Of a stretch of 64,000 bases of DNA, positions 1 through 64,000 are shown one piece after another. Positions within the stretch are counted from its first letter, which is position 1. Every line of letters starts with the position of its first letter. The notes below the pieces were generated by a model. It did not search any database. It was given only the letters and a program-made list of their open reading frames with translations, and was not told the origin of the DNA. This DNA is from Haloplasma contractile. GTDB lineage: Bacteria; Bacillota_I; Bacilli_A; Haloplasmatales; Haloplasmataceae. The stretch lies in contig JAENYC010000002.1 of NCBI GenBank assembly GCA_016841945.1, positions 100,275 to 164,274 of the forward strand. The letters are read 5' to 3'. The translations under genes and the position numbers were made by a program.

Positions 1-954
1 GCTTACAAGGATCATCCAGCATTTAAAGGACACTTAATATTTGATGAACCAGGCGCAGCACTATATGACTGGTTAGGATTATATCATCAGTATTATAAAG
101 AATATTTACCTGATAAAGATTTTTATGTGAATTTATTACCTACCTATTCGTCAATTGATCAACGTGATGATAGAACGTATGGAGAATATATTGATGAATA
201 TATCAATAAAGTGAATCCAGAATTCTTATCATATGATCATTATCCTTTAATGTTGTTTTATGAAGAACCTGTATTGACTGATGATTATTTATTCAATTTA
301 GAACTGATTGCAGAAAAAACTAAAGAAGCCGATATTCCATTTTGGTTGTTTATACAAACGATTGGATACACAACGATCTCAGGAACACAAACACGTAGAC
401 CAGAAGAAGATGATATAAGATGGCAAGTCGCTGTTAGCATGGCTTATGGTGTACAAGGGATTCAACATTTTTGTTACTGGACACCGGGTGGAAATGGGAA
501 TGAAAGTTTTACAACAGCTATGATAGACAGAGAAGGAAATAAGACTGATTTATATGAAGCAGCTTCTAAAGTCAATCATGAAGTCCTTAATTATGACCAT
601 GTTTATTTAGATTTCACTTGGGAAGGGACGATGACTGTTCCAAAAGGTGAAGAAAATGTTAATTTCAGAATGTTAGCTAATAATTTATCAGAACATGAAA
701 GAGTTAAAGATGTTGATGTAGAAGAAGATGCAATCATCGGAACATTTAAAGATTCAAAAGGTAATGATGGATTTATGGTGGTTAATTATACAGACCCTGC
801 TTTAGATAAATCGAATAAAGTGACGATTACATTTAAAGATGCTAAAAAAGCAATTGTTTATGAAAAAGGATTTAAAAAAGTGATTGACCTTAAACGTGGT
901 AAATTAACATTAAACCTTGAAAGTGGAGAAGGTCGATTTGTAATACCGTTTTAA
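1..954 (+). CDS. GH-like TIM-barrel protein, paralog A of a 3-member family (5' end lies outside window)
   Basis: Frame 1 is open from nt 1 (AYKDHPAFKGHLIFDEPGAALYDW...) and runs into ORF 127..954. It aligns with the 6546..7937 and 7924..9147 proteins on shared motifs: (I/V)xDEPG, NLLPxYA, YISYD(H/F/Y)YP, IP(F/Y)W(L/V)FIQ, WQV(A/S)..AYG..G(I/V)Q(H/Y)F. Exact GH family not assignable by eye. Confidence 0.6.
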   Translation, partial: AYKDHPAFKGHLIFDEPGAALYDWLGLYHQYYKEYLPDKDFYVNLLPTYSSIDQRDDRTYGEYIDEYINKVNPEFLSYDHYPLMLFYEEPVLTDDYLFNLELIAEKTKEADIPFWLFIQTIGYTTISGTQTRRPEEDDIRWQVAVSMAYGVQGIQHFCYWTPGGNGNESFTTAMIDREGNKTDLYEAASKVNHEVLNYDHVYLDFTWEGTMTVPKGEENVNFRMLANNLSEHERVKDVDVEEDAIIGTFKDSKGNDGFMVVNYTDPALDKSNKVTITFKDAKKAIVYEKGFKKVIDLKRGKLTLNLESGEGRFVIPF

Positions 955-976
955 ATAAAAAAGAGGAGGAAGAAAA

Positions 977-2314
977 ATGAAGAAATATGTAAAGCTGTTT
1001 TCAAGTGCATCCTTTGTATTCATGATACTATTGACGGCAAGTTGTTCACCTGAATCTAGTGATAAAACGAGGTTAAGAATAGCGTTTGCAGAAACAGGAT
1101 ATGGTCGTGAATGGCTAGAAGAAATTGCAGTAGCTTATGAAAAAGAAAATCCAGATGTTGAAATCGTTTTGGATGGTAATCCAAATATGACTGCAAATGC
1201 TGGACCTAAAATTGAAAATGGTAGAGATTTAGCTGATATTTATTTTTTATTAGAAACAAACTGGCAACTCTGGGCAACAAAAGGTTATCTAGAGGATTTA
1301 TCAGACCTTTATCAAATGGAAGTCGATAATGGTAAGACAGTAGAAGAAAAATTAATTGATGAAGTTGTTGATTTTGGAAAAATTAATGATAAATATTATG
1401 CATTACCATGGAATGATGGCGTGACAGGAATTGTTTATAATGCTGGTATGTTTGAAGAAAAAGGATGGGAAGTTCCTGAAACCTTTGATGAATTAATTGA
1501 TTTAGCTGAACAAATCAAAGATGAAGGTAGAGGAATTAAACCTTTTACATGGCCAGGACAATATTCAGCATATTGGAATTTTGTCGTTTACGGTTGGTGG
1601 GCACAAATTGAAGGCATTGAAGGAATGCGAGAGTTCTTTGCGTTTGAAACACCTGAGGTATATAAACAGCAAGGAAAACTAAAAGCATTAGAAGCATTTG
1701 AAACTTTAATTGGTGACCAATCAAATAGTGTAAACGGTGTAAATGGGCTTATACATACCCAAGCACAAATGCAATTTGCAAATGGTCTTGCCGCAATGAT
1801 TCCAAATGGAATTTGGATTGAAACAGAAACTGAAGCCGCATTAAGAGATGACTTCAGAATGAAAATGATGCCATTACCAACGCTTGATGGAGCCGTAGAA
1901 CCAAATATAAATAATACCATGTTAGGTGACTTTATCGTTGTGCCTAAAGGCGCTGCACATAAAGATATCGCAAAGGATTTCTTGAAATTTATGTCAACAG
2001 ATGAAATGTTGTTATTATATACAGAGAAAACAGGATCTCCACGTCCTTTTGAATATGATCCAACACAAATCGAGGGACTCAGTGAGTTTGTACAAAGCTG
2101 TCTAGATATATGGAAGAATAGTACTAATTTCTATATTATTTCAAAAAATCCAATGTATTTTGCAAATGATTTAAATACTTTCCCAAAAAGTGGTGCACCA
2201 TATGGAGATATATATCTAGGTGATACAACAGCTCAACAAGTTTGGCAAGGAGATTATGATTATGTTGTTGAAAGATGGGATGAGTTTAAAGAGAAGAATG
2301 GTATAGAAGATTAA
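977..2314 (+). CDS. ABC transporter extracellular solute-binding lipoprotein (sugar, SBP family 1)
   Basis: Strong RBS (AGAGGAGGAAG) before the ATG. N-terminal signal peptide with lipobox LLTASCS. Length and composition typical of a sugar SBP. First gene of an SBP-permease-permease unit. Confidence 0.8.
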   Translation: MKKYVKLFSSASFVFMILLTASCSPESSDKTRLRIAFAETGYGREWLEEIAVAYEKENPDVEIVLDGNPNMTANAGPKIENGRDLADIYFLLETNWQLWATKGYLEDLSDLYQMEVDNGKTVEEKLIDEVVDFGKINDKYYALPWNDGVTGIVYNAGMFEEKGWEVPETFDELIDLAEQIKDEGRGIKPFTWPGQYSAYWNFVVYGWWAQIEGIEGMREFFAFETPEVYKQQGKLKALEAFETLIGDQSNSVNGVNGLIHTQAQMQFANGLAAMIPNGIWIETETEAALRDDFRMKMMPLPTLDGAVEPNINNTMLGDFIVVPKGAAHKDIAKDFLKFMSTDEMLLLYTEKTGSPRPFEYDPTQIEGLSEFVQSCLDIWKNSTNFYIISKNPMYFANDLNTFPKSGAPYGDIYLGDTTAQQVWQGDYDYVVERWDEFKEKNGIED

Positions 2315-2328
2315 AGAAGAGGGATAAC

Positions 2329-3321
2329 ATGAATTATTTAAAGCGTAAGGTTAAAAACATAAAAAATGGATGCATAGATGTCTTTAATGTTATTTTTAGA
2401 CCCAGCCTTGTAGAAAGTCACTATAAAAAAAGAGTAATCAAAAAGAAGGTTTTTATCTTTTTGATGTTATTACTGCCAATTACACAGTTTTTAATATTCT
2501 TTGTTTATGTGAACGTAGATACCTTAATTTTATCTTTTAAAAGATATGATTATATTAATGGAGATTACTTATTTGTAGGGTTTGAAAATTACAGAACAAC
2601 AATTCGTGACTTACTCAGTTTAGAACAATTTAAAACAGCACTCATCAATTCATTGTTATTTTTCCCTGTAACAAACTTTATCACTTTACCATTATCTATT
2701 ATTTCTGCATACTTTTTGTTTAGAAAAGTTCCCTTTGGTAAAGTATTTAAAGTCATCTTTTTCTTACCATCAATCATTTCAATCGTTGTCTTAACGATGT
2801 CATTTCAGTTTATGTTTGATCCTATATTTGGACCAGTCAATTCAATATTAAATGAAATTGGTATTAATCCAGAAGGTGGATGGTTTGGAAATAAAAAGAC
2901 TGTCATGCCAATGATTTTCCTTTATTGTATATGGGCTGGTATCGGATTTAATATGGTCTTGTTAAATGGTGCCATCTCTCGTTTACCGAAAGAAGTTATA
3001 GAATCAGCTCGAATTGATGGAATTGGTATGTATAAAGAATTAACGAAAATCATTATTCCGATGATTTGGCCAACGATTACAACTTTGTTTGTAATTGGTA
3101 CAACAGCAGTCTTTACTATATTTTTACAAAATATGTTGCTTGCAAATGGTGGACCATCTGGTTCTAGTAAAACAATTGCCTATATTGTGACCGAGTTAGT
3201 GCGGTCAGGTAATTTAACAGATGCAGCAACAATAGGAATGTTATTTACATTCATTGGAGTTCCAATGATTATGTTTATAAAAAGATTTATCGAAAGAATA
3301 GGAGAAAATGTTGAATATTGA
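2329..3321 (+). CDS. ABC sugar permease (MalF/UgpA-type inner-membrane component)
   Basis: Multiple TM helices. EAA-loop motif ESARIDGIGMYKELTKIIIPMIWP. Sits between the SBP and the second permease. Confidence 0.8.
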   Translation: MNYLKRKVKNIKNGCIDVFNVIFRPSLVESHYKKRVIKKKVFIFLMLLLPITQFLIFFVYVNVDTLILSFKRYDYINGDYLFVGFENYRTTIRDLLSLEQFKTALINSLLFFPVTNFITLPLSIISAYFLFRKVPFGKVFKVIFFLPSIISIVVLTMSFQFMFDPIFGPVNSILNEIGINPEGGWFGNKKTVMPMIFLYCIWAGIGFNMVLLNGAISRLPKEVIESARIDGIGMYKELTKIIIPMIWPTITTLFVIGTTAVFTIFLQNMLLANGGPSGSSKTIAYIVTELVRSGNLTDAATIGMLFTFIGVPMIMFIKRFIERIGENVEY

Positions 3322-3346
3322 AAAATTAGAAGGGAGAACATTTTTT

Positions 3347-5611
3347 ATGAAACTAAGAAAACATTTTGTAGTTTTAGCTGTATTAGCACTCTTTTCTCTT
3401 GTTGTAATTTTACAAGAAGAAGAAACAAAAGCTGGCGTTTATTTTGAGCCATATCTATCTGATAATTTTGATGGCCCTGGTCTAAACGCTGAAAAATGGC
3501 AAGAAGTTAATGATACCAGTGATAACATTAACTTCTTTGAGAAAGCAGGTACATTACGTTATGATAACATAGCAGGTGCCGAAGAAACAATTATTACCTC
3601 CAACCCTTTAACAATCGGTAATGATGTGACAGGATATTCTGTTCAGTTTGATTTTCTGTATAAAACAGATGACTGGGGAGATTGGTATGGGTTTGCCTTT
3701 GACAAAACAGCAGTAGAGAAAGGATTGCCTTGGAGTCAAAGTGGTTATTTATTTGGACGTAATACGAGTTTACAAGTTCAAAATGCAAATGATGTAACTT
3801 CAGTAGACCCTAATAGTGATAATATCGCCGCTTATGCTGAAATGACACCTACACTTGGTTCAATCTCTAATCAAAATGTGACGTTTAAATTTGTCTACAC
3901 AAAAGCAACAAAAGAGTTAGAAATGTATTACGATTTAGCAGGTGAAAATGCAGATTTAACTACTTTGAGAAATACGTTCACATTTAATGATTTAACGGAC
4001 CAAGGAGAATATCACTTTGCAATTGTTGGTAGTGGAAAAGGTTTATTTGAAGTAGATAATATGAAAATAGACATTATAAAAGATCAAGACACAGAAAATT
4101 ATTTAGATACTGATTTTGAAACGGCTACATTACCAGAACAATTAACATTAGTTTCACCAGATTCATTCAGTTTTGGACCAGCTAAGTCTTTAACATTAAC
4201 TAATTTAGAAGCTGGTGCAAAATTATTAACAGCAAATTCATTTACTGTAGATGAAAATGTGAATCAATCATTAGACTTAAGTTATGATATTCAACTTACT
4301 GATTTAACCGATAGTGGTTCTGTTGGTTTTGTATATGGTTTAAGTGATACGACTAAAGTATTAACAGATGAAGGCGTAACCTACATATACTTAAAAAACA
4401 AAACTGTAGGCGAAGGAGAAGCAGCCGTTACATCGACATATGTTGGTGCTGTACAAGGTGATGGCACACAAGTTGTACAAGTATTAAATGAAACTGACTT
4501 AGGTGTTAATTTAGTAGGCGATGAGCCATTCAAAATGGATATAAAATTCTATGCTTATAATGAAGCTGTTGTGACAATTGCTGAACAAGATTATAGCTTT
4601 ATCGGTGGAGATGCCTCTGGATACTTTGGATTTACAGCAGAAGGAACATCATCAGCAATGATTGATAACTTCAAGTCAATGGTATATAAATATGATGATC
4701 AATCAAATAATAAAGATTTATATAATAACTTTAATACTGGTTATGTAAATCCAGAAGATTGGGAAATTGACAATTATAGAGATTTAAAACCAGGTACTGA
4801 AATTCCAATGTTTCCTAGTGCACAAGGTATCTATGTTGATGAAGGTAAATTAATATTTGATGTTGCAAGTGAATCAGCAGGATTCTTTACAAAACAATCA
4901 TTCTCTGATTTTGAAATGAGATTTACTTTAACTGATTTTGATCAACCTGTAACACAACCAAATGAAGATGGTGAATTAGATGGTATTGAAGTACCAGCTA
5001 CAACATATGTTGCAGTGAGTATGGGATATACTGATATCGCTCAAAATCCATGGAATGTTGCATCCGTTATATTCCAAAATAGAGACAATGCAGCACAATT
5101 ATATTCACTAAATATGAATGACTCTAGTGTTAAAATACTTAATCCAGCATTACAACTTAATTCAGATGAAAATGATGGTGCTACGTGGGAATTCAAAATT
5201 ATTGCTCAAGGTGGAACTGTAAAAGTTTGGATGAAACGTGCAACAGACCCTCAAGCACTATTTGAAGGTGCTCCATTACACACATTCTATAATGTAGATC
5301 ATTTTGGTAGAATCGCAATTGCATCATCAATCGCAGGATCATTTAAAATTGATGACCTAAGTATTGTAAGAACAGATGATAGCTTACAAAGACCAGTGAT
5401 TGAAGATGAAGTAGACCCAGCTTCAACGACGACAACAACTGAACAAACGACAACAACAACAGAAGAAACAACAACGACAACAGAAGCAACACAAGTAGAT
5501 GATGATAGTGAAGAAAATGGCATTTCAGCACTAACAATAGTAGGTATTATTATCGCATCATTAGCTGTTGGTGGTGGCGTAGGATTTACATTAACTAAAT
5601 TTAAAAAGTAA
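3347..5611 (+). CDS. large surface-anchored protein (signal peptide, Thr-rich stalk, C-terminal TM anchor); putative glycan-binding/processing protein
   Basis: ATG 3347 is preferred over the track start 3308 because an RBS (GAAGGGAG) lies 8 nt upstream. N-terminal signal MKLRKHFVVLAVLALFSLVV. Linker TTTTEQTTTTTEETTTTTEAT. C-terminal hydrophobic helix ALTIVGIIIASLAVGGGVGF followed by a basic tail TKFKK. Confidence 0.6.
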   Translation: MKLRKHFVVLAVLALFSLVVILQEEETKAGVYFEPYLSDNFDGPGLNAEKWQEVNDTSDNINFFEKAGTLRYDNIAGAEETIITSNPLTIGNDVTGYSVQFDFLYKTDDWGDWYGFAFDKTAVEKGLPWSQSGYLFGRNTSLQVQNANDVTSVDPNSDNIAAYAEMTPTLGSISNQNVTFKFVYTKATKELEMYYDLAGENADLTTLRNTFTFNDLTDQGEYHFAIVGSGKGLFEVDNMKIDIIKDQDTENYLDTDFETATLPEQLTLVSPDSFSFGPAKSLTLTNLEAGAKLLTANSFTVDENVNQSLDLSYDIQLTDLTDSGSVGFVYGLSDTTKVLTDEGVTYIYLKNKTVGEGEAAVTSTYVGAVQGDGTQVVQVLNETDLGVNLVGDEPFKMDIKFYAYNEAVVTIAEQDYSFIGGDASGYFGFTAEGTSSAMIDNFKSMVYKYDDQSNNKDLYNNFNTGYVNPEDWEIDNYRDLKPGTEIPMFPSAQGIYVDEGKLIFDVASESAGFFTKQSFSDFEMRFTLTDFDQPVTQPNEDGELDGIEVPATTYVAVSMGYTDIAQNPWNVASVIFQNRDNAAQLYSLNMNDSSVKILNPALQLNSDENDGATWEFKIIAQGGTVKVWMKRATDPQALFEGAPLHTFYNVDHFGRIAIASSIAGSFKIDDLSIVRTDDSLQRPVIEDEVDPASTTTTTEQTTTTTEETTTTTEATQVDDDSEENGISALTIVGIIIASLAVGGGVGFTLTKFKK

Positions 5612-5629
5612 TATTAAACAAAATTAATT

Positions 5630-5661
5630 TAGCAACTACACTACTTGTAGTGTAGTTGCTA
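5630..5661 (+). promoter_or_regulatory. perfect 14-bp-stem hairpin (TAGCAACTACACTA-cttg-TAGTGTAGTTGCTA) inside the ABC operon
   Basis: Read directly. No U-tract on the + strand (A-run follows), so it is not a classic terminator. Possible mRNA processing or stability element between the surface-protein gene and the second permease. Confidence 0.4.
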
Positions 5662-5681
5662 AAAAAATAATGAGGTGATTT

Positions 5682-6521
5682 ATGAAATCGACATTATATG
5701 AAAAAATTATATTATACATCGTATGTTTTATTTTTAGTCTTTATGCTATCTCATTGATTTTTCCATTTGTATGGTCTTTAATCAATTCTTTTAAAACCAG
5801 TGTGGAATTTTTTGAAATAGATAGCGTTTGGAAATTACCTAAATCAATCACCTTTGAGAATTATAAACGTGTACTGATTGAACATGATATCATCATGATG
5901 TTTGTTAGAAGTATTTATTTAACTCTTGTCGGAACATTTTTAAATGTGATGATGTCTGCAATGGCAGCTTATGTTGTATGTAAATATAAGTTTAGATTTA
6001 GAAATTTAATATATACAACAGCGATTACTGTTATGATTATACCGACTGTCGGTTCATTATCAGCTACATTTAAGTTGGTTAATAATATTGGATTATATAA
6101 TAATCTCTTATTATATCCTGTTATGTATGCTGGTGGATTTGGATTTGGATTTTTATTACTATATGCTTATTTTAAAAGTATTTCTTGGACCTATGCAGAA
6201 GCAGCTTTTGTTGATGGGGCAAGTGATTTTCAGGTATTTTATCGTGTCATGTTACCACAAGCGAAACCCGCTTTATATGCATTAGGAATAATTCAAGGAA
6301 TTAATATATGGAATGATTTCTTTGGTCCATTTATGTTTATTCCTGATAAAAAAACACTTGCTGTCGGGTTACAGGACTTAGTCAACATAATGAAATATAG
6401 AGCAGAATGGCCAACCCTATTTGCGGCAATGATTATTACAGTAATTCCCGTATTAATCGTCTTTATATTATTCCAGAAAGTCATTATGGAAAATACAGTT
6501 GCAGGTGGATTGAAAGGTTAA
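5682..6521 (+). CDS. ABC sugar permease (MalG/UgpE-type)
   Basis: RBS TGAGGTGA. TM-rich. EAA motif AEAAFVDGASDFQVFYRVMLPQAKPAL. Confidence 0.8.
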   Translation: MKSTLYEKIILYIVCFIFSLYAISLIFPFVWSLINSFKTSVEFFEIDSVWKLPKSITFENYKRVLIEHDIIMMFVRSIYLTLVGTFLNVMMSAMAAYVVCKYKFRFRNLIYTTAITVMIIPTVGSLSATFKLVNNIGLYNNLLLYPVMYAGGFGFGFLLLYAYFKSISWTYAEAAFVDGASDFQVFYRVMLPQAKPALYALGIIQGINIWNDFFGPFMFIPDKKTLAVGLQDLVNIMKYRAEWPTLFAAMIITVIPVLIVFILFQKVIMENTVAGGLKG

Positions 6522-6545
6522 TAAAAATAAATGGGAGGTTTTATC

Positions 6546-7937
6546 TTGAAACAATTTTTATTATTTATATCCATTATTAGTTTTTTATTTGTAATAAACG
6601 GATGTAAAGAAGAAGATGAAAATGTTACAACAATAGAATCAACAACAACGACAGAAGAAACTTCACAAGTTGAAGTTTATAAATATACATATGAACAATT
6701 AGGACCAAATACAATGCCAATTGGAGCATGGTCTGACCCACCTCCAGCTAACTTCGCTGGTGTATATGATAATCCTGATTTAGTGAATAATGAACAATAT
6801 CGTTTAATTCATGAAGCGGGGTTGAATGTCATTTATGGTTTATATAATAACGCAGAACTAAACTTAGATGGTGTTTTAAAGTCATTGGATTATGCTGCAC
6901 AAAATGATGTAGTTTATCTCGTTCGTGACCATCAAGTGACGGGTTCATATTCTGATGAAGACTTACAATATCTACAAGATGCGATAGATAGGTATAAAGA
7001 AAAATCAGCTTTTGGTGGTGTAATGGTAATAGATGAACCTGGTGTAATATCATATAATAACTTAGGTAATTTACATAAAAACTTTAAAGATTTATTACCA
7101 AATAAAACTTTTTATATCAATTTACTACCCACTTATGCCAGTAAAAATCAATTGGTAAATGGTGCAGGTGGTGGTAACATGAATGATGATAGTATGACCT
7201 ATGGTCGCTATATTGATGAATATATTACACTGGTTAAGCCCAAATTCATCTCATATGATTTTTATCCATTTACAGGATTACAATTTGGTCAAATGCGTGG
7301 TGGATATTTTGAACAAATGTCTTTAATAAAGGAAAAAGCAGATGAAGCAAAAATTCCTTATTGGGTATTTATTCAAGCCAGTTCATGGTCACCAAGTTCT
7401 TTAAGAGTTCCTAATGATATAGAAATACAATGGCAAGTGTCAACCGCATTAGCCTATGGAGCAAAAGGCATTCAGTATTTCATGTATTATACATCTATGG
7501 AACAACATAGTGAATCATTTGTAGGTGGCATGGTTGATGTGAATGGAAATAAAAACCCAATGTATGACTATGTTCAAAAAGCCAATAGACAAATCGCTGC
7601 TGTTGACCATATCTTGATGAATGCAAAACATATGGGGGTTATTGTCAATGGTGAATCACCTGATGCAATCCCTCAAACAGATCAAATCACACAGTATGAA
7701 AATTTAACCTCTGTAAGTGGAGATGATGCACTAATTGGATGCTTTAATTATCAAGGAAAAGCAGCCTATTATGTGGTTAATAATTCTTTAACTAATACAC
7801 TAGGTGAAATTACACTAAATTTCTCAAGTTCAGTAACAGTCAATACATATCAAAATGGTAGTGAAAGTGAAACATCAGGAGAAAATATAAGTTTATCCAT
7901 ACCTGCGGGTGAAGGTGTTTTAATTGAAATTAAATAG
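6546..7937 (+). CDS. secreted lipoprotein, GH-like TIM-barrel paralog B
   Basis: The track ATG 6531 has no SD. The GGGAGG at 6534-6539 sits 7 nt before an in-frame TTG at 6546, giving MKQFLLFISIISFLFVINGC, a classic lipoprotein signal with lipobox INGC. Thr-rich linker TTTTEET. Body is paralogous to 1..954 and 7924..9147. Confidence 0.6.
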   Translation: MKQFLLFISIISFLFVINGCKEEDENVTTIESTTTTEETSQVEVYKYTYEQLGPNTMPIGAWSDPPPANFAGVYDNPDLVNNEQYRLIHEAGLNVIYGLYNNAELNLDGVLKSLDYAAQNDVVYLVRDHQVTGSYSDEDLQYLQDAIDRYKEKSAFGGVMVIDEPGVISYNNLGNLHKNFKDLLPNKTFYINLLPTYASKNQLVNGAGGGNMNDDSMTYGRYIDEYITLVKPKFISYDFYPFTGLQFGQMRGGYFEQMSLIKEKADEAKIPYWVFIQASSWSPSSLRVPNDIEIQWQVSTALAYGAKGIQYFMYYTSMEQHSESFVGGMVDVNGNKNPMYDYVQKANRQIAAVDHILMNAKHMGVIVNGESPDAIPQTDQITQYENLTSVSGDDALIGCFNYQGKAAYYVVNNSLTNTLGEITLNFSSSVTVNTYQNGSESETSGENISLSIPAGEGVLIEIK

Positions 7938-9147
7938 AAAAAACATTTTTCCTCACTTAGATGAAGATACCATGCCAATAGGGGCCTGGGTATCACCTCC
8001 AGTAAGCTATATTAATCAAGCATCATATCAAGATATTAAGTTATCTGGAATTAATACAATTTATGGATTATATGAAAATGCAGAAGACCATCTATCAAAG
8101 GTAATAGAAGCATTGGATTATGCAGAAGAAAATGAGATTGGATACTTAGTTCGTGATAAGAGATTGCAATCTGTCAAGACAATTGATGAAGTATTGTCTT
8201 ATACCAAGGCATATCGAGAGAAAAAGGCTTGTGCAGGTGTATTAATATCGGATGAACCAGGTGTTATAGAATATGCACAATTAAAAAAAGCAAAAGATTT
8301 ATTTAACAAAGTGATGCCGAATCAAGTTTTTTATGTGAATTTACTTCCACTGTATGCTGAGGCATGGCAGTTAGTCAACGGTGTAGCAGGTGGAGAAGAA
8401 ATAATAGAGGATATCAATATTGAACGCTATTATGATAACTATATACAGACGTTAAATCCTGATTACATATCCTATGATTATTATCCACTAATTGGGGAAT
8501 TTCCAAAGGTTGAAGATACCTATTTTAAACAATTATCAATTATAAAAAATAAAGCAATAAAAAATAATATACCTTATTGGGTTTTCATACAAACATGTTC
8601 TTTTAATGCTCATGTCAGGGTACCTATTAAGGAAGAAATCTTTTGGCAAGTATCAACTGCTTTGGCATATGGTGCTAAAGGAGTTCAGTATTTCACTTAC
8701 TTTATTCCTTATGATGGAAGAAAAGAACAGTTTAAAGGTTCAATGATTGACCACAATGGTAATAAAACATCTATATATGATGATGTCAAAGCGGTCAATC
8801 AACATATTAAATCAGTCGACCATCTTTTAATGCATGCTAAACATCAAGGACTATTATCTGTGGGTACGACACCAGCAGAAATACCGGATGAAGACTTAAT
8901 CGAAAAGATAGATGCAGTAAAAAGGATTAATGGAAACCATGTATTAATTGGCTTATTTGAATATCAAGGGAAAGAAATAATGTATCTTGTCAATAATTCC
9001 ATTGATGAAGATGATGATATCAATTTGGATTTGAATAGGGTTTATGATATTGTAATAATCCAACAAAATAAAGAAATGAAAATAAAAACAAAGCTATTAT
9101 CACTTCATTTATTTCCTGGTGAAGGGGTATTGATTCAAATTATATAA
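7924..9147 (+). CDS. cytoplasmic GH-like TIM-barrel paralog C (no signal peptide)
   Basis: Aligns with paralog B from MPIGAW onward. Start is uncertain: TTG 7924 as in the track, or ATG about 7972 (MPIGAWVSPP). No signal peptide or lipobox. Confidence 0.55.
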   Translation: MKLNRKNIFPHLDEDTMPIGAWVSPPVSYINQASYQDIKLSGINTIYGLYENAEDHLSKVIEALDYAEENEIGYLVRDKRLQSVKTIDEVLSYTKAYREKKACAGVLISDEPGVIEYAQLKKAKDLFNKVMPNQVFYVNLLPLYAEAWQLVNGVAGGEEIIEDINIERYYDNYIQTLNPDYISYDYYPLIGEFPKVEDTYFKQLSIIKNKAIKNNIPYWVFIQTCSFNAHVRVPIKEEIFWQVSTALAYGAKGVQYFTYFIPYDGRKEQFKGSMIDHNGNKTSIYDDVKAVNQHIKSVDHLLMHAKHQGLLSVGTTPAEIPDEDLIEKIDAVKRINGNHVLIGLFEYQGKEIMYLVNNSIDEDDDINLDLNRVYDIVIIQQNKEMKIKTKLLSLHLFPGEGVLIQII

Positions 9148-9158
9148 AGGAGGATTCT

Positions 9159-10478
9159 ATGAAAAAATTTAAACATTTACTGTTTTTAATCGCATTTGTG
9201 GCTATATTTTTTACTATATCTAGTCATCAAGCATTTGCAAGTGAAGATGATTGGGAAAAAACATTCTTTGATGATTTTAGTGCCTACAGTATAGGAAAAG
9301 CAGAAGATAGTCAAGACTTTAAAGATGTTTGGACAAATGATTTATGGAGTGGGACAAATCCTACGGCACAAGATATCAATGATGTAGCAACAATTAAACA
9401 AGAAGGCGCTAATAAATATCTTAATTTAAATTATGATGGTAGTTTCTTCTACATTTCACCCCATAATTTCCGCGCTAAAGAATTTGAAGTATCATTTAAG
9501 ATGAGATCACATGACTTAACAAGTGCTTGGGTTGGTGTAGTAGTTAGAAAAGCGTACCGTGATGCAAGATTTAATGGAACGACTAATATGATGCTTTATT
9601 TTAGAACGATATATATAGAAGACGAATCTAATAACGTTGTTGGTGAAATGATTCAAGTGCAAGCTCAACGAGGTGGAAGTTTAAGTACGACTGATTTGAC
9701 GAGTGAAATAGTTGATGCCAGTGGTAATACTGGTAGTGAAGCTGTATTATCTGTAACTTATATGTATCCTGAACAAGGAGATATTGATACAGCACAACAA
9801 ATTAAGGATAATTGGTATGATATTAAAGTCGTTGTAAGTGACACAGGAGAAAGAAATGAAGCCAGTTATGAAATGTATATTAATGATTCTCTTATTGGAA
9901 CATTAACTCATGCAAGAAGCTCATTAGATACATATGGTTTCATTAGTTTAACTGCATGTACTTCTGATATTGATGTCGATGATTTTTCAATAACATCAAA
10001 TGACACTGTATCACCTCCACCAATTGTTCGCGTTAATAAATTAGTTGGACAAACTGGTACTGTGAATGAAACTATTTCATTACCGGGTTCTGAAGATGGT
10101 GATATCGAGTTAATCGGTGATGCTGATAATAAAGTTGAAATCGTAATAGGAAAACCTGATGGTACTGATGAAACATTAGCTGAGGGTGTTTATGAGTTTA
10201 CACCAACTGAAGAAGGCATTTATACGGTAACATATCTTGCGAAGAATGCATCAAATGGAGAAGGTACTGTTGAGTTCATGATCAGTGTTCAAGGTGATGA
10301 ATCTACGACGACAACAACTACAGAAGATACAAATGATATAACAACAACTGAAAATGATACAACACCATCTGCCGATGATAGTGATGATAGCAATGGTTCA
10401 ACTATAATTATCGTTGTTATTGCGGCAATTGTCTTAGTTGGTGGTGCAACTTCATATTTCATATTAAGAAAAAAATAA
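9159..10478 (+). CDS. surface-anchored protein of unknown function (signal peptide, Thr/Asp-rich stalk, C-terminal TM anchor)
   Basis: RBS AAGGAGGA. Signal peptide MKKFKHLLFLIAFVAIFFTISSHQAFA. C-terminus ESTTTTTTEDTNDITTTENDTTPSADDSDDSNGSTIIIVVIAAIVLVGGATSYFILRKK. Same architecture as 3347..5611. Confidence 0.6.
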   Translation: MKKFKHLLFLIAFVAIFFTISSHQAFASEDDWEKTFFDDFSAYSIGKAEDSQDFKDVWTNDLWSGTNPTAQDINDVATIKQEGANKYLNLNYDGSFFYISPHNFRAKEFEVSFKMRSHDLTSAWVGVVVRKAYRDARFNGTTNMMLYFRTIYIEDESNNVVGEMIQVQAQRGGSLSTTDLTSEIVDASGNTGSEAVLSVTYMYPEQGDIDTAQQIKDNWYDIKVVVSDTGERNEASYEMYINDSLIGTLTHARSSLDTYGFISLTACTSDIDVDDFSITSNDTVSPPPIVRVNKLVGQTGTVNETISLPGSEDGDIELIGDADNKVEIVIGKPDGTDETLAEGVYEFTPTEEGIYTVTYLAKNASNGEGTVEFMISVQGDESTTTTTTEDTNDITTTENDTTPSADDSDDSNGSTIIIVVIAAIVLVGGATSYFILRKK

Positions 10479-10489
10479 AAAGATGATAT

Positions 10490-10516
10490 ATAGGTTGCTT
10501 AAAAGCAACCTATATT
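10490..10516 (+). terminator. hairpin ATAGGTTGC-ttaaaa-GCAACCTAT after the surface-protein gene
   Basis: Read directly. The + strand U-tract is weak; the complementary side has a good T-run. Confidence 0.4.
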
Positions 10517-10543
10517 CATTAAATGGTACTAAACGAGGCGATT

Positions 10544-12406
10544 ATGGATACTTTAATTTATGCTAAAAAAGAATTGAATAAATATTGGCAACTGGTAACG
10601 GGTTTAAATTATTGTGAAATTGAACTAGTTGTTGATAAAAACAAAGCAAGTCGTTATTATAAACAGGATTATGCAGAAAAATTTGACGATGCATATGAAA
10701 TTGATGTAATAAAAGGTATTGGGAAAATTCTTGGTATTAACAAAAGAAGTGTATTATTAGGTATTTATCATTTCTTTCAAGCCTTAGGATGTAAATTTCT
10801 TAAACCAACAGCATCTGGAGAAGTCATTGTCAATAAAGATAAACGCTTATGTACTGTTCAATTAGAATTTGTGCCGTCAAACAGACATCGTGGCATTTGT
10901 ATTGAAGGGTCTGTAAGTATTGAAAATTGTTTGAATATGATTGAATGGGCACCAAAAGTTGGGTTTAATGCTTACTTTATTCAATTTAGACAAGGACATG
11001 AATTTTTTGAACGTTGGTATATGCATCAAAGGAATGATGTTATCTCTAAAGACAAAGAAAAATTTACATTAGAAGAATCTTATGCTTATACAAAAAAAAT
11101 GATACAAGAGATTAAAAAAAGAGATTTAATCTATCATGCCGTCGGTCATGGTTGGACTTGTGAATGTCTTGGTATTGATTCGCTGGGTTGGCAAAAAGCT
11201 AACCATGATATTTTAACAGATGATAAAAAACAACTTTTAGCTTTAGTCAATGGGAAACGTGAATTTTATGAAGGTATACCATTAAATACGAATTTATGTT
11301 ATTCAAACCCAAAAACAAAAGAACTGTTAGTTAATGAAATTGTAACCTATATTAAAAATCATTCTGAAATAGATATACTACATTTTTGGTTAGCAGATAA
11401 TTTTAATAATTGGTGTGAATGCGATGAATGTCAGAAGAAAAATCCGACTGACCACTATGTGGAAATCCTTAATCAAATTGACGCGCAATTAACCGCTTTA
11501 AATATTGACACCAAAATTGTGTTTTTGATTTATTATGAACTACTGTATACAGCAATAAATGCAAAGATAAAAAATTCTGATCGTTTTATCATGATGTTTG
11601 CCCCAATCTCAAGGACTTATACTAAATCTTATTTAACCAATGGTAATTTACCAGATAGATTGGATTGTCAAATACCAGATTTTCAATTAAATAAAATTAA
11701 ATTATCAACTAAGATTGAAGATAATTTAGCGTTTTTGTTTAAGTGGCAAGAGGTGTTTAATGGTGATAGTTTTTTATTTGATTATCATCTAATGTGGGAC
11801 CCTTTTAAGGACTTTCCACAGTTACGTCTATCAAACGTGATTTATGATGATATTCATTCATTAAAACAATTGAAGTTAAATGGTTTAGTTAGTTGTCAAT
11901 TACAACGTGTTTTCTTTCCGACAGCCCTTGCAATGTATGTGATGGGGAAATCACTATCTGATAGTAGTCTAGCTTATAGTGAGATTGTTGATGAATTCTT
12001 TACCTATTCATATGGAAAGCATGCTGCTTTTATAAAACAAATTCTTATCTGTGCATCTGAACTTCTTCACTATGAATATCTTAGAGGAGAGTTACCTGTT
12101 GTATCAAAAGAATTAGTGCCAAAATATGAAAAGTTAGAAAAGAAGATGAAAGATTATGATGAGTTGTTAAGTCAGATAGATAGTGAAAATGAACAAATAA
12201 AAGTTATTCAATACTTTACTAAATTCTTGAGTATGTTAGCACCGGTCTTAGCAAAAAAAGCATCAGGAGCTTCTGTTAATACATTAGAAGCAATGTTTAA
12301 ACCAGTAAGAGAATATATGTTAAAACATGAAATGGATTCACAAACCGTTTTTGATGGTTATTTCTTTGATTTAATTGTAGGTGATTTTATTAAAGCAACT
12401 TGGTAA
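10544..12406 (+). CDS. hypothetical ~620-aa protein with Cys/Glu-rich motifs; possible glycoside hydrolase (speculative DUF1680/GH127-like metal site)
   Basis: ATG 10544 has a GAGG SD 6 nt upstream (track start 10523). Motifs HGWTCECLG and HFWLADNFNNWCECDECQKK. Lies among carbohydrate-active genes. No family can be assigned confidently. Confidence 0.45.
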   Translation: MDTLIYAKKELNKYWQLVTGLNYCEIELVVDKNKASRYYKQDYAEKFDDAYEIDVIKGIGKILGINKRSVLLGIYHFFQALGCKFLKPTASGEVIVNKDKRLCTVQLEFVPSNRHRGICIEGSVSIENCLNMIEWAPKVGFNAYFIQFRQGHEFFERWYMHQRNDVISKDKEKFTLEESYAYTKKMIQEIKKRDLIYHAVGHGWTCECLGIDSLGWQKANHDILTDDKKQLLALVNGKREFYEGIPLNTNLCYSNPKTKELLVNEIVTYIKNHSEIDILHFWLADNFNNWCECDECQKKNPTDHYVEILNQIDAQLTALNIDTKIVFLIYYELLYTAINAKIKNSDRFIMMFAPISRTYTKSYLTNGNLPDRLDCQIPDFQLNKIKLSTKIEDNLAFLFKWQEVFNGDSFLFDYHLMWDPFKDFPQLRLSNVIYDDIHSLKQLKLNGLVSCQLQRVFFPTALAMYVMGKSLSDSSLAYSEIVDEFFTYSYGKHAAFIKQILICASELLHYEYLRGELPVVSKELVPKYEKLEKKMKDYDELLSQIDSENEQIKVIQYFTKFLSMLAPVLAKKASGASVNTLEAMFKPVREYMLKHEMDSQTVFDGYFFDLIVGDFIKATW

Positions 12407-14443
12407 GTGGGTGATAGAATGAAGTTATCTAATATATTTCAAAATGGTATGGTTCTACAGCAAAAACAAGACATACGCATTTTTGGAAAGACAGACGTAA
12501 ACTGTCTTGTAGAAGTAAGTCTAAAAAATACAAGAACACTAATTGTACATAAGCACCAGGTTAAAAGTGATGATTCAGGTCTATTCTTGTGTATATTACC
12601 TCCCTTAAAGGGGGGCTATGATACCTATTCTTTAACAGCAACATCTTGTGATGAGACAGAGGTAATAGATGATATTGTCATTGGTGAATTATATGTTACC
12701 GCAGGCCAATCGAATATGGCTTATCCCCTTGACTATTTAGAGGATAATGGTAAATATTTAAAAAAGTGTGATGATTATATTCGTTTTATGAATATAGAGG
12801 ACCTCACCATTCTAAGACCCTATCATCCCTTAGATAATCTTAAGAGCGGTCAATGGACATATACAACAAATCAAGCAGTATTAAAATGTTCAGCCATCGG
12901 GTTTGTGTTTGCGAGTCAATTAAAAGAGAGACTAGACGTTCCAATCGGTCTTATAAACACGGCCGTTGGTGGCAGCAGTATAGATAGTTGGTTGTCTCAT
13001 AAAGCAATTGATGAAAATGAACAGATTAAAGATTATCTCATAGATGAAGGACGATTTGTAGAGGAAGATGATTACCATAAGATGGGTGATTTGAATTATA
13101 CGGTTAAAGCAGGTATTTATAATGAGAAGATTACACCAATAAGGCACTTAACAATTGGTGGTATCTTGTGGTATCAAGGAGAAAACAGCGTCAAGGATTT
13201 TGGAAGTGCTAAATATTATCGTATTGCCTTAAAAACATTAATTGCCCAGTTTAGAAATATTTTTAGGAATGAACACTTACCAATTGTAGTCTGTCATATC
13301 GCTTTAAATTATTACCCACAAGGAAGTGAATTTGCTGTTCCTATGATCAATGAAGCCATTAGTTTAGTGAGTCAAGAACATCAACATGTTTATCAAATAC
13401 CAGTTTATGATTATTATCCCAATTGGTTAATCGAGGATGGGCGTGATTTATATAATCCGATTCACCCTGTTACGAAAAGTTTTATTGGTTTAAGAATAGC
13501 GAATACATTATATAAAAATGAATATACCCATTTAGGAGGCGCTAAACCGCCGATACTAAGTGATATTCAATATTTTAAAGATATACTAGTTTTAACCTTT
13601 AATGATGTATTTGAAGGACTTAAAACGGATGATGATGATACAATTTATGGTTTTACCATTGCAAGTGATAATCATGTATATCATGATGCGACTGCTAAAA
13701 TCATCTCTCATAATCAAATTGAAGTGTACAATGAATATGTGAAAGAGCCCAAATATGTAACCTATGGTTTCTTTCTCTATAATACAATATGTAACGTTAA
13801 AAACAGTGAGGAATATCCCCTTATTCCTTTTAGAAATACATATGACTCCTGTGATCAAGCTAAATATTATGCACCTGCCAAATATTTATATGGTGAAAGT
13901 TTATTAGAATATGAAAATAATTTCTTTCCTCAATTTGGTGGAGCTTATCATAAACCATGCTGGGATAGTGGAAGATTAAATAATCAAGGAAGGGTAGCTT
14001 TATCATTAGATAAACAATATAAAACTCAAGGGAATAGTAGTATACAAGTAAGCTATGAAATTTTAACTCAAGGCGTAAATTATATTGGGGTTTCACCCAT
14101 TATCGATTACGTTGGTCATCACCACCATATTGAAAACTTTAATTATTTAAAAGTAGATATCATGAGTATGCAAAAAAATGTAAAGTTTCTTGGTGTGTTG
14201 ATAAAAACCCAGCAAAATGATGTTTATTTACTTCCTGTTAGAGAGGCCTCTTATTTAGGGGTAACAATGGCTAAGAATGAGTTTATAACCTATACCATTG
14301 ATTTAAGAAAAGCCTATCGTTCAGATACATGTATAATTGATTGTAGTCAGGAAATGTTACAATCAATTTATGAAATGCAGTTGACATTTCAAGTAAAAGA
14401 AAATGGCGTATTGTATATCGACCATCTACGATACCATCTGTGA
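12407..14443 (+). CDS. sialate O-acetylesterase-like (SASA/DUF303, SGNH-type) carbohydrate esterase
   Basis: N-terminal FQNGMVLQQ and the diagnostic GQSNM motif (VTAGQSNMAYP) of the SASA family. Start may be GTG 12407 or ATG 12419. Stop overlaps the next gene. Confidence 0.7.
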   Translation: MGDRMKLSNIFQNGMVLQQKQDIRIFGKTDVNCLVEVSLKNTRTLIVHKHQVKSDDSGLFLCILPPLKGGYDTYSLTATSCDETEVIDDIVIGELYVTAGQSNMAYPLDYLEDNGKYLKKCDDYIRFMNIEDLTILRPYHPLDNLKSGQWTYTTNQAVLKCSAIGFVFASQLKERLDVPIGLINTAVGGSSIDSWLSHKAIDENEQIKDYLIDEGRFVEEDDYHKMGDLNYTVKAGIYNEKITPIRHLTIGGILWYQGENSVKDFGSAKYYRIALKTLIAQFRNIFRNEHLPIVVCHIALNYYPQGSEFAVPMINEAISLVSQEHQHVYQIPVYDYYPNWLIEDGRDLYNPIHPVTKSFIGLRIANTLYKNEYTHLGGAKPPILSDIQYFKDILVLTFNDVFEGLKTDDDDTIYGFTIASDNHVYHDATAKIISHNQIEVYNEYVKEPKYVTYGFFLYNTICNVKNSEEYPLIPFRNTYDSCDQAKYYAPAKYLYGESLLEYENNFFPQFGGAYHKPCWDSGRLNNQGRVALSLDKQYKTQGNSSIQVSYEILTQGVNYIGVSPIIDYVGHHHHIENFNYLKVDIMSMQKNVKFLGVLIKTQQNDVYLLPVREASYLGVTMAKNEFITYTIDLRKAYRSDTCIIDCSQEMLQSIYEMQLTFQVKENGVLYIDHLRYHL

Positions 14444-14451
14444 GGTGTGTT

Positions 14452-16632
14452 ATGGATAACTTTGAAAATGCAAAATGGATTTGGAAAGATACAAAGTTTA
14501 CGAAAAATGATTATGCTTATTTTAGAAAAGAATATAGGATTGACAAACCTGTAGAAGAGGCCTTCATTCATGTATCCGCTCATAATCATATGAAACTATA
14601 TGTAAATGGAAAAATTGTCAGTGACTTTGTGACACCGATATCTTCAGTTGCGACAAAAAGAAAATATTATTTAAGTTATGATGTGAAGGAATATTTAACA
14701 CAGGGGATGAATTGTTTCTATCTAGAGGTATTATACTTAGGGGGTAGTGGGCAAAATTATGTGAATGCAGCACCAGGATTTATATTAAGTGGTTTAATTC
14801 AATGTGAAAACAAAACCATTGAAATTAGTTCAAATGAATCATGGAAAACAACAAAAAAAATAGCTCACGGCATTAATATGCCATATCAACAATCACGACA
14901 TGTCACACCTGTTGAGTTATTTGATGCTAGATTGTATGAAGAAGAGGCAAAGTTTGTATCTTATGATGATAAGGATTGGATAAATGCGATTACCTCTCCT
15001 ATGCAGCTACAACAACCTATACTTGTGAAACAAAAAATCGCAGAAGGTAGCATTCATCAAACCATTTATCCAAAAAAAATAGGAAAGAGAAAAAAAGGGT
15101 TTCAAGTATTTGATGTTGGTAGAATCATCACGGGTTTTGTTCGAATAAAATTAAAAGGTTATGAAGGAAAACAAATTACAATTCGTTATTCTGAAGATTT
15201 ATTGAATCATCGAGTGAAACACAATGTTGCCAATGAACAAAGTGATTATTATTGTGATTACTATATCATGAATGATTGCGATGAACAAACCTGGCAAGCT
15301 GATTTTACTTATAAATCATTTCGCTATTTTGAAATAGAAAACTATCCAGAAGAACTAGATGAGCATCAAGTCATAGCGATTGTATGTTCTACTGGGATAG
15401 AAGTTAATGGTTATTTATCTAGTAAAAGTTATCCTATCTTAAATGATTTATATGAGGTTTCTGTGAATACTCAGTTGAATAATACGCAAGGGATGTTAGT
15501 GGATTGTCCACATCGAGAACAAGCACAATATCTTGGCGATAGTGATTTGCAAGCGGAAAACCTCATCTATAATTTCTCGAATCATTATGAATTAATTGAT
15601 AAAGCATTACAGGATTTTTCTGATATGCAACAAGTTGAAGGATTTTTTCCTTTCGTAGCACCAACTAATTTTTTAGATACGCAGTTTGAGTTGCGTATTT
15701 GTGAATATGATTTTTATTTTATCACTTTAATGGAGAAGGCTTATAAAATCAATAGAGATAAACGTATAATCAAACAATATTATCCTATTGCGAAGAAAAT
15801 GTTAGCCCATTATCTTTCCTTAATTGATGAAACAGGATTAATTCCTAAGGATAAAGGATGGCATATTTCAGATTGGCCTTATCCAAAGGTAGATGAAACA
15901 GGTCATTATTTGACATTTCAAAACATGTTAGCATTGAAAGTTTTGAGAATAATGATAGAATTTGGAAAATTAATGGATGAATCCGTGAATTATTATATAA
16001 AACTAGAAAATCAATTGCGATTTTCTATCGTTAAGTACTTAAAAAAAGATGGTTTGTTCATTGATTCATCGAATTCAAGTAAAAAACATCAAGGTATCAA
16101 TGCTTTGGCATTAGAGTTAAATTTATTTAATGAAGAAGAAAAAAAAGTTGCTCTAGATTATATCATTAAACAAAAATTTGCATCAAGTGTAATATTAGGA
16201 AGAACAGTGTTAAGACAACTCTTTGAGCATGAACAAACTGAAGCAGCGTTTCAATATATGTTTAATAATGAAAAAGGATGGGGGAATATTTTAAGGTTAG
16301 GTAATAAAACCATGTGGGAAGGATTTGATGATATTGAAAGTCATAGCCATGCATGGAATTGTTATCCGCTTCGAATGATTCAAGAATATGTGGTGGGTTT
16401 AAAAATGATTGAACCAACAAAAGTATATATTACACCACAGTTTGTCAATAGAGTTTCTGATATCACCGCAAAGGTACAAAGTATGTACGGTAATATAACT
16501 TTTGGTTATGAAAAGTATGAAAATAAAGTGATTTTTACCTATTTCATACCTGCAGGAATAGAAGCAATACTACATTTTAAAGACAAAGACCATGTTTTAG
16601 TTAATGGAAAATTGACGAAAATTAAATTATAA
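14452..16632 (+). CDS. alpha-L-rhamnosidase, GH78 family
   Basis: GAGGTG SD, then ATG 14452. N-terminal AKWIWKD...YFRKEY...LYVNG matches the GH78 N-terminal domain. DCPHREQAQYLGDSD matches the GH78 (alpha/alpha)6 catalytic-domain motif DCPxRE(R)xxW/YxGD. Confidence 0.75.
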   Translation: MDNFENAKWIWKDTKFTKNDYAYFRKEYRIDKPVEEAFIHVSAHNHMKLYVNGKIVSDFVTPISSVATKRKYYLSYDVKEYLTQGMNCFYLEVLYLGGSGQNYVNAAPGFILSGLIQCENKTIEISSNESWKTTKKIAHGINMPYQQSRHVTPVELFDARLYEEEAKFVSYDDKDWINAITSPMQLQQPILVKQKIAEGSIHQTIYPKKIGKRKKGFQVFDVGRIITGFVRIKLKGYEGKQITIRYSEDLLNHRVKHNVANEQSDYYCDYYIMNDCDEQTWQADFTYKSFRYFEIENYPEELDEHQVIAIVCSTGIEVNGYLSSKSYPILNDLYEVSVNTQLNNTQGMLVDCPHREQAQYLGDSDLQAENLIYNFSNHYELIDKALQDFSDMQQVEGFFPFVAPTNFLDTQFELRICEYDFYFITLMEKAYKINRDKRIIKQYYPIAKKMLAHYLSLIDETGLIPKDKGWHISDWPYPKVDETGHYLTFQNMLALKVLRIMIEFGKLMDESVNYYIKLENQLRFSIVKYLKKDGLFIDSSNSSKKHQGINALALELNLFNEEEKKVALDYIIKQKFASSVILGRTVLRQLFEHEQTEAAFQYMFNNEKGWGNILRLGNKTMWEGFDDIESHSHAWNCYPLRMIQEYVVGLKMIEPTKVYITPQFVNRVSDITAKVQSMYGNITFGYEKYENKVIFTYFIPAGIEAILHFKDKDHVLVNGKLTKIKL

Positions 16633-16646
16633 AGGAGTTGTTGGAA

Positions 16647-17660
16647 ATGGAGAAGAGAAAGGCGGATTTTAATCAGCTCTTAAAAGTATTAAAAAGAGAA
16701 GTACCCGATAGACCGACTTTATTTGAATTTATCATTGATAAAGATGTCTATAATAAATATGTCAATCAAGATTATCTAAAAATGAAAGATAATAAAGCTG
16801 ACATACGTATTACCATGAACATGTTTAAAAATTTAGGATATGATTTTGGTGTTGTATATGGTTCTGATTTTATTTTTCCAAAAGATGAAATACAACAATC
16901 AGAGAGTATCTCATTAAACGATGGCGCTGTGATTACAGATAGAGCATCTTATGAAATGTATCAATGGCCAAACCCTGAAGATTATGATTATTCTAGATTA
17001 GATTTTGATGAGATACCAGAAGGCATGAAAGTCATCGTCTATGGACCAGGTGGCGTATTAGAAAATGTGATTGCACTAGTCGGTTACAACAATCTCTGCT
17101 ATCTATTATATGATGATAAGGAACTTGTCAAAGAAATATTTGATCAAATTGGAAGTCGTTTGGTAAAATATTATGATATATGTTGTCAATATGCATCAGT
17201 TGGTGCTTTAATCGTAAATGATGATTGGGGATTTGTTTCTCAAACCATGTTGTCAACTGATGATATGAGAAAATATGTTGTTCCTTGGCATAAAAGAATC
17301 GTTCAAACCATTCATCGTTATAAGAAACCAGCAATCCTACATTCATGTGGTAATTTAGGAGAACTAATGGAAGATGTGATTGATGTGATTCAATATGATG
17401 CCAAACATTCTTTTGAGGATAAAATTATTCCCATTGAAGAAGCTTATGAAAAATGGGGTGACCGAATCGCGTTGTTAGGTGGTCTGGATTTAAACTTTTT
17501 ATCAACAGCAACATCAGATGAAATTGAAAAAAGAAGTAGTGCCATGTTAGATAGAGTAAAGGGTCGTGGTGGGTATGCTTTAGGTTCAGGCAATAGTATT
17601 CCATCCTATGTGCCAGAAGAAAATTATAAAGCAATGCTTAAAGCAGTTTCCATTTATTGA
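16647..17660 (+). CDS. uroporphyrinogen decarboxylase (URO-D) family protein (MtaA/CmuA-like fold), function unknown
   Basis: AAAGGAG SD 9 nt before ATG 16647. C-terminal region LLGGLDLNFLSTATSDEIEKRSSAMLDRVKGRGGYALGSGNSIP is typical of the URO-D/methyltransferase superfamily. Confidence 0.55.
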   Translation: MEKRKADFNQLLKVLKREVPDRPTLFEFIIDKDVYNKYVNQDYLKMKDNKADIRITMNMFKNLGYDFGVVYGSDFIFPKDEIQQSESISLNDGAVITDRASYEMYQWPNPEDYDYSRLDFDEIPEGMKVIVYGPGGVLENVIALVGYNNLCYLLYDDKELVKEIFDQIGSRLVKYYDICCQYASVGALIVNDDWGFVSQTMLSTDDMRKYVVPWHKRIVQTIHRYKKPAILHSCGNLGELMEDVIDVIQYDAKHSFEDKIIPIEEAYEKWGDRIALLGGLDLNFLSTATSDEIEKRSSAMLDRVKGRGGYALGSGNSIPSYVPEENYKAMLKAVSIY

Positions 17661-17686
17661 CAACCAAAAAATGACGTGTATAATAG
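17658..17686 (+). promoter_or_regulatory. sigma-A-like promoter TTGACA-16-TATAAT for the LacI-family gene
   Basis: The -35 TTGACA overlaps the stop of the upstream gene; -10 TATAAT is about 30 nt before ATG 17717. Confidence 0.4.
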
Positions 17687-17716
17687 GAAATAGACTAATT
17701 ATAAAGGGGAAATTGT

Positions 17717-18730
17717 ATGAAAGTTACAAGAAAACAAGTCGCTGAACGTGCCAAAGTAAGTGAACAAACCGTCTCTTATGTGATGAATAAGACGCGTATG
17801 TTTTCTAAAGAAATAGTAGATAGAGTGCATCAAGCAGTAAAAGAGTTAAACTACTATCCTAACCTTAATGCAAGAAGTTTGGCTACTAAAAGGGGCTACA
17901 GTGTGAGTTTTATTGTTCATGATATTACTAACCCCATTTATAATGAAATTATGTTGGGGTTTCAAGATGCAGCGAGAGAAAAGAATTACTTCGTTAGTAT
18001 CTGTGATGCACATAAAGATATCGATAATTATGTGTCAAATTTAATCGCAAGAAATCTTGAAGGTGTTTTTATTTATGTACTGGCAAACTATGATGAGTTA
18101 GGTTTTATAAAACGGTTTATAAATAATGATGTAAAAGTGGTGTTAGGAAGTAAATTACCGATTCAAAATAAAAAAGTGAATGATAAAGTATCTGTGATAA
18201 ATGTAGACCATGATAAAGGAATGGAACAAATCATTGACTATTTAGTTGGTTTAGGTCATAAGGATATTGTGTATTTATCAGGATTAAGTAAAGATCAAAC
18301 TTTTGATGACCGCTATGCATCATTTTGCAAGTATTATCAAAAGCATTTTGGTGAAAATCCAACGATTATAGAAAATGAATATCCATATGAAACAACTGTT
18401 GAAGTGGGTTATAAACTCGCGGAAAACTTAATACAAAGTAATAAAGAATTTACCGCAGTTGTTACAACGAATGATTTGATGGCTTATGGTGCAATGGATG
18501 CATTTAAAGCATGTGGGTTAGAGATTCCTAAGGATGTTTCTATTGTAGGTATCGATGATTTGATGTTTTCTAAATATACAAATCCGGCTTTAACAACTTT
18601 AGGTTTTGATAAAATTGAATATGGAAAGTCCGTTTTTAATAGTCTATATGCTGAAATATGTGGAAAACCAAAAACAAATTATAAAGTGGACACTTTCATA
18701 GTAAAACGTAATTCTTGTACAAATATTTAA
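17717..18730 (+). CDS. LacI-family transcriptional regulator
   Basis: N-terminal HTH MKVTRKQVAERAKVSEQTVSYVMNK. Periplasmic-binding-protein-like sugar-binding domain. Sits between GH78/URO-D and rhaA. Confidence 0.85.
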   Translation: MKVTRKQVAERAKVSEQTVSYVMNKTRMFSKEIVDRVHQAVKELNYYPNLNARSLATKRGYSVSFIVHDITNPIYNEIMLGFQDAAREKNYFVSICDAHKDIDNYVSNLIARNLEGVFIYVLANYDELGFIKRFINNDVKVVLGSKLPIQNKKVNDKVSVINVDHDKGMEQIIDYLVGLGHKDIVYLSGLSKDQTFDDRYASFCKYYQKHFGENPTIIENEYPYETTVEVGYKLAENLIQSNKEFTAVVTTNDLMAYGAMDAFKACGLEIPKDVSIVGIDDLMFSKYTNPALTTLGFDKIEYGKSVFNSLYAEICGKPKTNYKVDTFIVKRNSCTNI

Positions 18731-18753
18731 TATCGTTAAGTGTTTAATAATAG

Positions 18754-18780
18754 AAAATACCTATATTAGGTATTTTTCTT
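18754..18780 (+). terminator. rho-independent terminator (AATACCTA-tat-TAGGTATT + TTTTTCTT)
   Basis: Read directly, after the LacI gene. Confidence 0.65.
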
Positions 18781-18790
18781 AGACATCATA

Positions 18791-18802
18791 CTACACGTGT
18801 AG
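18791..18802. promoter_or_regulatory. perfect 12-bp palindrome CTACACGTGTAG upstream of rhaA; candidate LacI-family operator
   Basis: Read directly. Central CG as in many LacI-family operators. About 85 nt upstream of the rhaA start. Confidence 0.35.
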
Positions 18803-18884
18803 CAATCCCTTAGTAAAACACAGGATAATAGAAACAGTTGTTTAACACGGTAAGTATTATTTTTAAATGAAAAGGAGCATAAGA

Positions 18885-20102
18885 ATGAATACAATTAAAA
18901 AATATGAAATCGCAAAACAAATGTATAAAACAATCGGTGTAGATACTGACAAAGCGATTCAATTGTTAAGGGAAACGCCAATTTCCATACAGTGTTGGCA
19001 ATTGGATGATGTGACAGGTTTTGAAAATCGAACAACTGGATTAACAGGTGGAATTGCATCAACTGGTAATTATCCTGATAAACCAAAAAATATCGATGAG
19101 TTTAGAAAACATGCGGAAAAAGCATTAAGTTTAATACCTGGTAAAAAGAAGTTTAATCTTCACGCAATGTATTTAGATACAGATGATAAAATTGATAGAA
19201 ATGAAATTGAACCGAAACATTTTCAAAATTGGGTAAACTTTGCTAAAGAAAATAAAATAGGGTTAGATTTTAATCCAACATGTTTTTCACATCCATATAG
19301 TGAAGAAGGATTTACTTTATCGCATCAAGATGATACGATTAGAAATTTTTGGATTGAGCATGTAAAACGTACACGAATCATTAGTGATTATTTTGGGAAG
19401 GAATTAGGTGTTCGATCTGTTAATAATATCTGGATACCTGATGGATACAAAGATAAACCAATAGATCAATTAGCACCGAGAATGCGTTTAAAAGACAGTT
19501 TAGATGAAATATTTAAAGAAAAGATGAACAATCAAAATCATATAGATGCAGTTGAAAGCAAGTTATTTGGTCTTGGTAGTGAAAGCTATGTAACAGGAAG
19601 TCATGAGTTTTATACAAATTATGTCAAGAACACTAATAATGTAATCATTTGTTTAGATGCAGGTCATTATCATCCGACTGAAGTCATCAGCAGTAAAATA
19701 TCATCCTATTTAGCTTTTAATGAAGAAATTCTATTACATGTGAGCCGACCTGTCCGTTGGGATAGTGATCATGTTGTGTTGTTTGATGATGAAACAAAAG
19801 CCATCATGCATGAAATCGTAAGATGTAATGCATTAGATAAAGTCAATATCGGTTTAGACTTTTTTGATGGAAGTATTAATCGGATAGCGGCTACTGTATT
19901 AGGGTCTAGAAATACCCAAAAAGCATTATTATATGCTTTGTTAGAACCTGTACAATATTTCAAAGGACTTGAAAATAAAGGTGATTATACAAACCGATTA
20001 GCTTTAGTCGAAGAGATGAAGTCAATGCCATTTGGTTTTGTTTGGGATTATTTCTGTGAATTAGAAAATGTACCAATCAATTGGTTAAAGGAAGTAAACT
20101 AG
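18885..20102 (+). CDS. rhaA: L-rhamnose isomerase
   Basis: AAAGGAG SD, then ATG 18885. Near-colinear match to E. coli RhaA: [56 protein letters not shown](Y/F)[27 protein letters not shown]. Confidence 0.9.
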
Positions 20103-20111
20103 GAGGATTAG

Positions 20112-21365
20112 ATGAAATTTAATCAACTATCTGAAAGAAATCAAATCGTAGATACGATGAATCGTGTATATTATAATGGTTTAACCACAACATCCGGTGG
20201 GAATATATCAATTATAAATGAAAATCAAGATATTTATATTACACCAAGTGGGAAGGATAAAGGGAATTTAAAGGAATCAGATATTGTATTAATGAAAGCC
20301 AGTGGAGAAAAAGAAGGAAAAGGTAAACCGAGTGTAGAATATCCGTTTCATAAGAATATTTATGACAAAAGAACAGATATTAAAGCAATTTTACATGCTC
20401 ATCCTTCAGGTTTGGTGGCAATCAGTGCTGCAAGATTAGTACCTAAAATCGAACTTATTGCTTCACTAAAAACATTAATTCCCCGTATCTCAATTGCTAA
20501 ATATGCTTTGCCCGGAAGCAAAGTATTAGGTGATAATATCGCAAAGGAATTTGAAAAGGGAAATGATGTTGTGATTTTAGAGAATCATGGTGTTGTAATA
20601 GGTGCTAATCATCTACAAAGGGCTTATTTAGTCTTAGAAGCACTAGAATTTTATGTAATAACACAAATCCATGCGCTTTCATTAAAAGTTAATTTTTTAT
20701 ATAATGATAAAATGTCAATACCTAATGGTATACAAACAGATCAAACATATAAAAATGATTTGATTCATGGAAGAAAAGACATTATCAATATCATAAAACG
20801 AAGTTATAATCAAAGATTATTTACTGGTTTTAGTGGAACGATTAGTAAAAGGGTTAACAATCATGATTTTATCATCACACCAAAAAATTTAGACCGAATT
20901 GAAATAGAGAAATCAGATTTAGTTTATGTAAAAGATGGGATGGTAGAAAGCAATAAAAAAGCTTGCGAAACAATGATGCTTCATCATGATATTTATAAGA
21001 ATCACCCAGAAATCAATTCGATTATGATAGCGACACCTTCTCACATCATGGCTTTTGCGATTAGTGATAAAGTGTTTGATAGTCATATCATACCAGAAGG
21101 TTATATTATGTTAAGAGAAGTTCAAAAATGTAAGCCAACGCAATATGATGACATTGTTAACACAATATCTAAAAATACACCGATTATTTTAGTAGAAAAT
21201 AATTTTGTAATAGTGGCAGGTGAGAATTTACTTCAAACCTTTGACCGTTTAGAAGTATTAGAATTTGGTGCAAACGCATTAATAAAAGCAAATCAATTTA
21301 ATAAAATCTATAACATTACAGAACAAGAAATTAAAGAAATAAATACTCATTTTGATGTGTGGTGA
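20112..21365 (+). CDS. class II aldolase/adducin-domain protein with two tandem aldolase-II domains; putative rhamnulose-1-phosphate aldolase (RhaD-like)
   Basis: Domain 1 carries HAHP (ILHAHPSGLVAISAA). Domain 2 repeats the fold (MLHHDIY...IATPSHIMAFA). Positioned between rhaA and rhaB as rhaD would be. Confidence 0.6.
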   Translation: MKFNQLSERNQIVDTMNRVYYNGLTTTSGGNISIINENQDIYITPSGKDKGNLKESDIVLMKASGEKEGKGKPSVEYPFHKNIYDKRTDIKAILHAHPSGLVAISAARLVPKIELIASLKTLIPRISIAKYALPGSKVLGDNIAKEFEKGNDVVILENHGVVIGANHLQRAYLVLEALEFYVITQIHALSLKVNFLYNDKMSIPNGIQTDQTYKNDLIHGRKDIINIIKRSYNQRLFTGFSGTISKRVNNHDFIITPKNLDRIEIEKSDLVYVKDGMVESNKKACETMMLHHDIYKNHPEINSIMIATPSHIMAFAISDKVFDSHIIPEGYIMLREVQKCKPTQYDDIVNTISKNTPIILVENNFVIVAGENLLQTFDRLEVLEFGANALIKANQFNKIYNITEQEIKEINTHFDVW

Positions 21366-21369
21366 TTAG

Positions 21370-22842
21370 ATGAAAGTTTTAGCTTTTGATTTTGGCGCTA
21401 GTAGTGGAAGAGCGCTTCTAGGCGAATATAAAGATAATAATATCAGTTTAACAGAAATTCACCGTTTTTCAAATGACCCTGTCTATGTTAATAAAACTCT
21501 TTATTGGGATATTTTAAGACTTTATCATGAAGTAAAACAAAGCATTATAAAATGTGTTGCTTTAGGTCATGATGATATTGTATCAATTGGCATTGATACC
21601 TGGGGTGTTGATTTTGGCTTATTAGATAAAGATGGAAAGCTTTTGGAAAACCCAGTTCATTATAGAGATTGTAGAACCAATCACATAATGGAAAATGTCT
21701 TTAAAGAAATCAAAAAAGAAGAGTTGTATCAAAAAACAGGTATTCAAAACTTACATTTTAATACCATCTTTCAACTCGTTTCAATTAAAAAGAAACGAAA
21801 AGAATTATTAGATAGAGCTAAAACATTATTATTTATACCAGATTTAATTGCTTATTTTCTTACAGGTAATAAAAGTAGTGAATATACAGTTGCAAGTACA
21901 TCAGGTTTATTGAACATAGATACGAATGAATGGGACAAAGAATTACTTCAACAACTAGATATTCCTTCTCATTTGTTCCCTACAATTAAACAACCAGGTA
22001 CAATTTTGGGAAAACTAAGTGAAGAAGTCGCTAAAGAATGTGGAATAAAACCAGTAGATGTTATCCTAACAGCTAGTCATGATACTGCAAGTGCAGTTGT
22101 ATCTGTTCCTATAAAGTCTAAAAATAGTGCTTATATATCTTGTGGGACTTGGAGTTTATTGGGGAAGGAATTAGAACAACCGCTTATCAATCAGGAAGCT
22201 TTAAAACACAATTTTACGAATGAAGGTGGATATAATCATAAGATTAGATTCTTAAAAAATATTAGTGGTTTGTTTTTAATGCAAGAAGTTAAAAAAGATT
22301 GGGAAAAAAGAGGACAAAAATTGTCTTATGACAAGATTAATCATTTGATAGATGAAAGTAATGAGATCACAAGTTTTGTTAATCCGGATCATCCATTATT
22401 TAGTTCGCCACTAAATATGGAAGATAAAATAAATCAATTTATTAAACATACATATCAAAAAAATTTACAAACAAAAGGAGAAATAGCTCGTTCTATATTA
22501 GAGAGTTTAGCGTTAACATATAAAAATAAACTAGAGATTTTAGAAAGTATGACTAAAGAAACCCTAGATACCTTACACATTGTCGGTGGAGGTGGAAATA
22601 GTAAACATTTATGTCAGTTTACCGCAAATGCCACGAATAAAACAGTTTTAGCAGGACCTATTGAGGCAACCGCAATAGGTAATATCATTGTTCAATTAAT
22701 CTCAAAAGCTGAAATAAAAGATATTACTACTGCTAGAAACTTAATAATAGATAATTTTGATATCAAAACTTATTATCCCAAAGATATAAAAAGATGGGAA
22801 TATAAATATAGTAAATATAAACAATTATTTAGTAAATTATAA
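21370..22842 (+). CDS. rhaB: rhamnulokinase (FGGY kinase)
   Basis: N-terminal VLAFDFGASSGRALLG matches RhaB AVDLGASSGRVML. FGGY C-terminal motifs HIVGGGGNSKHLCQ. Confidence 0.8.
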   Translation: MKVLAFDFGASSGRALLGEYKDNNISLTEIHRFSNDPVYVNKTLYWDILRLYHEVKQSIIKCVALGHDDIVSIGIDTWGVDFGLLDKDGKLLENPVHYRDCRTNHIMENVFKEIKKEELYQKTGIQNLHFNTIFQLVSIKKKRKELLDRAKTLLFIPDLIAYFLTGNKSSEYTVASTSGLLNIDTNEWDKELLQQLDIPSHLFPTIKQPGTILGKLSEEVAKECGIKPVDVILTASHDTASAVVSVPIKSKNSAYISCGTWSLLGKELEQPLINQEALKHNFTNEGGYNHKIRFLKNISGLFLMQEVKKDWEKRGQKLSYDKINHLIDESNEITSFVNPDHPLFSSPLNMEDKINQFIKHTYQKNLQTKGEIARSILESLALTYKNKLEILESMTKETLDTLHIVGGGGNSKHLCQFTANATNKTVLAGPIEATAIGNIIVQLISKAEIKDITTARNLIIDNFDIKTYYPKDIKRWEYKYSKYKQLFSKL

Positions 22843-22860
22843 TTTTTAATTAATGGAATA

Positions 22861-22906
22861 AAAAATAAAGTGAGAAATCTATGGTCAGATTTCTCACTTT
22901 ATTTTC
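22861..22906. terminator. bidirectional terminator (GTGAGAAAT-loop-ATTTCTCAC flanked by A-run and T-run)
   Basis: Read directly, between rhaB (+) and the small minus-strand gene. Confidence 0.65.
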
Positions 22907-23084
22907 TATCTTCACTCTTATGTTCTATGACTTCACTGATGTTATGAATAATAGCTCTTAATTCATCTTGAAATTCTGGATCTCGATTTTGATTTAATAA
23001 ATCATATGCCTTTTCATAGTCTTCTTGTGTATAAAAAGGTTTTGATTTTAATGATTGTATTTGTTGAAAATCTGTTTCTTTCAT
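22899..23084 (-). CDS. small hypothetical protein (61 aa)
   Basis: ATG 23084 (MKETDFQQIQ...) is preceded on the minus strand by GGTGAT. The track uses a TTG start at 23096. Confidence 0.4.
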   Translation of the reverse strand: MKETDFQQIQSLKSKPFYTQEDYEKAYDLLNQNRDPEFQDELRAIIHNISEVIEHKSEDRK

Positions 23085-23224
23085 ATTTATCACCAATTAT
23101 AGTGTTTGTTTCATATGTTGTATTTTATACATTTGTAAATAATTGTTTGAATATTATTTGATTAATTGTTTTATATGGAATAAAATATTAATGAAGTAAC
23201 TAATTAGAATTAAAGGAGAAAAAA

Positions 23225-24367
23225 ATGCGAATTATTATATATATAGGAAAAGACGGTGTAGGAAAAACAACCGTGGCTTCAATGACGGCAGTGAAACTAG
23301 CAAAACAAGGGTTAAGAACTTTAATCATGAGTTCAGATGAAACAAATAGTTTGTCTTATATATTTTCTTCGAAAATTGGGAGTCAACCAACTCAAATTGA
23401 TGAATCTCTGTGGGCTTTAGAGTATCATAAAATAACAGATGATAATTGGAATGAGATTCATAATTGGTTAAGAAGAATCATGAAATGGAAACGACTTTAT
23501 GGGGTATCAACAGATGAAATAGCGATCATTCCAGGTATTAAACAATTATTATTCATTTTAGAGATGAAACAATATTTTAACCACTATGATGTTATCATTC
23601 TAGATAGTCGTTTAATGAATGAAGTGTTAAGATTACTATCGTATCATGAATTAATAGAGGTGTGGATTAATAAATTATTTAAATCTGAACGATATCTTTT
23701 AAAAGTGGTAAGACCATTAACAAAAGTGGTGTCTATTGGCTTTGAAGTACCTAATAAAAAGGTTATTTTAAGTGGTGAGGTCCTGATGAATGAAATCCTA
23801 GATTTGCAGAAAATACTTTTAAATCAGAAGATAACTTCATTTAGGTTGGTTTTAGATTATGATGATTTTACAATTTCTAAGGCAAGAAGGAATTTTACAT
23901 ATCTAAATATGTTTGGTTTTCATATTGATTCAATAATGGTTAATAAACAATTACCAAGTGAGGTGATGACAGGTTATTTTTCTAACTGGTATCAGAAGCA
24001 ATTAATCAATAGTAAAGAAATACTCGATAGTTTTAATCCGCTTCCGATATTTCACATTCCTTTTATGGATAAACCTATACAAGGAATTAATAATTTAGAG
24101 AAAATAGGATGTGATATATTGAGTGAGGTGGATGTATATAGTATACTCTATGAAGGTAAGATACAACAGATTAATGATAAAGAGTTAAAAATTATAATCC
24201 CACATTATAATTCAGATTGTATACAATATATTTATAACCAACAAGAATTAACCATACAAATTGAATCCTATAGTCGCATTATATTTTTGCCTTATATATT
24301 GATGAAGAAAACGATGGATGAAGCTTATTTTGAGGATAATATATTAACCATAAAATTTAAAGATTAA
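23225..24367 (+). CDS. ArsA/GET3-family P-loop ATPase homolog with HSP20-like C-terminal domain (ArsA_HSP20-type), motifs degenerate
   Basis: IIYIGKDGVGKTTVASMTAVKLAKQGLRTLIMSSD resembles the ArsA deviant Walker A (GKGGVGKT) but with G>D. The switch-II DTAPTGH is replaced by DSRLMNE. The C-terminal ~90 aa is beta-rich and HSP20-like. No ars genes nearby. Confidence 0.5.
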   Translation: MRIIIYIGKDGVGKTTVASMTAVKLAKQGLRTLIMSSDETNSLSYIFSSKIGSQPTQIDESLWALEYHKITDDNWNEIHNWLRRIMKWKRLYGVSTDEIAIIPGIKQLLFILEMKQYFNHYDVIILDSRLMNEVLRLLSYHELIEVWINKLFKSERYLLKVVRPLTKVVSIGFEVPNKKVILSGEVLMNEILDLQKILLNQKITSFRLVLDYDDFTISKARRNFTYLNMFGFHIDSIMVNKQLPSEVMTGYFSNWYQKQLINSKEILDSFNPLPIFHIPFMDKPIQGINNLEKIGCDILSEVDVYSILYEGKIQQINDKELKIIIPHYNSDCIQYIYNQQELTIQIESYSRIIFLPYILMKKTMDEAYFEDNILTIKFKD

Positions 24368-24378
24368 TAGAAAAAAAT

Positions 24379-24416
24379 AAAACTTTAGTCTATAATAGAA
24401 CTAAAGTTTTATTTTT
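24379..24416 (+). terminator. rho-independent terminator (AAAACTTTAGT-loop-ACTAAAGTTTT + ATTTTT)
   Basis: Read directly, between the ArsA-like gene and the membrane-protein pair. Confidence 0.6.
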
Positions 24417-24427
24417 GGGGAGATATT

Positions 24428-25231
24428 ATGCAAGTTATACAGTACGGGAATATTTATTATTTTGGATTTATTATGATAGGTATTGTGTTAACTATCGGGT
24501 GTGTATTTTTACTTCGAAACAAAAGTAGAAAATATATTCACAATTTTATCTTTATATTATTAGTATCAGCTTTTGTCCTTCATTTTCTTAAACTCTTGTT
24601 TGAACCTTATGTTAGTGGTTTGCCACAAACAATTAGAAAATCTACATTTGAAAACATATGTGCTGTGAGTACTTTATTGTTTCCTTGGTTTTATATATCG
24701 AAAAAGAAGTATTTACATGATTACATGGTTGTAATTGGTATATTAAGTGGTCTTTCAGCTTACATCATACCAACTGAAGCCTTAGGAAAAGATGTTTATA
24801 CATTTGATGTGATTCGCTTTTATTATGCACATTTGATTATTTTTTTAGCACCATTTCTGATGGTGTATTTTAAACTATATCGATTGGAATTAAAAAGAAT
24901 CTTTTTTATCCCATTTATTTTTTATGGCATCCTTGCTATAATTTTAATTAATGAAATAATCTTAATCACTATAGACTATGTAGAGGGAGATTTTAATTCT
25001 TTATTTGATCCGAATTACAGAAATTCATCTTTTATATTTGGACCTACAGAGTACTTTCAAAATGCTAGATGGATACTCACAATGTTTGTCCCTAAGTTTT
25101 TAATAATCCCTTTTTACTGGCCTATTATTTGGTTAATGATTCCAGCATATCTTTATATATGTCTATTTGGATTCATCATATGGTTAATATTTAATGGTAA
25201 AGAAATAAAAATAAGGAGTAAGAGAATATGA
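24428..25231 (+). CDS. polytopic integral membrane protein (YwaF/TIGR02206-like?), paralog 1
   Basis: RBS GGGGAG. About 7 TM helices. ENICAVSTLLFPWF region is analogous to the FPFHLC motif of the next gene. Confidence 0.45.
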   Translation: MQVIQYGNIYYFGFIMIGIVLTIGCVFLLRNKSRKYIHNFIFILLVSAFVLHFLKLLFEPYVSGLPQTIRKSTFENICAVSTLLFPWFYISKKKYLHDYMVVIGILSGLSAYIIPTEALGKDVYTFDVIRFYYAHLIIFLAPFLMVYFKLYRLELKRIFFIPFIFYGILAIILINEIILITIDYVEGDFNSLFDPNYRNSSFIFGPTEYFQNARWILTMFVPKFLIIPFYWPIIWLMIPAYLYICLFGFIIWLIFNGKEIKIRSKRI

Positions 25232-26010
25232 TAGAGTTTATTCGTAAATTTTTTGGTTATTATCAGTATGAAAATGAAGAAGGTGTTCTTGGGCTACCTG
25301 AACCCTTTAAAGATGAACTAGGCCAAGGTGCATTTTCTGACTGGAGACATTTTGTTTTTATTATCTTAGTTGTTTTATTATGTGCTATCTTATACCAAGT
25401 CTTTAAAAGATATAAAAGTGCCGGGATTAGAACCGTCTTCGTATTATCTATTATGATGTTTACAGTTCGGGTAATTAACCAAGTGGCAAGAGCGATAATG
25501 GGGGCCGAAAATCCAGCGTTACGAGCGTTTCCCTTTCACTTGTGTACCGTGATGTCTTTCTTATTACCACTTGTTGTGATATTTAATTGGAAAAAGCTTA
25601 AGACACCTGTATATACTTTATCCATGATGGGTGGTATTATTACCATTATATTAGGCGAATATTTTGAAAATCAATTCTTAACCTTTTCTGCTTTAGAAGG
25701 GATGAGTGCCCATACCATATTAGTACTCATTCCAATTATTGAAATAGCAACAGGAGAGTTTAAGTTTGAGTTTAAAAAAGCATGGACAGTTTTTATTGCC
25801 ATGGTAATATTAATGTTGTGGGCAACCCTAGCCAATGAAGTTTTCTTTAGAGGATATGATACAAACTATATGTATTTAAAAGAAAATGGATTGCCTGATA
25901 ATTTGGGTGGAGATGTTTATTTCTTAATATATGTAGTGATTTTCTTATTGATGTTTTCCATAATATTTGGGATTCCATCCCTATATCGCAAGATAAAATA
26001 TAAAAATTAA
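25228..26010 (+). CDS. polytopic integral membrane protein (YwaF/TIGR02206-like?), paralog 2
   Basis: 4-nt overlap with the upstream gene (translational coupling). FPFHLCTVMSFLLP motif. Multiple TM helices. Confidence 0.45.
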   Translation: MIEFIRKFFGYYQYENEEGVLGLPEPFKDELGQGAFSDWRHFVFIILVVLLCAILYQVFKRYKSAGIRTVFVLSIMMFTVRVINQVARAIMGAENPALRAFPFHLCTVMSFLLPLVVIFNWKKLKTPVYTLSMMGGIITIILGEYFENQFLTFSALEGMSAHTILVLIPIIEIATGEFKFEFKKAWTVFIAMVILMLWATLANEVFFRGYDTNYMYLKENGLPDNLGGDVYFLIYVVIFLLMFSIIFGIPSLYRKIKYKN

Positions 26011-26041
26011 AAAAGTTGCCTCGATTGAGGCATCTTTTTTA
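26011..26041 (+). terminator. rho-independent terminator (TGCCTC-gatt-GAGGCA + TCTTTTTT)
   Basis: Read directly. Confidence 0.7.
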
Positions 26042-26079
26042 GAAAGGGAGTGGTAACGATTTGTTAAAGTGTTAAAATA

Positions 26080-26190
26080 TTAGCAATAATATCCTCCACC
26101 ATTGTAGCATGTGCAACCGATGATGGCTAACAAAATAAATAGTACAAGAATTGTACCAAATGTATTATATCCACTATATCCTTGACCCAT
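26080..26190 (-). CDS. tiny YjcZ-like transmembrane protein (36 aa), not in the ORF track
   Basis: Minus strand: RBS AAGGGAGGG, 7 nt, then ATG. Translation MGQGYSGYNTFGTILVLFILLAIIGCTCYNGGGYYC* is a Gly/Tyr-rich N-terminus plus a single TM helix, as in the YjcZ/TIGR01732 tiny-TM family of Bacillales/Clostridia. Confidence 0.6.
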   Translation of the reverse strand: MGQGYSGYNTFGTILVLFILLAIIGCTCYNGGGYYC

Positions 26191-26225
26191 AAATTTCCCT
26201 CCCTTCTTTTAGAATTATATAATTA

Positions 26226-26324
26226 TTAATAGTAATTATAACAAGTACAACCAATAATGACTAATAGGATAAATAAAACTAAAATTGTACCATACATATT
26301 ATATCCACTGTATCCACCAGACAT
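26226..26324 (-). CDS. tiny YjcZ-like transmembrane protein (32 aa), tandem paralog, not in the ORF track
   Basis: Minus strand: RBS AAAGGAGGAG, then ATG. Translation MSGGYSGYNMYGTILVLFILLVIIGCTCYNYY*. About 80% identical to the adjacent copy. Confidence 0.6.
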   Translation of the reverse strand: MSGGYSGYNMYGTILVLFILLVIIGCTCYNYY

Positions 26325-26568
26325 TATGACTCCTCCTTTTTTAATGGTTATTATAAGGTATGATAAATAATACGACTGTATTTAATTGATACGCATAATA
26401 TGATTAAATTTAATCAAAAACAAATATATATCCTTTGCTTATATTTGAATTAAATCATTTATCATTTATTGTATAATGGTATAATTAAGAAAAAAGGATG
26501 ATAACTGTTGAAAAAACTAATCAATTTTCTTACAATAATAGAGATAATAATATAATGGAGGTTCAAAA

Positions 26569-27606
26569 ATGACAATTAGTAAAACACCACTATTTACAGT
26601 TCATAATCAAACCGTATATGAATATTCACTTTCAAATGATAAAATCAGTGTATCCTTTATTAATATAGGGGCATCAATAGTAAGTTTTAAAGACCTAGGA
26701 AAAAAAATAGATATTATTGTATCACACGACGATAAAAAAATGTATCTCACAAATCCAGGTTATTTAGGGAGTATAACCGGAAGACATGCCGGTAGAATTA
26801 AAGATGCAAAGTTTATTATTGATGATGAAACTTATCATGTTCCAAAAAATTTCTTGGATAAACATCATTTACATGGTGGTGATCAAGGTTTTAGTTTTAA
26901 GTATTTTGAAGCGACTCTATTAAAAAATAGTATTAAGTTTAAGGCAACGAGTCCTCACATGGAAGCTGGGTATCCTGGTTCTATCAAACTTGAAGTGATT
27001 TATACTATTAAAGATAATGAATTACATATAGAATATAGTGCCACCACGGATAAAAAAACAATATTGGAACTCACCAATCATGCGTATTTTAATTTAGATG
27101 GTAGTACAAAAGAAGGGATTAAAGACCATTTGTTATCTATTAATGCAGATGATTATTTAGTGATAGATGATGAATTAATACCACTAAAAAAAGCATCAGT
27201 TAAAAATACACCATTTGATTTCAGAAAATTTAAAAGTATTGGAAAAGATTTAACATGTGATGAAAAACAATTAAAAACAACAAATGGCTATGATACACAG
27301 CTTATTATCAATAAAAAAGTGAATGAGTTCGTACATGCAGCCACTTTAAAATCAAACAAAACTAATCTTCAATTAGATATCTTTAGTGACCAAGATGTAC
27401 TTGTTTTATATACAGGTAATTATCTTGATGAAACTTATCAGTTTGATAATGGACAAAAAGGGTATCCCTATGCGGCAATATGTTTAGAATCACAAGGAAT
27501 ACCTAATTCTATCAATATGAAAGAGTATAAAGATAGAGATATTTATACAAAAAATACCCCCTATAAACAACATACTGTATGGAAATTAACAGAGTGTAAG
27601 GACTGA
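26569..27606 (+). CDS. aldose 1-epimerase (galactose mutarotase family)
   Basis: RBS GGAGG. Aldose-epimerase features (HLHGG...GF, NHAYFNL). An extended -10 (TGGTATAAT) lies about 85 nt upstream. Confidence 0.7.
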   Translation: MTISKTPLFTVHNQTVYEYSLSNDKISVSFINIGASIVSFKDLGKKIDIIVSHDDKKMYLTNPGYLGSITGRHAGRIKDAKFIIDDETYHVPKNFLDKHHLHGGDQGFSFKYFEATLLKNSIKFKATSPHMEAGYPGSIKLEVIYTIKDNELHIEYSATTDKKTILELTNHAYFNLDGSTKEGIKDHLLSINADDYLVIDDELIPLKKASVKNTPFDFRKFKSIGKDLTCDEKQLKTTNGYDTQLIINKKVNEFVHAATLKSNKTNLQLDIFSDQDVLVLYTGNYLDETYQFDNGQKGYPYAAICLESQGIPNSINMKEYKDRDIYTKNTPYKQHTVWKLTECKD

Positions 27607-27610
27607 TGAT

Positions 27611-28300
27611 ATGCATCATTGTGAAACGTGTAAAAATAATGTTTGTACCAAAAGAGTCCCTATTTTTTCATTATTAAATCATGATGAGTTAAATAAAATC
27701 ATCAATTTGATAAACAGAAAAGTATATAAAAGAAATGAAATTATTATATTAGAAGGACAATATTTAAAAAACTTAGTGATTATTAATAATGGAAAAGTGA
27801 AAGCCTTTAAAAACACGATTGATGGGAAACAACAAATCTTATATATCTTTTCATCTGGAGATTTTTTTGGTGAAAAAAGCTTGTTTATGAATGAAAAAGC
27901 TTCATATAGTATTGAAGCTTTAGAAGAAACGAGTATTTGTATGATTGGGAAAAAAGATTTTCAAAATCTTTTAAGTCAATATCCTAATATTGGTCTTAAG
28001 ATTATGGAAGAACTATCTAAAAGAATTGAAAGATTAGAAAATGCGATTGAAAATATGGGAACGAAAAGCGTTGATGCAAGGATATATGATGTATTACTAG
28101 AATTTGCTAAATCCTATGGAACACAAGAAAAAGAAGGGATATTAATTGACTTACCTTTAAGTAGAGAAGGAATAGCGAATTATATCGGTTTAACAAGAGA
28201 AACGGTTAGTCGGAAACTCAGTAATTTACAAGAAGAAAATATTATTAAAATGATTGGTAATAAAAAGATTTTAATTAAAGATAAACATAAACTTTTTTAG
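27611..28300 (+). CDS. Crp/Fnr-family transcriptional regulator with N-terminal Cys cluster (FNR-like sensor?)
   Basis: N-terminus MHHCETCKNNVCTKR carries three Cys. cNMP-binding-like beta-roll. C-terminal HTH REGIANYIGLTRETVSRKLSNL. Confidence 0.7.
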   Translation: MHHCETCKNNVCTKRVPIFSLLNHDELNKIINLINRKVYKRNEIIILEGQYLKNLVIINNGKVKAFKNTIDGKQQILYIFSSGDFFGEKSLFMNEKASYSIEALEETSICMIGKKDFQNLLSQYPNIGLKIMEELSKRIERLENAIENMGTKSVDARIYDVLLEFAKSYGTQEKEGILIDLPLSREGIANYIGLTRETVSRKLSNLQEENIIKMIGNKKILIKDKHKLF

Positions 28301-28328
28301 TTTATGTTTTTTATTATTTAATCATACT

Positions 28329-28342
28329 ATGATTCAAATCAC
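28329..28342. promoter_or_regulatory. FNR/CRP-type box aTGAT-tcaa-ATCAc about 50 nt upstream of the ScdA/RIC gene
   Basis: Read directly. Matches TTGAT-N4-ATCAA at 8/10 positions. Confidence 0.45.
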
Positions 28343-28393
28343 AGTAATAATATGAAAAAGCTTGTAATATATAGGTTAGAAGGAGGAATGAAA

Positions 28394-29065
28394 ATGAAAA
28401 ATCAAACAGTAGGGAATATCGTATCTCAATTACCAAAAGCAAGTGAACTGTTTAAACAGTATAAAATTGATTTTTGCTGTGGTGGTGATAAACCATTAGG
28501 AGAAGTTATTAGGCAACAAAATATCAATGAAGAAGAATTGCTAGAAAAATTAGATGTATTAAGTAAGGAAAAAGATAGTATTAATACACCTGACTTTATT
28601 AATATGTCATCAAGTGAGTTAATTGATTATATTGTAAATACACATCATGTGTTTGTGAGAAATATCTTACCTGAATTAAATGGACTGATTGTTAAAATAT
28701 TACAGGTACATGGGATAAATCATCAAGAATTATTTAAAGTGCATCAGCATTTTTCACTGTTAAAATTAGAACTTGAACAACATTTGATTAAAGAAGAAGA
28801 AATATTATTTCCATTAATAAAAGAGTATGATAAAAATCAATCAAATAAGATATTTGAAGTAATGGAAGAAACAGAGGATGAACATGAAACAGCTGGAAAT
28901 GTGTTAAAAGAATTGAGAAAAATTACAAATGATTATCAGGTTCCAAAAGATGGGTGTACAACCTATTTTATCACCTATAAAAAGTTACAAGAATTAGAAT
29001 CAGATTTATTTCAACATATACATTTAGAAAACAATATCTTATTTAAAAGATTGAGTAAAAACTAA
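28394..29065 (+). CDS. iron-sulfur cluster repair di-iron protein (ScdA/YtfE/RIC family)
   Basis: AGGAGG SD 7 nt before ATG 28394. N-terminal ScdA_N motif LFKQYKIDFCCGGDKPLGEV. C-terminal hemerythrin-like domain with His/Glu residues. Confidence 0.8.
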   Translation: MKNQTVGNIVSQLPKASELFKQYKIDFCCGGDKPLGEVIRQQNINEEELLEKLDVLSKEKDSINTPDFINMSSSELIDYIVNTHHVFVRNILPELNGLIVKILQVHGINHQELFKVHQHFSLLKLELEQHLIKEEEILFPLIKEYDKNQSNKIFEVMEETEDEHETAGNVLKELRKITNDYQVPKDGCTTYFITYKKLQELESDLFQHIHLENNILFKRLSKN

Positions 29066-29083
29066 AATTAATATAGATATATA

Positions 29084-29124
29084 AAATCTTATGGTTTATA
29101 ATTTAAACTATAAGATTTTTTTCT
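29084..29124 (+). terminator. hairpin AAATCTTAT-(17 nt)-ATAAGATTT + T-run
   Basis: Read directly. The loop is long. Confidence 0.45.
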
Positions 29125-29141
29125 ATAAAAAGGAGTCAATC

Positions 29142-30065
29142 ATGAAAAATTTATTTAAAGAAACAATCGATGGATGGCAATCATGGGCCAATATTTTTCA
29201 ATCAATTGAAGCTTTTAGAGATTTAATTAAAGTCATATTTAATAAAGAAAATATACATTATGAATCCGATATTAAAAACCTAACACCAGGGACTAATGCG
29301 GTATTTAAGGTTGGTCATTATGTGATTAAAATATATGCACCGAAAGAATCTACATTCAACACACAAATTGAATATGATAATGAAATAAACGCAATTAAAA
29401 TTGCATACCGGATTGGAATAAATACACCTTTACTCGTCGCAAATGATGAAATACTGGATAAATATTTATTTAAATACATGATAATGGAATATATCGATGG
29501 AAAAGAAGTAGGAAATTTAATCAAAACATATGATTTAAAACAAAAAGAAGATTTTGTTAGAAAATTAAAAAAAAGTGTAGAAAAATATCATCAAGTTAAG
29601 ACATATGATGATATCAATAAGTGGAATATGACATATATTACCCATAATAATAGATGGAAAAAATATCAACCTCATATATTAAATCAAATAATCTCAATCA
29701 TAGAACAAACTGATGTGAAGATAGACACATTGATACATGGTGATTTAACTCAAGATAATGTGATTATTACACCTCAAAATGAGTTGTATATCATAGACTA
29801 TGCAGACAGTTTAGTTGCACCATCTGTTTATGAATTTCCACCTCTTGTGTGCGATTTGTTTGATTTTGATAGGATACTAATTAAGAAGTATTTTAGAAAT
29901 TGGAATTATAATGAGTTTATAGAACAATTATACATAGGAATTTTACTACATGATTTTGGCGCTGATTTTGCTGAACTTATTTTAAAACGTTTTTCAAATA
30001 TAGAAAGTCATAATTTAGAGGATATAATGGATTTAAAGCTGTTACTATATAAAAATTTAAGATAG
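29142..30065 (+). CDS. phosphotransferase-family (APH/choline-kinase-like) small-molecule kinase
   Basis: AAAGGAG SD before ATG 29142. Catalytic-loop-like LIHGDLTQDNVII and the DFG-equivalent IIDYADS. Confidence 0.6.
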   Translation: MKNLFKETIDGWQSWANIFQSIEAFRDLIKVIFNKENIHYESDIKNLTPGTNAVFKVGHYVIKIYAPKESTFNTQIEYDNEINAIKIAYRIGINTPLLVANDEILDKYLFKYMIMEYIDGKEVGNLIKTYDLKQKEDFVRKLKKSVEKYHQVKTYDDINKWNMTYITHNNRWKKYQPHILNQIISIIEQTDVKIDTLIHGDLTQDNVIITPQNELYIIDYADSLVAPSVYEFPPLVCDLFDFDRILIKKYFRNWNYNEFIEQLYIGILLHDFGADFAELILKRFSNIESHNLEDIMDLKLLLYKNLR

Positions 30066-30068
30066 TGT

Positions 30069-30096
30069 AAAGACTAATTTTAGTCTTTTTTTTCTA
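30069..30096 (+). terminator. rho-independent terminator (AGACTA-attt-TAGTCT + TTTTTTT)
   Basis: Read directly. Confidence 0.6.
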
Positions 30097-30166
30097 TATT
30101 TAAATGATGTATTTTTTTAATAGAAATAAGCATGATAAGAATAGTTTAAATTGATGAGGTTTTAAT

Positions 30167-31816
30167 ATGAAAGAAAATATACAAAAACAAATGGAAGAAA
30201 AATTATATCAAAGAAATTATACAAAGCATGGATTTGATTTAAATCCTGTTGTTTCTATTACAACAGGATGTATTGTAATATTGTTATCCATTTATGCTTT
30301 TATATCACAACAAGGTTTATTTAATTTAAGACCTGCAAAAGAAGTATTCGAAGAGGCTAAAAAATTTATTATTACTTGGGGAGATTGGTTATTTATTCTA
30401 TCGAGTAATTTTTTTATCATTTTGTGTATTTACCTAGCAACCTCAAGATTAGGTAAAGTGAGATTGGGTGGGGTACGGGCAAAACCAGAATTTACTAATT
30501 TTAGTTGGTATTCGATGTTAATTTCAGCGGGAATGGGTATTGGATTAATGTTTTGGGCTGTGGGTGAGCCCTTATATCATTCACAAATTATCCCCCCGAT
30601 ATATCAGCATGATAATGGAGATTTTACCGCAATGGCCACCACGTTTTTTCATTGGGGACTTCATCCTTGGGCCATTTATGCAGTGATTGCTTTGGCGCTT
30701 GCCTTTTTTGCTTACAATAAGAAATTACCTTTATCATTACGGTCGGTTTTTTATCCTTTTTTAAAAGAGAAGGTCTTTGGTATTACAGGTGATATCATTG
30801 ATATTTTGGCTGTTTTATCATGTTTATTTGGACTAGCGACTTCATTAGGCTTAGGTGTACAACAAATTAATAGTGGGCTTAGTTATTTAACACCACTTCC
30901 ATATAATACCTATGTACAAGTATTATTGATTGTTATCATTACGGCAGTTGCTACATTATCCGTTGTATCAGGGATTGATAAAGGCGTAAAGTTTTTATCT
31001 AAATTAAATATTAAAATCGCTTTTATATTTATGACGGCTATTTTTCTACTAGGTCCGTCATTTTATATCATTCGTCTATTTATTAATTCCTTGGGAATTT
31101 ACTTTAATGATTTTATAACATCTTCATTTTTCCTTGAAGAAAGTAACGTGTGGCAAGGAGGCTGGACCATCTTTTATCTAGCATGGTGGATTTCCTGGTC
31201 ACCATTTGTTGGGATGTTTATCGCAAGAATATCTAAAGGAAGAACCATTCGCGAGTTTGTGTTTGCGGTTCTCCTTATTCCTTCTATTTTATCTTTTGTT
31301 TGGTTAACGATATTTGGCGGTACAGCAATAAAAGTTAATGAATGGTCAAATGGAAGTTTGTATGGCGTTGTGAATGACCATTTACCAATCGCATTATTTG
31401 AAATGATTAATTTATTAAATATTCCCATTATATCATCGATTATAAAAACCGCTTTATTCATCACTGGAACAGTACTTGTTATCTCATTTTTTGTAACCTC
31501 TAGTGATTCTGGTTCTTTAGTCGTAGATAATATCACATCAGGAGGAAAATTAAATTCTCCTGTTACGCAACGTGTATTTTGGGCCTGTATGGAAGGGTTT
31601 ATTGCGGCCATGTTATTGCTTATTGGTGGAAAAGCTGCGTTGAGCGCTTTACAGGCTGCTGTCATTAGTACGGGATTGCCTTTTGCGATTATATTGACAA
31701 TTATGAGTATATTACTATTAGAAAGTCTTCAACACACATATAGAAAACAAAAGAAGTTTTATGATATTCAAACAGTAAAAAACATCATTAAAAATGATAT
31801 TGAGGAAAAAGAATGA
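30167..31816 (+). CDS. BCCT-family transporter (betaine/carnitine/choline type)
   Basis: 12 TM helices. BCCT signature WTIFYLAWWISWSPFVGMFIARISKGRTIREF. Confidence 0.85.
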   Translation: MKENIQKQMEEKLYQRNYTKHGFDLNPVVSITTGCIVILLSIYAFISQQGLFNLRPAKEVFEEAKKFIITWGDWLFILSSNFFIILCIYLATSRLGKVRLGGVRAKPEFTNFSWYSMLISAGMGIGLMFWAVGEPLYHSQIIPPIYQHDNGDFTAMATTFFHWGLHPWAIYAVIALALAFFAYNKKLPLSLRSVFYPFLKEKVFGITGDIIDILAVLSCLFGLATSLGLGVQQINSGLSYLTPLPYNTYVQVLLIVIITAVATLSVVSGIDKGVKFLSKLNIKIAFIFMTAIFLLGPSFYIIRLFINSLGIYFNDFITSSFFLEESNVWQGGWTIFYLAWWISWSPFVGMFIARISKGRTIREFVFAVLLIPSILSFVWLTIFGGTAIKVNEWSNGSLYGVVNDHLPIALFEMINLLNIPIISSIIKTALFITGTVLVISFFVTSSDSGSLVVDNITSGGKLNSPVTQRVFWACMEGFIAAMLLLIGGKAALSALQAAVISTGLPFAIILTIMSILLLESLQHTYRKQKKFYDIQTVKNIIKNDIEEKE

Positions 31817-32430
31817 TTGTATTAGGTGGCATGATAGGTGTTGGAAAGACCACTATGTCAAATTTACTTGCAAAATCTTTTAATAGTAAGGTATATACTG
31901 AAGAGGTAGAAAACAATCCTATTCTACCGCTTTTCTACACTGCATCTAAAAAAGAAATTGAAAAGTATCGGTATCCCTTCTTACTACAATTATATTTTTT
32001 GAATTCACGATTTAAAAAGATGAAAGAAGCGCAAAAAGATTTATTTAGTATAGTCGACCGCTCTATCTATGAAGATTGGTATTTTGCGAAAGTGAATAAA
32101 GATTTAGGAAGAATAAATCATTTGGAATTTAATATTTATGAAGATTTGTTTTCTAATTTGATTGAGGAAATAAAATCACCTGATTTAATGGTGTATCTAA
32201 CGGCTTCTTTTGAGACCATTATGGAACATATTAATAAAAGAGGAAGAGCGTATGAAAAAGAAAAAAAATTGATTGAATATTTTAGAATTCTTTGGAAAGA
32301 CTATGATGATTGGTTAAAAAATCATTATATATATAGTGATGTTATCATTTTAGATATGGATCGATTTGATGTCATCAATAAAAAAGATGACCAAATAAAG
32401 GTCATCAAAATGATAAAAGATAAATTATAA
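31813..32430 (+). CDS. deoxynucleoside kinase-family protein (dNK/dCK/dGK fold)
   Basis: P-loop GGMIGVGKTT. ENP motif (EVENNPILPLFY). DRS-like (IVDRSIYED). 4-nt overlap with the BCCT gene. Confidence 0.65.
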   Translation: MIVLGGMIGVGKTTMSNLLAKSFNSKVYTEEVENNPILPLFYTASKKEIEKYRYPFLLQLYFLNSRFKKMKEAQKDLFSIVDRSIYEDWYFAKVNKDLGRINHLEFNIYEDLFSNLIEEIKSPDLMVYLTASFETIMEHINKRGRAYEKEKKLIEYFRILWKDYDDWLKNHYIYSDVIILDMDRFDVINKKDDQIKVIKMIKDKL

Positions 32431-32431
32431 G

Positions 32432-32644
32432 TTAAGTGATAGAATCCATTGGATACTGCGATTTCTCTTTTCTGATGTCATCTATTCTAGATGCTAATAA
32501 TTTAATGATATCTTCTATCTCTTTTGATAGTTGATGATACATATTTTTAACCTCCTCATCTTTTTCATTTATTGATGATTTTTTAAAACTAGATAATAAA
32601 TCTTTCGCATCATAAAGTGTTTTTTCTATTTTATTCAGTGTCAT
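32432..32644 (-). CDS. small DUF1657-like protein (70 aa)
   Basis: ATGA overlap with upstream DUF421. Size and coiled character fit the DUF1657 partners of YetF-like proteins (spore-associated). Confidence 0.4.
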   Translation of the reverse strand: MTLNKIEKTLYDAKDLLSSFKKSSINEKDEEVKNMYHQLSKEIEDIIKLLASRIDDIRKEKSQYPMDSIT

Positions 32645-33501
32645 TTTGTATTCAACTCCTTATGATTATCATAATCAGTGTAGGTTTGAATACAATTTTT
32701 AATTTTGTTTACACAAATTTTATACATTTCTTTAACTTCTTGTTGATTTGTATCAAAATAATAAGTCATTAAGTCGTTTTTAAGTTTATGTAGTTTAACG
32801 AATATCATTTGATGAGATTCATCGTTTAAATCGATATAGAATTGTCCACTTTCATCAATTTCAGCAAACATCACTTCTTTAATATCTTTAATCCCTAGAT
32901 TTACTAATTTATCATATAACCATGTTTTGGTTAAATCTAGGTTTTTAAGAACATTTTTGTTTATCTTACCCTCTTCAACAATCAAATGACTAATCCCACT
33001 ATATGAAACATTAAGTTTTAAATCACTAGGTGTTGCAGGTTGTTGATTTCTTTTTTTCAGCACACTAATTTTTCCATCTGTTTCCAAAAATGCATATTCT
33101 ACATCCGATAAGCTAAAGACATTTTTTTCTCGTAATTTTGATAATAGCTCATCTATATTGATTCGTTCTTTTCGCATATTTTTCATCACAATATTTCCTT
33201 TATTGATTAACATTGTTTGATTACCCACTATCAAATTCCTTATGGGTTTACTCTTCAATGATAGATAAGATGTGAGTATTTGATAAAGAGCCAATGCGAC
33301 AACTGCAGGTAGAAGAACTAAGAAATCTTGATTTAAATCTATCGCAAGAGAACCAGTTATTGTTCCAATCGTTATACCTACTATATAATCAAAGAAGGTC
33401 ATTTGTGATATTTCTCTTTTTCCCATTGCTCTTGCCAGGATTAATAATGTGAGATAGGCAAGTGTCACTCTTATTAAAATTAACGCGTAATCTGGCATCA
33501 T
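32641..33501 (-). CDS. DUF421/YetF-family membrane protein
   Basis: N-terminal TM segments (ALILIRVTLAYLTLLILARAMGKRE.SQMT.FDYIVGITIG) followed by a soluble YetF-type domain. Confidence 0.6.
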   Translation of the reverse strand: MMPDYALILIRVTLAYLTLLILARAMGKREISQMTFFDYIVGITIGTITGSLAIDLNQDFLVLLPAVVALALYQILTSYLSLKSKPIRNLIVGNQTMLINKGNIVMKNMRKERINIDELLSKLREKNVFSLSDVEYAFLETDGKISVLKKRNQQPATPSDLKLNVSYSGISHLIVEEGKINKNVLKNLDLTKTWLYDKLVNLGIKDIKEVMFAEIDESGQFYIDLNDESHQMIFVKLHKLKNDLMTYYFDTNQQEVKEMYKICVNKIKNCIQTYTDYDNHKELNTK

Positions 33502-33640
33502 AATATCTCCTTATTTTGTTTTTTACTCTTCTCTATTATTGACTTTATATTAAATACTATTCTATTTTAAAAGTATAAAAATTTGTTGAATGATATGATA
33601 TAATGTATACTATACTAGAATATATAGATTGGGAGGTACC

Positions 33641-34342
33641 ATGAAATACTTGATGAAGAAAGATACATTATATAAAACCTTAAGGTTTATTATGGGGCTG
33701 TTATTTTTATTAAATTTAGTGGGAATATTTATAATCAAAGATGATAGTCAACAAAGTAGATTAGCATTTAATGCCCTACAATCACTTCTATTTGTTATAG
33801 CATCAATCTTACCAGAATTAATTGAGAAAAAAGCCAAAATAAATATTCCTGATTTTATGGAAGTTATTTTTATTTTCTTTTGTATTTGTCATTTTGTATT
33901 AGGAGAAATGATTAGTTTCTATATACGATTTAATTGGTGGGACTCCATGTTACATACATTAACTGGTTCTATGATTGCGATATTAGGTTTTTCAATCGTT
34001 AACTCAATAAGTCAAGAAAAAAGAAGTCTTTATGCTAGTCCTGTTTTAGTTGCGTTATTTGCGGTTTGTTTTTCTGTAACAATAGGTGTGTTATGGGAAA
34101 TTGTTGAATTTTTAGCAGATTATTTTACAGGTTCAAATATGCAACGTTATAAAAATTCTAACACTGGTGTATTATTTGAAGGAAGAAGAGCACTAGCTGA
34201 TACGATGAAAGATTTAATCTTAGATACTTTAGGAGCTTGTTTCATCGCAATAATTGGTTATATGGATATGAAAAAAGAGCGATTGGCTTTTAAAAAATGG
34301 ATGCTTAGAAAAGAAAGGGAAGAATTGAAGAAAGTGAGTTAA
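33641..34342 (+). CDS. hypothetical polytopic membrane protein
   Basis: GGGAGG SD before ATG 33641 (track start is TTG 33629). 5-6 TM helices. Confidence 0.5.
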   Translation: MKYLMKKDTLYKTLRFIMGLLFLLNLVGIFIIKDDSQQSRLAFNALQSLLFVIASILPELIEKKAKINIPDFMEVIFIFFCICHFVLGEMISFYIRFNWWDSMLHTLTGSMIAILGFSIVNSISQEKRSLYASPVLVALFAVCFSVTIGVLWEIVEFLADYFTGSNMQRYKNSNTGVLFEGRRALADTMKDLILDTLGACFIAIIGYMDMKKERLAFKKWMLRKEREELKKVS

Positions 34343-34348
34343 TGATAA

Positions 34349-34385
34349 AAGATGAGTCAAATTAAAATTAAACTCATCTTTTTAA
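34349..34385 (+). terminator. hairpin AAGATGAGT-(14)-ACTCATCTT + TTTTAATT
   Basis: Read directly. Confidence 0.5.
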
Positions 34386-34748
34386 TTACTTATTAGGCAC
34401 GATTTCGAACCATATAGAAGACGTGTTAACGTCATAATTTTTAGATCAATACAAGTTTTTATCAACGAGAGTAAATGTTGCACAACTTTTCATCAACTTT
34501 ACAACAAGGAAATTAATGTCAATTGGTGAGTGATTATTGTTTAGAATGACACTGATTTAATTTGAAATAGATATTTACATCTTCTAATATCTAATGATAT
34601 TATTAATTATAGTTATTAAATTTTTAATAGGGGAGAATTAAATACATCCTGTGGTAACTTTACCAATCATCTTCATCTTTTTTCTGATTATTACTGTTCT
34701 ATTGGTCATATAAAGTTAGGAAAAGAATATCAGTTCACAGCCAATGCA

Positions 34749-35568
34749 TTGTTGTTTTCAATTATTTTAATTTATATTTTAATTTTTTCTATTAATCTAT
34801 ATATTTACAAAATAATAATTGATAAACAATTTAGACAGTATTCACATATCAAACATGACTTCAATGAGTTATATTATTTTTATAAATTAGGTCTTATTCG
34901 TTCATTTTCTGTCTATTTATTAACTTGTATTTTTTGTCATTCTAGTATCCTATTTTTTATGTTTTATAGTTCTTTTTTTCTATTGTTAGTGAGTGTTTAT
35001 AGAATAGTTGGAAATAGGGTATATAATAGAGTGTATTGAAAAAATAAGGAAAGTAAAAGAAAGTGATTTTTCTATACAAGAGAGTGTGGATTTACCATTC
35101 AAATCTTATAAAAGTAAATCAATATTTTTTAAGGTTTTAATCATCACGATTATTCCTTTAATCTTTTTTTCTTATAAAATATTTTCTAACATTTATCAGT
35201 TTGATTATCCAAATGAAATCTTTATTAATAAAGATACAGATATATGTTCGGATAGATTACATTGTTTCAGTTTTGATGATGATCCCATACATTACTATCA
35301 ATTAAAATCTATTGATTTAACCTTAAATCAAGATTTAGAAACGAATGATTTATTATTACTAATAAAATATAATTCAAGTGATTATTACTTAGAAAAGGAT
35401 TGTTATAGTATAGTAAAAGAAGGTAACAGTTATAATATAAACTTTGATTTTACTCAATATTCAACTGAATTTTTTGATTCATTATGGATAGTAATAGTTG
35501 ATAGACATACATTAGAAAGAATTGATAATAAAATTATCACAGATTATAAAATTACCATATATAAATGA
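34749..35568 (+). pseudogene. frameshifted hypothetical membrane protein (ORFs 34749..35039 and 35008..35568 in adjacent frames) in an extremely AT-rich stretch
   Basis: The second ORF has no ATG anywhere (only the track TTG start) and begins right after a stop. A 1-nt indel within 35011-35039 would fuse the two into about 270 aa. Very low GC suggests degenerate or foreign DNA. Confidence 0.35.
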
Positions 35569-35575
35569 TTCTATT

Positions 35576-35603
35576 TTGTAAAACAATTTAACATATAGTA
35601 TAA
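35576..35603 (+). promoter_or_regulatory. sigma-A-like promoter TTGTAA-16-TATAAT for glpK
   Basis: Read directly, about 30 nt upstream of the GGAGG SD. Confidence 0.5.
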
Positions 35604-35606
35604 TAG

Positions 35607-37124
<1,518 letters not shown>

Positions 37125-37125
37125 T

Positions 37126-37680
37126 ATGATTAAACAAACAATAATACCAGTCTTAACAGGTATAAAAGATTGTGAAAGAGTTTCACAATATATAGTAGAC
37201 TATGTCATTGTTATGGATATTCATCTATCTCAGTTAGCGCATTGTTGTCAACTTGTCAAGCAAAGTGGAAAAAAAGTCATTGTTCATCTCGACTTAATCA
37301 AAGGATTAAAAAGTGATGACTATGCAGTGGAGTATGTCATCAATGATTTAAGAGTGGATGGTGTTATCTCTGTAAAAAGTTCAGTTATTGATAAAGTTAA
37401 AAAACTAGGTAAAATAGCAATTCAACGAATCTTTATGATAGATACCCAATCTTATAACAAGAGTATTGCTTTAATTAGTCATTCAAAACCAGATTATATT
37501 GAAATGTTACCTGGTTGTATATTTAAGATGATTAAACGTGTTAGGGATGATATCGGTGTTGATGTTATTGCTGGTGGTTTAATAGAAAATGAAGAAGAAC
37601 ATCAAATGGCAATTAAAAGTGGTGCGATATCCATTACAACATCAAAAGAAAAACTATTAAAGTTGGTAAAAAATAAATAA
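37126..37680 (+). CDS. glpP: glycerol-3-phosphate-responsive antiterminator GlpP
   Basis: 184 aa. VIVHLDLIKGLKSDDYAVEYV aligns with B. subtilis GlpP VFLHVDLVQGLSSD. Lies between glpK and a terminator-containing leader. Confidence 0.7.
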   Translation: MIKQTIIPVLTGIKDCERVSQYIVDYVIVMDIHLSQLAHCCQLVKQSGKKVIVHLDLIKGLKSDDYAVEYVINDLRVDGVISVKSSVIDKVKKLGKIAIQRIFMIDTQSYNKSIALISHSKPDYIEMLPGCIFKMIKRVRDDIGVDVIAGGLIENEEEHQMAIKSGAISITTSKEKLLKLVKNK

Positions 37681-37760
37681 AATAAGACATTTATTCTTAC
37701 ACTTACATATGATATAATAAGAATACAAGTTAATAATGAAGGCGAGAGAATAAGGGAGAA

Positions 37761-37802
37761 GAGCCAAATAGACCTGTAATAGGGTCTTTTTGGCTCTTTT
37801 TT
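37761..37802 (+). promoter_or_regulatory. leader intrinsic terminator (GAGCCAAA-ta-AGACC-tgtaatag-GGTCT-t-TTTGGCTC + TTTTTT) upstream of the G3P dehydrogenase genes; presumed GlpP antitermination target
   Basis: Read directly. Located 30 nt before ATG 37832, with a putative promoter (TATAAT about 37718) upstream. Analogous to the B. subtilis glpD leader. Confidence 0.6.
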
Positions 37803-37831
37803 ACTTGAAAAAGAAGGAAAGGAAGATAAAG

Positions 37832-39277
37832 ATGTACGATGTGATTATTATCGGTTCGGGTATCACTGGGGCTTTCATTGCTCATTTTTTAGCAAAATAC
37901 GATATAAAAGTTTTGGTTTTAGAAAAAGATGTGGAAGTATCAGATGGTGTGACTAAAGCCAATAGTGCCATTATACATTCAGGGTATGATCCTAAACCAA
38001 ATTCTTTAAAAGCCAAATTAAATGTATTAGGTAATAAAATGTATGGAGACATCACAAAAGAATTAAATGTAAATTTTAAACGAATCGGTTCTTATACACT
38101 CGCGTTTGATAAGGAAGAAGAAGTTCAATTAAAAAAATTATATCAGCAAGGAAATAAAAACAAGGTAGAAACTTATTTATTAGGAAAAAAAGAGCTGCGC
38201 GCTAAAGAACCTAATATAAAAGAAACCGTTCGTTTAGGACTATATGCACCGACAACAGGAATCATAGCACCTTGGGAAATAGTCTATGCGCTTTTAGAAA
38301 ATGCGATTTATAATGGTGTAGAGTTAAAAACCAATCATGAAGTAATAGATATTAAGAAAGAGAAGAATATCTTCTGTGTCAAAACAAAAGAAAACACATA
38401 TTATACACGATATGTCATTAATGCATCAGGATTATTTGCCCATAAAATAACTCAAATGGTGACAAATGATGTGGATTATGAAATGAGATATACAAGAGGT
38501 CAATACTATGTGATAGATAGAGGATATGATGATTATGTTAACAGTGTGATTTATCCAACTCCTACAAATAAAGGGAAAGGCGTTTTAATCGTTCCAACGA
38601 TTCATGGAAATATTTTGTTAGGCCCAACCAGTGAAATAGTTGATAATCCAAATGATACAGAAGTGACAAAAGATGGACTTCATTATATTAAGGAACATAT
38701 CGATTATATGATGAATCATACACCATATAAAGGAATTATTCGTTCTTTTTCTGGAATAAGACCTAAAACAAGTAGAGAGGATTTTATTATTGAAGAATTA
38801 AAAGATGTTAAACACTTTATACAAGTTGCGGGTATTGAATCACCTGGTTTAGCATCTGCACCAGCAATCGCAAAGATGGTTGAAGATAGTTTACTTAAAA
38901 AAGAACAATTACCAATGAAAAGTGATTATAGGGTATACAAACAAAAAAATCTAAAAATTAGTGAAAAACCAATTGATGAAATCAATCGATTGATAAAACA
39001 AAATCCTAAATATGGTAAGATTATCTGTCGTTGTGAATCCATTACAGAAGGAGAAATTATCGATGCGATTAAAGGACCTTTAGGAATTAAAACAGTGGAT
39101 GGCATTAAAAGAAAGGTTAGACCTGGTTCTGGACGTTGTCAAGGAGGATTTTGTCAACCATTAATAATTGAAATATTAGCAAGAGAATTAAAGGTCAGAA
39201 AAACAGATATTTTATTAAATAATGTGGGTTCAAATATATTAATTGTTGAAACAAAACAATCTGGGGGTGAAAAATGA
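37832..39277 (+). CDS. FAD-dependent glycerol-3-phosphate dehydrogenase-like oxidoreductase with C-terminal BFD-like [2Fe-2S] domain (GlpA-like)
   Basis: ATG 37832 after AAGGAAAGGAAG. The track TTG 37790 lies inside the terminator hairpin. Dinucleotide fold MYDVIIIGSGITGAFIAHFLAK. BFD-like CRCESITEGEI...GSGRCQGGFC. Confidence 0.75.
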   Translation: MYDVIIIGSGITGAFIAHFLAKYDIKVLVLEKDVEVSDGVTKANSAIIHSGYDPKPNSLKAKLNVLGNKMYGDITKELNVNFKRIGSYTLAFDKEEEVQLKKLYQQGNKNKVETYLLGKKELRAKEPNIKETVRLGLYAPTTGIIAPWEIVYALLENAIYNGVELKTNHEVIDIKKEKNIFCVKTKENTYYTRYVINASGLFAHKITQMVTNDVDYEMRYTRGQYYVIDRGYDDYVNSVIYPTPTNKGKGVLIVPTIHGNILLGPTSEIVDNPNDTEVTKDGLHYIKEHIDYMMNHTPYKGIIRSFSGIRPKTSREDFIIEELKDVKHFIQVAGIESPGLASAPAIAKMVEDSLLKKEQLPMKSDYRVYKQKNLKISEKPIDEINRLIKQNPKYGKIICRCESITEGEIIDAIKGPLGIKTVDGIKRKVRPGSGRCQGGFCQPLIIEILARELKVRKTDILLNNVGSNILIVETKQSGGEK

Positions 39278-40524
39278 TGAATCAATATGATGTGGTTGTT
39301 ATAGGTGGAGGTGCTGGAGGAATGTCAAGTGCACTTGGTGCCTATCAAAATGGGGCTAAGAAGGTCCTTCTTGTTGAGCGTGATATAGAGTTAGGTGGTA
39401 TTCTTCAACAGTGTATTCATAATGGTTTTGGTCTTCATCATTATAAAGAAGAATTAACGGGTCCTGCTTATGCTGAAAGGCTAAAACAAGAATTAATGGA
39501 TACAGAAATTGATATTAAACTACAGACCACTGTATTAAAAATCACAAAAGATAAAGAAGTACATATGATGAATGAAAAAGATGGATATCAAGTCATTCAA
39601 GCGAAAGCCATTATAGCTTCAAATGGTTGTAGAGAGCGTACAAGACATCAAATTGATATTCCAGGAAAACGACTATCCGGTATCATGACGGCAGGCCTTG
39701 CACAACGCTATTTAAACATCGATGGATATTTGGTTGGTAAAAAAGTACTTATTTTAGGTTCTGGTGATATCGGATTAATCATGGCAAGACGAATGACATT
39801 AGAAGGGGCAAAAGTTTTAGGTGTTGCTGAAATTATGCCTTACTCAAATGGTTTAAATAGAAATATTGTACAATGTCTACACGATTATGATATTCCCCTC
39901 TATTTAAGTCATACAATAGCAAAAGTAAGTGGTAATGACAGATTAGAACAAGTTACCCTATCAGAAGTGGATGAAAAATTTCAAATGAAAGAAGGGACGA
40001 ATAAAACATTTGAAGTGGATACCTTGTTATTATCTGTCGGTTTAATCCCTGACAATAAATTATTAACCGATATATCGGTTAAAATGAATCCAATCACAAA
40101 TGGCGCTTATGTTAATGACAAGTATCAAACGAATATAGAAGGTATCTTTGCATGTGGAAACTCACTCCATGTTCATGACTTAGTTGATTATGTTTCAGAA
40201 GAAAGTTATGAAGCGGGAAAAAATGCTGCCAACTACGTGCTTCATCAAAATAAAGTAAAACAAAATATCATTAATGTTAAATCATCTGATCATATTCATT
40301 ATGTGATTCCAAATCAAATTATGTTAGATAATAAAAATGTTGCCTTTAAATTCAGAGTAACAAAACCAATGGAGAAAGCTTTAATTATGATTAAACAAGG
40401 TAATAAAATTGTGATAGAAATAAAGAAGAGACATTTATTACCGGCAGAAATGGAAAATGTTAAAGTGAATAAAAAAGTTTTTAAATATGATGATGATATC
40501 TCTATTGAAGTGAAAGGAGTATGA
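39274..40524 (+). CDS. NAD(P)/FAD-dependent pyridine-nucleotide-disulfide-family oxidoreductase (second subunit of the three-gene G3P dehydrogenase set)
   Basis: Two Rossmann motifs: YDVVVIGGGAGG and KKVLILGSGDIG. 4-nt overlap with the upstream gene. Confidence 0.7.
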   Translation: MMNQYDVVVIGGGAGGMSSALGAYQNGAKKVLLVERDIELGGILQQCIHNGFGLHHYKEELTGPAYAERLKQELMDTEIDIKLQTTVLKITKDKEVHMMNEKDGYQVIQAKAIIASNGCRERTRHQIDIPGKRLSGIMTAGLAQRYLNIDGYLVGKKVLILGSGDIGLIMARRMTLEGAKVLGVAEIMPYSNGLNRNIVQCLHDYDIPLYLSHTIAKVSGNDRLEQVTLSEVDEKFQMKEGTNKTFEVDTLLLSVGLIPDNKLLTDISVKMNPITNGAYVNDKYQTNIEGIFACGNSLHVHDLVDYVSEESYEAGKNAANYVLHQNKVKQNIINVKSSDHIHYVIPNQIMLDNKNVAFKFRVTKPMEKALIMIKQGNKIVIEIKKRHLLPAEMENVKVNKKVFKYDDDISIEVKGV

Positions 40525-40528
40525 TAAA

Positions 40529-40891
40529 GTGTTTAAAAAAGAAATGACATGTATTGTATGTCCTAGAGGTTGTATACTCACTGTTACAAAAAAAGATGGG
40601 GATTACCAAGTGGAGGGAAACCTCTGTAAAAGAGGAATTAATTATGGCATTAAAGAAGTAATCAATCCTGTAAGACAAGTAACATCAACTGTTAAAATAG
40701 AAGATTCCATTCATCCTAGATTACCTGTTGTTACAGATAAGGAAATTTCAAAAGATTTGATTTTTGAAGTAATGGATGAAATCAATAAAGTGACCTTAAA
40801 AGCACCAATTCATTATAGAGATATCATAATTAAAAATATTTGTGGTACAGATGTAAATATCATTGCATCAAGGAGTATGGATCATATTTAA
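40529..40891 (+). CDS. DUF1667-domain protein (Cys-rich small subunit)
   Basis: AAGGAG SD 9 nt before GTG 40529. CIVCPRGC...GNLCKRG motif typical of DUF1667 proteins that accompany the two oxidoreductases above. Confidence 0.7.
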   Translation: MFKKEMTCIVCPRGCILTVTKKDGDYQVEGNLCKRGINYGIKEVINPVRQVTSTVKIEDSIHPRLPVVTDKEISKDLIFEVMDEINKVTLKAPIHYRDIIIKNICGTDVNIIASRSMDHI

Positions 40892-40898
40892 TTAAAAA

Positions 40899-40930
40899 AA
40901 GACTATGGCTATTGTCATAGTCTTCTCTTA
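40899..40930. terminator. hairpin AAGACTATG-gctattg-CATAGTCTT; strong T-run on the minus-strand side (terminates HIT gene), weaker on plus
   Basis: Read directly. Overlaps the 3' end of the minus-strand HIT gene. Confidence 0.55.
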
Positions 40931-41301
40931 TTACAAGGTTGCTTTAACCAATGTCTAATCCCTTTACCTGCTAATGGTTCATTTTGATATCTAGGGATAA
41001 TATGCAGATGAGCATGGAATATTTCTTGACCACCTGTTTTGCTTACATTCCATCCGACATTATAACCTTGTGGATGATACTTACCATCCATATATTTTTT
41101 CACTTCGGATAATAACTCATAAGTAGCCATCCATTCATCCTTTGTTAAATCAAACACTGTTTCCCGATGTTTCTTAGGGATGATGATTCCTGAACCAATT
41201 AATACTTTTTGTGGTTTTTGTATAAAAAGACAATGTTTATTACTTAAGATTATTTTTTGAGTTTTGTCTTTTTCTATTGAACAAAAAATACATTCTTTCA
41301 T
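40915..41301 (-). CDS. HIT-family (histidine triad) hydrolase
   Basis: Histidine triad HAHLHIIPR. N-terminal CIFC zinc-ribbon-like motif. Confidence 0.85.
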   Translation of the reverse strand: MKECIFCSIEKDKTQKIILSNKHCLFIQKPQKVLIGSGIIIPKKHRETVFDLTKDEWMATYELLSEVKKYMDGKYHPQGYNVGWNVSKTGGQEIFHAHLHIIPRYQNEPLAGKGIRHWLKQPCNKRRL

Positions 41302-41405
41302 TACATTCTCCTTTAATATTTTTTATAATAAATATGATTTTCATTGATTAATTTTTTATAATCGTTTATGATAATAAATAACAACATTAATCTTGGAGGT
41401 ATAAA

Positions 41406-42095
41406 ATGTCAATATTTTTTCATTATGGAAATTTAAATAGATTGATAAAAAGATGTCCTGTCACATGCACCTTGATTCTTATTAATACTTTATTTCTTAT
41501 CGTCTGTGTCATAACAGGTGGTTATTTTGGAGCGTTTTCCATTGAAAATTTAACGCGTTTAGGAGGTTTAGTTCCTTTTTTTGTCATTGAATTTAAACAA
41601 TATCATCGTTTGATATTACCGATGTTTTTACATGGTTCAGTGATTCATTATCTATTTAATACTTTTTTTGGTTTATTAATTTTAAGTGCAGGTTTAGAAA
41701 AATTACTTGGTTCTCTTAAATTTACAATCATTTATTTATTATCAGGTTTAATATCAAGTATCATTGTTTTACTATCTTCTGCGCCTTATTTTATATTTAA
41801 TAATTTTGAAGTATTGAATAGATTTTCAAGGTTTTTAACATATCCATTCTCATTAACCATTGGCGCATCAGGGGCGATTTATGGAGTTTTAGGAACGTTT
41901 TTATACATCATTGTTTATCAAAGGGATTTGCTTAATTATCAGGATCAATCATATGTTAGAACCTTATTGATTATCAATATTATTTTCACTTTTATCGCAC
42001 CCTCTATCAGTTTATATGGACATTTAGGGGGACTACTTGGTGGATTCTTAATTGGGACAATACTTCTAAATCATAATAGAAGGAATTATTATTAA
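41406..42095 (+). CDS. rhomboid-family intramembrane serine protease
   Basis: GASGAIYG (catalytic Ser in GxSG) and a downstream TM His in HLGGLLGGFLIG. 6 TM helices. Confidence 0.7.
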   Translation: MSIFFHYGNLNRLIKRCPVTCTLILINTLFLIVCVITGGYFGAFSIENLTRLGGLVPFFVIEFKQYHRLILPMFLHGSVIHYLFNTFFGLLILSAGLEKLLGSLKFTIIYLLSGLISSIIVLLSSAPYFIFNNFEVLNRFSRFLTYPFSLTIGASGAIYGVLGTFLYIIVYQRDLLNYQDQSYVRTLLIINIIFTFIAPSISLYGHLGGLLGGFLIGTILLNHNRRNYY

Positions 42096-42117
42096 AAGGG
42101 AGAAATCCCTTTTTTTA
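42096..42117. terminator. bidirectional terminator AAGGGA-gaaa-TCCCTT + TTTTTT
   Basis: Read directly, between rhomboid (+) and TetR (-). Confidence 0.6.
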
Positions 42118-42118
42118 T

Positions 42119-42709
42119 TTATTTAAATATTCCATCTATTACACAATCAATTAATTTATGAAATACTTTTGTAAATACCTCCCCTAATTCTTGCTTAAAT
42201 TTATAGAGTAAGAATAGGGATTGTAGTAAACCTGTTAATAGTTCTAAATCATCTTCTTTTAATATATCTTTTTCTTTCCATTTATCAACAATAATGGATA
42301 CAACTTTTAAATCTTCATGAAAATGAGACTCTAATTTTTCTTTAGGTAGTTTACGATAAAGTTGTTCAAAATCCTCTTTTTCTATCACGCGTTGTAAAAA
42401 GGGATTGTTTTCTATATGTTCATAGGATTGAATTAAAAAGTCTTTAAATGCTTCTTTTGGCTTTTTTTTTGATTGAAACATTTCATCTATTAAATTCAAT
42501 CTAAAGGATTCTTCTTGTTCTAAGATATGAAAAAATAGTAATTCTTTAGATTGAAAAAAACGATAGAACGTGCCTTTTCCTATTTGACAAGCATTGACAA
42601 TATCATCAATGCTTGTCTTTTTTAGTCCATAGGTTGAAAATAGTTCTTTTCCTTTTGTGATGATATCTTTTTCTATTTTTTTAACTTCTTGTTTACTGAA
42701 TTTAGGCAT
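42119..42709 (-). CDS. TetR/AcrR-family transcriptional regulator
   Basis: N-terminal HTH GLKKTSIDDIVNACQIGKGTFYRFFQSKELL. Divergent from the ABC operon. Confidence 0.85.
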   Translation of the reverse strand: MPKFSKQEVKKIEKDIITKGKELFSTYGLKKTSIDDIVNACQIGKGTFYRFFQSKELLFFHILEQEESFRLNLIDEMFQSKKKPKEAFKDFLIQSYEHIENNPFLQRVIEKEDFEQLYRKLPKEKLESHFHEDLKVVSIIVDKWKEKDILKEDDLELLTGLLQSLFLLYKFKQELGEVFTKVFHKLIDCVIDGIFK

Positions 42710-42758
42710 AATTTCACCTCAATACTTATTATATATTATTTTAATTTATTTTACAACT

Positions 42759-42788
42759 ATATGACTAAAAACGTTGATTTAGTCATAT
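42759..42788. promoter_or_regulatory. 11-bp inverted repeat ATATGACTAAA-N8-TTTAGTCATAT overlapping the divergent promoter (TATAAT at about 42796); candidate TetR operator
   Basis: Read directly in the TetR/ABC intergenic region. Confidence 0.5.
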
Positions 42789-42834
42789 GAATATATTATA
42801 ATAGAAATACATTAGTAGAAAGGAAAAAGAAACG

Positions 42835-43689
42835 ATGATAGAAGTTAATAATTTAACCTTTTCATATCATAAACATCAAAATGCAATTAGTGATTTAAAT
42901 TTCAAGATTAAAAAAGGTGAAATATTTGGTTTATTAGGTCCTAGTGGTGCAGGAAAAAGTACTACTCAAAAGATTATTATTGGTATTTTGAAAGACTATC
43001 AAGGTAGTGTAAAGGTGATGGGCAAAGAGATAAGTGAGATTAACCAAGATTTTTATGAACATATAGGCGCTTGTTTTGAATTACCAAATCTATATGAGAA
43101 ATTTACAGCACTTGAAAATTTAAATTATTTTAAAGGGATGTATCAATCACAAAAGAAGAATCCTTTAGATTTATTGAAAATGGTAGGACTTTTAGAATAT
43201 AAAGATAAAAGGATCAGTGAGTTTTCAAAAGGAATGAAAATGCGACTTAATTTTTGTCGAGCTTTTATAAATGATCCAGATATTCTTTTTTTTGATGAAC
43301 CGACAACTGGATTAGATCCTGTTAATGCTAGAAACATAAAAGAAATTATTCTTAAACAAAAAGAGTTAGGTAAAACTATTTTTCTTACCACTCATAATAT
43401 GACAGTTGCAGATGAGTTGTGTGATAAAGTGGCTTTTATTGTAGATGGTCATATAAAACTTATTGATGCTCCTAGAAAACTTAAAAAAGAAATGGGAGAA
43501 AGAAAAATTCAAGTGGAGTATATTGATAAACAAAATATTTTAAAGAAAACTTTTAATCTTAAAAACATTGGTTTTAATGAGGAGTATCAAAAACTATTAA
43601 AGACGAAGGAAATAGAACGAATGAGTACATTAGAGGCTAGTTTAGAAACGATTTTTATACAAGTAACAGGTAAAGCATTATGCGATTGA
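42835..43689 (+). CDS. ABC transporter ATP-binding protein (ABC-2/antibiotic-efflux type)
   Basis: Walker A GPSGAGKST. Signature FSKGMKMRL. Walker B ILFFDEPTTGLD. Confidence 0.85.
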   Translation: MIEVNNLTFSYHKHQNAISDLNFKIKKGEIFGLLGPSGAGKSTTQKIIIGILKDYQGSVKVMGKEISEINQDFYEHIGACFELPNLYEKFTALENLNYFKGMYQSQKKNPLDLLKMVGLLEYKDKRISEFSKGMKMRLNFCRAFINDPDILFFDEPTTGLDPVNARNIKEIILKQKELGKTIFLTTHNMTVADELCDKVAFIVDGHIKLIDAPRKLKKEMGERKIQVEYIDKQNILKKTFNLKNIGFNEEYQKLLKTKEIERMSTLEASLETIFIQVTGKALCD

Positions 43690-44366
43690 TTAATGCGATT
43701 AAATATGATATTCTATTTCAATTTCGTCATGGATTTTATTATGCTTATTTATTTATTAGTTTGGTATATATAGGGATTTTAAACTTTATTCCGGATGCTG
43801 TTAACACAAAAGCATCTGTCATTATTATTTTAACAGACCCTAGTGTATTAGGTGCATTTTTTATCGGTGCCATCTTTATTTTAGAGAAAACACAAAATAC
43901 CATAGAAGGACTGTTTACAACACCAATTAAAGTAAGTGAATATATATTAGGTAAAATATTATCCTTAACCATGTTATCAACATTATCTTGTATTCTCATT
44001 GTATTAATGGGTTCTCATGAACAGATTAATTTTTTCTTGTTTTTAATAGGTGTAATACTGACTTCAATTTTATTTTCTTTAATAGGTTTTATATTAGCAC
44101 TATATGCTAAAACGGTGAATCAATACTTTTTATATTCGATGTTGACCATTATTCTTTCACTTCCTATCTTTGGTTACCTAAATCTTTTTCAAACAAATGT
44201 TTTTTATATCTTTCCATTACAGGCAACATTATTATTAATTGATGGCGCTTATCATTCATTAAGCTTCTTAAAATTTAGCTACGCCTTTATCTATTTGAGT
44301 TTGTGGTGTGTAATCAGTTACTTATTCCTTGAATATCTATTAAAGAGGATGGTGAAGAAAGCATGA
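43680..44366 (+). CDS. ABC-2-type transporter permease
   Basis: 6 TM helices. Overlaps the ATPase stop. Confidence 0.6.
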   Translation: MRLINAIKYDILFQFRHGFYYAYLFISLVYIGILNFIPDAVNTKASVIIILTDPSVLGAFFIGAIFILEKTQNTIEGLFTTPIKVSEYILGKILSLTMLSTLSCILIVLMGSHEQINFFLFLIGVILTSILFSLIGFILALYAKTVNQYFLYSMLTIILSLPIFGYLNLFQTNVFYIFPLQATLLLIDGAYHSLSFLKFSYAFIYLSLWCVISYLFLEYLLKRMVKKA

Positions 44367-45082
44367 ATCGTTACCTAACATTAATTAAAGGAGATATAAA
44401 AAACATCTTTCGTGATGGTGTCCTCATCATGATATTTATTGCACCTGTTCTTTTGTGTACCTTATTTAAATTAGGTATTCCATTTATAAAAGATATTTTA
44501 ATAAACTATAATCAATTTGACCTAACATCTTATTATGATCTAATCACCGCTTTTGTTGTGCTTGTCATGACTATGTTAATTGGTTTTATGACAGGACTCA
44601 TTCTAATTGAAGAAAAAGATGAAGGATTGTTTTTGTATTACACGATAACTCCCCTCGGTAAAAATGGCTATTTGTTTTATCGTCTTTCATTACCGCTTAT
44701 CATTAATTTTTTCTTATCTTTTCTTTTGATAAGAGCATTAGGTTTCATTTCTATATCTTTATTTCAACTCTTTTTGATTATTGTTTTAGCTTCTCTTCAA
44801 TCACTTATTTATGTGCTATTACTCACCTCATTATCTTCAAATCGAGTAGAAGCGATGGCTATAGGAAAGGCACTGGGTATCATCATGATTATTCCTATTA
44901 TAGACCGTATTTCAGATTTTTCATTTGATTTTATTTATTATCTTGTTCCAACATATTATATTGGAAAAGCCTTTGAGATAAGAGATTCATCGCAGTTTTA
45001 TCTTATCATCATCATCGGTTTTGTGATTCATGTTATATATATCTATTTATTATACCGTTATTTTATGAAGAAAAATCAATAG
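44363..45082 (+). CDS. ABC-2-type transporter permease (second)
   Basis: 6 TM helices. 4-nt overlap with the previous permease. Confidence 0.6.
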   Translation: MNRYLTLIKGDIKNIFRDGVLIMIFIAPVLLCTLFKLGIPFIKDILINYNQFDLTSYYDLITAFVVLVMTMLIGFMTGLILIEEKDEGLFLYYTITPLGKNGYLFYRLSLPLIINFFLSFLLIRALGFISISLFQLFLIIVLASLQSLIYVLLLTSLSSNRVEAMAIGKALGIIMIIPIIDRISDFSFDFIYYLVPTYYIGKAFEIRDSSQFYLIIIIGFVIHVIYIYLLYRYFMKKNQ

Positions 45083-45089
45083 TATTAAT

Positions 45090-45116
45090 AAATGTCCATT
45101 TGGACATTTTTTTATT
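45090..45116 (+). terminator. rho-independent terminator ATGTCC-attt-GGACAT + TTTTTTT
   Basis: Read directly. Confidence 0.6.
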
Positions 45117-45173
45117 TCCATTATATATAAAATGTGATATAATATATAACGTGATTATATATAGGAGGAAAAT

Positions 45174-45512
45174 ATGAGACTTGTAGGTGAATTCTTACGT
45201 GGTCATACAGAAACTGTCATTTTATCCATTTTAAACAATGGTGATAATTATGGATATGAAATCAGTAAAATCATTAAAAACGCAAGTAAAGGTATTTTTA
45301 ATATTACACAAGCTACATTGTATAATGCCTTAAAGCGTTTATTAAAAGAAGAATTGATCACGAATTATTGGAAAGATGGTTTAAATGGAACGAGAAGAAA
45401 ATATTATGCGATTACAGAAAAAGGGAAATTAGTTTTAGAAGAATGTCGTCGAGATTGGCATTTAATACGTCATTTTTTAAACGATTTAATAGGAGGAACT
45501 TATGAAAGATAA
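45174..45512 (+). CDS. PadR-family transcriptional regulator
   Basis: Winged-helix ILSILNNGDNYGYEISKIIK...TLYNALKRL. RBS AGGAGG. Confidence 0.8.
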   Translation: MRLVGEFLRGHTETVILSILNNGDNYGYEISKIIKNASKGIFNITQATLYNALKRLLKEELITNYWKDGLNGTRRKYYAITEKGKLVLEECRRDWHLIRHFLNDLIGGTYER

Positions 45513-46881
45513 ATTAAAAGAATATGTAGAAAAAGAATTCGAACATGTTAAACAAACAAAGGAGATATTAGAGTTAAAAGAAGAAGTGTATGGGAATTTA
45601 TGTGATCAATATGAAGAATTTATACAGGTAGGTTATGATAAAGAAGAGGCCTATTTAGAAACGATTAAATCAGTGGGTAGTTTTCATAAACCTGATTCAT
45701 CTTTAGCGTACTTTACGAGAAGAACAACTATTGTTTTATCTATCTTTAGTATTTTTTATGCTTTATTAATTCCTACTGTTTTCTTTTTAATAGGAATATA
45801 TGGAATTATTATACAGCTTCTATCTGTTTTAATTTATGTTATATTTTATTCTGTTGGTTTATTTAGAAAATTAGAAAAATTAGATACTAAAAATTATTAT
45901 TTATTAAAGAATAATCTAAAAATTCATCTATTTTACTTTGTGACGATGTTTATATTTCCTATATCATTATTGTTTAATTTGGGCTCTCACTATATTTTTT
46001 ATCTATCATTTGTATTAATATTTATTTTATTAGTCTCTTATCTCTTGATATTTTTTATTGATACTTTATGGATAACAGAAGGAGATTATAAAGTATTAGA
46101 TTATATAAAAAAACATTTAGAGATTATCTATATGGGTGTTGTCATTGGTATTATATCATCCTATGATTTTTTTTCATCGTTGTCTAATTATAACGTCAAT
46201 CCCTTGTATTTAGTGCTTGGGATAGGTTTATTTTTACTATCGCTTTCTTCATTAATTATGAAAAGTATGACTCATATAACTAAAACAAATCTAATTATAA
46301 GAATAATAGCCTACATCTATTTTTTAGGATTATCTATTCTAAGCATATATGATATATTATATGGGTTAAATGTGATTATTCTATTACTTCCATTTTCGAT
46401 TTTATATGGGATTAGTTTATATTTAAAAAGACAATCAAAAGCTCAAAAAATAACATCTATATTAAATCAAATAGGATTTATAGGAATACAATTCCCATTA
46501 ATTCTCTATTTTGTTGGTGGACTTTCTCCATTTGCCTACTTATTATACTTTACACATACAACGGTTTATTTTGGGCCTTATTTTTATAAACTGTTTCCTT
46601 TTGTGATTGTAGTAGGAGTATTAATTTGTTTATTAGTATGGATACAGTTTAAAAAGTCACCTATTGAACAAAAAATCATAGAAACAATTAAAACCATATT
46701 TTATATTTTCTTAATAGATATTATACATCATAAACTAATCACTTTGTTTATGGGAAATAAAGATACAATACGTAGTCAATCAGCGGTGATACCTTATGAT
46801 ATAAAAATTACTTTAAATGCTTATTTTGTGATGATATTTATCACCTATCTTATATTTAATAAAATAAAAGTGAAGTATTAG
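45502..46881 (+). CDS. DUF1700-like N-terminal domain + polytopic membrane protein (PadR-partner)
   Basis: Overlaps the padR stop. N-terminus MKDKLKEYVEKEFEHV...EEAYLETIKSVG is DUF1700-like, followed by 8 or more TM helices. Confidence 0.5.
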   Translation: MKDKLKEYVEKEFEHVKQTKEILELKEEVYGNLCDQYEEFIQVGYDKEEAYLETIKSVGSFHKPDSSLAYFTRRTTIVLSIFSIFYALLIPTVFFLIGIYGIIIQLLSVLIYVIFYSVGLFRKLEKLDTKNYYLLKNNLKIHLFYFVTMFIFPISLLFNLGSHYIFYLSFVLIFILLVSYLLIFFIDTLWITEGDYKVLDYIKKHLEIIYMGVVIGIISSYDFFSSLSNYNVNPLYLVLGIGLFLLSLSSLIMKSMTHITKTNLIIRIIAYIYFLGLSILSIYDILYGLNVIILLLPFSILYGISLYLKRQSKAQKITSILNQIGFIGIQFPLILYFVGGLSPFAYLLYFTHTTVYFGPYFYKLFPFVIVVGVLICLLVWIQFKKSPIEQKIIETIKTIFYIFLIDIIHHKLITLFMGNKDTIRSQSAVIPYDIKITLNAYFVMIFITYLIFNKIKVKY

Positions 46882-46885
46882 TCAT

Positions 46886-47572
46886 TTAAAGATGAACTGG
46901 TATTGGATAACCTAAAATCAGTTCATCTTTTTTTACGATTGTATCATAGGCTAGAATTCTCACACCTTGTTTAGATGCTTGCATTAAAGCATTCATAAAA
47001 GCTTTATCCATTTCTTTATTAGGAGTAAAACCATGACAACCTTTCATTTGAATCACAAAAAGGATTGTACCAGTGTATCCTTCATTAACAGCTTTTATTA
47101 ATTCTAATACATGTTTAGTACCTCTAGAAGTTGGTGCATCTGGAAACATGGCGATTTTGTTTTTTTCAAGTGTCACACCTTTTACTTCAATAAATCCCTT
47201 TTCTTGTTTATTTTCATAATATAAATCAAACCTAGAGTTTCCAAAACTGACTTCCCGTTTGATTGTTTTTAAATAACTAAATTCTTTCATTTTATTATTT
47301 TTAATCGCTTCGTAGGCTACATGGTTAGGTGCTTGTGAATCTATATTCACTATTTTCTTGTGCTTATAAGTACCAATTAAAGAAAACTTTGTTTTTCTAT
47401 TTGGGTTAGAACTTACTTCTAAAATTACATCGTGATTTGGTTGTAGTAATTCCTTTAAACGTCCTGTATTTTTCACATGGACTAATTCTTTTAATCCATT
47501 TATGTAAACTTCAGCAACAAATTGATTTAGACGTTTATGAAATTTTCCATGTATGATTTTTCCATACTTCAT
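46886..47572 (-). CDS. sfsA: sugar fermentation stimulation protein A homolog
   Basis: RLNQFVAEV, HVKNTGRL, IEVKGVTLEKNKIAMFPDAPTSRGTKHVLEL align with E. coli SfsA [31 protein letters not shown]. Confidence 0.85.
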   Translation of the reverse strand: MKYGKIIHGKFHKRLNQFVAEVYINGLKELVHVKNTGRLKELLQPNHDVILEVSSNPNRKTKFSLIGTYKHKKIVNIDSQAPNHVAYEAIKNNKMKEFSYLKTIKREVSFGNSRFDLYYENKQEKGFIEVKGVTLEKNKIAMFPDAPTSRGTKHVLELIKAVNEGYTGTILFVIQMKGCHGFTPNKEMDKAFMNALMQASKQGVRILAYDTIVKKDELILGYPIPVHL

Positions 47573-47712
47573 ATTAACACTTCCAAATTATTATTTTTAC
47601 TTTACATATATTATATCACTTATATTGATGAGTCATAGTTGTTTAATAAGTATATTGACAATTATTGACAAAGTGTTAAAATATAAAGGAATAATTTAAG
47701 GGAGGCTATATA

Positions 47713-48138
47713 ATGGATCATGTTGTATATTTAGATGCTAAGGCAAATGAGTTAGATAAATTATTAAGTGGGAAAAAGTCAATGATTATAAGAGGTGCTG
47801 CAGGTAGAAAGTTACCGTATGGCAGAGTGAATGTTTCAGATTGTTTATATTTTATTAATAATAACGCTGAAGGAAAGGTAAGAGCAAAAGCGATTGTTAA
47901 AGATGTGTTGAATTCAGAGAAGATGGATAAAGAAACTTCTATTGAATTAGTTAGAAAAAACCAAGATAAATTACAACTCACTGAAATGCAATTTAAGAGA
48001 TGGGCAGGTAAACGATACATTGTATTAATTGAAGTGAGTGATATGACTGAATTAGAACCATTTAATATTGATAAGAGTGATTATGGGAATATGGACGATT
48101 GGTTACCGGTTGAAGAGATAAATTCTGTTAAGTTATAG
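47713..48138 (+). CDS. ASCH (PUA-like) domain protein
   Basis: LLSGKKSMIIRG...KVRAKAIV...QLTEMQFKRWAGKRYIVLIEV fits the ASCH pattern (GxKTxExR ... beta-barrel). Confidence 0.5.
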   Translation: MDHVVYLDAKANELDKLLSGKKSMIIRGAAGRKLPYGRVNVSDCLYFINNNAEGKVRAKAIVKDVLNSEKMDKETSIELVRKNQDKLQLTEMQFKRWAGKRYIVLIEVSDMTELEPFNIDKSDYGNMDDWLPVEEINSVKL

Positions 48139-48241
48139 ACTATACTTTGATTTAATAGTATTTTATTTAAATAAAGGTTGATAAATACTCTCTAATTAAC
48201 TATAATAATAAAGGTGTATTTTTTAGAAAGAAGGTGGAATT

Positions 48242-48715
48242 ATGTTAATTAATCAAATTGGTTTAATAAATAAAGAAACTAATCATTTTTCTGTTAATAT
48301 AGAGAAATCCTATATTAAGGCATTAAAAGGATTAGAAGGATATAGCCATCTTCAGATTGTTTGGTGGGCTAATGAATGTGATTCAGATCAAATTAGAAAT
48401 GTTTTGAACTTGAAACATTTATTTAAAAAAGGACCTGAGGAAATGGGAGTTTTTGCTACTAGGTCACCTGTTCGTCCCAATCCTATCATGATAAGCATAA
48501 TAGAGATAGAAAAGATAGATTTTGAAAAAGGTATTATTTATACTCCTTTTATAGATGCTAATCATCATACACCAGTGCTTGATATAAAACCATATAACTT
48601 AATGGAGAGAGTTAAAAATTGTCAAGTTCCTAACTGGTGTGAACATTGGCCAAAATGGTTTGAAGATACATCAAATTTTAATTGGAAAGAAGAAATTAAT
48701 AGAGAGGAGGATTAA
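48242..48715 (+). CDS. tsaA: tRNA (N6-threonylcarbamoyladenosine) methyltransferase TsaA/YaeB family
   Basis: LEGYSHLQIVWW, RSPVRPNPIMISI, HHTPVLDIKPY are the conserved TsaA motifs. Confidence 0.8.
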   Translation: MLINQIGLINKETNHFSVNIEKSYIKALKGLEGYSHLQIVWWANECDSDQIRNVLNLKHLFKKGPEEMGVFATRSPVRPNPIMISIIEIEKIDFEKGIIYTPFIDANHHTPVLDIKPYNLMERVKNCQVPNWCEHWPKWFEDTSNFNWKEEINREED

Positions 48716-48717
48716 AT

Positions 48718-49110
48718 TTGCTTAGAATTTTCATCAGTATATTCATTACCTTACATGGTTTAGTACACTTATGGTATTTTACTCTAAGTCAGAGATTAAT
48801 AAAATTTCAACCTGAAATGGGCTGGACTGGAGAATCATGGTTATTTAAGAATATGATGTCAGAGTCAACAGTTCGTTTTATAGCGAGTATATTATTTATA
48901 ATTACTTCAGTTTTATTTATAATTAGTGGAGTAGGTTATTTATTAAATACAAAATGGTGGCAACTGATTATTATTATTTCATCATTATTGTCTTCTTTAA
49001 TTTTATTATTGTTTTGGGATGGTAATCTATCTCAAATAGTAGAAAAAGGAATAATAGGTTTATTAATTAATATAGGCATTTTAATAATTGTATTGATAAT
49101 TAAACCATAA
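48718..49110 (+). CDS. small hypothetical membrane protein (4 TM)
   Basis: TTG start as given in the track. Hydrophobic throughout. Confidence 0.4.
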   Translation: MLRIFISIFITLHGLVHLWYFTLSQRLIKFQPEMGWTGESWLFKNMMSESTVRFIASILFIITSVLFIISGVGYLLNTKWWQLIIIISSLLSSLILLLFWDGNLSQIVEKGIIGLLINIGILIIVLIIKP

Positions 49111-49173
49111 TAATGAAGTAGTGAATAAAGGCATCAAAAGATGTCTTTTTTTAAAAGAGAGGATGATTAATAA

Positions 49174-50181
49174 ATGGGAAATAGACCATTTGTACAAATA
49201 GATAGTAAAAATGAAATTAAATCTTTGTATAAACATTTAGAAAAAACACTTCCAACTCTAATTAAATATGAAGGAGTAATAGGAATTACACTGAATGGAG
49301 GGATGTCAAGAGGTTATGCTGATTACTTATCGGAAATTGATTTGACATTGTACTTAAACGCACATACATATAAAGAATGGACAACTAGTTTAGCACCAAT
49401 AACTCTTGGAATATCCAAAATTAACGGAATTTTATATGATATAAAAATTATTAATATTGAAGATGAAAAGGAACGAAAATGGACTGATATTGATCAATGG
49501 GATTACTCATATACTAAAATTTTATATGATCCTTATTCGGAAGTTAAAAGTTTATTCAAGTCAAAACAAATACATCACATAGATATTAGTCAAGTTGAAC
49601 ATATCTTGTTTAGTTGTTGGTGGAATTATCGGTTAGCAGGTGATATTTGGATTTATCGAGGTGATGTTATACAGGGGCATATAATGTTAAATGAAGCTGT
49701 TGAACAATTAGTTAAGGCTTTATTTATTGCTAATCAAGAGTGGATTCCACATAAAAAATGGTTAATACATATGAGTAGAAGTTTAAACTGGAAACCAAAT
49801 AACTGGGATGATCGGTTAAATCAATCCATGCTATCTGACCATACAATCAAAAGTTTAAAAGATAGACAGACAGTTATTGATAGATTATGGATTGAAATTG
49901 ATAACTATATAAGAAATAAATATTTTAAGAATTTACCAATACCTGTAATGTATAAGTATTTTTATGATCTTATGAGAGACTTAGTAGAACATGAATGGAT
50001 AACAATAGATGAATGGAAAGAAAAGACTAGCCTTGAGATGTTGAATATTGATCCTTTTCATAAAATAGTTTCTATTCAAGAAAACAAAATAATCCTAGAC
50101 CGAAATAAACTATTATCATTAAAGCCACAGTCAATGTATGCCTGGTATTATAAGATAGTTGAAACTATTAATAAGAGATAA
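49174..50181 (+). CDS. nucleotidyltransferase-domain (Pol-beta superfamily) protein
   Basis: NTase signature LNGGMSRGYADYLSEIDLTLYL (G[GS]x9-13 DxD). Confidence 0.5.
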   Translation: MGNRPFVQIDSKNEIKSLYKHLEKTLPTLIKYEGVIGITLNGGMSRGYADYLSEIDLTLYLNAHTYKEWTTSLAPITLGISKINGILYDIKIINIEDEKERKWTDIDQWDYSYTKILYDPYSEVKSLFKSKQIHHIDISQVEHILFSCWWNYRLAGDIWIYRGDVIQGHIMLNEAVEQLVKALFIANQEWIPHKKWLIHMSRSLNWKPNNWDDRLNQSMLSDHTIKSLKDRQTVIDRLWIEIDNYIRNKYFKNLPIPVMYKYFYDLMRDLVEHEWITIDEWKEKTSLEMLNIDPFHKIVSIQENKIILDRNKLLSLKPQSMYAWYYKIVETINKR

Positions 50182-50238
50182 CATGGTAAAAAATATGTAG
50201 TTATCAATAGACGTGTTTTTATATGAAATATACAGAGT

Positions 50239-50272
50239 AAAAAAAATCTACTATTTCAGTAGATTTTTTTTA
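50239..50272. terminator. bidirectional terminator AAAAAAATCTACT-atttc-AGTAGATTTTTTTT
   Basis: Read directly. Confidence 0.7.
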
Positions 50273-50278
50273 CTATAT

Positions 50279-51520
50279 TTATACATCAATTTTTTGAATG
50301 GCTCTAATTCTATATGCAGTAGGTGGATGAGAATACTTAATCGCCACAAATAGTGGATGTGGTGTTAAGTTTGCAAAATTTTCTCTGGATAGAATTTTAA
50401 GGGCTTCTTGCATCTCATTTTTATAACCATTAATGGTTGCATATCTATCTGCTTGATATTCAAAACGTCTTGAAATAGGACTGGTAATGGCTTCAATAAT
50501 AATAGAAATAGGTGAGAGTAACAACATAAAAATAATGAGACCAAATCCAAAGTTTACATTATTAAAACCAAAGGTTTGACTTAATGTATTGACTGAATAT
50601 AGTAAGACAAATAGAAAGAGTGAGATTTGAATTAACATCATAAATAGATTTTTTATAATATGTTTGTGTTTTGAATGTCCGATTTCATGGGCAAGAACAC
50701 TGACGATTTGATCCGTATTCATTTTATCTAATAATGTATCGAATAATACCACTTGTTTCATTTTACCAAACCCAGAAAAGAAAGCATTCAGTTTTGTCGA
50801 ACGTTTTGATGCATCAATGATACTTATTTTTGATATTTCATATCCTACATTTTCTGCAAACTCAACTATTTTGTCTTTTAGTTCGCCATCTTCTAAAGGT
50901 CTTAATTTATTAAATATTGGTACAAAAAGTTTAACATAAAATAGATTTATAAACAATATGATGGCAATGATTGCTAGCCATGCGAAAAGATAAAAGGTGT
51001 CTCCTGTATTCTTATATAGTGATAATAATAATGTGATTAAACCTCCACCTAAAATAATGGTTAGAATAATCGCTTTTATCTTATCACCAATAAATGTCTT
51101 GATTGTTGACTTATTAAAACCGTATCTTTCTTCAATACTAAATTGTCTGTAGTAAGAAAAGAAAATGCCTATTATAAAATCAATGAGTCCGTATATACCT
51201 AAGAAGATTAATGTTTGTAAATAAATGGATGATGACAAATTACTCGCCAGTTTAAAGAATATAGGAAATACTTCAAATAGTAAAAAACAAATGATAACGA
51301 CAAGATTTACTAATTTAGATATCATTGACAACCTAAAGTTTTCCATATTATACTGATGCCATTTTTGATACTCATCTTCATCATATACATCTTTTACTTC
51401 TTCTGGAATTTTAGCATCTTTGTTTCTGTAATTTAATATAGATAAAAAAGAATCAAAGATAAACGTAACGATAATTAAACTTAAAATAAAAATTTCCATT
51501 ATATCCCTCCTATTATTCAT
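50279..51520 (-). CDS. M48-family (Ste24/HtpX-like) zinc metalloprotease
   Basis: HEIGH zinc motif (VLAHEIGHSKHKH). N-terminal multi-TM region. About 410 aa, typical of Ste24-like CAAX proteases. Confidence 0.8.
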   Translation of the reverse strand: MNNRRDIMEIFILSLIIVTFIFDSFLSILNYRNKDAKIPEEVKDVYDEDEYQKWHQYNMENFRLSMISKLVNLVVIICFLLFEVFPIFFKLASNLSSSIYLQTLIFLGIYGLIDFIIGIFFSYYRQFSIEERYGFNKSTIKTFIGDKIKAIILTIILGGGLITLLLSLYKNTGDTFYLFAWLAIIAIILFINLFYVKLFVPIFNKLRPLEDGELKDKIVEFAENVGYEISKISIIDASKRSTKLNAFFSGFGKMKQVVLFDTLLDKMNTDQIVSVLAHEIGHSKHKHIIKNLFMMLIQISLFLFVLLYSVNTLSQTFGFNNVNFGFGLIIFMLLLSPISIIIEAITSPISRRFEYQADRYATINGYKNEMQEALKILSRENFANLTPHPLFVAIKYSHPPTAYRIRAIQKIDV

Positions 51521-51589
51521 ATTTTAACATATTTATCAATATATTGTAATAATTTAATGCGTAAATTATTGACCTATGGAGGTGAGAAT

Positions 51590-51997
51590 ATGGGCGCTTG
51601 GGGTATTGGAATATTTGAAGATGATGCAGCTTTAGATATATTAGATGAAATTAATGATATGGATGAAGATATTGTTGAATTTATGCAGCAAATATTTGAT
51701 TATGCGATGAAAAACAGTTATTTAGATTATGATGAAAGTGTGAGTATCGTCGTATGTTCAGCTTTAATTGATTATAAAATTAATAAGACTTATTATGAAA
51801 TACTCATAGAAGATTATGAAGAATTAATTTTATTAATTGAACAGACAGAGATTGAGCTATTAAGTAATGAAGCAGTTGAAGCCTTACGTGTTGTCATATC
51901 AGAGAAATCAGAATTAAGCGAACTGTGGAAAGAAAATGATGATGACTATCCAAAATGGAGAAAAAATATGTTACAATTAATCAATAGATTAACATAA
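51590..51997 (+). CDS. DUF4259-domain protein
   Basis: GGAGGTGA SD before ATG 51590. N-terminal GAWGIGIFEDDAALDILDE is the DUF4259 signature. Confidence 0.55.
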   Translation: MGAWGIGIFEDDAALDILDEINDMDEDIVEFMQQIFDYAMKNSYLDYDESVSIVVCSALIDYKINKTYYEILIEDYEELILLIEQTEIELLSNEAVEALRVVISEKSELSELWKENDDDYPKWRKNMLQLINRLT

Positions 51998-52010
51998 TTA
52001 GGAGGAAAAA

Positions 52011-52499
52011 ATGGAAGTCATTAAAGGTGATATTACCAAAATAAAAGTTGATGCAATTGTCAATGCAGCCAATAATCGTTTATTAGGTGGAGACGGTGTA
52101 GATGGTGCAATTCATAAAGCAGGTGGTAAAGAAATATTAGAAGAATGTATAAAAATAGGAGGTTGCCCTACTGGCAAAGCTGTTGTCACAACGGCTGGAT
52201 TATTAGATGCTAAGTATGTCATTCATACCGTTGGGCCAGTATGGCATGATGGATGCCATCATGAAGAAACATTATTAAGAAATTGTTATGTGAATAGTAT
52301 AGAACTGGCGTTAAAATACAATTGTCAATCCATTGCCTTTCCTAATATCAGTACAGGTATTTATCGTTTTCCTAAAGAGAAAGCAGCTCAAATTGCTTTA
52401 GATGCGATAAGACCATATATGGACAAAATCAAGATATTATTTGTTTGTTTTGATGATAAAAACTATGAACTATATAGGAGTTTAAAAGACAATGAGTAA
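52011..52499 (+). CDS. macro-domain protein (O-acetyl-ADP-ribose deacetylase, YmdB-like)
   Basis: GDIT..KVDAIVNAANNRLLGGDGVDGAIHKAGG matches the macro-domain nucleotide-binding motifs. Confidence 0.85.
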   Translation: MEVIKGDITKIKVDAIVNAANNRLLGGDGVDGAIHKAGGKEILEECIKIGGCPTGKAVVTTAGLLDAKYVIHTVGPVWHDGCHHEETLLRNCYVNSIELALKYNCQSIAFPNISTGIYRFPKEKAAQIALDAIRPYMDKIKILFVCFDDKNYELYRSLKDNE

Positions 52500-53043
52500 G
52501 ATGTATGAAACTAAACGACTATATTTAAAAAAACTTGATAAAGAGTATGGAAAAATGGTTTTGGATTATTATATAAGAAATCAAGAATTCCTAGATAAAT
52601 GGGAAAGCAAAAAGCCTAAACATTTTTATTTTTTAAAATATCAAGAAGAACAATTAGAAAAAAACTTAGAAGACATTAAAAAAGGAAATCTATTAAAGCT
52701 ATGGTTATTTGAAAAAGAAAAACAAAACAAAATAATTGGTTGTATCAGCTTTAACAATATCATTAGAGGTCCATTTTTATCATGTTTTTTAAGTTATAAA
52801 CTAGATAAAGATAAAACAAATCAAGGTTACATGACAGAAGCAGTTAAAAAGGCTATTGAAATTGCCTTTTGTCATTTAAAATTACACCGAATAGAAGCCA
52901 ATATCATGCCTAAAAACAAAAGTTCAATACGAGTTGTGTCGAAATGTGGTTTTAATTATGAAGGAATTAGTGAAAAATATTTAAAAATAAATGGGAAATG
53001 GGAAGATCATATTCATATGGTTTTATTAAATCCTAACCTATAA
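52492..53043 (+). CDS. GNAT-family N-acetyltransferase (RimJ/RimL-like)
   Basis: Overlaps the macro gene stop. Acetyl-CoA binding region IEANIMPKNKSSIRVVSKCGFNYEG. Confidence 0.7.
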   Translation: MSKMYETKRLYLKKLDKEYGKMVLDYYIRNQEFLDKWESKKPKHFYFLKYQEEQLEKNLEDIKKGNLLKLWLFEKEKQNKIIGCISFNNIIRGPFLSCFLSYKLDKDKTNQGYMTEAVKKAIEIAFCHLKLHRIEANIMPKNKSSIRVVSKCGFNYEGISEKYLKINGKWEDHIHMVLLNPNL

Positions 53044-53117
53044 CAAAAATACCCATAGATGACACTTTATTACAAAGCGTCTACTCTATGGGTATCATTT
53101 CATTTTTTGACCTTTTT

Positions 53118-53615
53118 TTATTTAGTATGAGCAATTCTACTTGCAGCAGCAGCTGCGATTCCCCCTATAATATCATCTAAAAAAGTATTGCATTTCCCTT
53201 TTGCTTTTCCTTCTCTATCTATTTCACCAATTCTTCCGAGTTTTACTTTGTCAACATATCCAAAATTAGTTAAACCGATAGAACCATATACATTCACAAT
53301 GGAATAAGCAAGTACTTCGTCAATACCATATAATGAAAAATCATTTAATAAAATGGAACGAAGTGGTTCTTCAATATGTCCTTCTTCAGCTAATTTATCT
53401 ATTGCGATACCTGTTAATACAGTATTAATCACTTCTCTTTTATTTAAGACCATTTCAACATTTTCTAAACATTCATCTATCGTTAAATCTTCATAATATT
53501 TTTGTTGGAGTAAATAAGTAATATTCGCGATATCAAGAAGGGTGACCCCTCTTTCTTCAAGTAGTGCAATTGCTTTTTTTCTAATGATGTCATAATCAAA
53601 ATCCATCCCTTTCAC
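53118..53615 (-). CDS. phosphatidylglycerophosphatase A-family protein (YutG-like)
   Basis: C-terminus NTFLDDIIGGIAAAAASRIAH resembles the PgpA DDIVAG motif. Overall similar to B. subtilis YutG (166 aa). Confidence 0.6.
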   Translation of the reverse strand: MKGMDFDYDIIRKKAIALLEERGVTLLDIANITYLLQQKYYEDLTIDECLENVEMVLNKREVINTVLTGIAIDKLAEEGHIEEPLRSILLNDFSLYGIDEVLAYSIVNVYGSIGLTNFGYVDKVKLGRIGEIDREGKAKGKCNTFLDDIIGGIAAAAASRIAHTK

Positions 53616-53757
53616 CTCTCTTAATAAAAAATCTAAAAAATAGTTGGAAATCTATTATACCATATTCATATAAATAATCAACTATAAAATTAAAAAGTTA
53701 TTGTTTTATATATTATAATATGTTAAGAATGGTAATTTGTAGAAGATATAAAGATAA

Positions 53758-53788
53758 TAAAATCCAGATAAATTTATCTGGATTTTGT
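53758..53788. terminator. bidirectional hairpin AAATCCAGATAAA|TTTATCTGGATTT
   Basis: Read directly. Ends the minus-strand ABC operon. Confidence 0.6.
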
Positions 53789-53794
53789 AATTAA

Positions 53795-54892
53795 TTATGT
53801 ATTACTCTGTTGAATAACATCTATCCAGTCCATCTTCTTGGTGTATTTTTTTACAGGAAAATAGGTCAATAAGAAGATGATAATGGATAATATAATGGAA
53901 AAGTATATGATGCCTGGTTCGAAGATACGATAAGGGATGCCACGGTCTACACAGTACAAGTGATGGAAAAGGGTCATGATTAATTGTCCTAATAGAATAC
54001 CACCAACTAATCCGACTGAGATGATAATACTAAGTTCCTTCATCATCCGTCTTAGAATAAACCGTTCAGAATATCCAACTGCTTGTAAAATCGCAAATTC
54101 ACTTAATCGCTCAGTAAAATAGACTTTATTTAAGTTACTAACAGATGTTGTCACTTCGATTGCGGTGATGATGAGTATGAGAAAACCAACTGCCTTTAGT
54201 AAATAGAAGATATTATCGATGATTTCTATTATATTATCTCTATCAGTACTGATAGAGATTTCATCATATGTCTTAAGATGATTGTAAAAATCATTTATTT
54301 TATCAGTTTCAATTTTAAATATATACCCATTAGATACTATATTTTGACTTATAAATACATTCGCTTTTCCTTCATAAACACCAGTGATTTTAAATCTTTT
54401 TGGTAACATTTCTTCTATACCAATATAATCTCCTACAGTTTTATTCATTCCATTACTTAATTCTTGTGATATAAGAATTTCGTCATTATTCTCAGGAAAT
54501 CTACCATCAGTTATTGTCCCATCAACACTATCAAGAATATATGGCATATCCTCTTCTTCAGATTCAAATATCCAGGCAAAGGAATTAAAGACGATGAGTT
54601 TGCCCATTCCTTCTGAAGATGCACTACCTTGAATTTCTCTCTCTATACCTTCTAACTGTCTTATTTCAGTTAATATCTCCTGTTGTCTTGTTTCTGAGAC
54701 ATTGGTTTTAAAAGAAAAAGATGAGTAATTTTCTAATACCATATTAGAACTTTTATTTAATCCATAGCCAACCGCGAATCCAATGGAACATAAGAATATG
54801 AATAATGCGATTTTTATAATTAATAATATAATTTGTGGTGACACTTGTTTGATACTTAATAAAATATAATTTCTTAAATTAAGTGGTTTCAT
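53795..54892 (-). CDS. ABC transporter permease, FtsX-like (MacB-type)
   Basis: N-terminal TM, a large extracellular domain, then a C-terminal 3-TM FtsX-like bundle. Confidence 0.65.
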   Translation of the reverse strand: MKPLNLRNYILLSIKQVSPQIILLIIKIALFIFLCSIGFAVGYGLNKSSNMVLENYSSFSFKTNVSETRQQEILTEIRQLEGIEREIQGSASSEGMGKLIVFNSFAWIFESEEEDMPYILDSVDGTITDGRFPENNDEILISQELSNGMNKTVGDYIGIEEMLPKRFKITGVYEGKANVFISQNIVSNGYIFKIETDKINDFYNHLKTYDEISISTDRDNIIEIIDNIFYLLKAVGFLILIITAIEVTTSVSNLNKVYFTERLSEFAILQAVGYSERFILRRMMKELSIIISVGLVGGILLGQLIMTLFHHLYCVDRGIPYRIFEPGIIYFSIILSIIIFLLTYFPVKKYTKKMDWIDVIQQSNT

Positions 54893-55564
54893 CTAATCAC
54901 CTATTTCTTTCTTATCTTTAACTTCTCCATCCCAAATATGGATGATTTCATCTGCTTCTTTTAATATACTAGGGTCATGTGTGACAACAATTAAGGTTGC
55001 ACCATCACGATATTTATCAATGACTTTCATCGCTTTTTTAGCACTTTTATGATCGAGTGAAGCGGTTATTTCATCAGCAAATATGACCTTTGGATGATTA
55101 ATCAGTGCTCTTGCGATAGCCACGCGTTGACATTGTCCACCACTTAATTGATAAGGTTTTTTATATATATGAGCAGATAATCCTAACTCGTTTAGAATCG
55201 TTTTAGCTCGGTTGACGTATTTAACCTCACTAGAATTAACTGGAACTAACACATTTTGTAAGATGTTTAAATAATTAATTAAGAAATGTTTTTGAAAGAT
55301 AAAACCAAAATCTTGTTTTCTAAGTTGTGCTAATTTTTCATTACCAATATTATTTAGTAACTGTTCATGGTAGTATACTTCTCCACTTGTTGGTTTTTTT
55401 AACGCACTTAATATATATAGTAATGAACTTTTTCCACTTCCTGATGGACCTAATATACCATAAAACTTTTCTTTTTCTAGTTTTAAAGATATACCTTTTA
55501 GGGCATAGGTTTGAGATTCTTTTTTTAAATCATATATTAAATTTACATTATTAATTTTAAACAT
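54893..55564 (-). CDS. ABC transporter ATP-binding protein (MacB/LolD-like)
   Basis: Start at ATG 55564 (MFKINNVNL) after GAAGGAGAG. The track start 55594 lies in the upstream gene. Walker A GPSGSGKSSLL. Signature LSGGQCQRVAIARAL. Confidence 0.85.
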   Translation of the reverse strand: MFKINNVNLIYDLKKESQTYALKGISLKLEKEKFYGILGPSGSGKSSLLYILSALKKPTSGEVYYHEQLLNNIGNEKLAQLRKQDFGFIFQKHFLINYLNILQNVLVPVNSSEVKYVNRAKTILNELGLSAHIYKKPYQLSGGQCQRVAIARALINHPKVIFADEITASLDHKSAKKAMKVIDKYRDGATLIVVTHDPSILKEADEIIHIWDGEVKDKKEIGD

Positions 55565-55565
55565 A

Positions 55566-56672
55566 TTATATCTCTCCTTCAATAATCGATACACTATCGA
55601 TTTTTCTTAATAATATCCATGTTGGTACTAATGAAAATACTGAAGTAAAAAGTGGGATAACGATAATTCGTGATATTAGTTTAACATCTAAATGGAATAT
55701 AGGTACCCCCGCAGGAATTAGTAGTATTGTATTAATTAAATATTTCTCAATAATCAACAACAATAAACTAAAGATAAATGCGATAATAGAAGTAATAATG
55801 ATTTCTTGGTTAATTCTCAATAATATCTTTCTATCACTATACCCTAATGAGCTTAATACCCCAAATTCTTTACGTCTTTGGAAATAGTGCACATAGGTTG
55901 AAATACCAAGCCCTATTCCTATACTTATTAAAATAATGATGGTGACAATATTAAATAAATAACTAACATCACCAGTTACATTTTCTACTACACTATCCCA
56001 ATATTCATTATCATATACTTTATAAGTAGTACGTAAGTTTTCTTTTAAGAACAGGTTGACTTCCTCTAATTTATTTTCTTTTGGGACAATGAGATAACCA
56101 TTACTTCTTTCAATCAGTTCATCAATATAAATGTCATTTAAAATTTCTTGATTTGTAGGTATGAATCCAAGTAAATAATCGGATTTAAATCCTTTATTTA
56201 CTATCATTTTTTGATTATGTACAGTGATTTCCTCCCCAATTTTATATTCATTATTAATAAGAAGTCGTTCATCACTAATCAACTCATTTAAATTATTTTC
56301 AGGAATTTTTGATTGATCAAATTCAATATGAAGTAAATTCATGATATAGATAACATCATCTCTATCCATGATATATACTTCTCCACTAGAATTTATTGCC
56401 ATACCTTGAAATAATATAAAATTACTTCGTACTCGAATGACTCTATCGATATCAGGGTGTTGTTCAATTGTTTCATCTATTTCCTCACCATTTGTATCGA
56501 TAAAAGTCATCCTATCATATTGTTTAGAGGTAATTTTAGCCAAATCAATTGAATTGGTTAAAAACATATGGATGCTTCCTATTAATAAGATAGAAAAAAC
56601 AATTGATAGAATAAGTGAAAATACCTTTTTATGATTACCTTTTATATATTGAAGATAACTTAACGGTTTCAT
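55566..56672 (-). CDS. ABC transporter permease, FtsX-like
   Basis: Same architecture as 53795..54892. RBS AAGAAGGGAG. Confidence 0.65.
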   Translation of the reverse strand: MKPLSYLQYIKGNHKKVFSLILSIVFSILLIGSIHMFLTNSIDLAKITSKQYDRMTFIDTNGEEIDETIEQHPDIDRVIRVRSNFILFQGMAINSSGEVYIMDRDDVIYIMNLLHIEFDQSKIPENNLNELISDERLLINNEYKIGEEITVHNQKMIVNKGFKSDYLLGFIPTNQEILNDIYIDELIERSNGYLIVPKENKLEEVNLFLKENLRTTYKVYDNEYWDSVVENVTGDVSYLFNIVTIIILISIGIGLGISTYVHYFQRRKEFGVLSSLGYSDRKILLRINQEIIITSIIAFIFSLLLLIIEKYLINTILLIPAGVPIFHLDVKLISRIIVIPLFTSVFSLVPTWILLRKIDSVSIIEGEI

Positions 56673-56723
56673 TTTATATCTCCCTTCTTTGTTTAACTAC
56701 TGTTATTATATAGAATAGATGGT

Positions 56724-56770
56724 CATAAAAGAAAGTAACCCTTAGTCATGTTTTTCTATGACTAAGGGTT
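56724..56770 (-). terminator. strong terminator for the two-component operon (AACCCTTAGTCAT-8 nt-ATGACTAAGGGTT; T-run on the minus side)
   Basis: Read directly. Confidence 0.7.
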
Positions 56771-56778
56771 ATATTAAT

Positions 56779-57411
56779 TTAAAAATTATTTTTTATCAGT
56801 TCAATAAGTGATGTTCTATCGCTCATATTAGTTTTATTATAGATGCTTGATATATAGTTTTTGACTGTTCCTTCTGAAATAAATAAAGCATTGGCAATTT
56901 GTTTATTTGTAAAACCATCTTTAATTAAATCGATGATTTCTAATTCTCTTTGGGTTAAATGATAATGCTTGATCTCATCTTTTCTCTTCTCTTGATTGAT
57001 CAATTTCTTTGCGAGAACTTGTGCAACTTTTCCTGGCATCATATATTCACCAGCATATACATCTCTAATATTTGTGATAAGTTGCTCGTATTCTATATCT
57101 TTAAATAAATAACCATTTGCCCCTTGGCCGATGGCTTCTACAATATAATCTTCATCAAAAAAAGTGGTCAACATTAAAAGTTTTATATCTTGATTAAAAC
57201 GTCTAATTTCTTTTACCGCTTCTACGCCATTTAATTTAGGCATGCGAATATCTAAAAGCATCACGTCTATCCTATATTTTCTACATAGTTCTACTGCTTC
57301 TTTTCCATCTTCGCCTAATGCGACAACATCAATATCATCATATTGGCTTAATATGATTTTTAAACCATCCCTCATTAAACTTTGATCATCAACAATTGCT
57401 AGTTTTATCAT
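56779..57411 (-). CDS. response regulator, NarL/LuxR family
   Basis: Receiver domain MIKLAIVDDQSLMRDGLKI...DVMLLDIRMP. C-terminal LuxR HTH LTQRELEIIDLIKDGFTNKQIANALFISEGTVKNY. Confidence 0.9.
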   Translation of the reverse strand: MIKLAIVDDQSLMRDGLKIILSQYDDIDVVALGEDGKEAVELCRKYRIDVMLLDIRMPKLNGVEAVKEIRRFNQDIKLLMLTTFFDEDYIVEAIGQGANGYLFKDIEYEQLITNIRDVYAGEYMMPGKVAQVLAKKLINQEKRKDEIKHYHLTQRELEIIDLIKDGFTNKQIANALFISEGTVKNYISSIYNKTNMSDRTSLIELIKNNF

Positions 57412-57422
57412 CGTTTTCTCCT

Positions 57423-58583
57423 TTATAATGGTATGGATACATGGATCCCAAATCCATTTTTTGCTCCGTATTCAAAACTTATTGAACCATTTAATTCTTT
57501 TACGCGTTCTTCCATCGCATTTAAACCAAATCCCTTATTAAATATGGTCATGCCATGACCATTATTATCTAACGTTAGGATTAGGCTTTTTTTATTTACT
57601 AAAACATTTAATAAAAAAGATGTTGCTTGACCATGTTTAATGCCATTAGTAATCCCTTCTTGTATAATTCGATAAATACAACTTAGAACTTTTTGCGGAA
57701 GATTGTTTAGTTCCTTATCTAATTGATACCTGATTTTTATATCAGTATGGGTAATGGTATGGTCAATTAAGTCTTTTATTTCTTTCATATAATCAATATT
57801 ATCTTTAAGAGTTTTAACCGAAGTTCTTAAATCTTGTAAACCTTTTCTAACGAGTTCAATTGCGCCTTTAAGTTTTTGACTTACTCCTTTTTCTTTCTTT
57901 TCAACCATCATTTTTCCTAATTCTAATTCTATTAATGCAGTGGTTAGAGTATGACCCACCGTATCATGCATATCTCTTGCGATTTGATTGCGTTCTTTTA
58001 TTATGGTCAAGACTTCTAATTGATTATATGCTTTTAACAATCGATTGTGTGTTCGTTCAATATCTAGCTTTTTTAAAGTTAGTTCTGACTGCATATTTTC
58101 TAATTTTTCATTTTGTTTCATCAAACTAATCATTAACATGATAATGACCATATTAAGAGAAAAAATCGCAAGTTCTCTAGAGATCGTTTCTATGATTAAC
58201 CTTGTATTCTTTAAATGATAAGTACTTAAAAATAGATGAAGAAGAGTAATACAACTGTATATGATTATAGAAATATACTTTCTATATACTCTAAAAATTT
58301 GAAATAGCACGATAAAATAGAAGTTACGGATACTCATACCAGTACCATAGAGATTTATATAAACAATCATTGAGATAGATAGGGTGGTTAAAATAGAAAA
58401 AAGAAGGATTTTATCTTTGTTTCGGACTAGAAAGATTTCAGTATAAATCATTAAACCAATGACGATACTTAATAATATCAACATCGTTTCTAGATTTGAA
58501 ATATTTTCCCATAACGTTATAAATAAATTAATAAATATAATACCAATTATTATATAGATTATTCTTTCATCTATTTTTGTCAT
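57423..58583 (-). CDS. sensor histidine kinase, HisKA_3 (NarL/DesK/LiaS-type)
   Basis: 5 or more N-terminal TM helices. H-box ERNQIARDMHDTVGHTLT. HATPase_c G-boxes (DNGHGM, GFGLNAMEERV). Confidence 0.85.
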   Translation of the reverse strand: MTKIDERIIYIIIGIIFINLFITLWENISNLETMLILLSIVIGLMIYTEIFLVRNKDKILLFSILTTLSISMIVYINLYGTGMSIRNFYFIVLFQIFRVYRKYISIIIYSCITLLHLFLSTYHLKNTRLIIETISRELAIFSLNMVIIMLMISLMKQNEKLENMQSELTLKKLDIERTHNRLLKAYNQLEVLTIIKERNQIARDMHDTVGHTLTTALIELELGKMMVEKKEKGVSQKLKGAIELVRKGLQDLRTSVKTLKDNIDYMKEIKDLIDHTITHTDIKIRYQLDKELNNLPQKVLSCIYRIIQEGITNGIKHGQATSFLLNVLVNKKSLILTLDNNGHGMTIFNKGFGLNAMEERVKELNGSISFEYGAKNGFGIHVSIPL

Positions 58584-58724
58584 ATATAGTCCCTCATTTT
58601 TATCATTTATTATATTATAGACTCTTTTGCATCATTTATCAATGATTGAAAGATCGCTATTAAAGCATAATTGTTGAAAAAATTTAGATATATGTTACAC
58701 TAATACGAAATAAGGAGGGATTTC

Positions 58725-58937
58725 ATGTATTTACTTATTGAAAAAGATTGTTTTTGTGAAATGAATGTTTCAGATGATTTACACAATCTATTTAAGTTCG
58801 AATCGCCTTATAACAAAAATGAGCGGAAGATTATCAAACGAATAAAACAATTGTTACAACGGAAAAATAATTATACAAAAGATCGTTTTATTCAAGAATT
58901 TAATCGATTTGGTGAATATGAAATTGTTTACGTATAA
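58725..58937 (+). CDS. small hypothetical protein (70 aa) immediately upstream of the encapsulin operon
   Basis: RBS AAGGAGGGA. No recognisable motif. Confidence 0.4.
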   Translation: MYLLIEKDCFCEMNVSDDLHNLFKFESPYNKNERKIIKRIKQLLQRKNNYTKDRFIQEFNRFGEYEIVYV

Positions 58938-58959
58938 AAACTAAATGAAAAGGAGTGAA

Positions 58960-59295
58960 ATGATGAGTGATTATCATGAAGATGTAAAATTACTAGATGA
59001 AAAAACGAAGGATTGTGCAAGAGCACTTAATAGTTTAAAAGAAGAAGTTGAAGCGGTTGATTGGTATCATCAACGGATGAGTGCATCGAAAAATGAAAAT
59101 TTAATCAAAATATTAAAGCATAATCGCGATGAAGAAATTGAACATGCCTGTATGATGATAGAATGGCTAAGACGTAATATGGATGGATGGGATGAACAAT
59201 TAAAAACATTCTTATTTAAGAATGAACCCATTACAGAAATTGAGGATGAGATGGAAGAAGAGTGCGATTCATTAAAAATTGGAAATTTAAAGTAA
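58960..59295 (+). CDS. encapsulated ferritin-like protein (EncFtn) cargo with C-terminal encapsulin-targeting peptide
   Basis: AGGAG SD before ATG 58960/58963 (track start 58945). EEVEAVDWYHQR...HNRDEEIEHACMMIEWLRRN matches the EncFtn di-iron motifs. The C-terminal DSLKIGNLK matches the family-1 cargo-loading peptide consensus (SLxIGxLK). Confidence 0.85.
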   Translation: MMSDYHEDVKLLDEKTKDCARALNSLKEEVEAVDWYHQRMSASKNENLIKILKHNRDEEIEHACMMIEWLRRNMDGWDEQLKTFLFKNEPITEIEDEMEEECDSLKIGNLK

Positions 59296-59299
59296 AGGA

Positions 59300-60097
59300 G
59301 TGATTGATATTTTAAATAGAAAAAATGCCCCTATAAGCCAAGAGGTATGGGAGGAAATTGATGAAAGAGCAAAAGAAGTCATCAAGAGTTATTTATCAGC
59401 AAGAAAAACTCTACATGTTGTAGGTCCTAAAGGATGGGATTATACAGCAGTTGAAGAAGGTAGATTAGGAAAAATAAGTGATTATAATGATCATGTTAAA
59501 TATGCGAGTTTTTTAGTTAAACCGTTAGTAGAGGCTAGAGTTGAGTTTGAAATGGACCGTTTTGAACTAGATAATTTAAGAAGAGGTGCTAAGGATATTG
59601 ATTATAAACCTCTTGAAGATGCGGTAAAAGAAATGGCTTTATTTGAAGAAAATGTGATTTACAAAGGATTAGAAGAAGGCAAGATTAACGGTTTATTAAA
59701 CGATTCAGATAAGAAAGTTATCAAATTAAGTCAAGAATCAGAAGAAATCGTAGATGCGATATCTGAAGGTATGATTCAATTAAGAGAAGCATTTGTGGAT
59801 AAACCTTATACCCTTGTTGTTGGAAGTAAGGTCTGGAAATTAATCAATAGACATATAAAAGGCACTGACCTATTGAAAAAGATAGAAAACATATTAGAAT
59901 CAAAAGTTGTCTATAGTCATGTATTAGAGGGTGCATTATTATTACCATATGACCATGAAGATTTAGAACTCACAATAGGACAAGATTTTACGATTGATTA
60001 TCAAGGTCATGACCATGAAAAGATTAAATTTTATGTAACTGAATCATTTACATATAGAACGTTAGATAAAGATATTATCATACAATATAATTTATAA
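59300..60097 (+). CDS. family 1 encapsulin shell protein (linocin M18-like, HK97 fold)
   Basis: Colinear with T. maritima encapsulin: NAPISQEVWEEIDERAKEV / APLTEKQWQEIDNRAREI; GPKGWDY / GPYGWEY; LTIGQDFTIDYQGHDHEKIKFYVTESFTY / [29 protein letters not shown]. Start codon is uncertain (GTG 59300 overlaps the RBS). Confidence 0.85.
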   Translation: MIDILNRKNAPISQEVWEEIDERAKEVIKSYLSARKTLHVVGPKGWDYTAVEEGRLGKISDYNDHVKYASFLVKPLVEARVEFEMDRFELDNLRRGAKDIDYKPLEDAVKEMALFEENVIYKGLEEGKINGLLNDSDKKVIKLSQESEEIVDAISEGMIQLREAFVDKPYTLVVGSKVWKLINRHIKGTDLLKKIENILESKVVYSHVLEGALLLPYDHEDLELTIGQDFTIDYQGHDHEKIKFYVTESFTYRTLDKDIIIQYNL

Positions 60098-60103
60098 TAA
60101 TTT

Positions 60104-60132
60104 AAAAGCCATAGATAAATTCTATGGCTTTT
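60104..60132 (+). terminator. rho-independent terminator AAAAGCCATAG-ataaatt-CTATGGCTTTT
   Basis: Read directly, after the encapsulin gene. Confidence 0.7.
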
Positions 60133-60187
60133 AATATGCAATGTAGTATAATGTATATATAATAACAAGTTTGAGTGGAGGTTTTAA

Positions 60188-61207
60188 ATGAACAGTTTAC
60201 ATGAAAAGTTAAATCAAATAAAAAGTAAGATGAAACAGTGTGATTTTTCTAATCAATCTGTTTCATGCAAGGTGTTAGAAACCATAGTAAAAATAGCGGG
60301 AACAGCTCCATCAGGTGCAAATTGTCAACCTTGGACTTATGTTTTAGTTAAAGATGAAGAAATCATTCAGTCGATAAGTTCTGAGTCATTATATATAGTC
60401 GTATTATTTAAACAAAACTATGGTGTAGGAAAGAATAAAGAAATCATTAAGCATTATTATGCCCATGAATCCGCTTGTTTATCTGGGGGAATGTTTTTAG
60501 CGGGACTTCATTATGCGAGTATTGATTATAAATTACTGCCTATCGATCCTTCGTTAAATGGTATATTGAAAAGACCTAAACATGAAAAACCTGTTTTATG
60601 CCTATCAATAAAAGGTAATAATACAAAACAAGGTAAATTAGAACCAGAACTAGATGAGTATTATGAATTGATGAGGAAAAGAAGAAGTATAAGACGTTTT
60701 CAACCACAATCCTTTGATAAAAACATCATTCATCAAATGATTGAGCTTGTTCACACTTTGATAAAAGATGATGGATATCGTTTTGTTGTTGTGGATGAAT
60801 CTAGTAAAAAGGAAAAAATAAGAAATGCGAGTGAACAGAATGAAAAAAGACTATATAAAGAATTAATATCTGATGAATGGAGAAAAGCTTTAAAACCATT
60901 AGGTACTAATTGGGAAAAACCACATTTAACAGAAGCACCTTATTTAATTGTTGTGTTTAGTAAAAGTCGTTCTTCTAAAACAATGGCAGGAATAGCTTCA
61001 GGTATGCTTATTCAAATACTTCATTATATAGGACTCAGTACCTTGACTTATACACCGAGTCCTATGAAATTTTTAAATGAGATATTAGATATTTCTTTAG
61101 AGGAAAAACCATTAATGGTACTCCCTGTAGGTTTTAAAGATGAAACTTTCCAATCCCTTAATATAAAGAGAAAAAAATTAAAAGAATTTTATATAAAACA
61201 ATGGTAA
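60188..61207 (+). CDS. nitroreductase-superfamily protein with two tandem or permuted nitroreductase-like halves
   Basis: First half has AGTAPSGANCQPWTYVLV (the APSxxNxQPW motif). Second half starts with the canonical MRKRRSIRRF motif, but its QPW region is degenerate. Confidence 0.55.
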   Translation: MNSLHEKLNQIKSKMKQCDFSNQSVSCKVLETIVKIAGTAPSGANCQPWTYVLVKDEEIIQSISSESLYIVVLFKQNYGVGKNKEIIKHYYAHESACLSGGMFLAGLHYASIDYKLLPIDPSLNGILKRPKHEKPVLCLSIKGNNTKQGKLEPELDEYYELMRKRRSIRRFQPQSFDKNIIHQMIELVHTLIKDDGYRFVVVDESSKKEKIRNASEQNEKRLYKELISDEWRKALKPLGTNWEKPHLTEAPYLIVVFSKSRSSKTMAGIASGMLIQILHYIGLSTLTYTPSPMKFLNEILDISLEEKPLMVLPVGFKDETFQSLNIKRKKLKEFYIKQW

Positions 61208-61809
61208 TTAATGAAGTTTAGTAGTAGTTATATAGTGTCATTGAAATTTATGAAAATCCAATGTTATAATTGACCAGTTTATAGGACATTTTACTTAAAA
61301 TACAGTACATTGGTCATAGTAACGATAATATATTTGCATCCTTCGTATCATTAAAGGGAATATTAAGTTTTAAAGAATTTAAAAGATTTAAAGGTGAATT
61401 TGGTGTTATCTTATATCAGCTATTTAAAATAGTCATTTCTATTTCCCTCTCATTTCACAGACTGAAATAAGTATACCAAAAAAGATAACCTAATTGATTA
61501 TGTTATTACCAAAATTGGTAGTTTTCTCACAATCATTTTTGGTTATCTTTATATTATCATTAATATCTGTGGTTTTATATTAAAAATATAAGGACAAATA
61601 CTTTTTAATTTTAATATAGATTTTTATAATATTAATAATTATTCTACTTAAAAATAGCTATGAAAAAATCAATGATAGAATATAGCATCAATGCAATACC
61701 ACTCCCGATTAGATATATATAGTCGTATAATTAGTGGTGTTTATAGTGTTTAACGAATATATTATCATTAAAATTTAGAGAGTATTTAACGGTGTTTTTA
61801 ATAAACGAA

Positions 61810-62058
61810 TCAATTAATTTTATCAGTGTTTATCTTGATAAATCCTTCAATAACTTTTGGAGTTCTTTTAGATGTTATAACATATTTTATTTCAATAGGC
61901 AATTTATTAAAAATTAAATATGTTGGTAAAAATATATTGGTATATTGCTTAATATAACTTACATTATATTTTATAATTTCAAATTCATCATCCTCGAAAA
62001 TATCATAATTGAAAGTAGAGGCGAAATGGTTGTTGAATTTATTTTTTTCTTGTTCCAA
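61810..62058 (-). CDS. hypothetical protein (82 aa)
   Basis: ORF only. Sits in an AT-rich island, divergent from the GIY-YIG gene. Confidence 0.3.
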   Translation of the reverse strand: MEQEKNKFNNHFASTFNYDIFEDDEFEIIKYNVSYIKQYTNIFLPTYLIFNKLPIEIKYVITSKRTPKVIEGFIKINTDKIN

Positions 62059-62135
62059 TTTGCTATCATAGTTATTTATCGATACGTAATTAGTTTGGTA
62101 GAGTTATTATTAAATATAAAAATAAATACCAAAAT

Positions 62136-62609
62136 ATGGTTCGTAATGCATCGAAGTTGATTAACGAATTAGAAGTTTTAGAAATTTTACCTAATATGTA
62201 TACAGGAGAGGATTTTAATGGATACGAAAATGTTAATTTATCTTATGATCAACTAAAAATTGCTTTAGAAAGGAATAAGACATATATTAACGCATTCAAA
62301 AATCAGAAAGCAGTTTATCTTATTACTGACAAAAATACTGGGAATCTTTATGTTGGTTCTGCAACCTCTAATAATGGTATGCTCTTATCAAGATGGATGG
62401 ATTATATAAAAAGCGGACATGGAAAAAATAAAGCATTTATAGATATTATTTATAATCCAATTAAAGGGTTTGATTATATTAAGAAATATTTTCAATATTC
62501 TATATTAGAAAATTATAATCCAAAGGTTAGTGATGAATATATTCTTAAAAGAGAATCTCATTGGAAAAGAGTATTATTAAGTAGAAATATGGGCTATAAT
62601 AAAAATTAA
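62136..62609 (+). CDS. GIY-YIG nuclease-domain protein
   Basis: KAVYLITDKNTGNLYVGSATSNNGMLLSRWMDY matches the GIY-YIG core (VY.I.....G.LYIGSA....RW). No clear SD. Confidence 0.55.
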   Translation: MVRNASKLINELEVLEILPNMYTGEDFNGYENVNLSYDQLKIALERNKTYINAFKNQKAVYLITDKNTGNLYVGSATSNNGMLLSRWMDYIKSGHGKNKAFIDIIYNPIKGFDYIKKYFQYSILENYNPKVSDEYILKRESHWKRVLLSRNMGYNKN

Positions 62610-62642
62610 TAGTTTTAATTGAAATTAGTAATTAAGTATAAA

Positions 62643-62676
62643 AATGCTTCCCATTTTATAGAGAAGCATTGTCGTT
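62643..62676 (+). terminator. hairpin AATGCTTC-12 nt-GAAGCATT after the GIY-YIG gene
   Basis: Read directly. U-tract is weak. Confidence 0.4.
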
Positions 62677-62948
62677 TAAGGCAATAATAGTTTTTTACAA
62701 ATAACATATCTTATTCCATTTTGTGATTTAATATGTGATTAATCTTTCACCCCACGAAATTCTAACGTTTGGAAATAAACTATAACTTTTTTCAATAGGA
62801 ATTTTCGCAATTATGAATATTTATATGATTTATTGAATAAATATTATATAAATAAATTAGATTTTTATTCAAATATATTGATTTAACATAGCGTAATAAA
62901 AAAATATTAAATGGATATAATAAAAATAGATAAACTAGTATTAAAACC

Positions 62949-62977
62949 TTGACAATGTATACTTTATTAAATATACT
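62949..62977 (+). promoter_or_regulatory. sigma-A-like promoter TTGACA-17-TATACT driving the toxI-like repeat array and toxN-like gene
   Basis: Read directly. Predicted TSS is about 22 nt before the first repeat. Confidence 0.55.
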
Positions 62978-63006
62978 AATAGTAGATACTAATTTATTGG
63001 AATTTT

Positions 63007-63117
63007 CGGGTGAATCTCCACCCTAAAGAGAGAACGATATATACGGGTGAATCTCCACCCTGAAGAGAGAACGATATATACGGGTGAATCTCCACCCTAA
63101 AGAGAGAACGATAATTA
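63007..63117 (+). ncRNA. toxI/antiQ-like type III antitoxin RNA: three tandem 37-nt direct repeats (CGGGTGAATCTCCACCCTAAAGAGAGAACGATATATA)
   Basis: Copies at 63007-63043, 63044-63080 (1 mismatch, A>G) and 63081-63117 (3' end diverged). Each copy contains the hairpin GGGTG-aatctc-CACCC. Located between a promoter and a terminator directly upstream of a ToxN/AbiQ-like ORF. Confidence 0.75.
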
Positions 63118-63124
63118 CTGAAAA

Positions 63125-63160
63125 CTCCTAATAGAATAAATTAGGGGTTTTCTTTTTTTA
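63125..63160 (+). terminator. rho-independent terminator (CTCCTAAT-agaataa-ATTAGGGG + TTTTCTTTTTTT) between repeat array and toxin ORF
   Basis: Read directly. Same arrangement as toxIN and abiQ loci, where a terminator limits read-through into the toxin gene. Confidence 0.65.
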
Positions 63161-63172
63161 TAGGAGGGTAAA

Positions 63173-63805
63173 GTGGATATAAAATTTTATGAGGTAAGCA
63201 ATGATTATATTAAATATTTTAAAAAATATGATAGGAATGTTAGGTTGAATGAAGGGGAAAATTATCAGCATAATAGAAAATACATTGGTGTAATATTAGA
63301 GATAAATTCATTAAAGTATTTTGCACCTCTGAGTTCACCTAAGGGGTCAGACTATAAAGATGATACTAAAACGATTATTAGAAAGAGTAAAATATTTATA
63401 CATAGAATTGTTTATGGGACTCAATTACTTGCAACAGTTCGTATTAGTAATATGATACCAGTTCCAGATCGTTATATAAATCTTTATGATTTAGATAATG
63501 AACCTGATAGGAAATATAAAAAACTATTGTTGAAACAATTTCGAGTAATAAAAAGAGAATTTTCCGAAATTAAAAAATCAGCACTCAGATTATATACTCA
63601 AAAAAATAAAGGTGAAAAACATTCGTATTTACGCTCAACTATAGATTTTAAGAAAATTGAACAAAAGAGTTCAGATTATATAAAAAAATTAGAAGATTTT
63701 GAATCGCATGTTGGAGTAATTGAAACATCTTCGATCACTAAAGAATCAAATAAATCTAAAAATAATTCAGTGGATGTAGAGAGTGTATTAAAAAAGGATG
63801 CTTAG
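63173..63805 (+). CDS. ToxN/AbiQ-family type III toxin (sequence-specific endoribonuclease; abortive-infection protein)
   Basis: AGGAGGG SD, then GTG 63173. N-terminus MDIKFYEVSNDYIKYFKKYDRNV...NRKYIGVILEINSLKYFAPLSSPKG parallels the AbiQ/ToxN N-terminus (MKFY..S.KYIEYLK.FD.KV...IGIVLEI..HKYLAPL(T/S)SPK). 210 aa, with about 35 extra C-terminal residues relative to AbiQ/ToxN. Confidence 0.75.
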   Translation: MDIKFYEVSNDYIKYFKKYDRNVRLNEGENYQHNRKYIGVILEINSLKYFAPLSSPKGSDYKDDTKTIIRKSKIFIHRIVYGTQLLATVRISNMIPVPDRYINLYDLDNEPDRKYKKLLLKQFRVIKREFSEIKKSALRLYTQKNKGEKHSYLRSTIDFKKIEQKSSDYIKKLEDFESHVGVIETSSITKESNKSKNNSVDVESVLKKDA

Positions 63806-63842
63806 TTTTATAGATAGGTAACATAATTATATCTAACAAAAT

Positions 63843-63890
63843 AGCACAAGAAGTCTATTGCGATTTTACTTGTGCTTTTTATTGTTTTTT
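63843..63890 (+). terminator. hairpin AGCACAAG-18 nt-CTTGTGCT + TTTTTATTGTTTTTT after the toxin gene
   Basis: Read directly. Confidence 0.5.
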
Positions 63891-64000
63891 AGTTGAAATT
63901 TTAAACTGAAAATAATGTTTCTATGAAAGATGTTTTTTAAATTAATAGGTAGTGTAAAATAGATTGTGTAAAATAGTAGAATGAACTTAAGGCGCCAGGT

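Follow-up and report, generated by a model that had tools for sequence, protein, structure and literature searches.

Two overlooked YjcZ-family genes in tandem behind a candidate mother-cell-type promoter in a Haloplasmataceae-like genome

Two tandem genes of the YjcZ family, here called A and B, were found on the minus strand at 26080 to 26324 of the window, as we call the whole 64-kb stretch of DNA that was analysed. The genes had been left unannotated, and their assignment to the family rests on profile scores. The explanation that we favour, with a probability of roughly 0.65, is that the pair forms a bicistronic unit with a mother-cell-type promoter and encodes YjcZ membrane micro-proteins linked to sporulation.

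Layout of the gene pair

The genes were located with a listing of open reading frames of at least 20 amino acids and a reading of the minus strand. Gene A encodes a peptide of 32 residues (MSGGYSGYNMYGTILVLFILLVIIGCTCYNYY) at 26226..26324, and gene B a peptide of 36 residues (MGQGYSGYNTFGTILVLFILLAIIGCTCYNGGGYYC) at 26080..26190, both on the minus strand with the stop codon included. The coordinates of the first-pass annotation were exact, and the strong Shine-Dalgarno sites that it had described were seen. On the minus strand, AGGAGGAG at 26330..26337 stands 5 nt ahead of the ATG of gene A and was compared with the corresponding sites of other family genes, and AAGGGAGGG at 26197..26205 stands 6 nt ahead of the ATG of gene B, inside the spacer between the two genes. 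This spacer is 35 nt long and has no terminator. The motifs GYSGYN, GTILVLFILL(V/A)IIG and GCTCYN occur in both peptides, and neither contains a single charged residue (D, E, K, R or H).

A terminator scan detected a bidirectional intrinsic terminator with T-runs on both strands (TGCCTCAATCGAGGCA) at 26017..26032. Its G+C-rich hairpin starts 47 nt past the stop codon of gene B and is common to the gene pair and the convergent plus-strand gene at 25228..26010. Two terminator-like sites were found, compared with 0.2 expected in shuffled sequences. A TAGTCA-17-TATAAT sequence inside gene A was considered as a separate promoter for gene B and dropped, since sigma-70 sites were not enriched in the promoter scan (9 found and 6.9 expected). 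The Rfam scan returned no RNA family anywhere in the window, and a profile search of the six-frame reading frames returned no YjcZ copy in the 64 kb besides A and B.

Between 26010 and 26569 there was no open reading frame of 70 or more amino acids, so the stretch of about 560 bp, earlier described as empty in the reading-frame annotation, is genuinely empty at that length. Neither peptide occurred as an exact sequence in a collection of 15 billion proteins, whereas two larger proteins of the window, GlpK and the product of the neighbouring gene at 26569-27606, did occur there exactly. The gene calls behind that collection therefore skipped both peptides, and genes A and B were overlooked solely because of their tiny size.

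Membership in the YjcZ family

With the Pfam model PF09680 (YjcZ_2), gene B scored 32.8 bits and gene A 30.2 bits, both above the gathering cut-off of 21, and the E-values of the two peptides were 5e-8 and 3e-7, far from anything that chance would give. The search with TIGR01732 (tiny_TM_bacill), which the first-pass annotation had proposed as a check and which NCBI names 'YjcZ family sporulation protein', placed the 36-residue peptide of gene B above the cut-off of 21.35 with 27.4 bits and the 32-residue peptide of gene A slightly below it with 18.8 bits. Judged by these scores, A and B are members of the YjcZ family (PF09680 / TIGR01732), and the earlier description of the pair as tiny, tandem YjcZ-family membrane proteins holds. 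They also have the traits of the family, which are a tiny size (about 26-70 amino acids), one ILVLFILLxII helix and Gly-rich flanks.

Homologues were retrieved with the concatenated sequences of A and B as query, followed by a profile search. The retrieved proteins carry the signature ILVLFILL(A/V)IIGC(T/V/A)CY. Among 8000 candidates scored, the profile search gave 3870 clusters at E<=0.01, many of which bear the NCBI name of the family. These matches include at least five annotated YjcZ proteins of Haloplasma contractile and two of a 3.2-Mb 'Mycoplasmatota bacterium' genome, and further matches came from several Haloplasmataceae metagenome-assembled genomes (MAGs), Paenibacillus, Priestia, Evansella and Alteribacter. 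In one alignment (A1) the residues ILVLFILL were invariant and in a second (A2) the residues V, F, I, L and L, an invariance that was partly forced by the word-based search. The C-x-C motif, which had been thought unusual for the family, stands straight after the helix in 92 of the 122 retrieved members, a set biased towards relatives of the query (as GCTC, GCSC, GCVC, GCAC, ACSC and others). As far as these sequences represent it, a C-x-C tail is common at least in the query's half of the YjcZ family, and that part of the first-pass annotation was not supported.

A scan of species-representative genomes yielded at least 29 loci, and when their six-frame reading frames were searched with the profile, arrays of 2-5 tandem copies proved to be the rule (L002, L003, L009, L011, L015, L017, L021, L025, L026 and L028). 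Such arrays, made up of genes that resemble A and B in architecture and likewise have strong Shine-Dalgarno sites, were present in Haloplasmataceae, Bacilli MAGs, Paenibacillus, Bacillus and Evansella. The tandem arrangement is normal for the YjcZ family.

When compared with B. subtilis YjcZ and the family around it, the window pair shares the tiny size, the single conserved hydrophobic helix (ILVLFILLVIIG), the Gly-rich N-terminal tail, the short Cys/Gly/Tyr tail and the multicopy tandem genes; a CATAnnnTA motif also stands upstream, as one would expect of a gene in the sigma-K regulon, and the pair scores above the Pfam cut-off. It differs in its host, which is Haloplasmataceae-like and not Bacillus or Paenibacillus, and in the 32-residue copy that stays slightly under the TIGR01732 cut-off. 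The closest YjcZ relatives of A and B are those of the Haloplasmataceae. The annotated YjcZ proteins of Haloplasma contractile, Haloplasmataceae MAGs and the 3.2-Mb 'Mycoplasmatota bacterium' (P0017, P0148, P0175, P0195, P0008, P0183, P0142 and P0170) share the window signature ILVLFILL(A/V)IIGC(T/A/V)CY, and arrays of this type have 2-3 genes, all of them preceded by a CATAT(G/T)ATA element and a strong Shine-Dalgarno site. The closest orthologue type of gene A is the third gene of these arrays. The paralog order differs, with the V-type gene first in the window but last in L002, L003 and L011. At its locus the window holds two copies and not three. In the literature that was searched, there was no experiment that defines the function of any YjcZ protein.

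Substitution pattern between the two genes

Genes A and B were aligned codon for codon over 30 codons, 25 of which encode identical residues, in agreement with the identity of about 80% that had been noted earlier. At the DNA level 17 codons differ, and 12 of these 17 differences are purely synonymous. By Nei-Gojobori counting, pS was 0.71 and pN 0.13 over the 30 codons. In the part that encodes the helix and the C-x-C motif (codons 12-30), pS reached 0.87, which is saturated, and pN was 0.046. The regions upstream of the two genes, compared by eye and unaligned, have the Shine-Dalgarno site alone in common.

The predominance of synonymous differences marks A and B as protein-coding sequences and removes a DNA repeat as an alternative. 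With saturation at synonymous sites and conservation of the amino acids, the duplication that gave rise to A and B is old, and the identity of about 80% has been kept up by selection at the protein level. These counts thus show purifying selection on the protein sequences of A and B, and on this pattern of substitutions both reading frames are genuine protein-coding genes.

A promoter element upstream of gene A

The region upstream of gene A was inspected for a promoter of the sigma-E or sigma-K type, as had been proposed, and a -10 element of the mother-cell type was found. The distance to the ATG of gene A is 38 nt from the start of this element, CATACCTTA at 26362..26354, and 29 nt from its end. 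Together with the sequence ahead of it, it gives ACAGTCGTATTATTTAT-CATACCTTA, which spans 26379..26354, and the whole promoter-like element ACAGTCGTATTATTTATCATACCTTA (26354..26379, minus strand) was recognised as a sequence match, its function being putative.

In B. subtilis, the sigma-K consensus is KCACM-N15-GCATANNNTA and the sigma-E consensus TYATATTT-N12-KCATANANTN (PMC3416734; PMC517825), and yjcZ is a member of the sigma-K regulon (PMC517825). The window element CATACCTTA matches the sigma-K-type pattern CATAnnnTA. Unlike the B. subtilis sigma-K consensus, the -35 region of the window is off in spacing and makes a poor sigma-K match: the AC dinucleotide lies 15 nt upstream of CATACCTTA, 2 nt off the expected distance of about 17. 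An ATA with a 16-nt gap to the -10 element fits the spacing of sigma-E, which suits the sequence no less well. The element therefore suggests a promoter of the 'mother-cell type', a wording chosen because the sequence does not separate sigma-K from sigma-E and the identity of the sigma factor is a matter of analogy.

Of 51 family genes in other genomes, 32 have the pattern CATAnnnTA in the interval that lies 20-75 nt ahead of the start codon, whereas about 1.4 would be expected among 51 genes from a background of 0.027 per gene interval. Most copies of the motif are located at -36 to -45 (Paenibacillus and Bacillus) or at -28 to -41 (Haloplasmataceae), and the family genes that lack it are mostly downstream members of arrays. 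In three Haloplasmataceae-type arrays it was found in 9 of 9 genes, in 8 of them as CATAT(G/T)ATA. Four further loci (L031-L034) also have it, and in L033 the arrangement ACACG-N16-CCATATATTA is inside the published spacing. Taken at the level of sequence, these counts show a conserved family-wide -10 motif.

In the window the motif stands ahead of gene A only and not of gene B, which is consistent with a bicistronic unit. Both strands taken together, this AT-rich DNA contains 97 copies of CATAnnnTA, corresponding to a chance of about 4% in the relevant 56-nt interval, so that the single occurrence in the window would be weak evidence without the conservation across genomes.

The YjcZ promoters of Paenibacillus and Bacillus (L009, L012, L015, L017, L025, L027 and others) have in addition a strongly conserved block, aCAAAcAyCCAATCAc, at -31 to -16 from CATA, which is far longer than a sigma-K -35 element and absent from the Haloplasmataceae loci and the window. 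The block may be a regulator-binding site. It was scored as a GerE box against what we take to be the strict consensus; only 3 of 22 matched and the block is missing in the window, and this candidate was rejected.

Genomic surroundings

Ten nearby reading frames were scanned with Pfam and included an ArsA-like ATPase, TMEM164-like membrane proteins, a Crp/Fnr regulator, a ScdA-type protein and an APH-type kinase; none of these neighbours of the gene pair was related to sporulation. By eye, the product of the divergent neighbour at 26569-27606 looked like an aldose 1-epimerase. The window pair sits between this gene and a TMEM164-like membrane-protein gene. In several Haloplasmataceae genomes, a YjcZ gene or array lies directly downstream of plsY (L002 1259..3075, L003 1820..3300, L031 9239..10105 and L032 669..1535), where plsY was recognised by eye in L002 and L003 and by a precomputed Pfam match to G3P_acyltransf in L031 and L032. 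The Haloplasmataceae-type arrays thus adjoin plsY and the window pair is located elsewhere, so that YjcZ genes move around. Around the glpK gene of a related locus (L030) there were no YjcZ genes, so the locus is not positionally conserved.

Several other features of the window were observed. The plus-strand stretch 24428..26010 encodes two adjacent paralogous membrane proteins that match the TMEM164 family, named after a eukaryotic protein, with 37 and 91 bits, and they are preceded by an ArsA-like ATPase with an HSP20-like domain. An encapsulin nanocompartment operon is located at 58945..60097 (plus strand), where the gene for an encapsulin-associated ferritin-like cargo protein of 116 amino acids (TIGR04535, 139.7 bits) immediately precedes that for a family 1 shell protein (NF041155, 263.4 bits). 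The next gene, at 60188..61207, is nitroreductase-like. The same-strand block at 1..22842 (plus strand), as judged from the translations only, appears to encode parts of a sugar ABC transporter, large secreted or glycoside-hydrolase-like proteins, a LacI-type regulator and the isomerase, aldolase and kinase of rhamnose catabolism. The content of this block suggests a free-living, saccharolytic lifestyle.

The host and the question of sporulation

The GlpK protein of the window shares 85% of its residues with the GlpK proteins of Haloplasma contractile and a 'Mycoplasmatota bacterium', and about 77% with those of Bacillaceae. This similarity, like the closest YjcZ relatives, points to a Haloplasmataceae-like organism with a G+C content of about 29%. 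The type species of the Haloplasmataceae was described as wall-less, contractile and non-sporulating.

The first-pass annotation had placed DUF421 and DUF1657 genes at 32.4-33.5 kb and had taken them, together with the YjcZ pair, as a hint that the organism sporulates. Both genes are there (32432..33501, minus strand, Pfam scan), and the DUF421 gene can be described more exactly as 2Duf-like: its product of 286 amino acids combines a YetF-type DUF421 domain with a weak match to DUF1657 at the C-terminus, and a DUF1657 gene of 70 amino acids follows it. By domain matches, the 286-residue protein has the '2Duf' architecture and length, and it matches the sequence of the YetF crystal structure 3C6F. 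A sigma-G-like motif, GAATA-N17-AATAATA at 33562..33534, ends 32 nt before the ATG of the 2Duf-like gene; with this one included, a search of both strands of the window, 128 kb in total, gave 7 matches of the kind. A survey of Firmicutes detected 2Duf-like genes (285-290 amino acids) in about every second spore-forming member of the Bacilli and in no asporogenous one, and plain YetF homologues occur in non-sporulators too (PMC10126465).

On a Haloplasmataceae contig, a YlbD_coat gene adjoins a YjcZ gene. A phylogenomic study found that sporulation genes were vertically inherited in Haloplasmatales (PMC10868615), and in another analysis Turicibacter, of which strain H121 has 60 annotated sporulation genes, was grouped with H. 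contractile (PMC4807225). Reading the translations of the 64-kb window by eye revealed no core spo gene, and the literature searched on sporulation in Haloplasma and Haloplasmataceae contained nothing decisive. Taken together, the mother-cell-type -10 element and the 2Duf-like locus on the one side and the absence of a core spo gene from the window on the other leave sporulation of this organism as a hint that has been strengthened but not proven. It is possible, though we regard it as rather doubtful, that Haloplasmataceae still run a functional late-sporulation programme in which mother-cell-type promoters would serve the YjcZ arrays and a forespore-type promoter the 2Duf/DUF1657 operon.

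Discussion

We considered whether the two peptides are something other than YjcZ genes of a sporulating lineage. Their small size and AT-rich surroundings, and nothing more, would suit chance reading frames in a repeated non-coding element. The substitution pattern, with saturated synonymous sites and conserved amino acids, effectively refutes this; in addition the HMM scores exceed curated cut-offs and thousands of homologues agree with A and B in frame and in the placement of the Shine-Dalgarno site, so that we give it practically no credence. Small hydrophobic toxins, either of type I toxin-antitoxin systems or holin-like and for instance aiding the lysis of the mother cell, would be an alternative to structural spore components, and peptides of 32-36 residues with one hydrophobic helix in multiple copies do superficially resemble type I toxins such as Fst, TxpA and BsrG, which are hydrophobic single-helix peptides of about 30 residues. 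Late expression in the mother cell, if it occurs, would also suit a lysis role. Type I toxins and holins usually have charged tails, however, and the window peptides have no charged residue; nor was there a signal of an antisense RNA in the Rfam and promoter scans (no match, and 9 promoters for 6.9 expected), the strong Shine-Dalgarno sites are not sequestered, and the matches in Pfam and NCBIfam were to the YjcZ family and to no toxin family. With a likeness to Fst, TxpA and BsrG in size only and no homology to them, a toxin function appears improbable. Still less can be said for precursors of a ribosomally made, Cys-modified peptide or bacteriocin (RiPP), which short Gly/Cys/Tyr-rich peptides in tandem, near-identical copies might bring to mind. 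No modification enzyme, protease or export ABC transporter was detected by Pfam among the ten nearby reading frames, a set that excludes 26569-27606; the helix is the conserved part and there is no arrangement into leader and core, and the contexts in other genomes are unrelated to each other. We regard a RiPP function as very improbable.

A different objection accepts A and B as real YjcZ genes and assumes that the lineage has lost sporulation, so that the peptides would act in the membrane of growing or stationary cells and CATAnnnTA would be read by another sigma factor or merely be inherited. Haloplasma contractile, the sole described species of its genus and the closest relative with a name, is not known to form spores, yet it has at least five annotated YjcZ genes and the GlpK that is 85% identical to that of the window. 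The window without a core spo gene, and a genomic context of YjcZ genes that varies between genomes and is not specific for sporulation, point in the same direction. Against it stands the -10 motif: in the Haloplasmataceae arrays either all genes or all first genes have retained it at a constant distance, which argues that the specialised promoter continues to be used. A loss is also contradicted by the 2Duf-like and DUF1657 genes of the window with their sigma-G-like motif, since 2Duf-like genes were confined to spore-forming Bacilli (PMC10126465), and by the YlbD_coat gene beside a YjcZ gene and the reported vertical inheritance of sporulation genes in Haloplasmatales (PMC10868615). On balance we consider a loss of sporulation unlikely, although it deserves to be kept in mind.

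We therefore return to the sporulation-linked bicistronic unit as the preferred explanation. Genes A and B would most likely be transcribed as one unit that starts at the mother-cell-type promoter with the -10 element at 26362..26354 and ends at the bidirectional terminator at 26017-26032, with a separate strong Shine-Dalgarno site for the translation of each cistron. From the example of B. subtilis yjcZ we infer that expression would occur late in the mother cell by RNA polymerase with sigma-K (or sigma-E). The uncharged ILVLFILL(V/A)II helix would insert the peptides as single-pass proteins into a membrane derived from the mother cell, either the mother-cell membrane itself or the outer forespore membrane. 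At the surface of the spore, the Gly/Tyr-rich N-terminal tails and the Cys-x-Cys/Tyr C-terminal tails could then serve in packing or cross-linking. Both the membrane location and the coat-related role are what the composition of the peptides alone would predict.

Genes A and B are previously unannotated additions to a large, named family that is already annotated in related genomes, and by themselves they add little to the knowledge of YjcZ proteins. In practical terms they mark an annotation gap, as genes of this kind are shorter than gene callers confidently accept; the NCBI pipeline already names identical-looking genes in related genomes. The CATAnnnTA motif at a fixed distance in very distant hosts makes YjcZ genes handy markers of a mother-cell-type regulon. 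If Haloplasmataceae do run a late-sporulation programme, this organism and those related to it would be cryptic endospore formers, or the compartment-specific sigma regulons would have been turned to another developmental use. In conclusion, the YjcZ pair and the 2Duf-like operon in a relative of Haloplasma provide a cheap and testable hint of sporulation in a poorly studied lineage.

Follow-up and report, generated by a model that had tools for sequence, protein, structure and literature searches.

Does the stretch of Haloplasma contractile DNA that runs from a TTGACA-type promoter through three short tandem repeats and a terminator to an open reading frame of 210 aa encode a type III toxin-antitoxin operon, in which the repeats would supply an RNA antitoxin to an endoribonuclease toxin, and does it found a new branch of such systems or add one more member to a known one? 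We examined this question in the whole 64,000-nucleotide stretch of DNA that surrounds the locus, here called the window. The locus is very probably a type III toxin-antitoxin operon on the chromosome, belongs to the toxIN (ToxN/AbiQ) family and would operate in the array-processing and phage-abortive mode. This reading is based on the protein family of the toxin, its catalytic residues, the architecture of the locus and a covariation-supported pseudoknot of the ToxI type. An initial annotation had proposed a type III ToxIN/AbiQ-like module with an RNA repeat antitoxin, and that proposal is upheld by the matches in Pfam, PADLOC and the PDB, by the predicted fold and the catalytic residues, and by the architecture and the pseudoknot covariation described below. 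The locus is complete, apparently intact, and a divergent but ordinary member of a large and already catalogued family.

Organization of the locus

The elements of the locus, all on the + strand, are as follows.

62949-62977, + strand: sigma-70-type promoter, with -35 TTGACA at 62949-62954, a 17-nt spacer and -10 TATACT at 62972-62977 (predicted)
63008-63044, + strand: antitoxin repeat unit 1, 37 nt, ToxI-like pseudoknot, G1 at 63008
63045-63081, + strand: antitoxin repeat unit 2, with a single substitution, A18 to G, in loop L2
63082-63118, + strand: antitoxin repeat unit 3, with the 3' linker GAUAAUUAC in place of GAUAUAUAC
63120-63159, + strand: intrinsic terminator, with a 13-bp stem at 63120-63152, a 7-nt loop and a T-run at 63153-63159 (T7) (predicted)
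63163-63167, + strand: Shine-Dalgarno GGAGG with a 5-nt spacer to the GTG start, read from the sequence
63173-63805, + strand: toxN-like gene, GTG start, 210 aa, with a predicted ToxN/AbiQ endoribonuclease domain at residues ~3-175 and an unconserved C-terminal tail modelled with low confidence at ~181-210
63844-63889, + strand: possible toxin-gene terminator (tentative), with a GCACAAG/CTTGTGC 7-bp stem, an 18-nt loop and a T-rich tract, read from the sequence

The promoter, the three 37-nt repeats, the terminator and the open reading frame had been described in this order by the initial annotation, and each was recovered where it had been placed, on the + strand. The promoter and terminator calls are consensus matches whose activity is predicted. 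With 11 of 12 consensus matches, the TTGACA-17-TATACT promoter is the top-scoring site in a 1.4-kb region, and a TTGAC(A/T)-17-TAnnAT promoter occupies the equivalent place before the arrays of related loci. We infer that it serves the antitoxin array and, via read-through, the toxin gene.

Tandem Repeats Finder reported a period of 37 nt, 2.9 copies, 97% matches and a score of 207 over 63007-63113, and a separate repeat search placed three copies at 37-nt spacing. At no more than one mismatch, the 64-kb window contains the 28-nt core of the unit three times, always within the array, against zero occurrences in 100 dinucleotide-preserving shuffles. The array lies 55 nt from the start codon of the toxin gene and on the same strand. 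Repeats of a CRISPR-like or attenuator kind were considered and rejected, as the copies stand head-to-tail without spacers and are homologous to ToxI.

The intrinsic terminator lies between the array and the toxin gene, and its hairpin dominates both the minimum free energy and the centroid folds of the transcript; two terminator-like sites were seen in the region against 0.3 expected. By analogy with ToxIN_Pa (PMC3401426, PMC5772629), it is expected to be leaky and to set the antitoxin:toxin ratio. The hairpin at 63844-63889 was not called by the terminator scan because its loop is longer than 8 nt.

The toxin protein

Against the Pfam family PF13958 (ToxN_toxin), the 210-aa product scored 123.8 bits (cut-off 25; E=9.4e-36) in an alignment that spans positions 2-159 of the 159-position profile, and ToxN_toxin is the sole Pfam family matched. 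The PADLOC AbiQ model matched at E=1.6e-41, and the NCBIfam search assigned no family. Sequence matches in the PDB were led by ToxN_Pa (2xd0, 3.7e-22) and ToxN_Ec (7d8o, 4.5e-22), with weaker matches to ToxN_Bt (4ato, 1.2e-15) and AbiQ (4glk, 4e-13). An AlphaFold2 model built with 20 homologues had a mean pLDDT of 86.3 and was confident over residues 1-180. When this predicted model was searched with Foldseek, the top four matches were ToxN_Pa, ToxN_Bt, ToxN_Ec and AbiQ (target TM 0.80-0.82, probability 1.00), followed far behind by CptN (4rmo) and then by MazF-type noise. The similarity to ToxN and AbiQ that had been proposed at the outset thus extends over the full PF13958 profile and to the AbiQ structure itself, both by sequence and among the top four structural matches.

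The active-site residues of ToxN are K33, T52, S53 and K55 (PMC8860590), and in alignments to 2xd0 and 7d8o these correspond to R35, S54, S55 and K57 of the present protein. Among the 20 homologues R35, S54 and S55 are invariant and K57 is kept in at least 90%. E. coli clusters 4 and 5 likewise have an arginine in place of K33 (PMC8860590), and the change of T52 to serine is conservative. The GTG can be taken as the correct start, because residue 1 of ToxN falls opposite residue 3 in the alignment. By every available test, of sequence and of modelled structure, the product is a predicted ToxN/AbiQ endoribonuclease.

Membership of the CptN or TenpN families was also considered and rejected: PF13958 is the only Pfam match, CptN (4rmo) reached a TM of only 0.53 at 17% identity and E=2e-3, and it was absent among the PDB sequence matches of the toxin. 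What the locus shares with CptIN of Eubacterium rectale and with TenpIN is the general logic, which combines a terminator with an antitoxin made of repeat RNA and a toxin that acts as an endoribonuclease.

Beyond the predicted nuclease domain the protein carries a tail of ~35-40 aa (about residues 173-210), which the initial annotation had called unusual and Lys/Ser-rich. The tail is present, but by composition (S7 E5 V5 K5 D3 N3) it is rich in Ser, Glu, Val and Lys and net acidic. It has no counterpart in the homologues, most of which stop at 170-175 aa or bear unrelated tails, and the tail peptide gave no significant match among the related loci. Family clusters are often 200-433 aa long, and C-terminal extensions are therefore commonplace. 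The AlphaFold2 model gives a pLDDT below 50 at residues 185-199, and this acidic, Ser-rich tail is probably disordered.

The antitoxin RNA

Comparison of the repeats with ToxI used the 36-nt ToxI reference unit, which matches pECA1039 (NC_011767.1) at 100% and agrees with a primer in PMC5772629. In the solved structure (PMC8860590), stem S1 has four canonical pairs, of which the two central G-C pairs are conserved; G5 makes a turn, A6 touches ToxN, A19 and A20 make A-minor contacts, and stem S2 has four pairs that include U12-U22 stacked on G21. The recognition and cleavage sequence sits in the single-stranded overhangs (PMC8860590).

The 37-nt unit superposes without gaps on ToxI positions 1-26. 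Its S1 would be formed by G1-C16, G2-C15, G3-C14 and U4-A13, and its S2 by C11-G23, U10-A24, C9-G25 and U8-A26, while G5, A6, A19, A20 and G21 are identical to those of ToxI. Relative to ToxI, the S2 pairs 10-24 and 9-25 are preserved through two-sided changes and pair 11-23 is also kept. The exception is C12/A22, which stands where ToxI has the non-canonical U12-U22. The A18 to G substitution of copy 2 lies outside the conserved A19/A20.

Support for these stems comes from a test in which 27 whole-period units, ToxI_Pa among them, were aligned with MAFFT without regard to structure and the ToxI stems were then imposed on the alignment; segments of a fixed 36 nt misregister units with long L2 loops. 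Across the 27 units the ToxI stems were paired in 80.6% of cells, against 43-57% when the 3' partners were slid by 1-3 columns, and the covariation score was 0.366 against at most 0.166 in the slid versions. None of 500 column shuffles reached the observed pairing or covariation. Two-sided changes were found in three of the four S2 pairs and in two S1 pairs, and compensatory changes occur even within single arrays (L012 copy 1 versus copy 2, L007 copies 1-2 versus copy 3, L021 copy 1 versus copy 2). Where the L2 loop of a relative differs in length, positions 1-16 and 11-23 often fail to pair. At the level of the single unit, the S2 4-bp helix was individually not significant against shuffled downstream arms (P 0.05-0.7). 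Short helices arise easily in pyrimidine/purine-biased arms, and therefore only the family-level covariation and the slide controls are informative. Covariation among related sequences thus supports each repeat as a predicted H-pseudoknot of the ToxI type, with the exception of the U12-U22 pair.

Could the repeats instead act in cis, as a regulatory leader or attenuator of the downstream gene, or be a tandem duplication that arose by chance, and not supply a trans-acting RNA antitoxin? The window holds no tRNA and no Rfam family at gathering thresholds. In an Rfam search of the locus region at E up to 10, a sub-threshold PyrG leader was the only hit (23.5 bits against a gathering threshold of 65; E=2.3), and its position over the last repeat and the terminator lends some colour to a leader. 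This match is essentially the terminator hairpin, however, the units are homologous to ToxI in sequence and structure with covariation, and related toxin genes are accompanied by homologous arrays, so that we regard this explanation as having next to no probability. The failure of Rfam to match the repeats is uninformative, because Rfam 15 also misses the canonical ToxI on pECA1039. RefSeq lays a spurious 'hypothetical protein' CDS over the ToxI array of that same plasmid. The initial annotation had pointed out that the RNA part is unannotated, which holds here but is not special, since it is equally true of all ToxI arrays including the pECA1039 type example. The RNA half of toxIN systems is invisible to standard pipelines.

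The pattern of conservation also bears on whether the operon still functions. A decaying or inactive relic, with a dead or unexpressed toxin and leftover repeats, would fit a singleton protein, a GTG start, the C/A in place of the conserved U12-U22 pair of ToxI and an unconserved 35-40-aa tail that could stem from ancestral stop-codon loss. Such decay is very improbable given that the open reading frame is unbroken and keeps every catalytic and fold-defining position, residues 1-180 are confidently modelled, the repeats are 97% identical, the promoter matches at 11 of 12 positions, and the terminator and Shine-Dalgarno sequence are strong.

The linker and the expected cleavage site

Within the toxIN reading, the linker is where the unit departs from most of its relatives. 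The single-stranded linker is GAACGAUAUAUAC, and GAAAU, AAAU and AAAAA are absent throughout the 37-nt unit. In most relatives the linker contains AA to AAAAA, but L025, like the present locus, is without an A-run. ToxN_Bt acts on a 34-nt repeat and cuts at A/AAAA, an A-run motif that is absent from the unit. The cleavage motif of ToxN_Pa/Ec is GAAAU, and both the overhang sequence and the specificity vary between ToxN clusters (PMC8860590). As both GAAAU and an A-run are absent, the cleavage motif must differ from the known ones if the toxin processes its own array. By geometric equivalence with ToxI, a cut would be expected near A32/U33/A34 of the unit, at ~63039-63041 and ~63076-63078.

A linker without an A-rich motif is the one mildly unusual trait of the locus. 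It is conceivable, but on balance rather doubtful, that the AU-alternating linker GAUAUAUAC is cut by a new motif and the tail is regulatory (for example, a degron or a partner-binding segment), so that the locus would be the founder of a ToxIN specificity class.

Related loci and breadth of the family

Related loci were collected from a genome scan (23 loci from gut and rumen Clostridia, Lachnospiraceae, Erysipelotrichaceae, Coprobacillus and Leptotrichia) and from the contigs that encode the closest homologues (4 further loci). In nearly all of them a promoter of the TTGAC type precedes 1-3 units of 36-42 nt, which are followed by a terminator hairpin and the toxin; the units are longer at L027 and L028. 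This layout, with 2-3 copies per array, was found upstream of about 20 related toxin genes. The toxin itself is a singleton cluster: its nearest relative is 49-50% identical, and no relative more than 50% identical was found among 5.8 billion clustered proteins. In an exhaustive search of 1.84 billion cluster representatives, the family amounts to 1,224 clusters at 50% identity when E may reach 1e-3, and to 327 when the limit is 1e-10. Divergence of this degree is typical within the toxIN family.

The closest described systems are the ToxIN operons of P. atrosepticum pECA1039 (2xd0/2xdb) and of E. coli (7d8o), with which the locus shares Pfam family, fold, catalytic positions and operon order. 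The toxin is about 30-38% identical to ToxN_Pa/Ec and differs in the replacement of K33 by R and of T52 by S and in the extra C-terminal tail of ~35 aa. The ToxI_Pa unit is 36 nt against 37 nt here, with the same S1 and S2 stems and the same G5/A6 and A19/A20/G21, whereas C12/A22 replaces U12-U22 and the linker GAACGAUAUAUAC lacks GAAAU. The array has 2.9 copies, against 5.5 in Pa and 4.6 in Ec cluster 1, and the locus is set in the chromosome of a low-GC organism and not on a small plasmid. ToxIN of B. thuringiensis pAW63 (4ato) has the same family and fold (E=1.2e-15, TM 0.80), a Firmicute host and a ~3-repeat operon, although the sequence match of ToxN_Bt is weaker than those of ToxN_Pa/Ec. 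AbiQ/antiQ of L. lactis pSRQ900 (4glk) is an abortive-infection type III system of the same PF13958 family with ~2.8 repeats of ~35 nt, and AbiQ is farther by sequence than ToxN_Pa/Ec (E=4e-13 against 4e-22). Gut and rumen Firmicutes and Fusobacteria also carry uncharacterised toxIN loci (for example, Coprobacillus sp. 29_1, L001-L021, L025-L028 and Fusobacterium phage phiFN37). Their toxins are 43-50% identical to this one, and their arrays, of 2-3 units of 36-42 nt, share the GGUG...CACC...AAG...purine-arm design, the terminator and the promoter with the locus, whereas the sequence of the unit and its AU-alternating linker are private to it.

These comparisons leave little that is distinctive. 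In the survey of Blower 2012 (PMC3401426), 67 toxIN loci had repeats of mean length 38.1 nt (31-62) in a mean of 2.8 copies (1.9-5.6), with toxins of 70-288 aa; repeats were 40-48 nt in cptIN and 39-57 nt in tenpIN. The initial annotation had treated three copies of 37 nt as a distinguishing mark, but these values are the family average (mean 38.1 nt, 2.8 copies; PMC3401426). It had also proposed a distinct subfamily, an idea that does not survive, as repeat length, copy number and the 210-aa length are all family-typical and the tail is unconserved and modelled with low confidence. Such systems had further been called essentially uncharacterised in Erysipelotrichaceae-like gut Firmicutes, but toxIN loci of Erysipelotrichales and gut Clostridia were catalogued in 2012, when Blower listed toxIN in Coprobacillus sp. 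29_1 (Erysipelotrichales) and in many gut Clostridiales (PMC3401426), and relatives are named by NCBI. Relatives occur on 240 plasmids, most of them mobilisable or conjugative, and in several phages, where they carry the NCBI name 'type III toxin-antitoxin system ToxN/AbiQ family toxin'.

Genomic context and biological role

The genes upstream of the locus look like ordinary chromosomal genes and include an FtsX/ABC transporter, a LuxR-type two-component system, an EncFtn-encapsulin pair and a nitroreductase-like protein. They are followed by ~930 nt of AT-rich non-coding DNA and by a 157-aa GIY-YIG open reading frame with a match to UzuA, an Uzume defence protein, over the C-terminal half of the latter. 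Two interpretations of this open reading frame were considered and set aside: a truncated gene, as no N-terminal remnant lies upstream, and a conserved partner of the toxin, as there is no co-occurrence in 28 related loci. Apart from this GIY-YIG/UzuA-like open reading frame, no mobile-element, integrase, transfer or other defence genes were found nearby in the window, which reaches 195 nt past the toxin gene.

The surroundings bear on the role that a genuine ToxIN module would have. Its main function could be to stabilise a mobile element or genomic island through addiction or post-segregational killing, or to serve in a general response to stress, as the closest relative (L025, 49% identity) adjoins the conjugation genes TrbL and PrgI, most of the 240 plasmids with relatives are mobilisable or conjugative, and phage protection has been shown for only some family members (Blower 2012, PMC3401426). 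The visible flanks of the locus are ordinary chromosomal genes without integrase or transfer genes, and the characterised ToxIN_Pa, ToxIN_Ec and AbiQ are all anti-phage, and we consider a main role of this kind unlikely. Stabilisation or stress roles and an anti-phage role are not mutually exclusive.

For the anti-phage reading that we prefer, the mechanism and its trigger are taken from ToxIN_Pa/Ec (PMC5772629, PMC10853763; also PMC3401426, PMC8860590). By homology with these systems, one promoter would constitutively transcribe the three tandem 37-nt repeats; the terminator would halt most transcripts, and a minority would read through into the toxin gene. Because most transcripts would stop at the terminator, the antitoxin RNA would be made in excess, as in ToxIN_Pa. 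In each unit of the repeat transcript the toxin would make one cut, within the single-stranded linker, and it would remain attached to the ~37-nt pseudoknots so released; this ribonucleoprotein would be closed and inactive and, by analogy, a 3:3 triangle. On loss of transcription, such as a host shut-off induced by phage, the unstable RNA would decay and free the nuclease, which would then cleave cellular and phage RNA, leading to growth arrest and an aborted infection. Homology with characterised members thus points to abortive infection as the probable function of the operon.

Beyond annotation the locus itself matters little, as it is one more intact, divergent toxIN from a low-GC Firmicute. 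The comparison is of wider use for the family: the ToxI-type design (GGUG-N6-NNCC ... AAG ... purine arm) holds in gut and rumen lineages that are far apart, and a covariance model for the annotation of type III antitoxins could be built from it. The AU-rich linker, in turn, offers a cheap test case for the diversification of ToxN cleavage specificity.

Genomic neighbourhood of the ToxIN locus

The direct upstream neighbour of the type III toxin-antitoxin (ToxIN) locus in the window is an ORF for a GIY-YIG nuclease, and the surrounding segment contains the following features:

58945-61207, + strand: EncFtn-like and encapsulin operon followed by a 339-aa ORF, assigned by family matches
61207-62136: very AT-rich DNA of about 930 nt (GC 0.22-0.23)
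62136-62609, + strand: GIY-YIG nuclease ORF of 157 aa, with PADLOC UzuA and Pfam GIY-YIG matches
63944-63976: 14-nt tandem repeat AATAGATAGTGTAA, 2.4 copies with 89% matches

In PADLOC, the 157-aa ORF matched the model of UzuA, an Uzume defence protein, at E=1.2e-38 over the C-terminal half of that model only (positions 135-278 of 278), and Pfam GIY-YIG matched at 7e-6. A search of all frames upstream of this ORF detected no remnant of the UzuA N-terminus because stops fill every frame, and this gene was not found as a companion of ToxN relatives in 28 related loci. The ORF could encode a nuclease that works on its own; it could also be a truncated defence gene or the relic of a homing endonuclease.

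The AT-rich segment separates this ORF from the nitroreductase-like gene, contains no ORF longer than 82 aa, and may be degraded or recently acquired DNA that marks the edge of an inserted island. Farther upstream, the operon encodes an encapsulated ferritin (EncFtn-like match, 2e-38) and an encapsulin shell protein (Linocin_M18 match, 2.5e-80), and the 339-aa ORF 3' of it has nitroreductase-family matches. The AATAGATAGTGTAA repeat lies downstream of the toxin gene, close to the end of the window.

Related toxIN loci

At 49% identity, the nearest relative of the toxin in the window belongs to the following segment:

L025, 1310-2266: toxin relative next to conjugation genes

The toxin gene there is directly upstream of the conjugation genes TrbL_2 and PrgI, and this toxin copy is therefore carried by a conjugative element. 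Array structure varied among the related loci. Three of these (L008, L016 and L017) each have a single ToxI-like unit between promoter and terminator, upstream of the toxin match, fewer than the lowest copy number (1.9) given in the 2012 catalogue. As read from the sequence, the L017 locus starts right after the 3' end of a putative tRNA gene. In locus L020, about 400 nt separate a full 2.9-copy ToxI-like array (about 2525-2640) from the toxin downstream of it. After the array come another promoter-like sequence and a degenerate unit adjoining the toxin (about 2850-2900), an arrangement which suggests that the antitoxin region was duplicated or rearranged.

Annotation of ToxI arrays

On the Pectobacterium plasmid pECA1039 (NC_011767.1), the type example, the canonical ToxI array at 1172-1393 is overlaid by a RefSeq 'hypothetical protein' CDS, and no Rfam 15 family detected ToxI on this plasmid at E values up to 1. 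As a result, the RNAs of type III antitoxins systematically lack an annotation or carry a wrong one.

Follow-up and report, generated by a model that had tools for sequence, protein, structure and literature searches.

A probable type III toxin-antitoxin locus of the ToxIN/AbiQ family with three ToxI-like repeats and AA-less internal linkers

The closest described systems belong to the ToxIN family. ToxIN_Pa (Pectobacterium atrosepticum pECA1039; 2XDB/2XDD) and ToxIN_Ec (7D8O) share one order of elements, in which a promoter is followed by repeats, a terminator, and the toxin gene. ToxIN_Pa is carried on a small enterobacterial plasmid, and its ToxI consists of a 36-nt repeat present in 5.6 copies. 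Two other members come from low-GC Gram-positive hosts and have about three repeats each: AbiQ/antiQ (Lactococcus lactis pSRQ900, 35 nt × 2.9 copies, 4GLK) and ToxIN_Bt (B. thuringiensis pAW63, 34 nt × 3.1 copies, 4ATO; RF02519). CptIN (Eubacterium rectale/Coprococcus catus) and TenpIN likewise place RNA repeats upstream of a terminator and an endoribonuclease gene and have a pseudoknotted antitoxin.

We found the promoter-repeats-terminator-toxin order in the window, by which we mean the whole 64,000-nt stretch of DNA that was analyzed. The elements are as follows.

62949–62977, forward strand: predicted sigma-70-like promoter (TTGACA, 17 nt, TATACT), with 11 of 12 consensus matches, the best in the region
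63002–63118, forward strand: toxI-like antitoxin array, three 37-nt units with a conserved junction on each side
63003–63039, 63040–63076, and 63077–63113, forward strand: predicted processed units, with boundaries placed from the four junctions
63120–63159, forward strand: intrinsic terminator in the gap between array and toxin gene, a 13-pair stem (63120–63152) followed by a T-run
63162–63167, forward strand: ribosome-binding site AGGAGG, with the GTG start codon 5 nt downstream
63173–63805, forward strand: toxN/abiQ-family endoribonuclease gene, 210 aa, GTG start
63839–63885, forward strand: probable toxin-gene terminator (AAATAGCACAAG ... CTTGTGCTTTTT), inverted repeat I14 followed by a T-run

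The toxin gene assigns the locus to its family. Its product matches the Pfam profile ToxN_toxin (PF13958) at 9.4e-36 (123.8 bits against a cutoff of 25), and its best match in the defence libraries is the PADLOC AbiQ model (1.6e-41). Matches in the PDB are to ToxN_Pa (3.7e-22), ToxN_Ec (4.5e-22), ToxN_Bt (1.2e-15), and AbiQ (4e-13), so that the toxins of ToxIN_Pa and ToxIN_Ec are homologous to this one at about 4e-22. Residues Y31 and S54-S55-P56-K57 align with Y29 and T52-S53-P54-K55 of ToxN_Pa, in which we take Y29, T52-S53, and K55 to be catalytic. The active site is Tyr/Thr-Ser/Lys in ToxN_Pa and ToxN_Ec, whereas the central pair here is Ser-Ser; AbiQ tolerates an exchange of Ser and Thr at this position (PMC5086642). 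The final ~40 residues form a C-terminal extension that is absent from ToxN_Pa and from the other homologues, which cover ~80% of the protein. The closest toxins that we found, at 34 to 50% identity, come from metagenome-assembled genomes of gut and rumen Clostridia (loci L001 to L051). No relative above 50% identity was found in representative genomes, JGI metagenomes, or a set of 5.8 billion proteins, a toxin search of IMG/VR found nothing, and no NCBIfam model reaches the protein. The context appears chromosomal and low-GC Firmicute-like, in contrast to the plasmid setting of ToxIN_Pa, and a megablast search of positions 40000 to 64000 against plasmids and phages found nothing.

The sequence features named by Blower et al. 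2012 (PMC3401426) are all present, namely a toxin of this family with its catalytic residues, a preceding terminator, and tandem repeats upstream. The locus is very likely a toxin-antitoxin module of type III from the ToxIN/AbiQ family, with the repeats as its RNA antitoxin. The sequence-only reading had taken the repeats for the RNA antitoxin to a ToxN-family toxin, and the profile and structure matches bear this out. It had also likened the units to both ToxI and CptI. The first likeness stands: the unit is collinear with ToxI and the toxin is ToxN/AbiQ. The second does not, since CptI has a different fold: its units are longer, its pseudoknot is duplex throughout with a single base in loop 1, and its complex is a heterotetramer (PMC5086642). 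We also set aside assignment to CptIN or TenpIN, as the only Pfam and PADLOC matches of the toxin are ToxN_toxin and AbiQ, in libraries that may be without CptN or TenpN models. No Rfam family matches the array, even with E values up to 10, and RF02519 is not reached at its gathering threshold (50 bits). Of the known arrays RF02519 recovers that of B. thuringiensis alone (59.2 bits), failing on ToxI_Pa and antiQ too; the model is too narrow to be informative as a test here. The only subthreshold Rfam match in the region, to the PyrG leader (E = 2.3), falls on the terminator hairpin and was dismissed as a chance resemblance.

The promoter holds the same position relative to the array as in homologous loci, and transcription is predicted to start near 62984, giving a leader of ~20 nt. 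The stem of the intrinsic terminator has a folding energy of −15.3 kcal/mol (z = −4.3), and none of 200 shuffles was as good. A terminator between repeats and toxin gene is a standard feature of the family. The earlier claim of a strong terminator 7 nt downstream of the repeats was accurate for the G+C-rich core (CTCC...GGGG), which begins 7 nt past 63117; the extended stem begins 2 nt past it. The array ends 1 to 2 nt before the terminator stem, and the terminator ends 13 nt before the start codon. The hairpin at 63839–63885 has few G-C pairs and was missed by the terminator scan.

Tandem Repeats Finder reports an array at 63007–63113 with a period of 37, 2.9 copies, 97% matches, and a score of 207. 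In-register comparison widens the repeat to 63002–63118, as three 43-nt copies with 100, 93, and 91% identity, and the copy number of the 37-nt unit is 2.9 to 3.2. Both analyses confirm the 37-nt repeat units that had been described. Across the 64-kb window the 26-nt core is found at three places, all of them in the array, against zero expected from 100 shuffles. Copy 2 carries the single A>G change that the sequence-only reading had seen in the purine stretch. It lies at 63062, unit position 18, which is variable across 41 units of the family (U in 20, A in 15, C in 5, G in 1), and it leaves the conserved A19 and A20 intact. The diverged 3′ end of copy 3 was also as described: it reads GATAATTAC in place of GATATATAC, with 63114–63115 swapped (UA>AU), and its final three bases, TAC, are again identical to those of the other copies.

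It had been claimed that each unit contains a 5-bp hairpin followed by a single-stranded purine-rich stretch. The hairpin, GGGUG-AAUCUC-CACCC, is present, and the nested minimum-free-energy structure of every unit (−8.4 kcal/mol) contains nothing else, although taken alone the hairpin beats shuffled sequences only by a small margin (z about −1.6 to −2.0). By comparison with ToxI it is stem 1 of a pseudoknot, and the elements of the first unit can be placed as follows.

63008–63023, forward strand: stem 1, from the fold and collinearity with ToxI_Pa, recurring at +37 and +74; G1-G2-G3-U4 (63008–63011) pairs with A13-C14-C15-C16 (63020–63023)
63015–63033, forward strand: pseudoknot stem 2, from covariation and the two-layer fold, recurring at +37 and +74; U8-C9-U10-C11 (63015–63018, in the hairpin loop) pairs with G23-A24-G25-A26 (63030–63033, in the purine stretch)
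63024–63029, forward strand: loop 2 (U17 A18 A19 A20 G21 A22), from the family alignment
63034–63044, forward strand: single-stranded linker between pseudoknots 1 and 2, from homology with ToxI overhangs and comparison of linkers and junctions

There may be a fifth stem 1 pair, G5 (63012) with C12 (63019). A two-layer constrained ViennaRNA fold gives the crossing UCUC:GAGA helix in the window unit, with 3 of 2,000 shuffles as good, and it also recovers the crystal stem 2 of ToxI_Pa. Two registers of this helix are nearly equal in energy in that fold, with GAGA at 21 to 24 (−1.8 kcal/mol) or at 23 to 26 (−1.6 kcal/mol). Folding of a single repeat, which had been suggested as a check, yields the crossing helix but does not fix its register; thermodynamics alone cannot pick between the two, and the family alignment alone favors 23 to 26.

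We built that alignment with MAFFT, on sequence only, from 41 distinct units of 21 loci. The loci whose toxins are 34 to 50% identical carry arrays of 37 to 39 nt or single units at the same position. Every cell of stem 2 is paired (100%), and three of its four positions show compensatory changes (UA31/CG4/GC2, CG30/UA11, CG29/UA11/UG1, and CG41), in counts that take in paralogous units within arrays and related loci and so are not independent events. Eight stem 2 variants occur in the set, of which seven are fully Watson-Crick and one has a single G-U wobble. The central two G-C pairs of stem 1 are invariant (41/41). Over the whole pseudoknot 86% of cells are paired versus 77% in shuffles, and there are 36 double-change cells versus 9.9; in both cases none of 500 shuffles reached the observed value. 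Control helices slid along the alignment were 34 to 51% paired, and the register at G21-A24, equal in energy but slid by −2, was disfavored, at 47%. Covariation over homologous loci had been named as a check on the hairpin and repeats. Drawn here from distant loci, none of which carries the very same repeat type, it shows stem 2 covarying and the central pairs of the hairpin held constant. The converse outcome, loss of the hairpin or of the repeat periodicity in homologous loci, was not seen for the hairpin, and 37- to 39-nt arrays recur, but many of the loci have a single unit.

As a further comparison, we built a covariance model, R1, from the 38 non-window units (sequence plus stem 2). The window units align to it in the expected register and score 14 to 15 bits (E = 0.013 to 0.019 in a local 801-nt search with filters off). 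In a 71-kb search they were unreported, while ToxI_Pa scored 23.3 bits and a chance coding site 15.9, and R1 did not separate the window units clearly from chance. The latter, at 32145–32185 on the reverse strand, lies in coding sequence and is without stem 2, and we treated it as a chance match.

The purine-rich stretch UAAAGAGAGA consists of loop 2 (UAAAGA) and the 3′ strand of stem 2 (GAGA), the latter paired with UCUC. We reject the "single-stranded" label because stem 2 is paired in every cell (100%) of the 41 homologous units; the label was an interpretation, not an observation, and the comparative evidence is against it. Most likely, each unit folds as a ToxI-family pseudoknot and not as a plain hairpin with a loose purine tail.

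An alternative is that the repeats work at the DNA level, as an operator or iteron, or that the locus is decaying and has lost both active antitoxin and active toxin. Local decay does occur, as the region at 61208–62135 is riddled with stop codons and a neighboring GIY-YIG gene looks truncated. However, the reading frame of the toxin is unbroken and retains the catalytic motif, a strong ribosome-binding site precedes it, the repeats match one another at 97%, and promoter, repeats, terminator, and gene stand in canonical order. Covariation that preserves pairing marks an RNA structure rather than a protein-binding DNA site. We give this reading almost no credence.

The comparison with the crystallized ToxI_Pa is direct. 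The window unit is collinear with it over positions 0 to 26 without indels and has the same H-type topology and Group I loop lengths. Of the 11 nucleotides named as conserved by PMC8860590, nine are kept (G2, G3, G5, A6, C14, C15, A19, A20, and G21), and C11 and G23 are also shared with ToxI_Pa. All three copies have the nucleotides of the tertiary contacts (PMC8860590), which are the central G-C pairs, G5, A6, A19, A20, and the interdigitated G ahead of stem 2b. By analogy, A19 and A20 are expected to make A-minor contacts with stem 1, and G21 is expected to be the interdigitated guanine; across the 41 units A20 occurs in 40, A19 in 32, and G21 in 33. Group I antitoxins have crossing paired regions of 3 to 4 bp, and here stem 1 has 4 to 5 bp and stem 2 has 4. 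Loops G5-A6-A7 (3 nt), C12 (1 nt), and U17-A22 (6 nt) and the 37-nt unit fall within the Group I limits of 3 to 4 nt for loop 1a-2a, 1 to 2 nt for 2a-1b, at most 7 nt for 1b-2b, and 31 to 46 nt for the unit (PMC3401426).

There are also differences. Stem 2 is UUGC/GCAG in ToxI_Pa and UCUC/GAGA in the window, and pair 1-16 is A-U in ToxI_Pa but G-C here. In place of the noncanonical U12-U22 pair, part of the U:U:G triplet in the solved structures, the window has C12/A22, a combination found only in the window and in one other unit (L033a), while 25 of the 41 family units have U/U. Conservation of the U:U:G triplet has been reported for E. coli clusters only (PMC8860590), and the U12-U22 pair may not define the wider family. 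The C12/A22 core may differ in detail, for example through five Watson-Crick pairs in stem 1 stacked on stem 2. In a stronger version of this idea, the unit would be a structurally distinct, orthogonal ToxI with a five-pair stem 1 (G1-G5/C12-C16) stacked directly on stem 2 and neither a 2a-1b loop nor a U:U:G triplet, or with stem 2 in the register G21-A24 and a 4-nt loop, UAAA. Several observations point that way: the window unit is the only one of the 41 with G-C at both 1-16 and 5-12, positions 12 and 22 are C/A and not U/U, positions 5 and 12 behave as a pair in the family (GU 28, GC 8, UA 2, other 3), and the two registers are isoenergetic. Against it, stem 2 slid by −2 is only 47% paired in the alignment, as noted above, and G5, A6, A19, A20, and G21, which have tertiary roles in the solved structures, are all kept, which favors the standard core. 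We therefore consider the variant core unlikely, though less so than the other alternatives, and keep the standard ToxI pseudoknot as the preferred structure.

The linker between pseudoknots reads A27-C28-G29-A30-U31-A32 and then U33-A34-U35-A36-C0; it recurs at 63071–63081, with a terminal version at 63108–63118. By analogy with the solved complexes, its ends would serve as 3′ and 5′ tails for toxin binding. Characterized ToxN-family enzymes cut in the linker between pseudoknots and leave a 3′-terminal A (PMC5086642, PMC8860590), and in all solved systems the A-rich cut site lies outside the pseudoknot (PMC8860590, PMC5086642). The four junctions here are GGAA^UUUUC (leader), GAUA^UAUAC (twice), and GAUA^AUUAC (terminal), so that position 32 is always A and position 33 is A or U. 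From this comparison cleavage would most likely occur after A32 (GAUA^UAUAC), in the AU-rich linker and not in the purine tract, with predicted cuts at 63002|3, 63039|40, 63076|77, and 63113|14. The divergence of copy 3, which had been suggested to define a processing boundary, starts at this predicted processing site, in agreement with that suggestion.

The known cut motifs are AA^AU, GAA^AU, A^AAAA, and A^AAA. We found no AA dinucleotide in the internal linkers ACGAUAUAUAC, which thus have no A-rich cleavage motif; of the four junctions, only that with the leader (GGAAU) and the terminal one (GAUAAU) contain AA. Five of the 41 family units have a linker without AA. An A^U cut would appear to be without precedent among characterized systems. 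The sequence-only reading had likened the unit, with its purine stretch, to units that ToxN-family nucleases cut at A-rich sites; the solved systems cut in the linker, here ACGAUAUAUAC.

Taken as a full model, that reading has a 5-bp hairpin and a single-stranded purine tail, cut in its A-rich part (UAAAG or GAGAGAA), with unit boundaries inside the purine stretch. It fits the nested fold, which shows the hairpin alone, and it would account for a cut between adenines, as made by the characterized ToxN-family enzymes (PMC5086642): the sole AAA run of the unit is U17-A18-A19-A20, and the internal linker is without AA. However, the pairing of the loop with GAGA in every cell, covarying at three of four positions across the 41 units, contradicts a single-stranded tail. 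The stretch also aligns column by column with loop 2 and stem 2 of ToxI_Pa, where A19 and A20 make A-minor contacts and the cut is outside the pseudoknot. In addition, the UGAAG of copy 2 would abolish the AAA site in one of three units, and the cut would split the strands of stem 2, with an intramolecular alternative that requires a zero-length third loop and is sterically implausible. Cleavage in the purine tract is improbable, and we retain cleavage in the linker.

Linkers also distinguish the window from its relatives. That of ToxI_Pa is CUAGAAAUUC, whereas the internal junctions of the window (ACGAUAUAUAC) are without the AA^AU or GAA^AU motif. The antiQ and ToxI_Bt units share the layout GGNG...NCC...AG-N-stem 2 with the window, with stem 2 read from their own records as UCCA/UGGA in antiQ and ACCU/AGGU in ToxI_Bt, but loop 2 of the window unit is two nucleotides longer, and their linkers (GAUAAAAUU and GCUAAAAAAUU) are A-rich, with cleavage at A^AAA and A^AAAA (PMC5086642). 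The gut and rumen Clostridia loci have units of 37 to 39 nt with the same core, and stem 2 is also UCUC/GAGA in L002b, L019a, L031a/b, and L018a. However, in most of them stem 1 is AGGUG/UACCA and positions 1 and 16 form an A-A mismatch, positions 12 and 22 are U/U, and the linker is AAAAU or AAAC; many are single-unit loci, and the model trained on them gives the window units only the 14 to 15 bits reported above. Copy 3 of the window and the final copy of L001, a locus with a toxin 45% identical, share the terminal tail AACGAUAAUU.

We propose the following working model. It starts from the locus architecture, toxin family, catalytic motif, ToxI collinearity, and stem 2 covariation observed here; processing, ring assembly, and abortive infection are carried over from the family, and the cut site comes from the junction comparison only. 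One promoter would drive a short leader, the three toxI-like repeats, the leaky terminator, and the toxin gene, so that 62949–63805 would be a complete operon. Because the terminator is presumably leaky and lies between the array and the toxin gene, most transcripts would contain the antitoxin only, with a smaller share extending into the toxin gene. Each unit would fold as an H-type pseudoknot (stem 1, G1-U4/A13-C16; stem 2, U8-C11/G23-A26) whose A-rich loop 2, at U17-A22, lies in the stem 1 minor groove, and the linker ACGAUA|UAUAC would stay single-stranded. The toxin nuclease would cut the precursor once per linker, after A32, and would stay on the 3′ and 5′ tails of the 37-nt units in a closed, inactive protein-RNA ring, as in solved ToxIN. 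When antitoxin runs short, as a phage infects the cell or the element is lost, the unbound toxin would cleave RNA of both cell and phage.

Judged by its sequence, the locus would be a divergent member of a known family, with a toxin at most 50% identical to any found. That the toxin cuts A^U in the alternating AUAUAUA tract and pairs with a variant C12/A22 core, possibly with a five-pair stem 1 on stem 2, as an orthogonal pair, is a tentative suggestion that we regard as possible but doubtful. The main value of the analysis is corrective: the unit is a ToxI-type pseudoknot, and its purine tract is structural and not the substrate. In the comparative set, covariation explicitly supports the ToxI pseudoknot in loci of uncultured Clostridia. 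Many natural loci carry one antitoxin unit, and searches based on repeats would therefore miss them. The AA-less linker, together with C/A in place of U-U, makes the locus a test case for the coevolution of toxin specificity and antitoxin recognition, and a candidate orthogonal RNA-protein pair.

The repeats belong to a locus on the forward strand, in which we identified the following elements around them:

62949-62977, forward strand: sigma-70-like promoter (TTGACA, 17 nt, TATACT), 11/12 matches, the region's best such site
63120-63152, forward strand: terminator, 13 pairs plus a T-run, -15.3 kcal/mol, z = -4.3
63162-63167, forward strand: AGGAGG, 3' of the terminator
63173-63805, forward strand: toxin open reading frame, GTG start, 210 aa, 3' of the AGGAGG

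Tandem Repeats Finder placed the array at 63007-63113 (period 37, 2.9 copies, 97% matches, score 207), and in-register comparison showed similarity reaching out to 63002-63118, where three copies of 43 nt have 100, 93, and 91% identity. Within the 64-kb window, the 26-nt repeat core GGGTGAATCTCCACCCTAAAGAGAGA is confined to the array, which contains three copies of it, against 0 expected by chance. Copy 2 carries a single A>G at 63062, and copy 3 reads GATAATTAC where the other copies read GATATATAC. The nested minimum-free-energy structure of a unit contained nothing but a GGGUG/CACCC hairpin (-8.4 kcal/mol), which by itself was only modestly more stable than shuffled sequences (z, about -1.6 to -2.0). 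None of 200 shuffles equaled the terminator's stability. An earlier sequence-only reading had described the period, the two copy differences, the hairpin, and a strong terminator, and the sequence agrees with it on each.

The toxin matched Pfam ToxN_toxin over the whole model length (9.4e-36), PADLOC AbiQ (1.6e-41), and the four solved family members, ToxN_Pa (3.7e-22), ToxN_Ec (4.5e-22), ToxN_Bt (1.2e-15), and AbiQ (4e-13); in NCBIfam, no model reached it. Its Y31 and S54-S55-P-K57 align on Y29 and T52-S53-P-K55 of ToxN_Pa, the residues that line the scissile phosphate. A Ser/Thr swap at that active-site position is tolerated in AbiQ (PMC5086642). The C terminus of the toxin is extended by a hydrophilic segment some 40 residues long (about 170-210; window 63680-63805; …DFESHVGVIETSSITKESNKSKNNSVDVESVLKKDA) that is covered neither by nearly all homologues (about 80% query coverage) nor by the solved structures. 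The exact protein occurs once among 5.8 billion clusters, where the next best is 50% identical, and no closer relative was found in representative genomes, IMG/VR, or JGI metagenomes. Distant relatives (34-50% identity) come mostly from Clostridia MAGs and carry 37-39-nt arrays or single units at the equivalent position.

The sequence-only reading took each unit to be a hairpin followed by a purine-rich single-stranded stretch. In solved ToxI, a 5' overhang (-3 to 0) precedes a pseudoknot core (1-25) and a 3' overhang (26-32) (PMC8860590). There, stem 1 is built of four canonical pairs, the two central G-C pairs being conserved; G5 forms the turn of loop 1, A6 touches the toxin, and stem 1 receives A-minor contacts from A19 and A20. 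Among the four pairs of stem 2 is the noncanonical U12-U22, which G21 completes to a U:U:G triplet (PMC8860590). Reference arrays were taken from their own sequence records: ToxI_Pa (AGGTGATTTGCTACCTTTAAGTGCAGCTAGAAATTC, 36 nt x 5.6), ToxI_Bt (34 nt x 3.1), and antiQ (GGAGTATCCAAGCCATAGTTGGAATTGATAAAATT, 35 nt x 2.9). In a MAFFT alignment, the window unit matched ToxI_Pa without gaps over positions 0 to 26 (position 0 being the C at 63007). Its bases are as follows:

Positions 1-18: G1 G2 G3 U4 G5 A6 A7 U8 C9 U10 C11 C12 A13 C14 C15 C16 U17 A18
Positions 19-36: A19 A20 G21 A22 G23 A24 G25 A26 A27 C28 G29 A30 U31 A32 U33 A34 U35 A36

G5, A6, A19, A20, and G21 are kept in the ToxI register. Because the unit is collinear with ToxI_Pa, the purine stretch is read not as a single-stranded tail but as loop 2 (UAAAGA) followed by GAGA, the stem 2 strand on the 3' side. 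Predicted stem 1 pairs 1-4 with 13-16, predicted stem 2 comprises U8-A26, C9-G25, U10-A24, and C11-G23, and the linker ACGAUAUAUAC is the sole long segment predicted to be unpaired. The copy 2 A>G falls at position 18, a variable loop site (U 20, A 15, C 5, G 1), leaving A19 and A20 untouched.

The ToxI pairs were then tallied in a set of 41 distinct units (3 window copies and 38 units from 20 other loci), which had been cut by periodicity and a GG...CC anchor only and aligned on sequence alone. Stem 2 gave the following counts:

Pair 8-26: UA 31, CG 4, GC 2
Pair 9-25: CG 30, UA 11
Pair 10-24: CG 29, UA 11, UG 1
Pair 11-23: CG 41

In this covariation analysis, a check proposed in the sequence-only reading, stem 2 cells were 100% paired, with compensating changes, which speaks against that reading's model of a hairpin with a single-stranded tail. 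Counted over same-array units and related loci, which are not independent events, double-change cells numbered 36 against 9.9 expected, and the whole pseudoknot was 86.1% paired against 77.2% in shuffles; neither value was reached in 500 shuffles, a control that ignores relatedness. Sturdier evidence comes from the number of distinct helix types and from the slid controls, in which the 3' partners were shifted by 1-3 columns and pairing fell to 34-51%. The 41 units hold eight stem 2 variants, seven fully Watson-Crick and UCUC/GGGA with one G-U wobble; they include UCCC/GGGA, UCUC/GAGA, UUCC/GGAA, CUCC/GGAG, and GUUC/GAAC. A further three, UUGC/GCAG, ACCU/AGGU, and UCCA/UGGA, come from the reference systems. 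The two central G-C pairs of stem 1 are invariant in the 41 units. Pair 4-13 covaries (UA 20, UG 6, CG 5; unpaired in 10 units), and pair 1-16 is Watson-Crick in six units only, three of them the window copies (G-C).

ViennaRNA cannot predict pseudoknots. Therefore, we used a two-layer fold, in which a unit was folded, its paired bases were blocked, and it was refolded. This regained the crystal stem 2 of ToxI_Pa and, for the window unit, gave stem 1 and a crossing UCUC:GAGA helix; 3 of 2,000 shuffles had an equally stable crossing fold. Stem 2 could sit in either of two registers along GAGAGA, which are isoenergetic (-1.8 and -1.6 kcal/mol), and only the family alignment points to 23-26 as the likely one.

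A covariance model built from the 38 nonwindow units scored the window units at 14-15 bits, significant only in local search, and a chance coding-region site scored the same; Rfam RF02519 did not match the window array. Because sequence-model scores were unhelpful, the assignment as ToxN-family antitoxin repeats, made in the sequence-only reading and upheld here, rests on architecture, toxin homology, collinearity, and pairing. Among the reference systems on pECA1039, pAW63, and pSRQ900 (L055, L056, and L057), RF02519 ("ToxI," 34 positions) recognizes only the Bacillus thuringiensis array (59.2 bits), missing antiQ and the founding ToxI_Pa array at the gathering threshold, whereas the model from Clostridia units finds ToxI_Pa (23.3 bits). 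The Rfam family is far narrower than its name implies. Across the whole window (1-64000), nothing in Rfam reached the gathering score (no tRNA, riboswitch, or other known RNA).

The window unit departs from its family at 12/22, where it has C/A and the majority has U/U (25/41 units, 23 of these with G5 and G21). It is also the only one of the 41 units with G-C at both 1-16 and 5-12, making stem 1 unusually strong. Five Watson-Crick pairs may form in stem 1 and stack directly on stem 2, in which case the U:U:G triplet would be absent. No AA dinucleotide occurs in the internal linkers, a trait of only 5/41 units, whereas every characterized enzyme cuts between adenines (AA^AU, GAA^AU, A^AAAA, A^AAA) (PMC5086642, PMC8860590).

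Cleavage in the solved systems occurs 5-7 nt before G2, so that the product has A as its 3' end; processed ToxI_Pa ends at position 32. The window junctions, with the candidate cut marked, are as follows:

Leader/unit 1: GGAA^UUUUC
Unit 1/unit 2: GAUA^UAUAC
Unit 2/unit 3: GAUA^UAUAC
Unit 3/terminator: GAUA^AUUAC

All four have A at position 32 and A or U at position 33. We tentatively place the cut after A32, at 63002|3, 63039|40, 63076|77, and 63113|14, although our confidence in this falls a little short of even. Such a cut would yield three 37-nt units, each bearing tails of 5 nt (5') and 6 nt (3'). The cut would then lie in the linker and not, as had been implied, in the purine stretch, but the suggestion that copy 3 marks a processing boundary fits, since its divergence begins at the inferred cut. 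The terminal tail AACGAUAAUU also ends the last unit of L001, a homologous locus with a toxin only 45% identical. The last-repeat 3' tails there are near-identical (AACGAUAAUUUCAAG versus AACGAUAAUUACUG; L001 1416-1460 versus window 63103-63125), and the internal linkers of L001 (AAUUUUAAAUCA, ACCAUCAAAUCA) are quite different.

More than 20 homologous loci from gut Clostridia MAGs and metagenomes have a single ToxI unit, AAAAUCAGGUGAACCCUACCAAUAAGUGGGAGCUGUAAAAUCA, and no tandem array (L004, L007-L017, L022, L024, L032, L034, L035, L037, L038, L041-L045, and L051), about 100 nt upstream of the toxin gene. An AAAAUCA junction flanks these units on both sides, and a conserved palindrome, AATAGATATTTAATATCTATTT, precedes them directly after the -10 box. 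Such loci would escape published searches because the criteria demand tandem repeats (PMC3401426). L029 (1221-1500) and L030, with a toxin (P0007) 49% identical to ours, have units of about 50 nt with the same GGNG...NCC start, a candidate stem 2 (UUCA/UGAA), and a much longer variable loop between; they resemble the "Group II" or insertion-bearing ToxI variants (PMC3401426) and were excluded from the covariation alignment. At L053, whose toxin is 27% identical, the upstream repeats (1-110) look unrelated: a 34-nt unit, TTAATAGAGGTTTGCGAAGCCTACCAAAATCGCA, is present in at least three copies and has a GCGAAGC-type hairpin and not the GGNG...NCC core.

The closest toxin relatives (48-49%; L026 1014-2440, L027/L028 3-1089 and 2066-3491) lie among TrbC, TrbL_2, and PrgI conjugation genes and therefore on conjugative elements, whereas the setting of the window locus looks chromosomal. 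Upstream are a histidine kinase, an EncFtn-encapsulin pair, and a nitroreductase fusion; the GC content of the surroundings is 23-32%, and the plasmid and phage collections yielded no near match. The encapsulated-ferritin gene (EncFtn-like, 2e-38) is followed directly by the shell gene (Linocin_M18, 2.5e-80) at 58945-60097 on the forward strand, a predicted nanocompartment operon, and then by a gene for a 339-aa protein with two nitroreductase-type regions (60188-61207, forward strand). Immediately upstream of the toxIN locus we found one further gene:

62136-62609, forward strand: GIY-YIG protein, 157 aa, PADLOC UzuA (Uzume defense), 1.2e-38, model positions 135-278 of 278

It covers only the C-terminal half of the model, and the 0.9 kb 5' of it (61208-62135) is AT rich (about 23% GC) with many stop codons in that frame. 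It looks like a truncated or decayed defense gene, and its place beside toxIN is a faint hint of a defense neighborhood.

Judged from its sequence, then, the locus is a divergent toxIN of a well-known kind and a previously undescribed member. By homology, most transcripts from the one promoter would end at the terminator and supply antitoxin, and some would read through as toxin mRNA (PMC3401426). Once it had processed the array, the toxin would be caught by the unit RNAs in an inactive ring (PMC5086642, PMC8860590), from which phage infection or loss of the element would free it.
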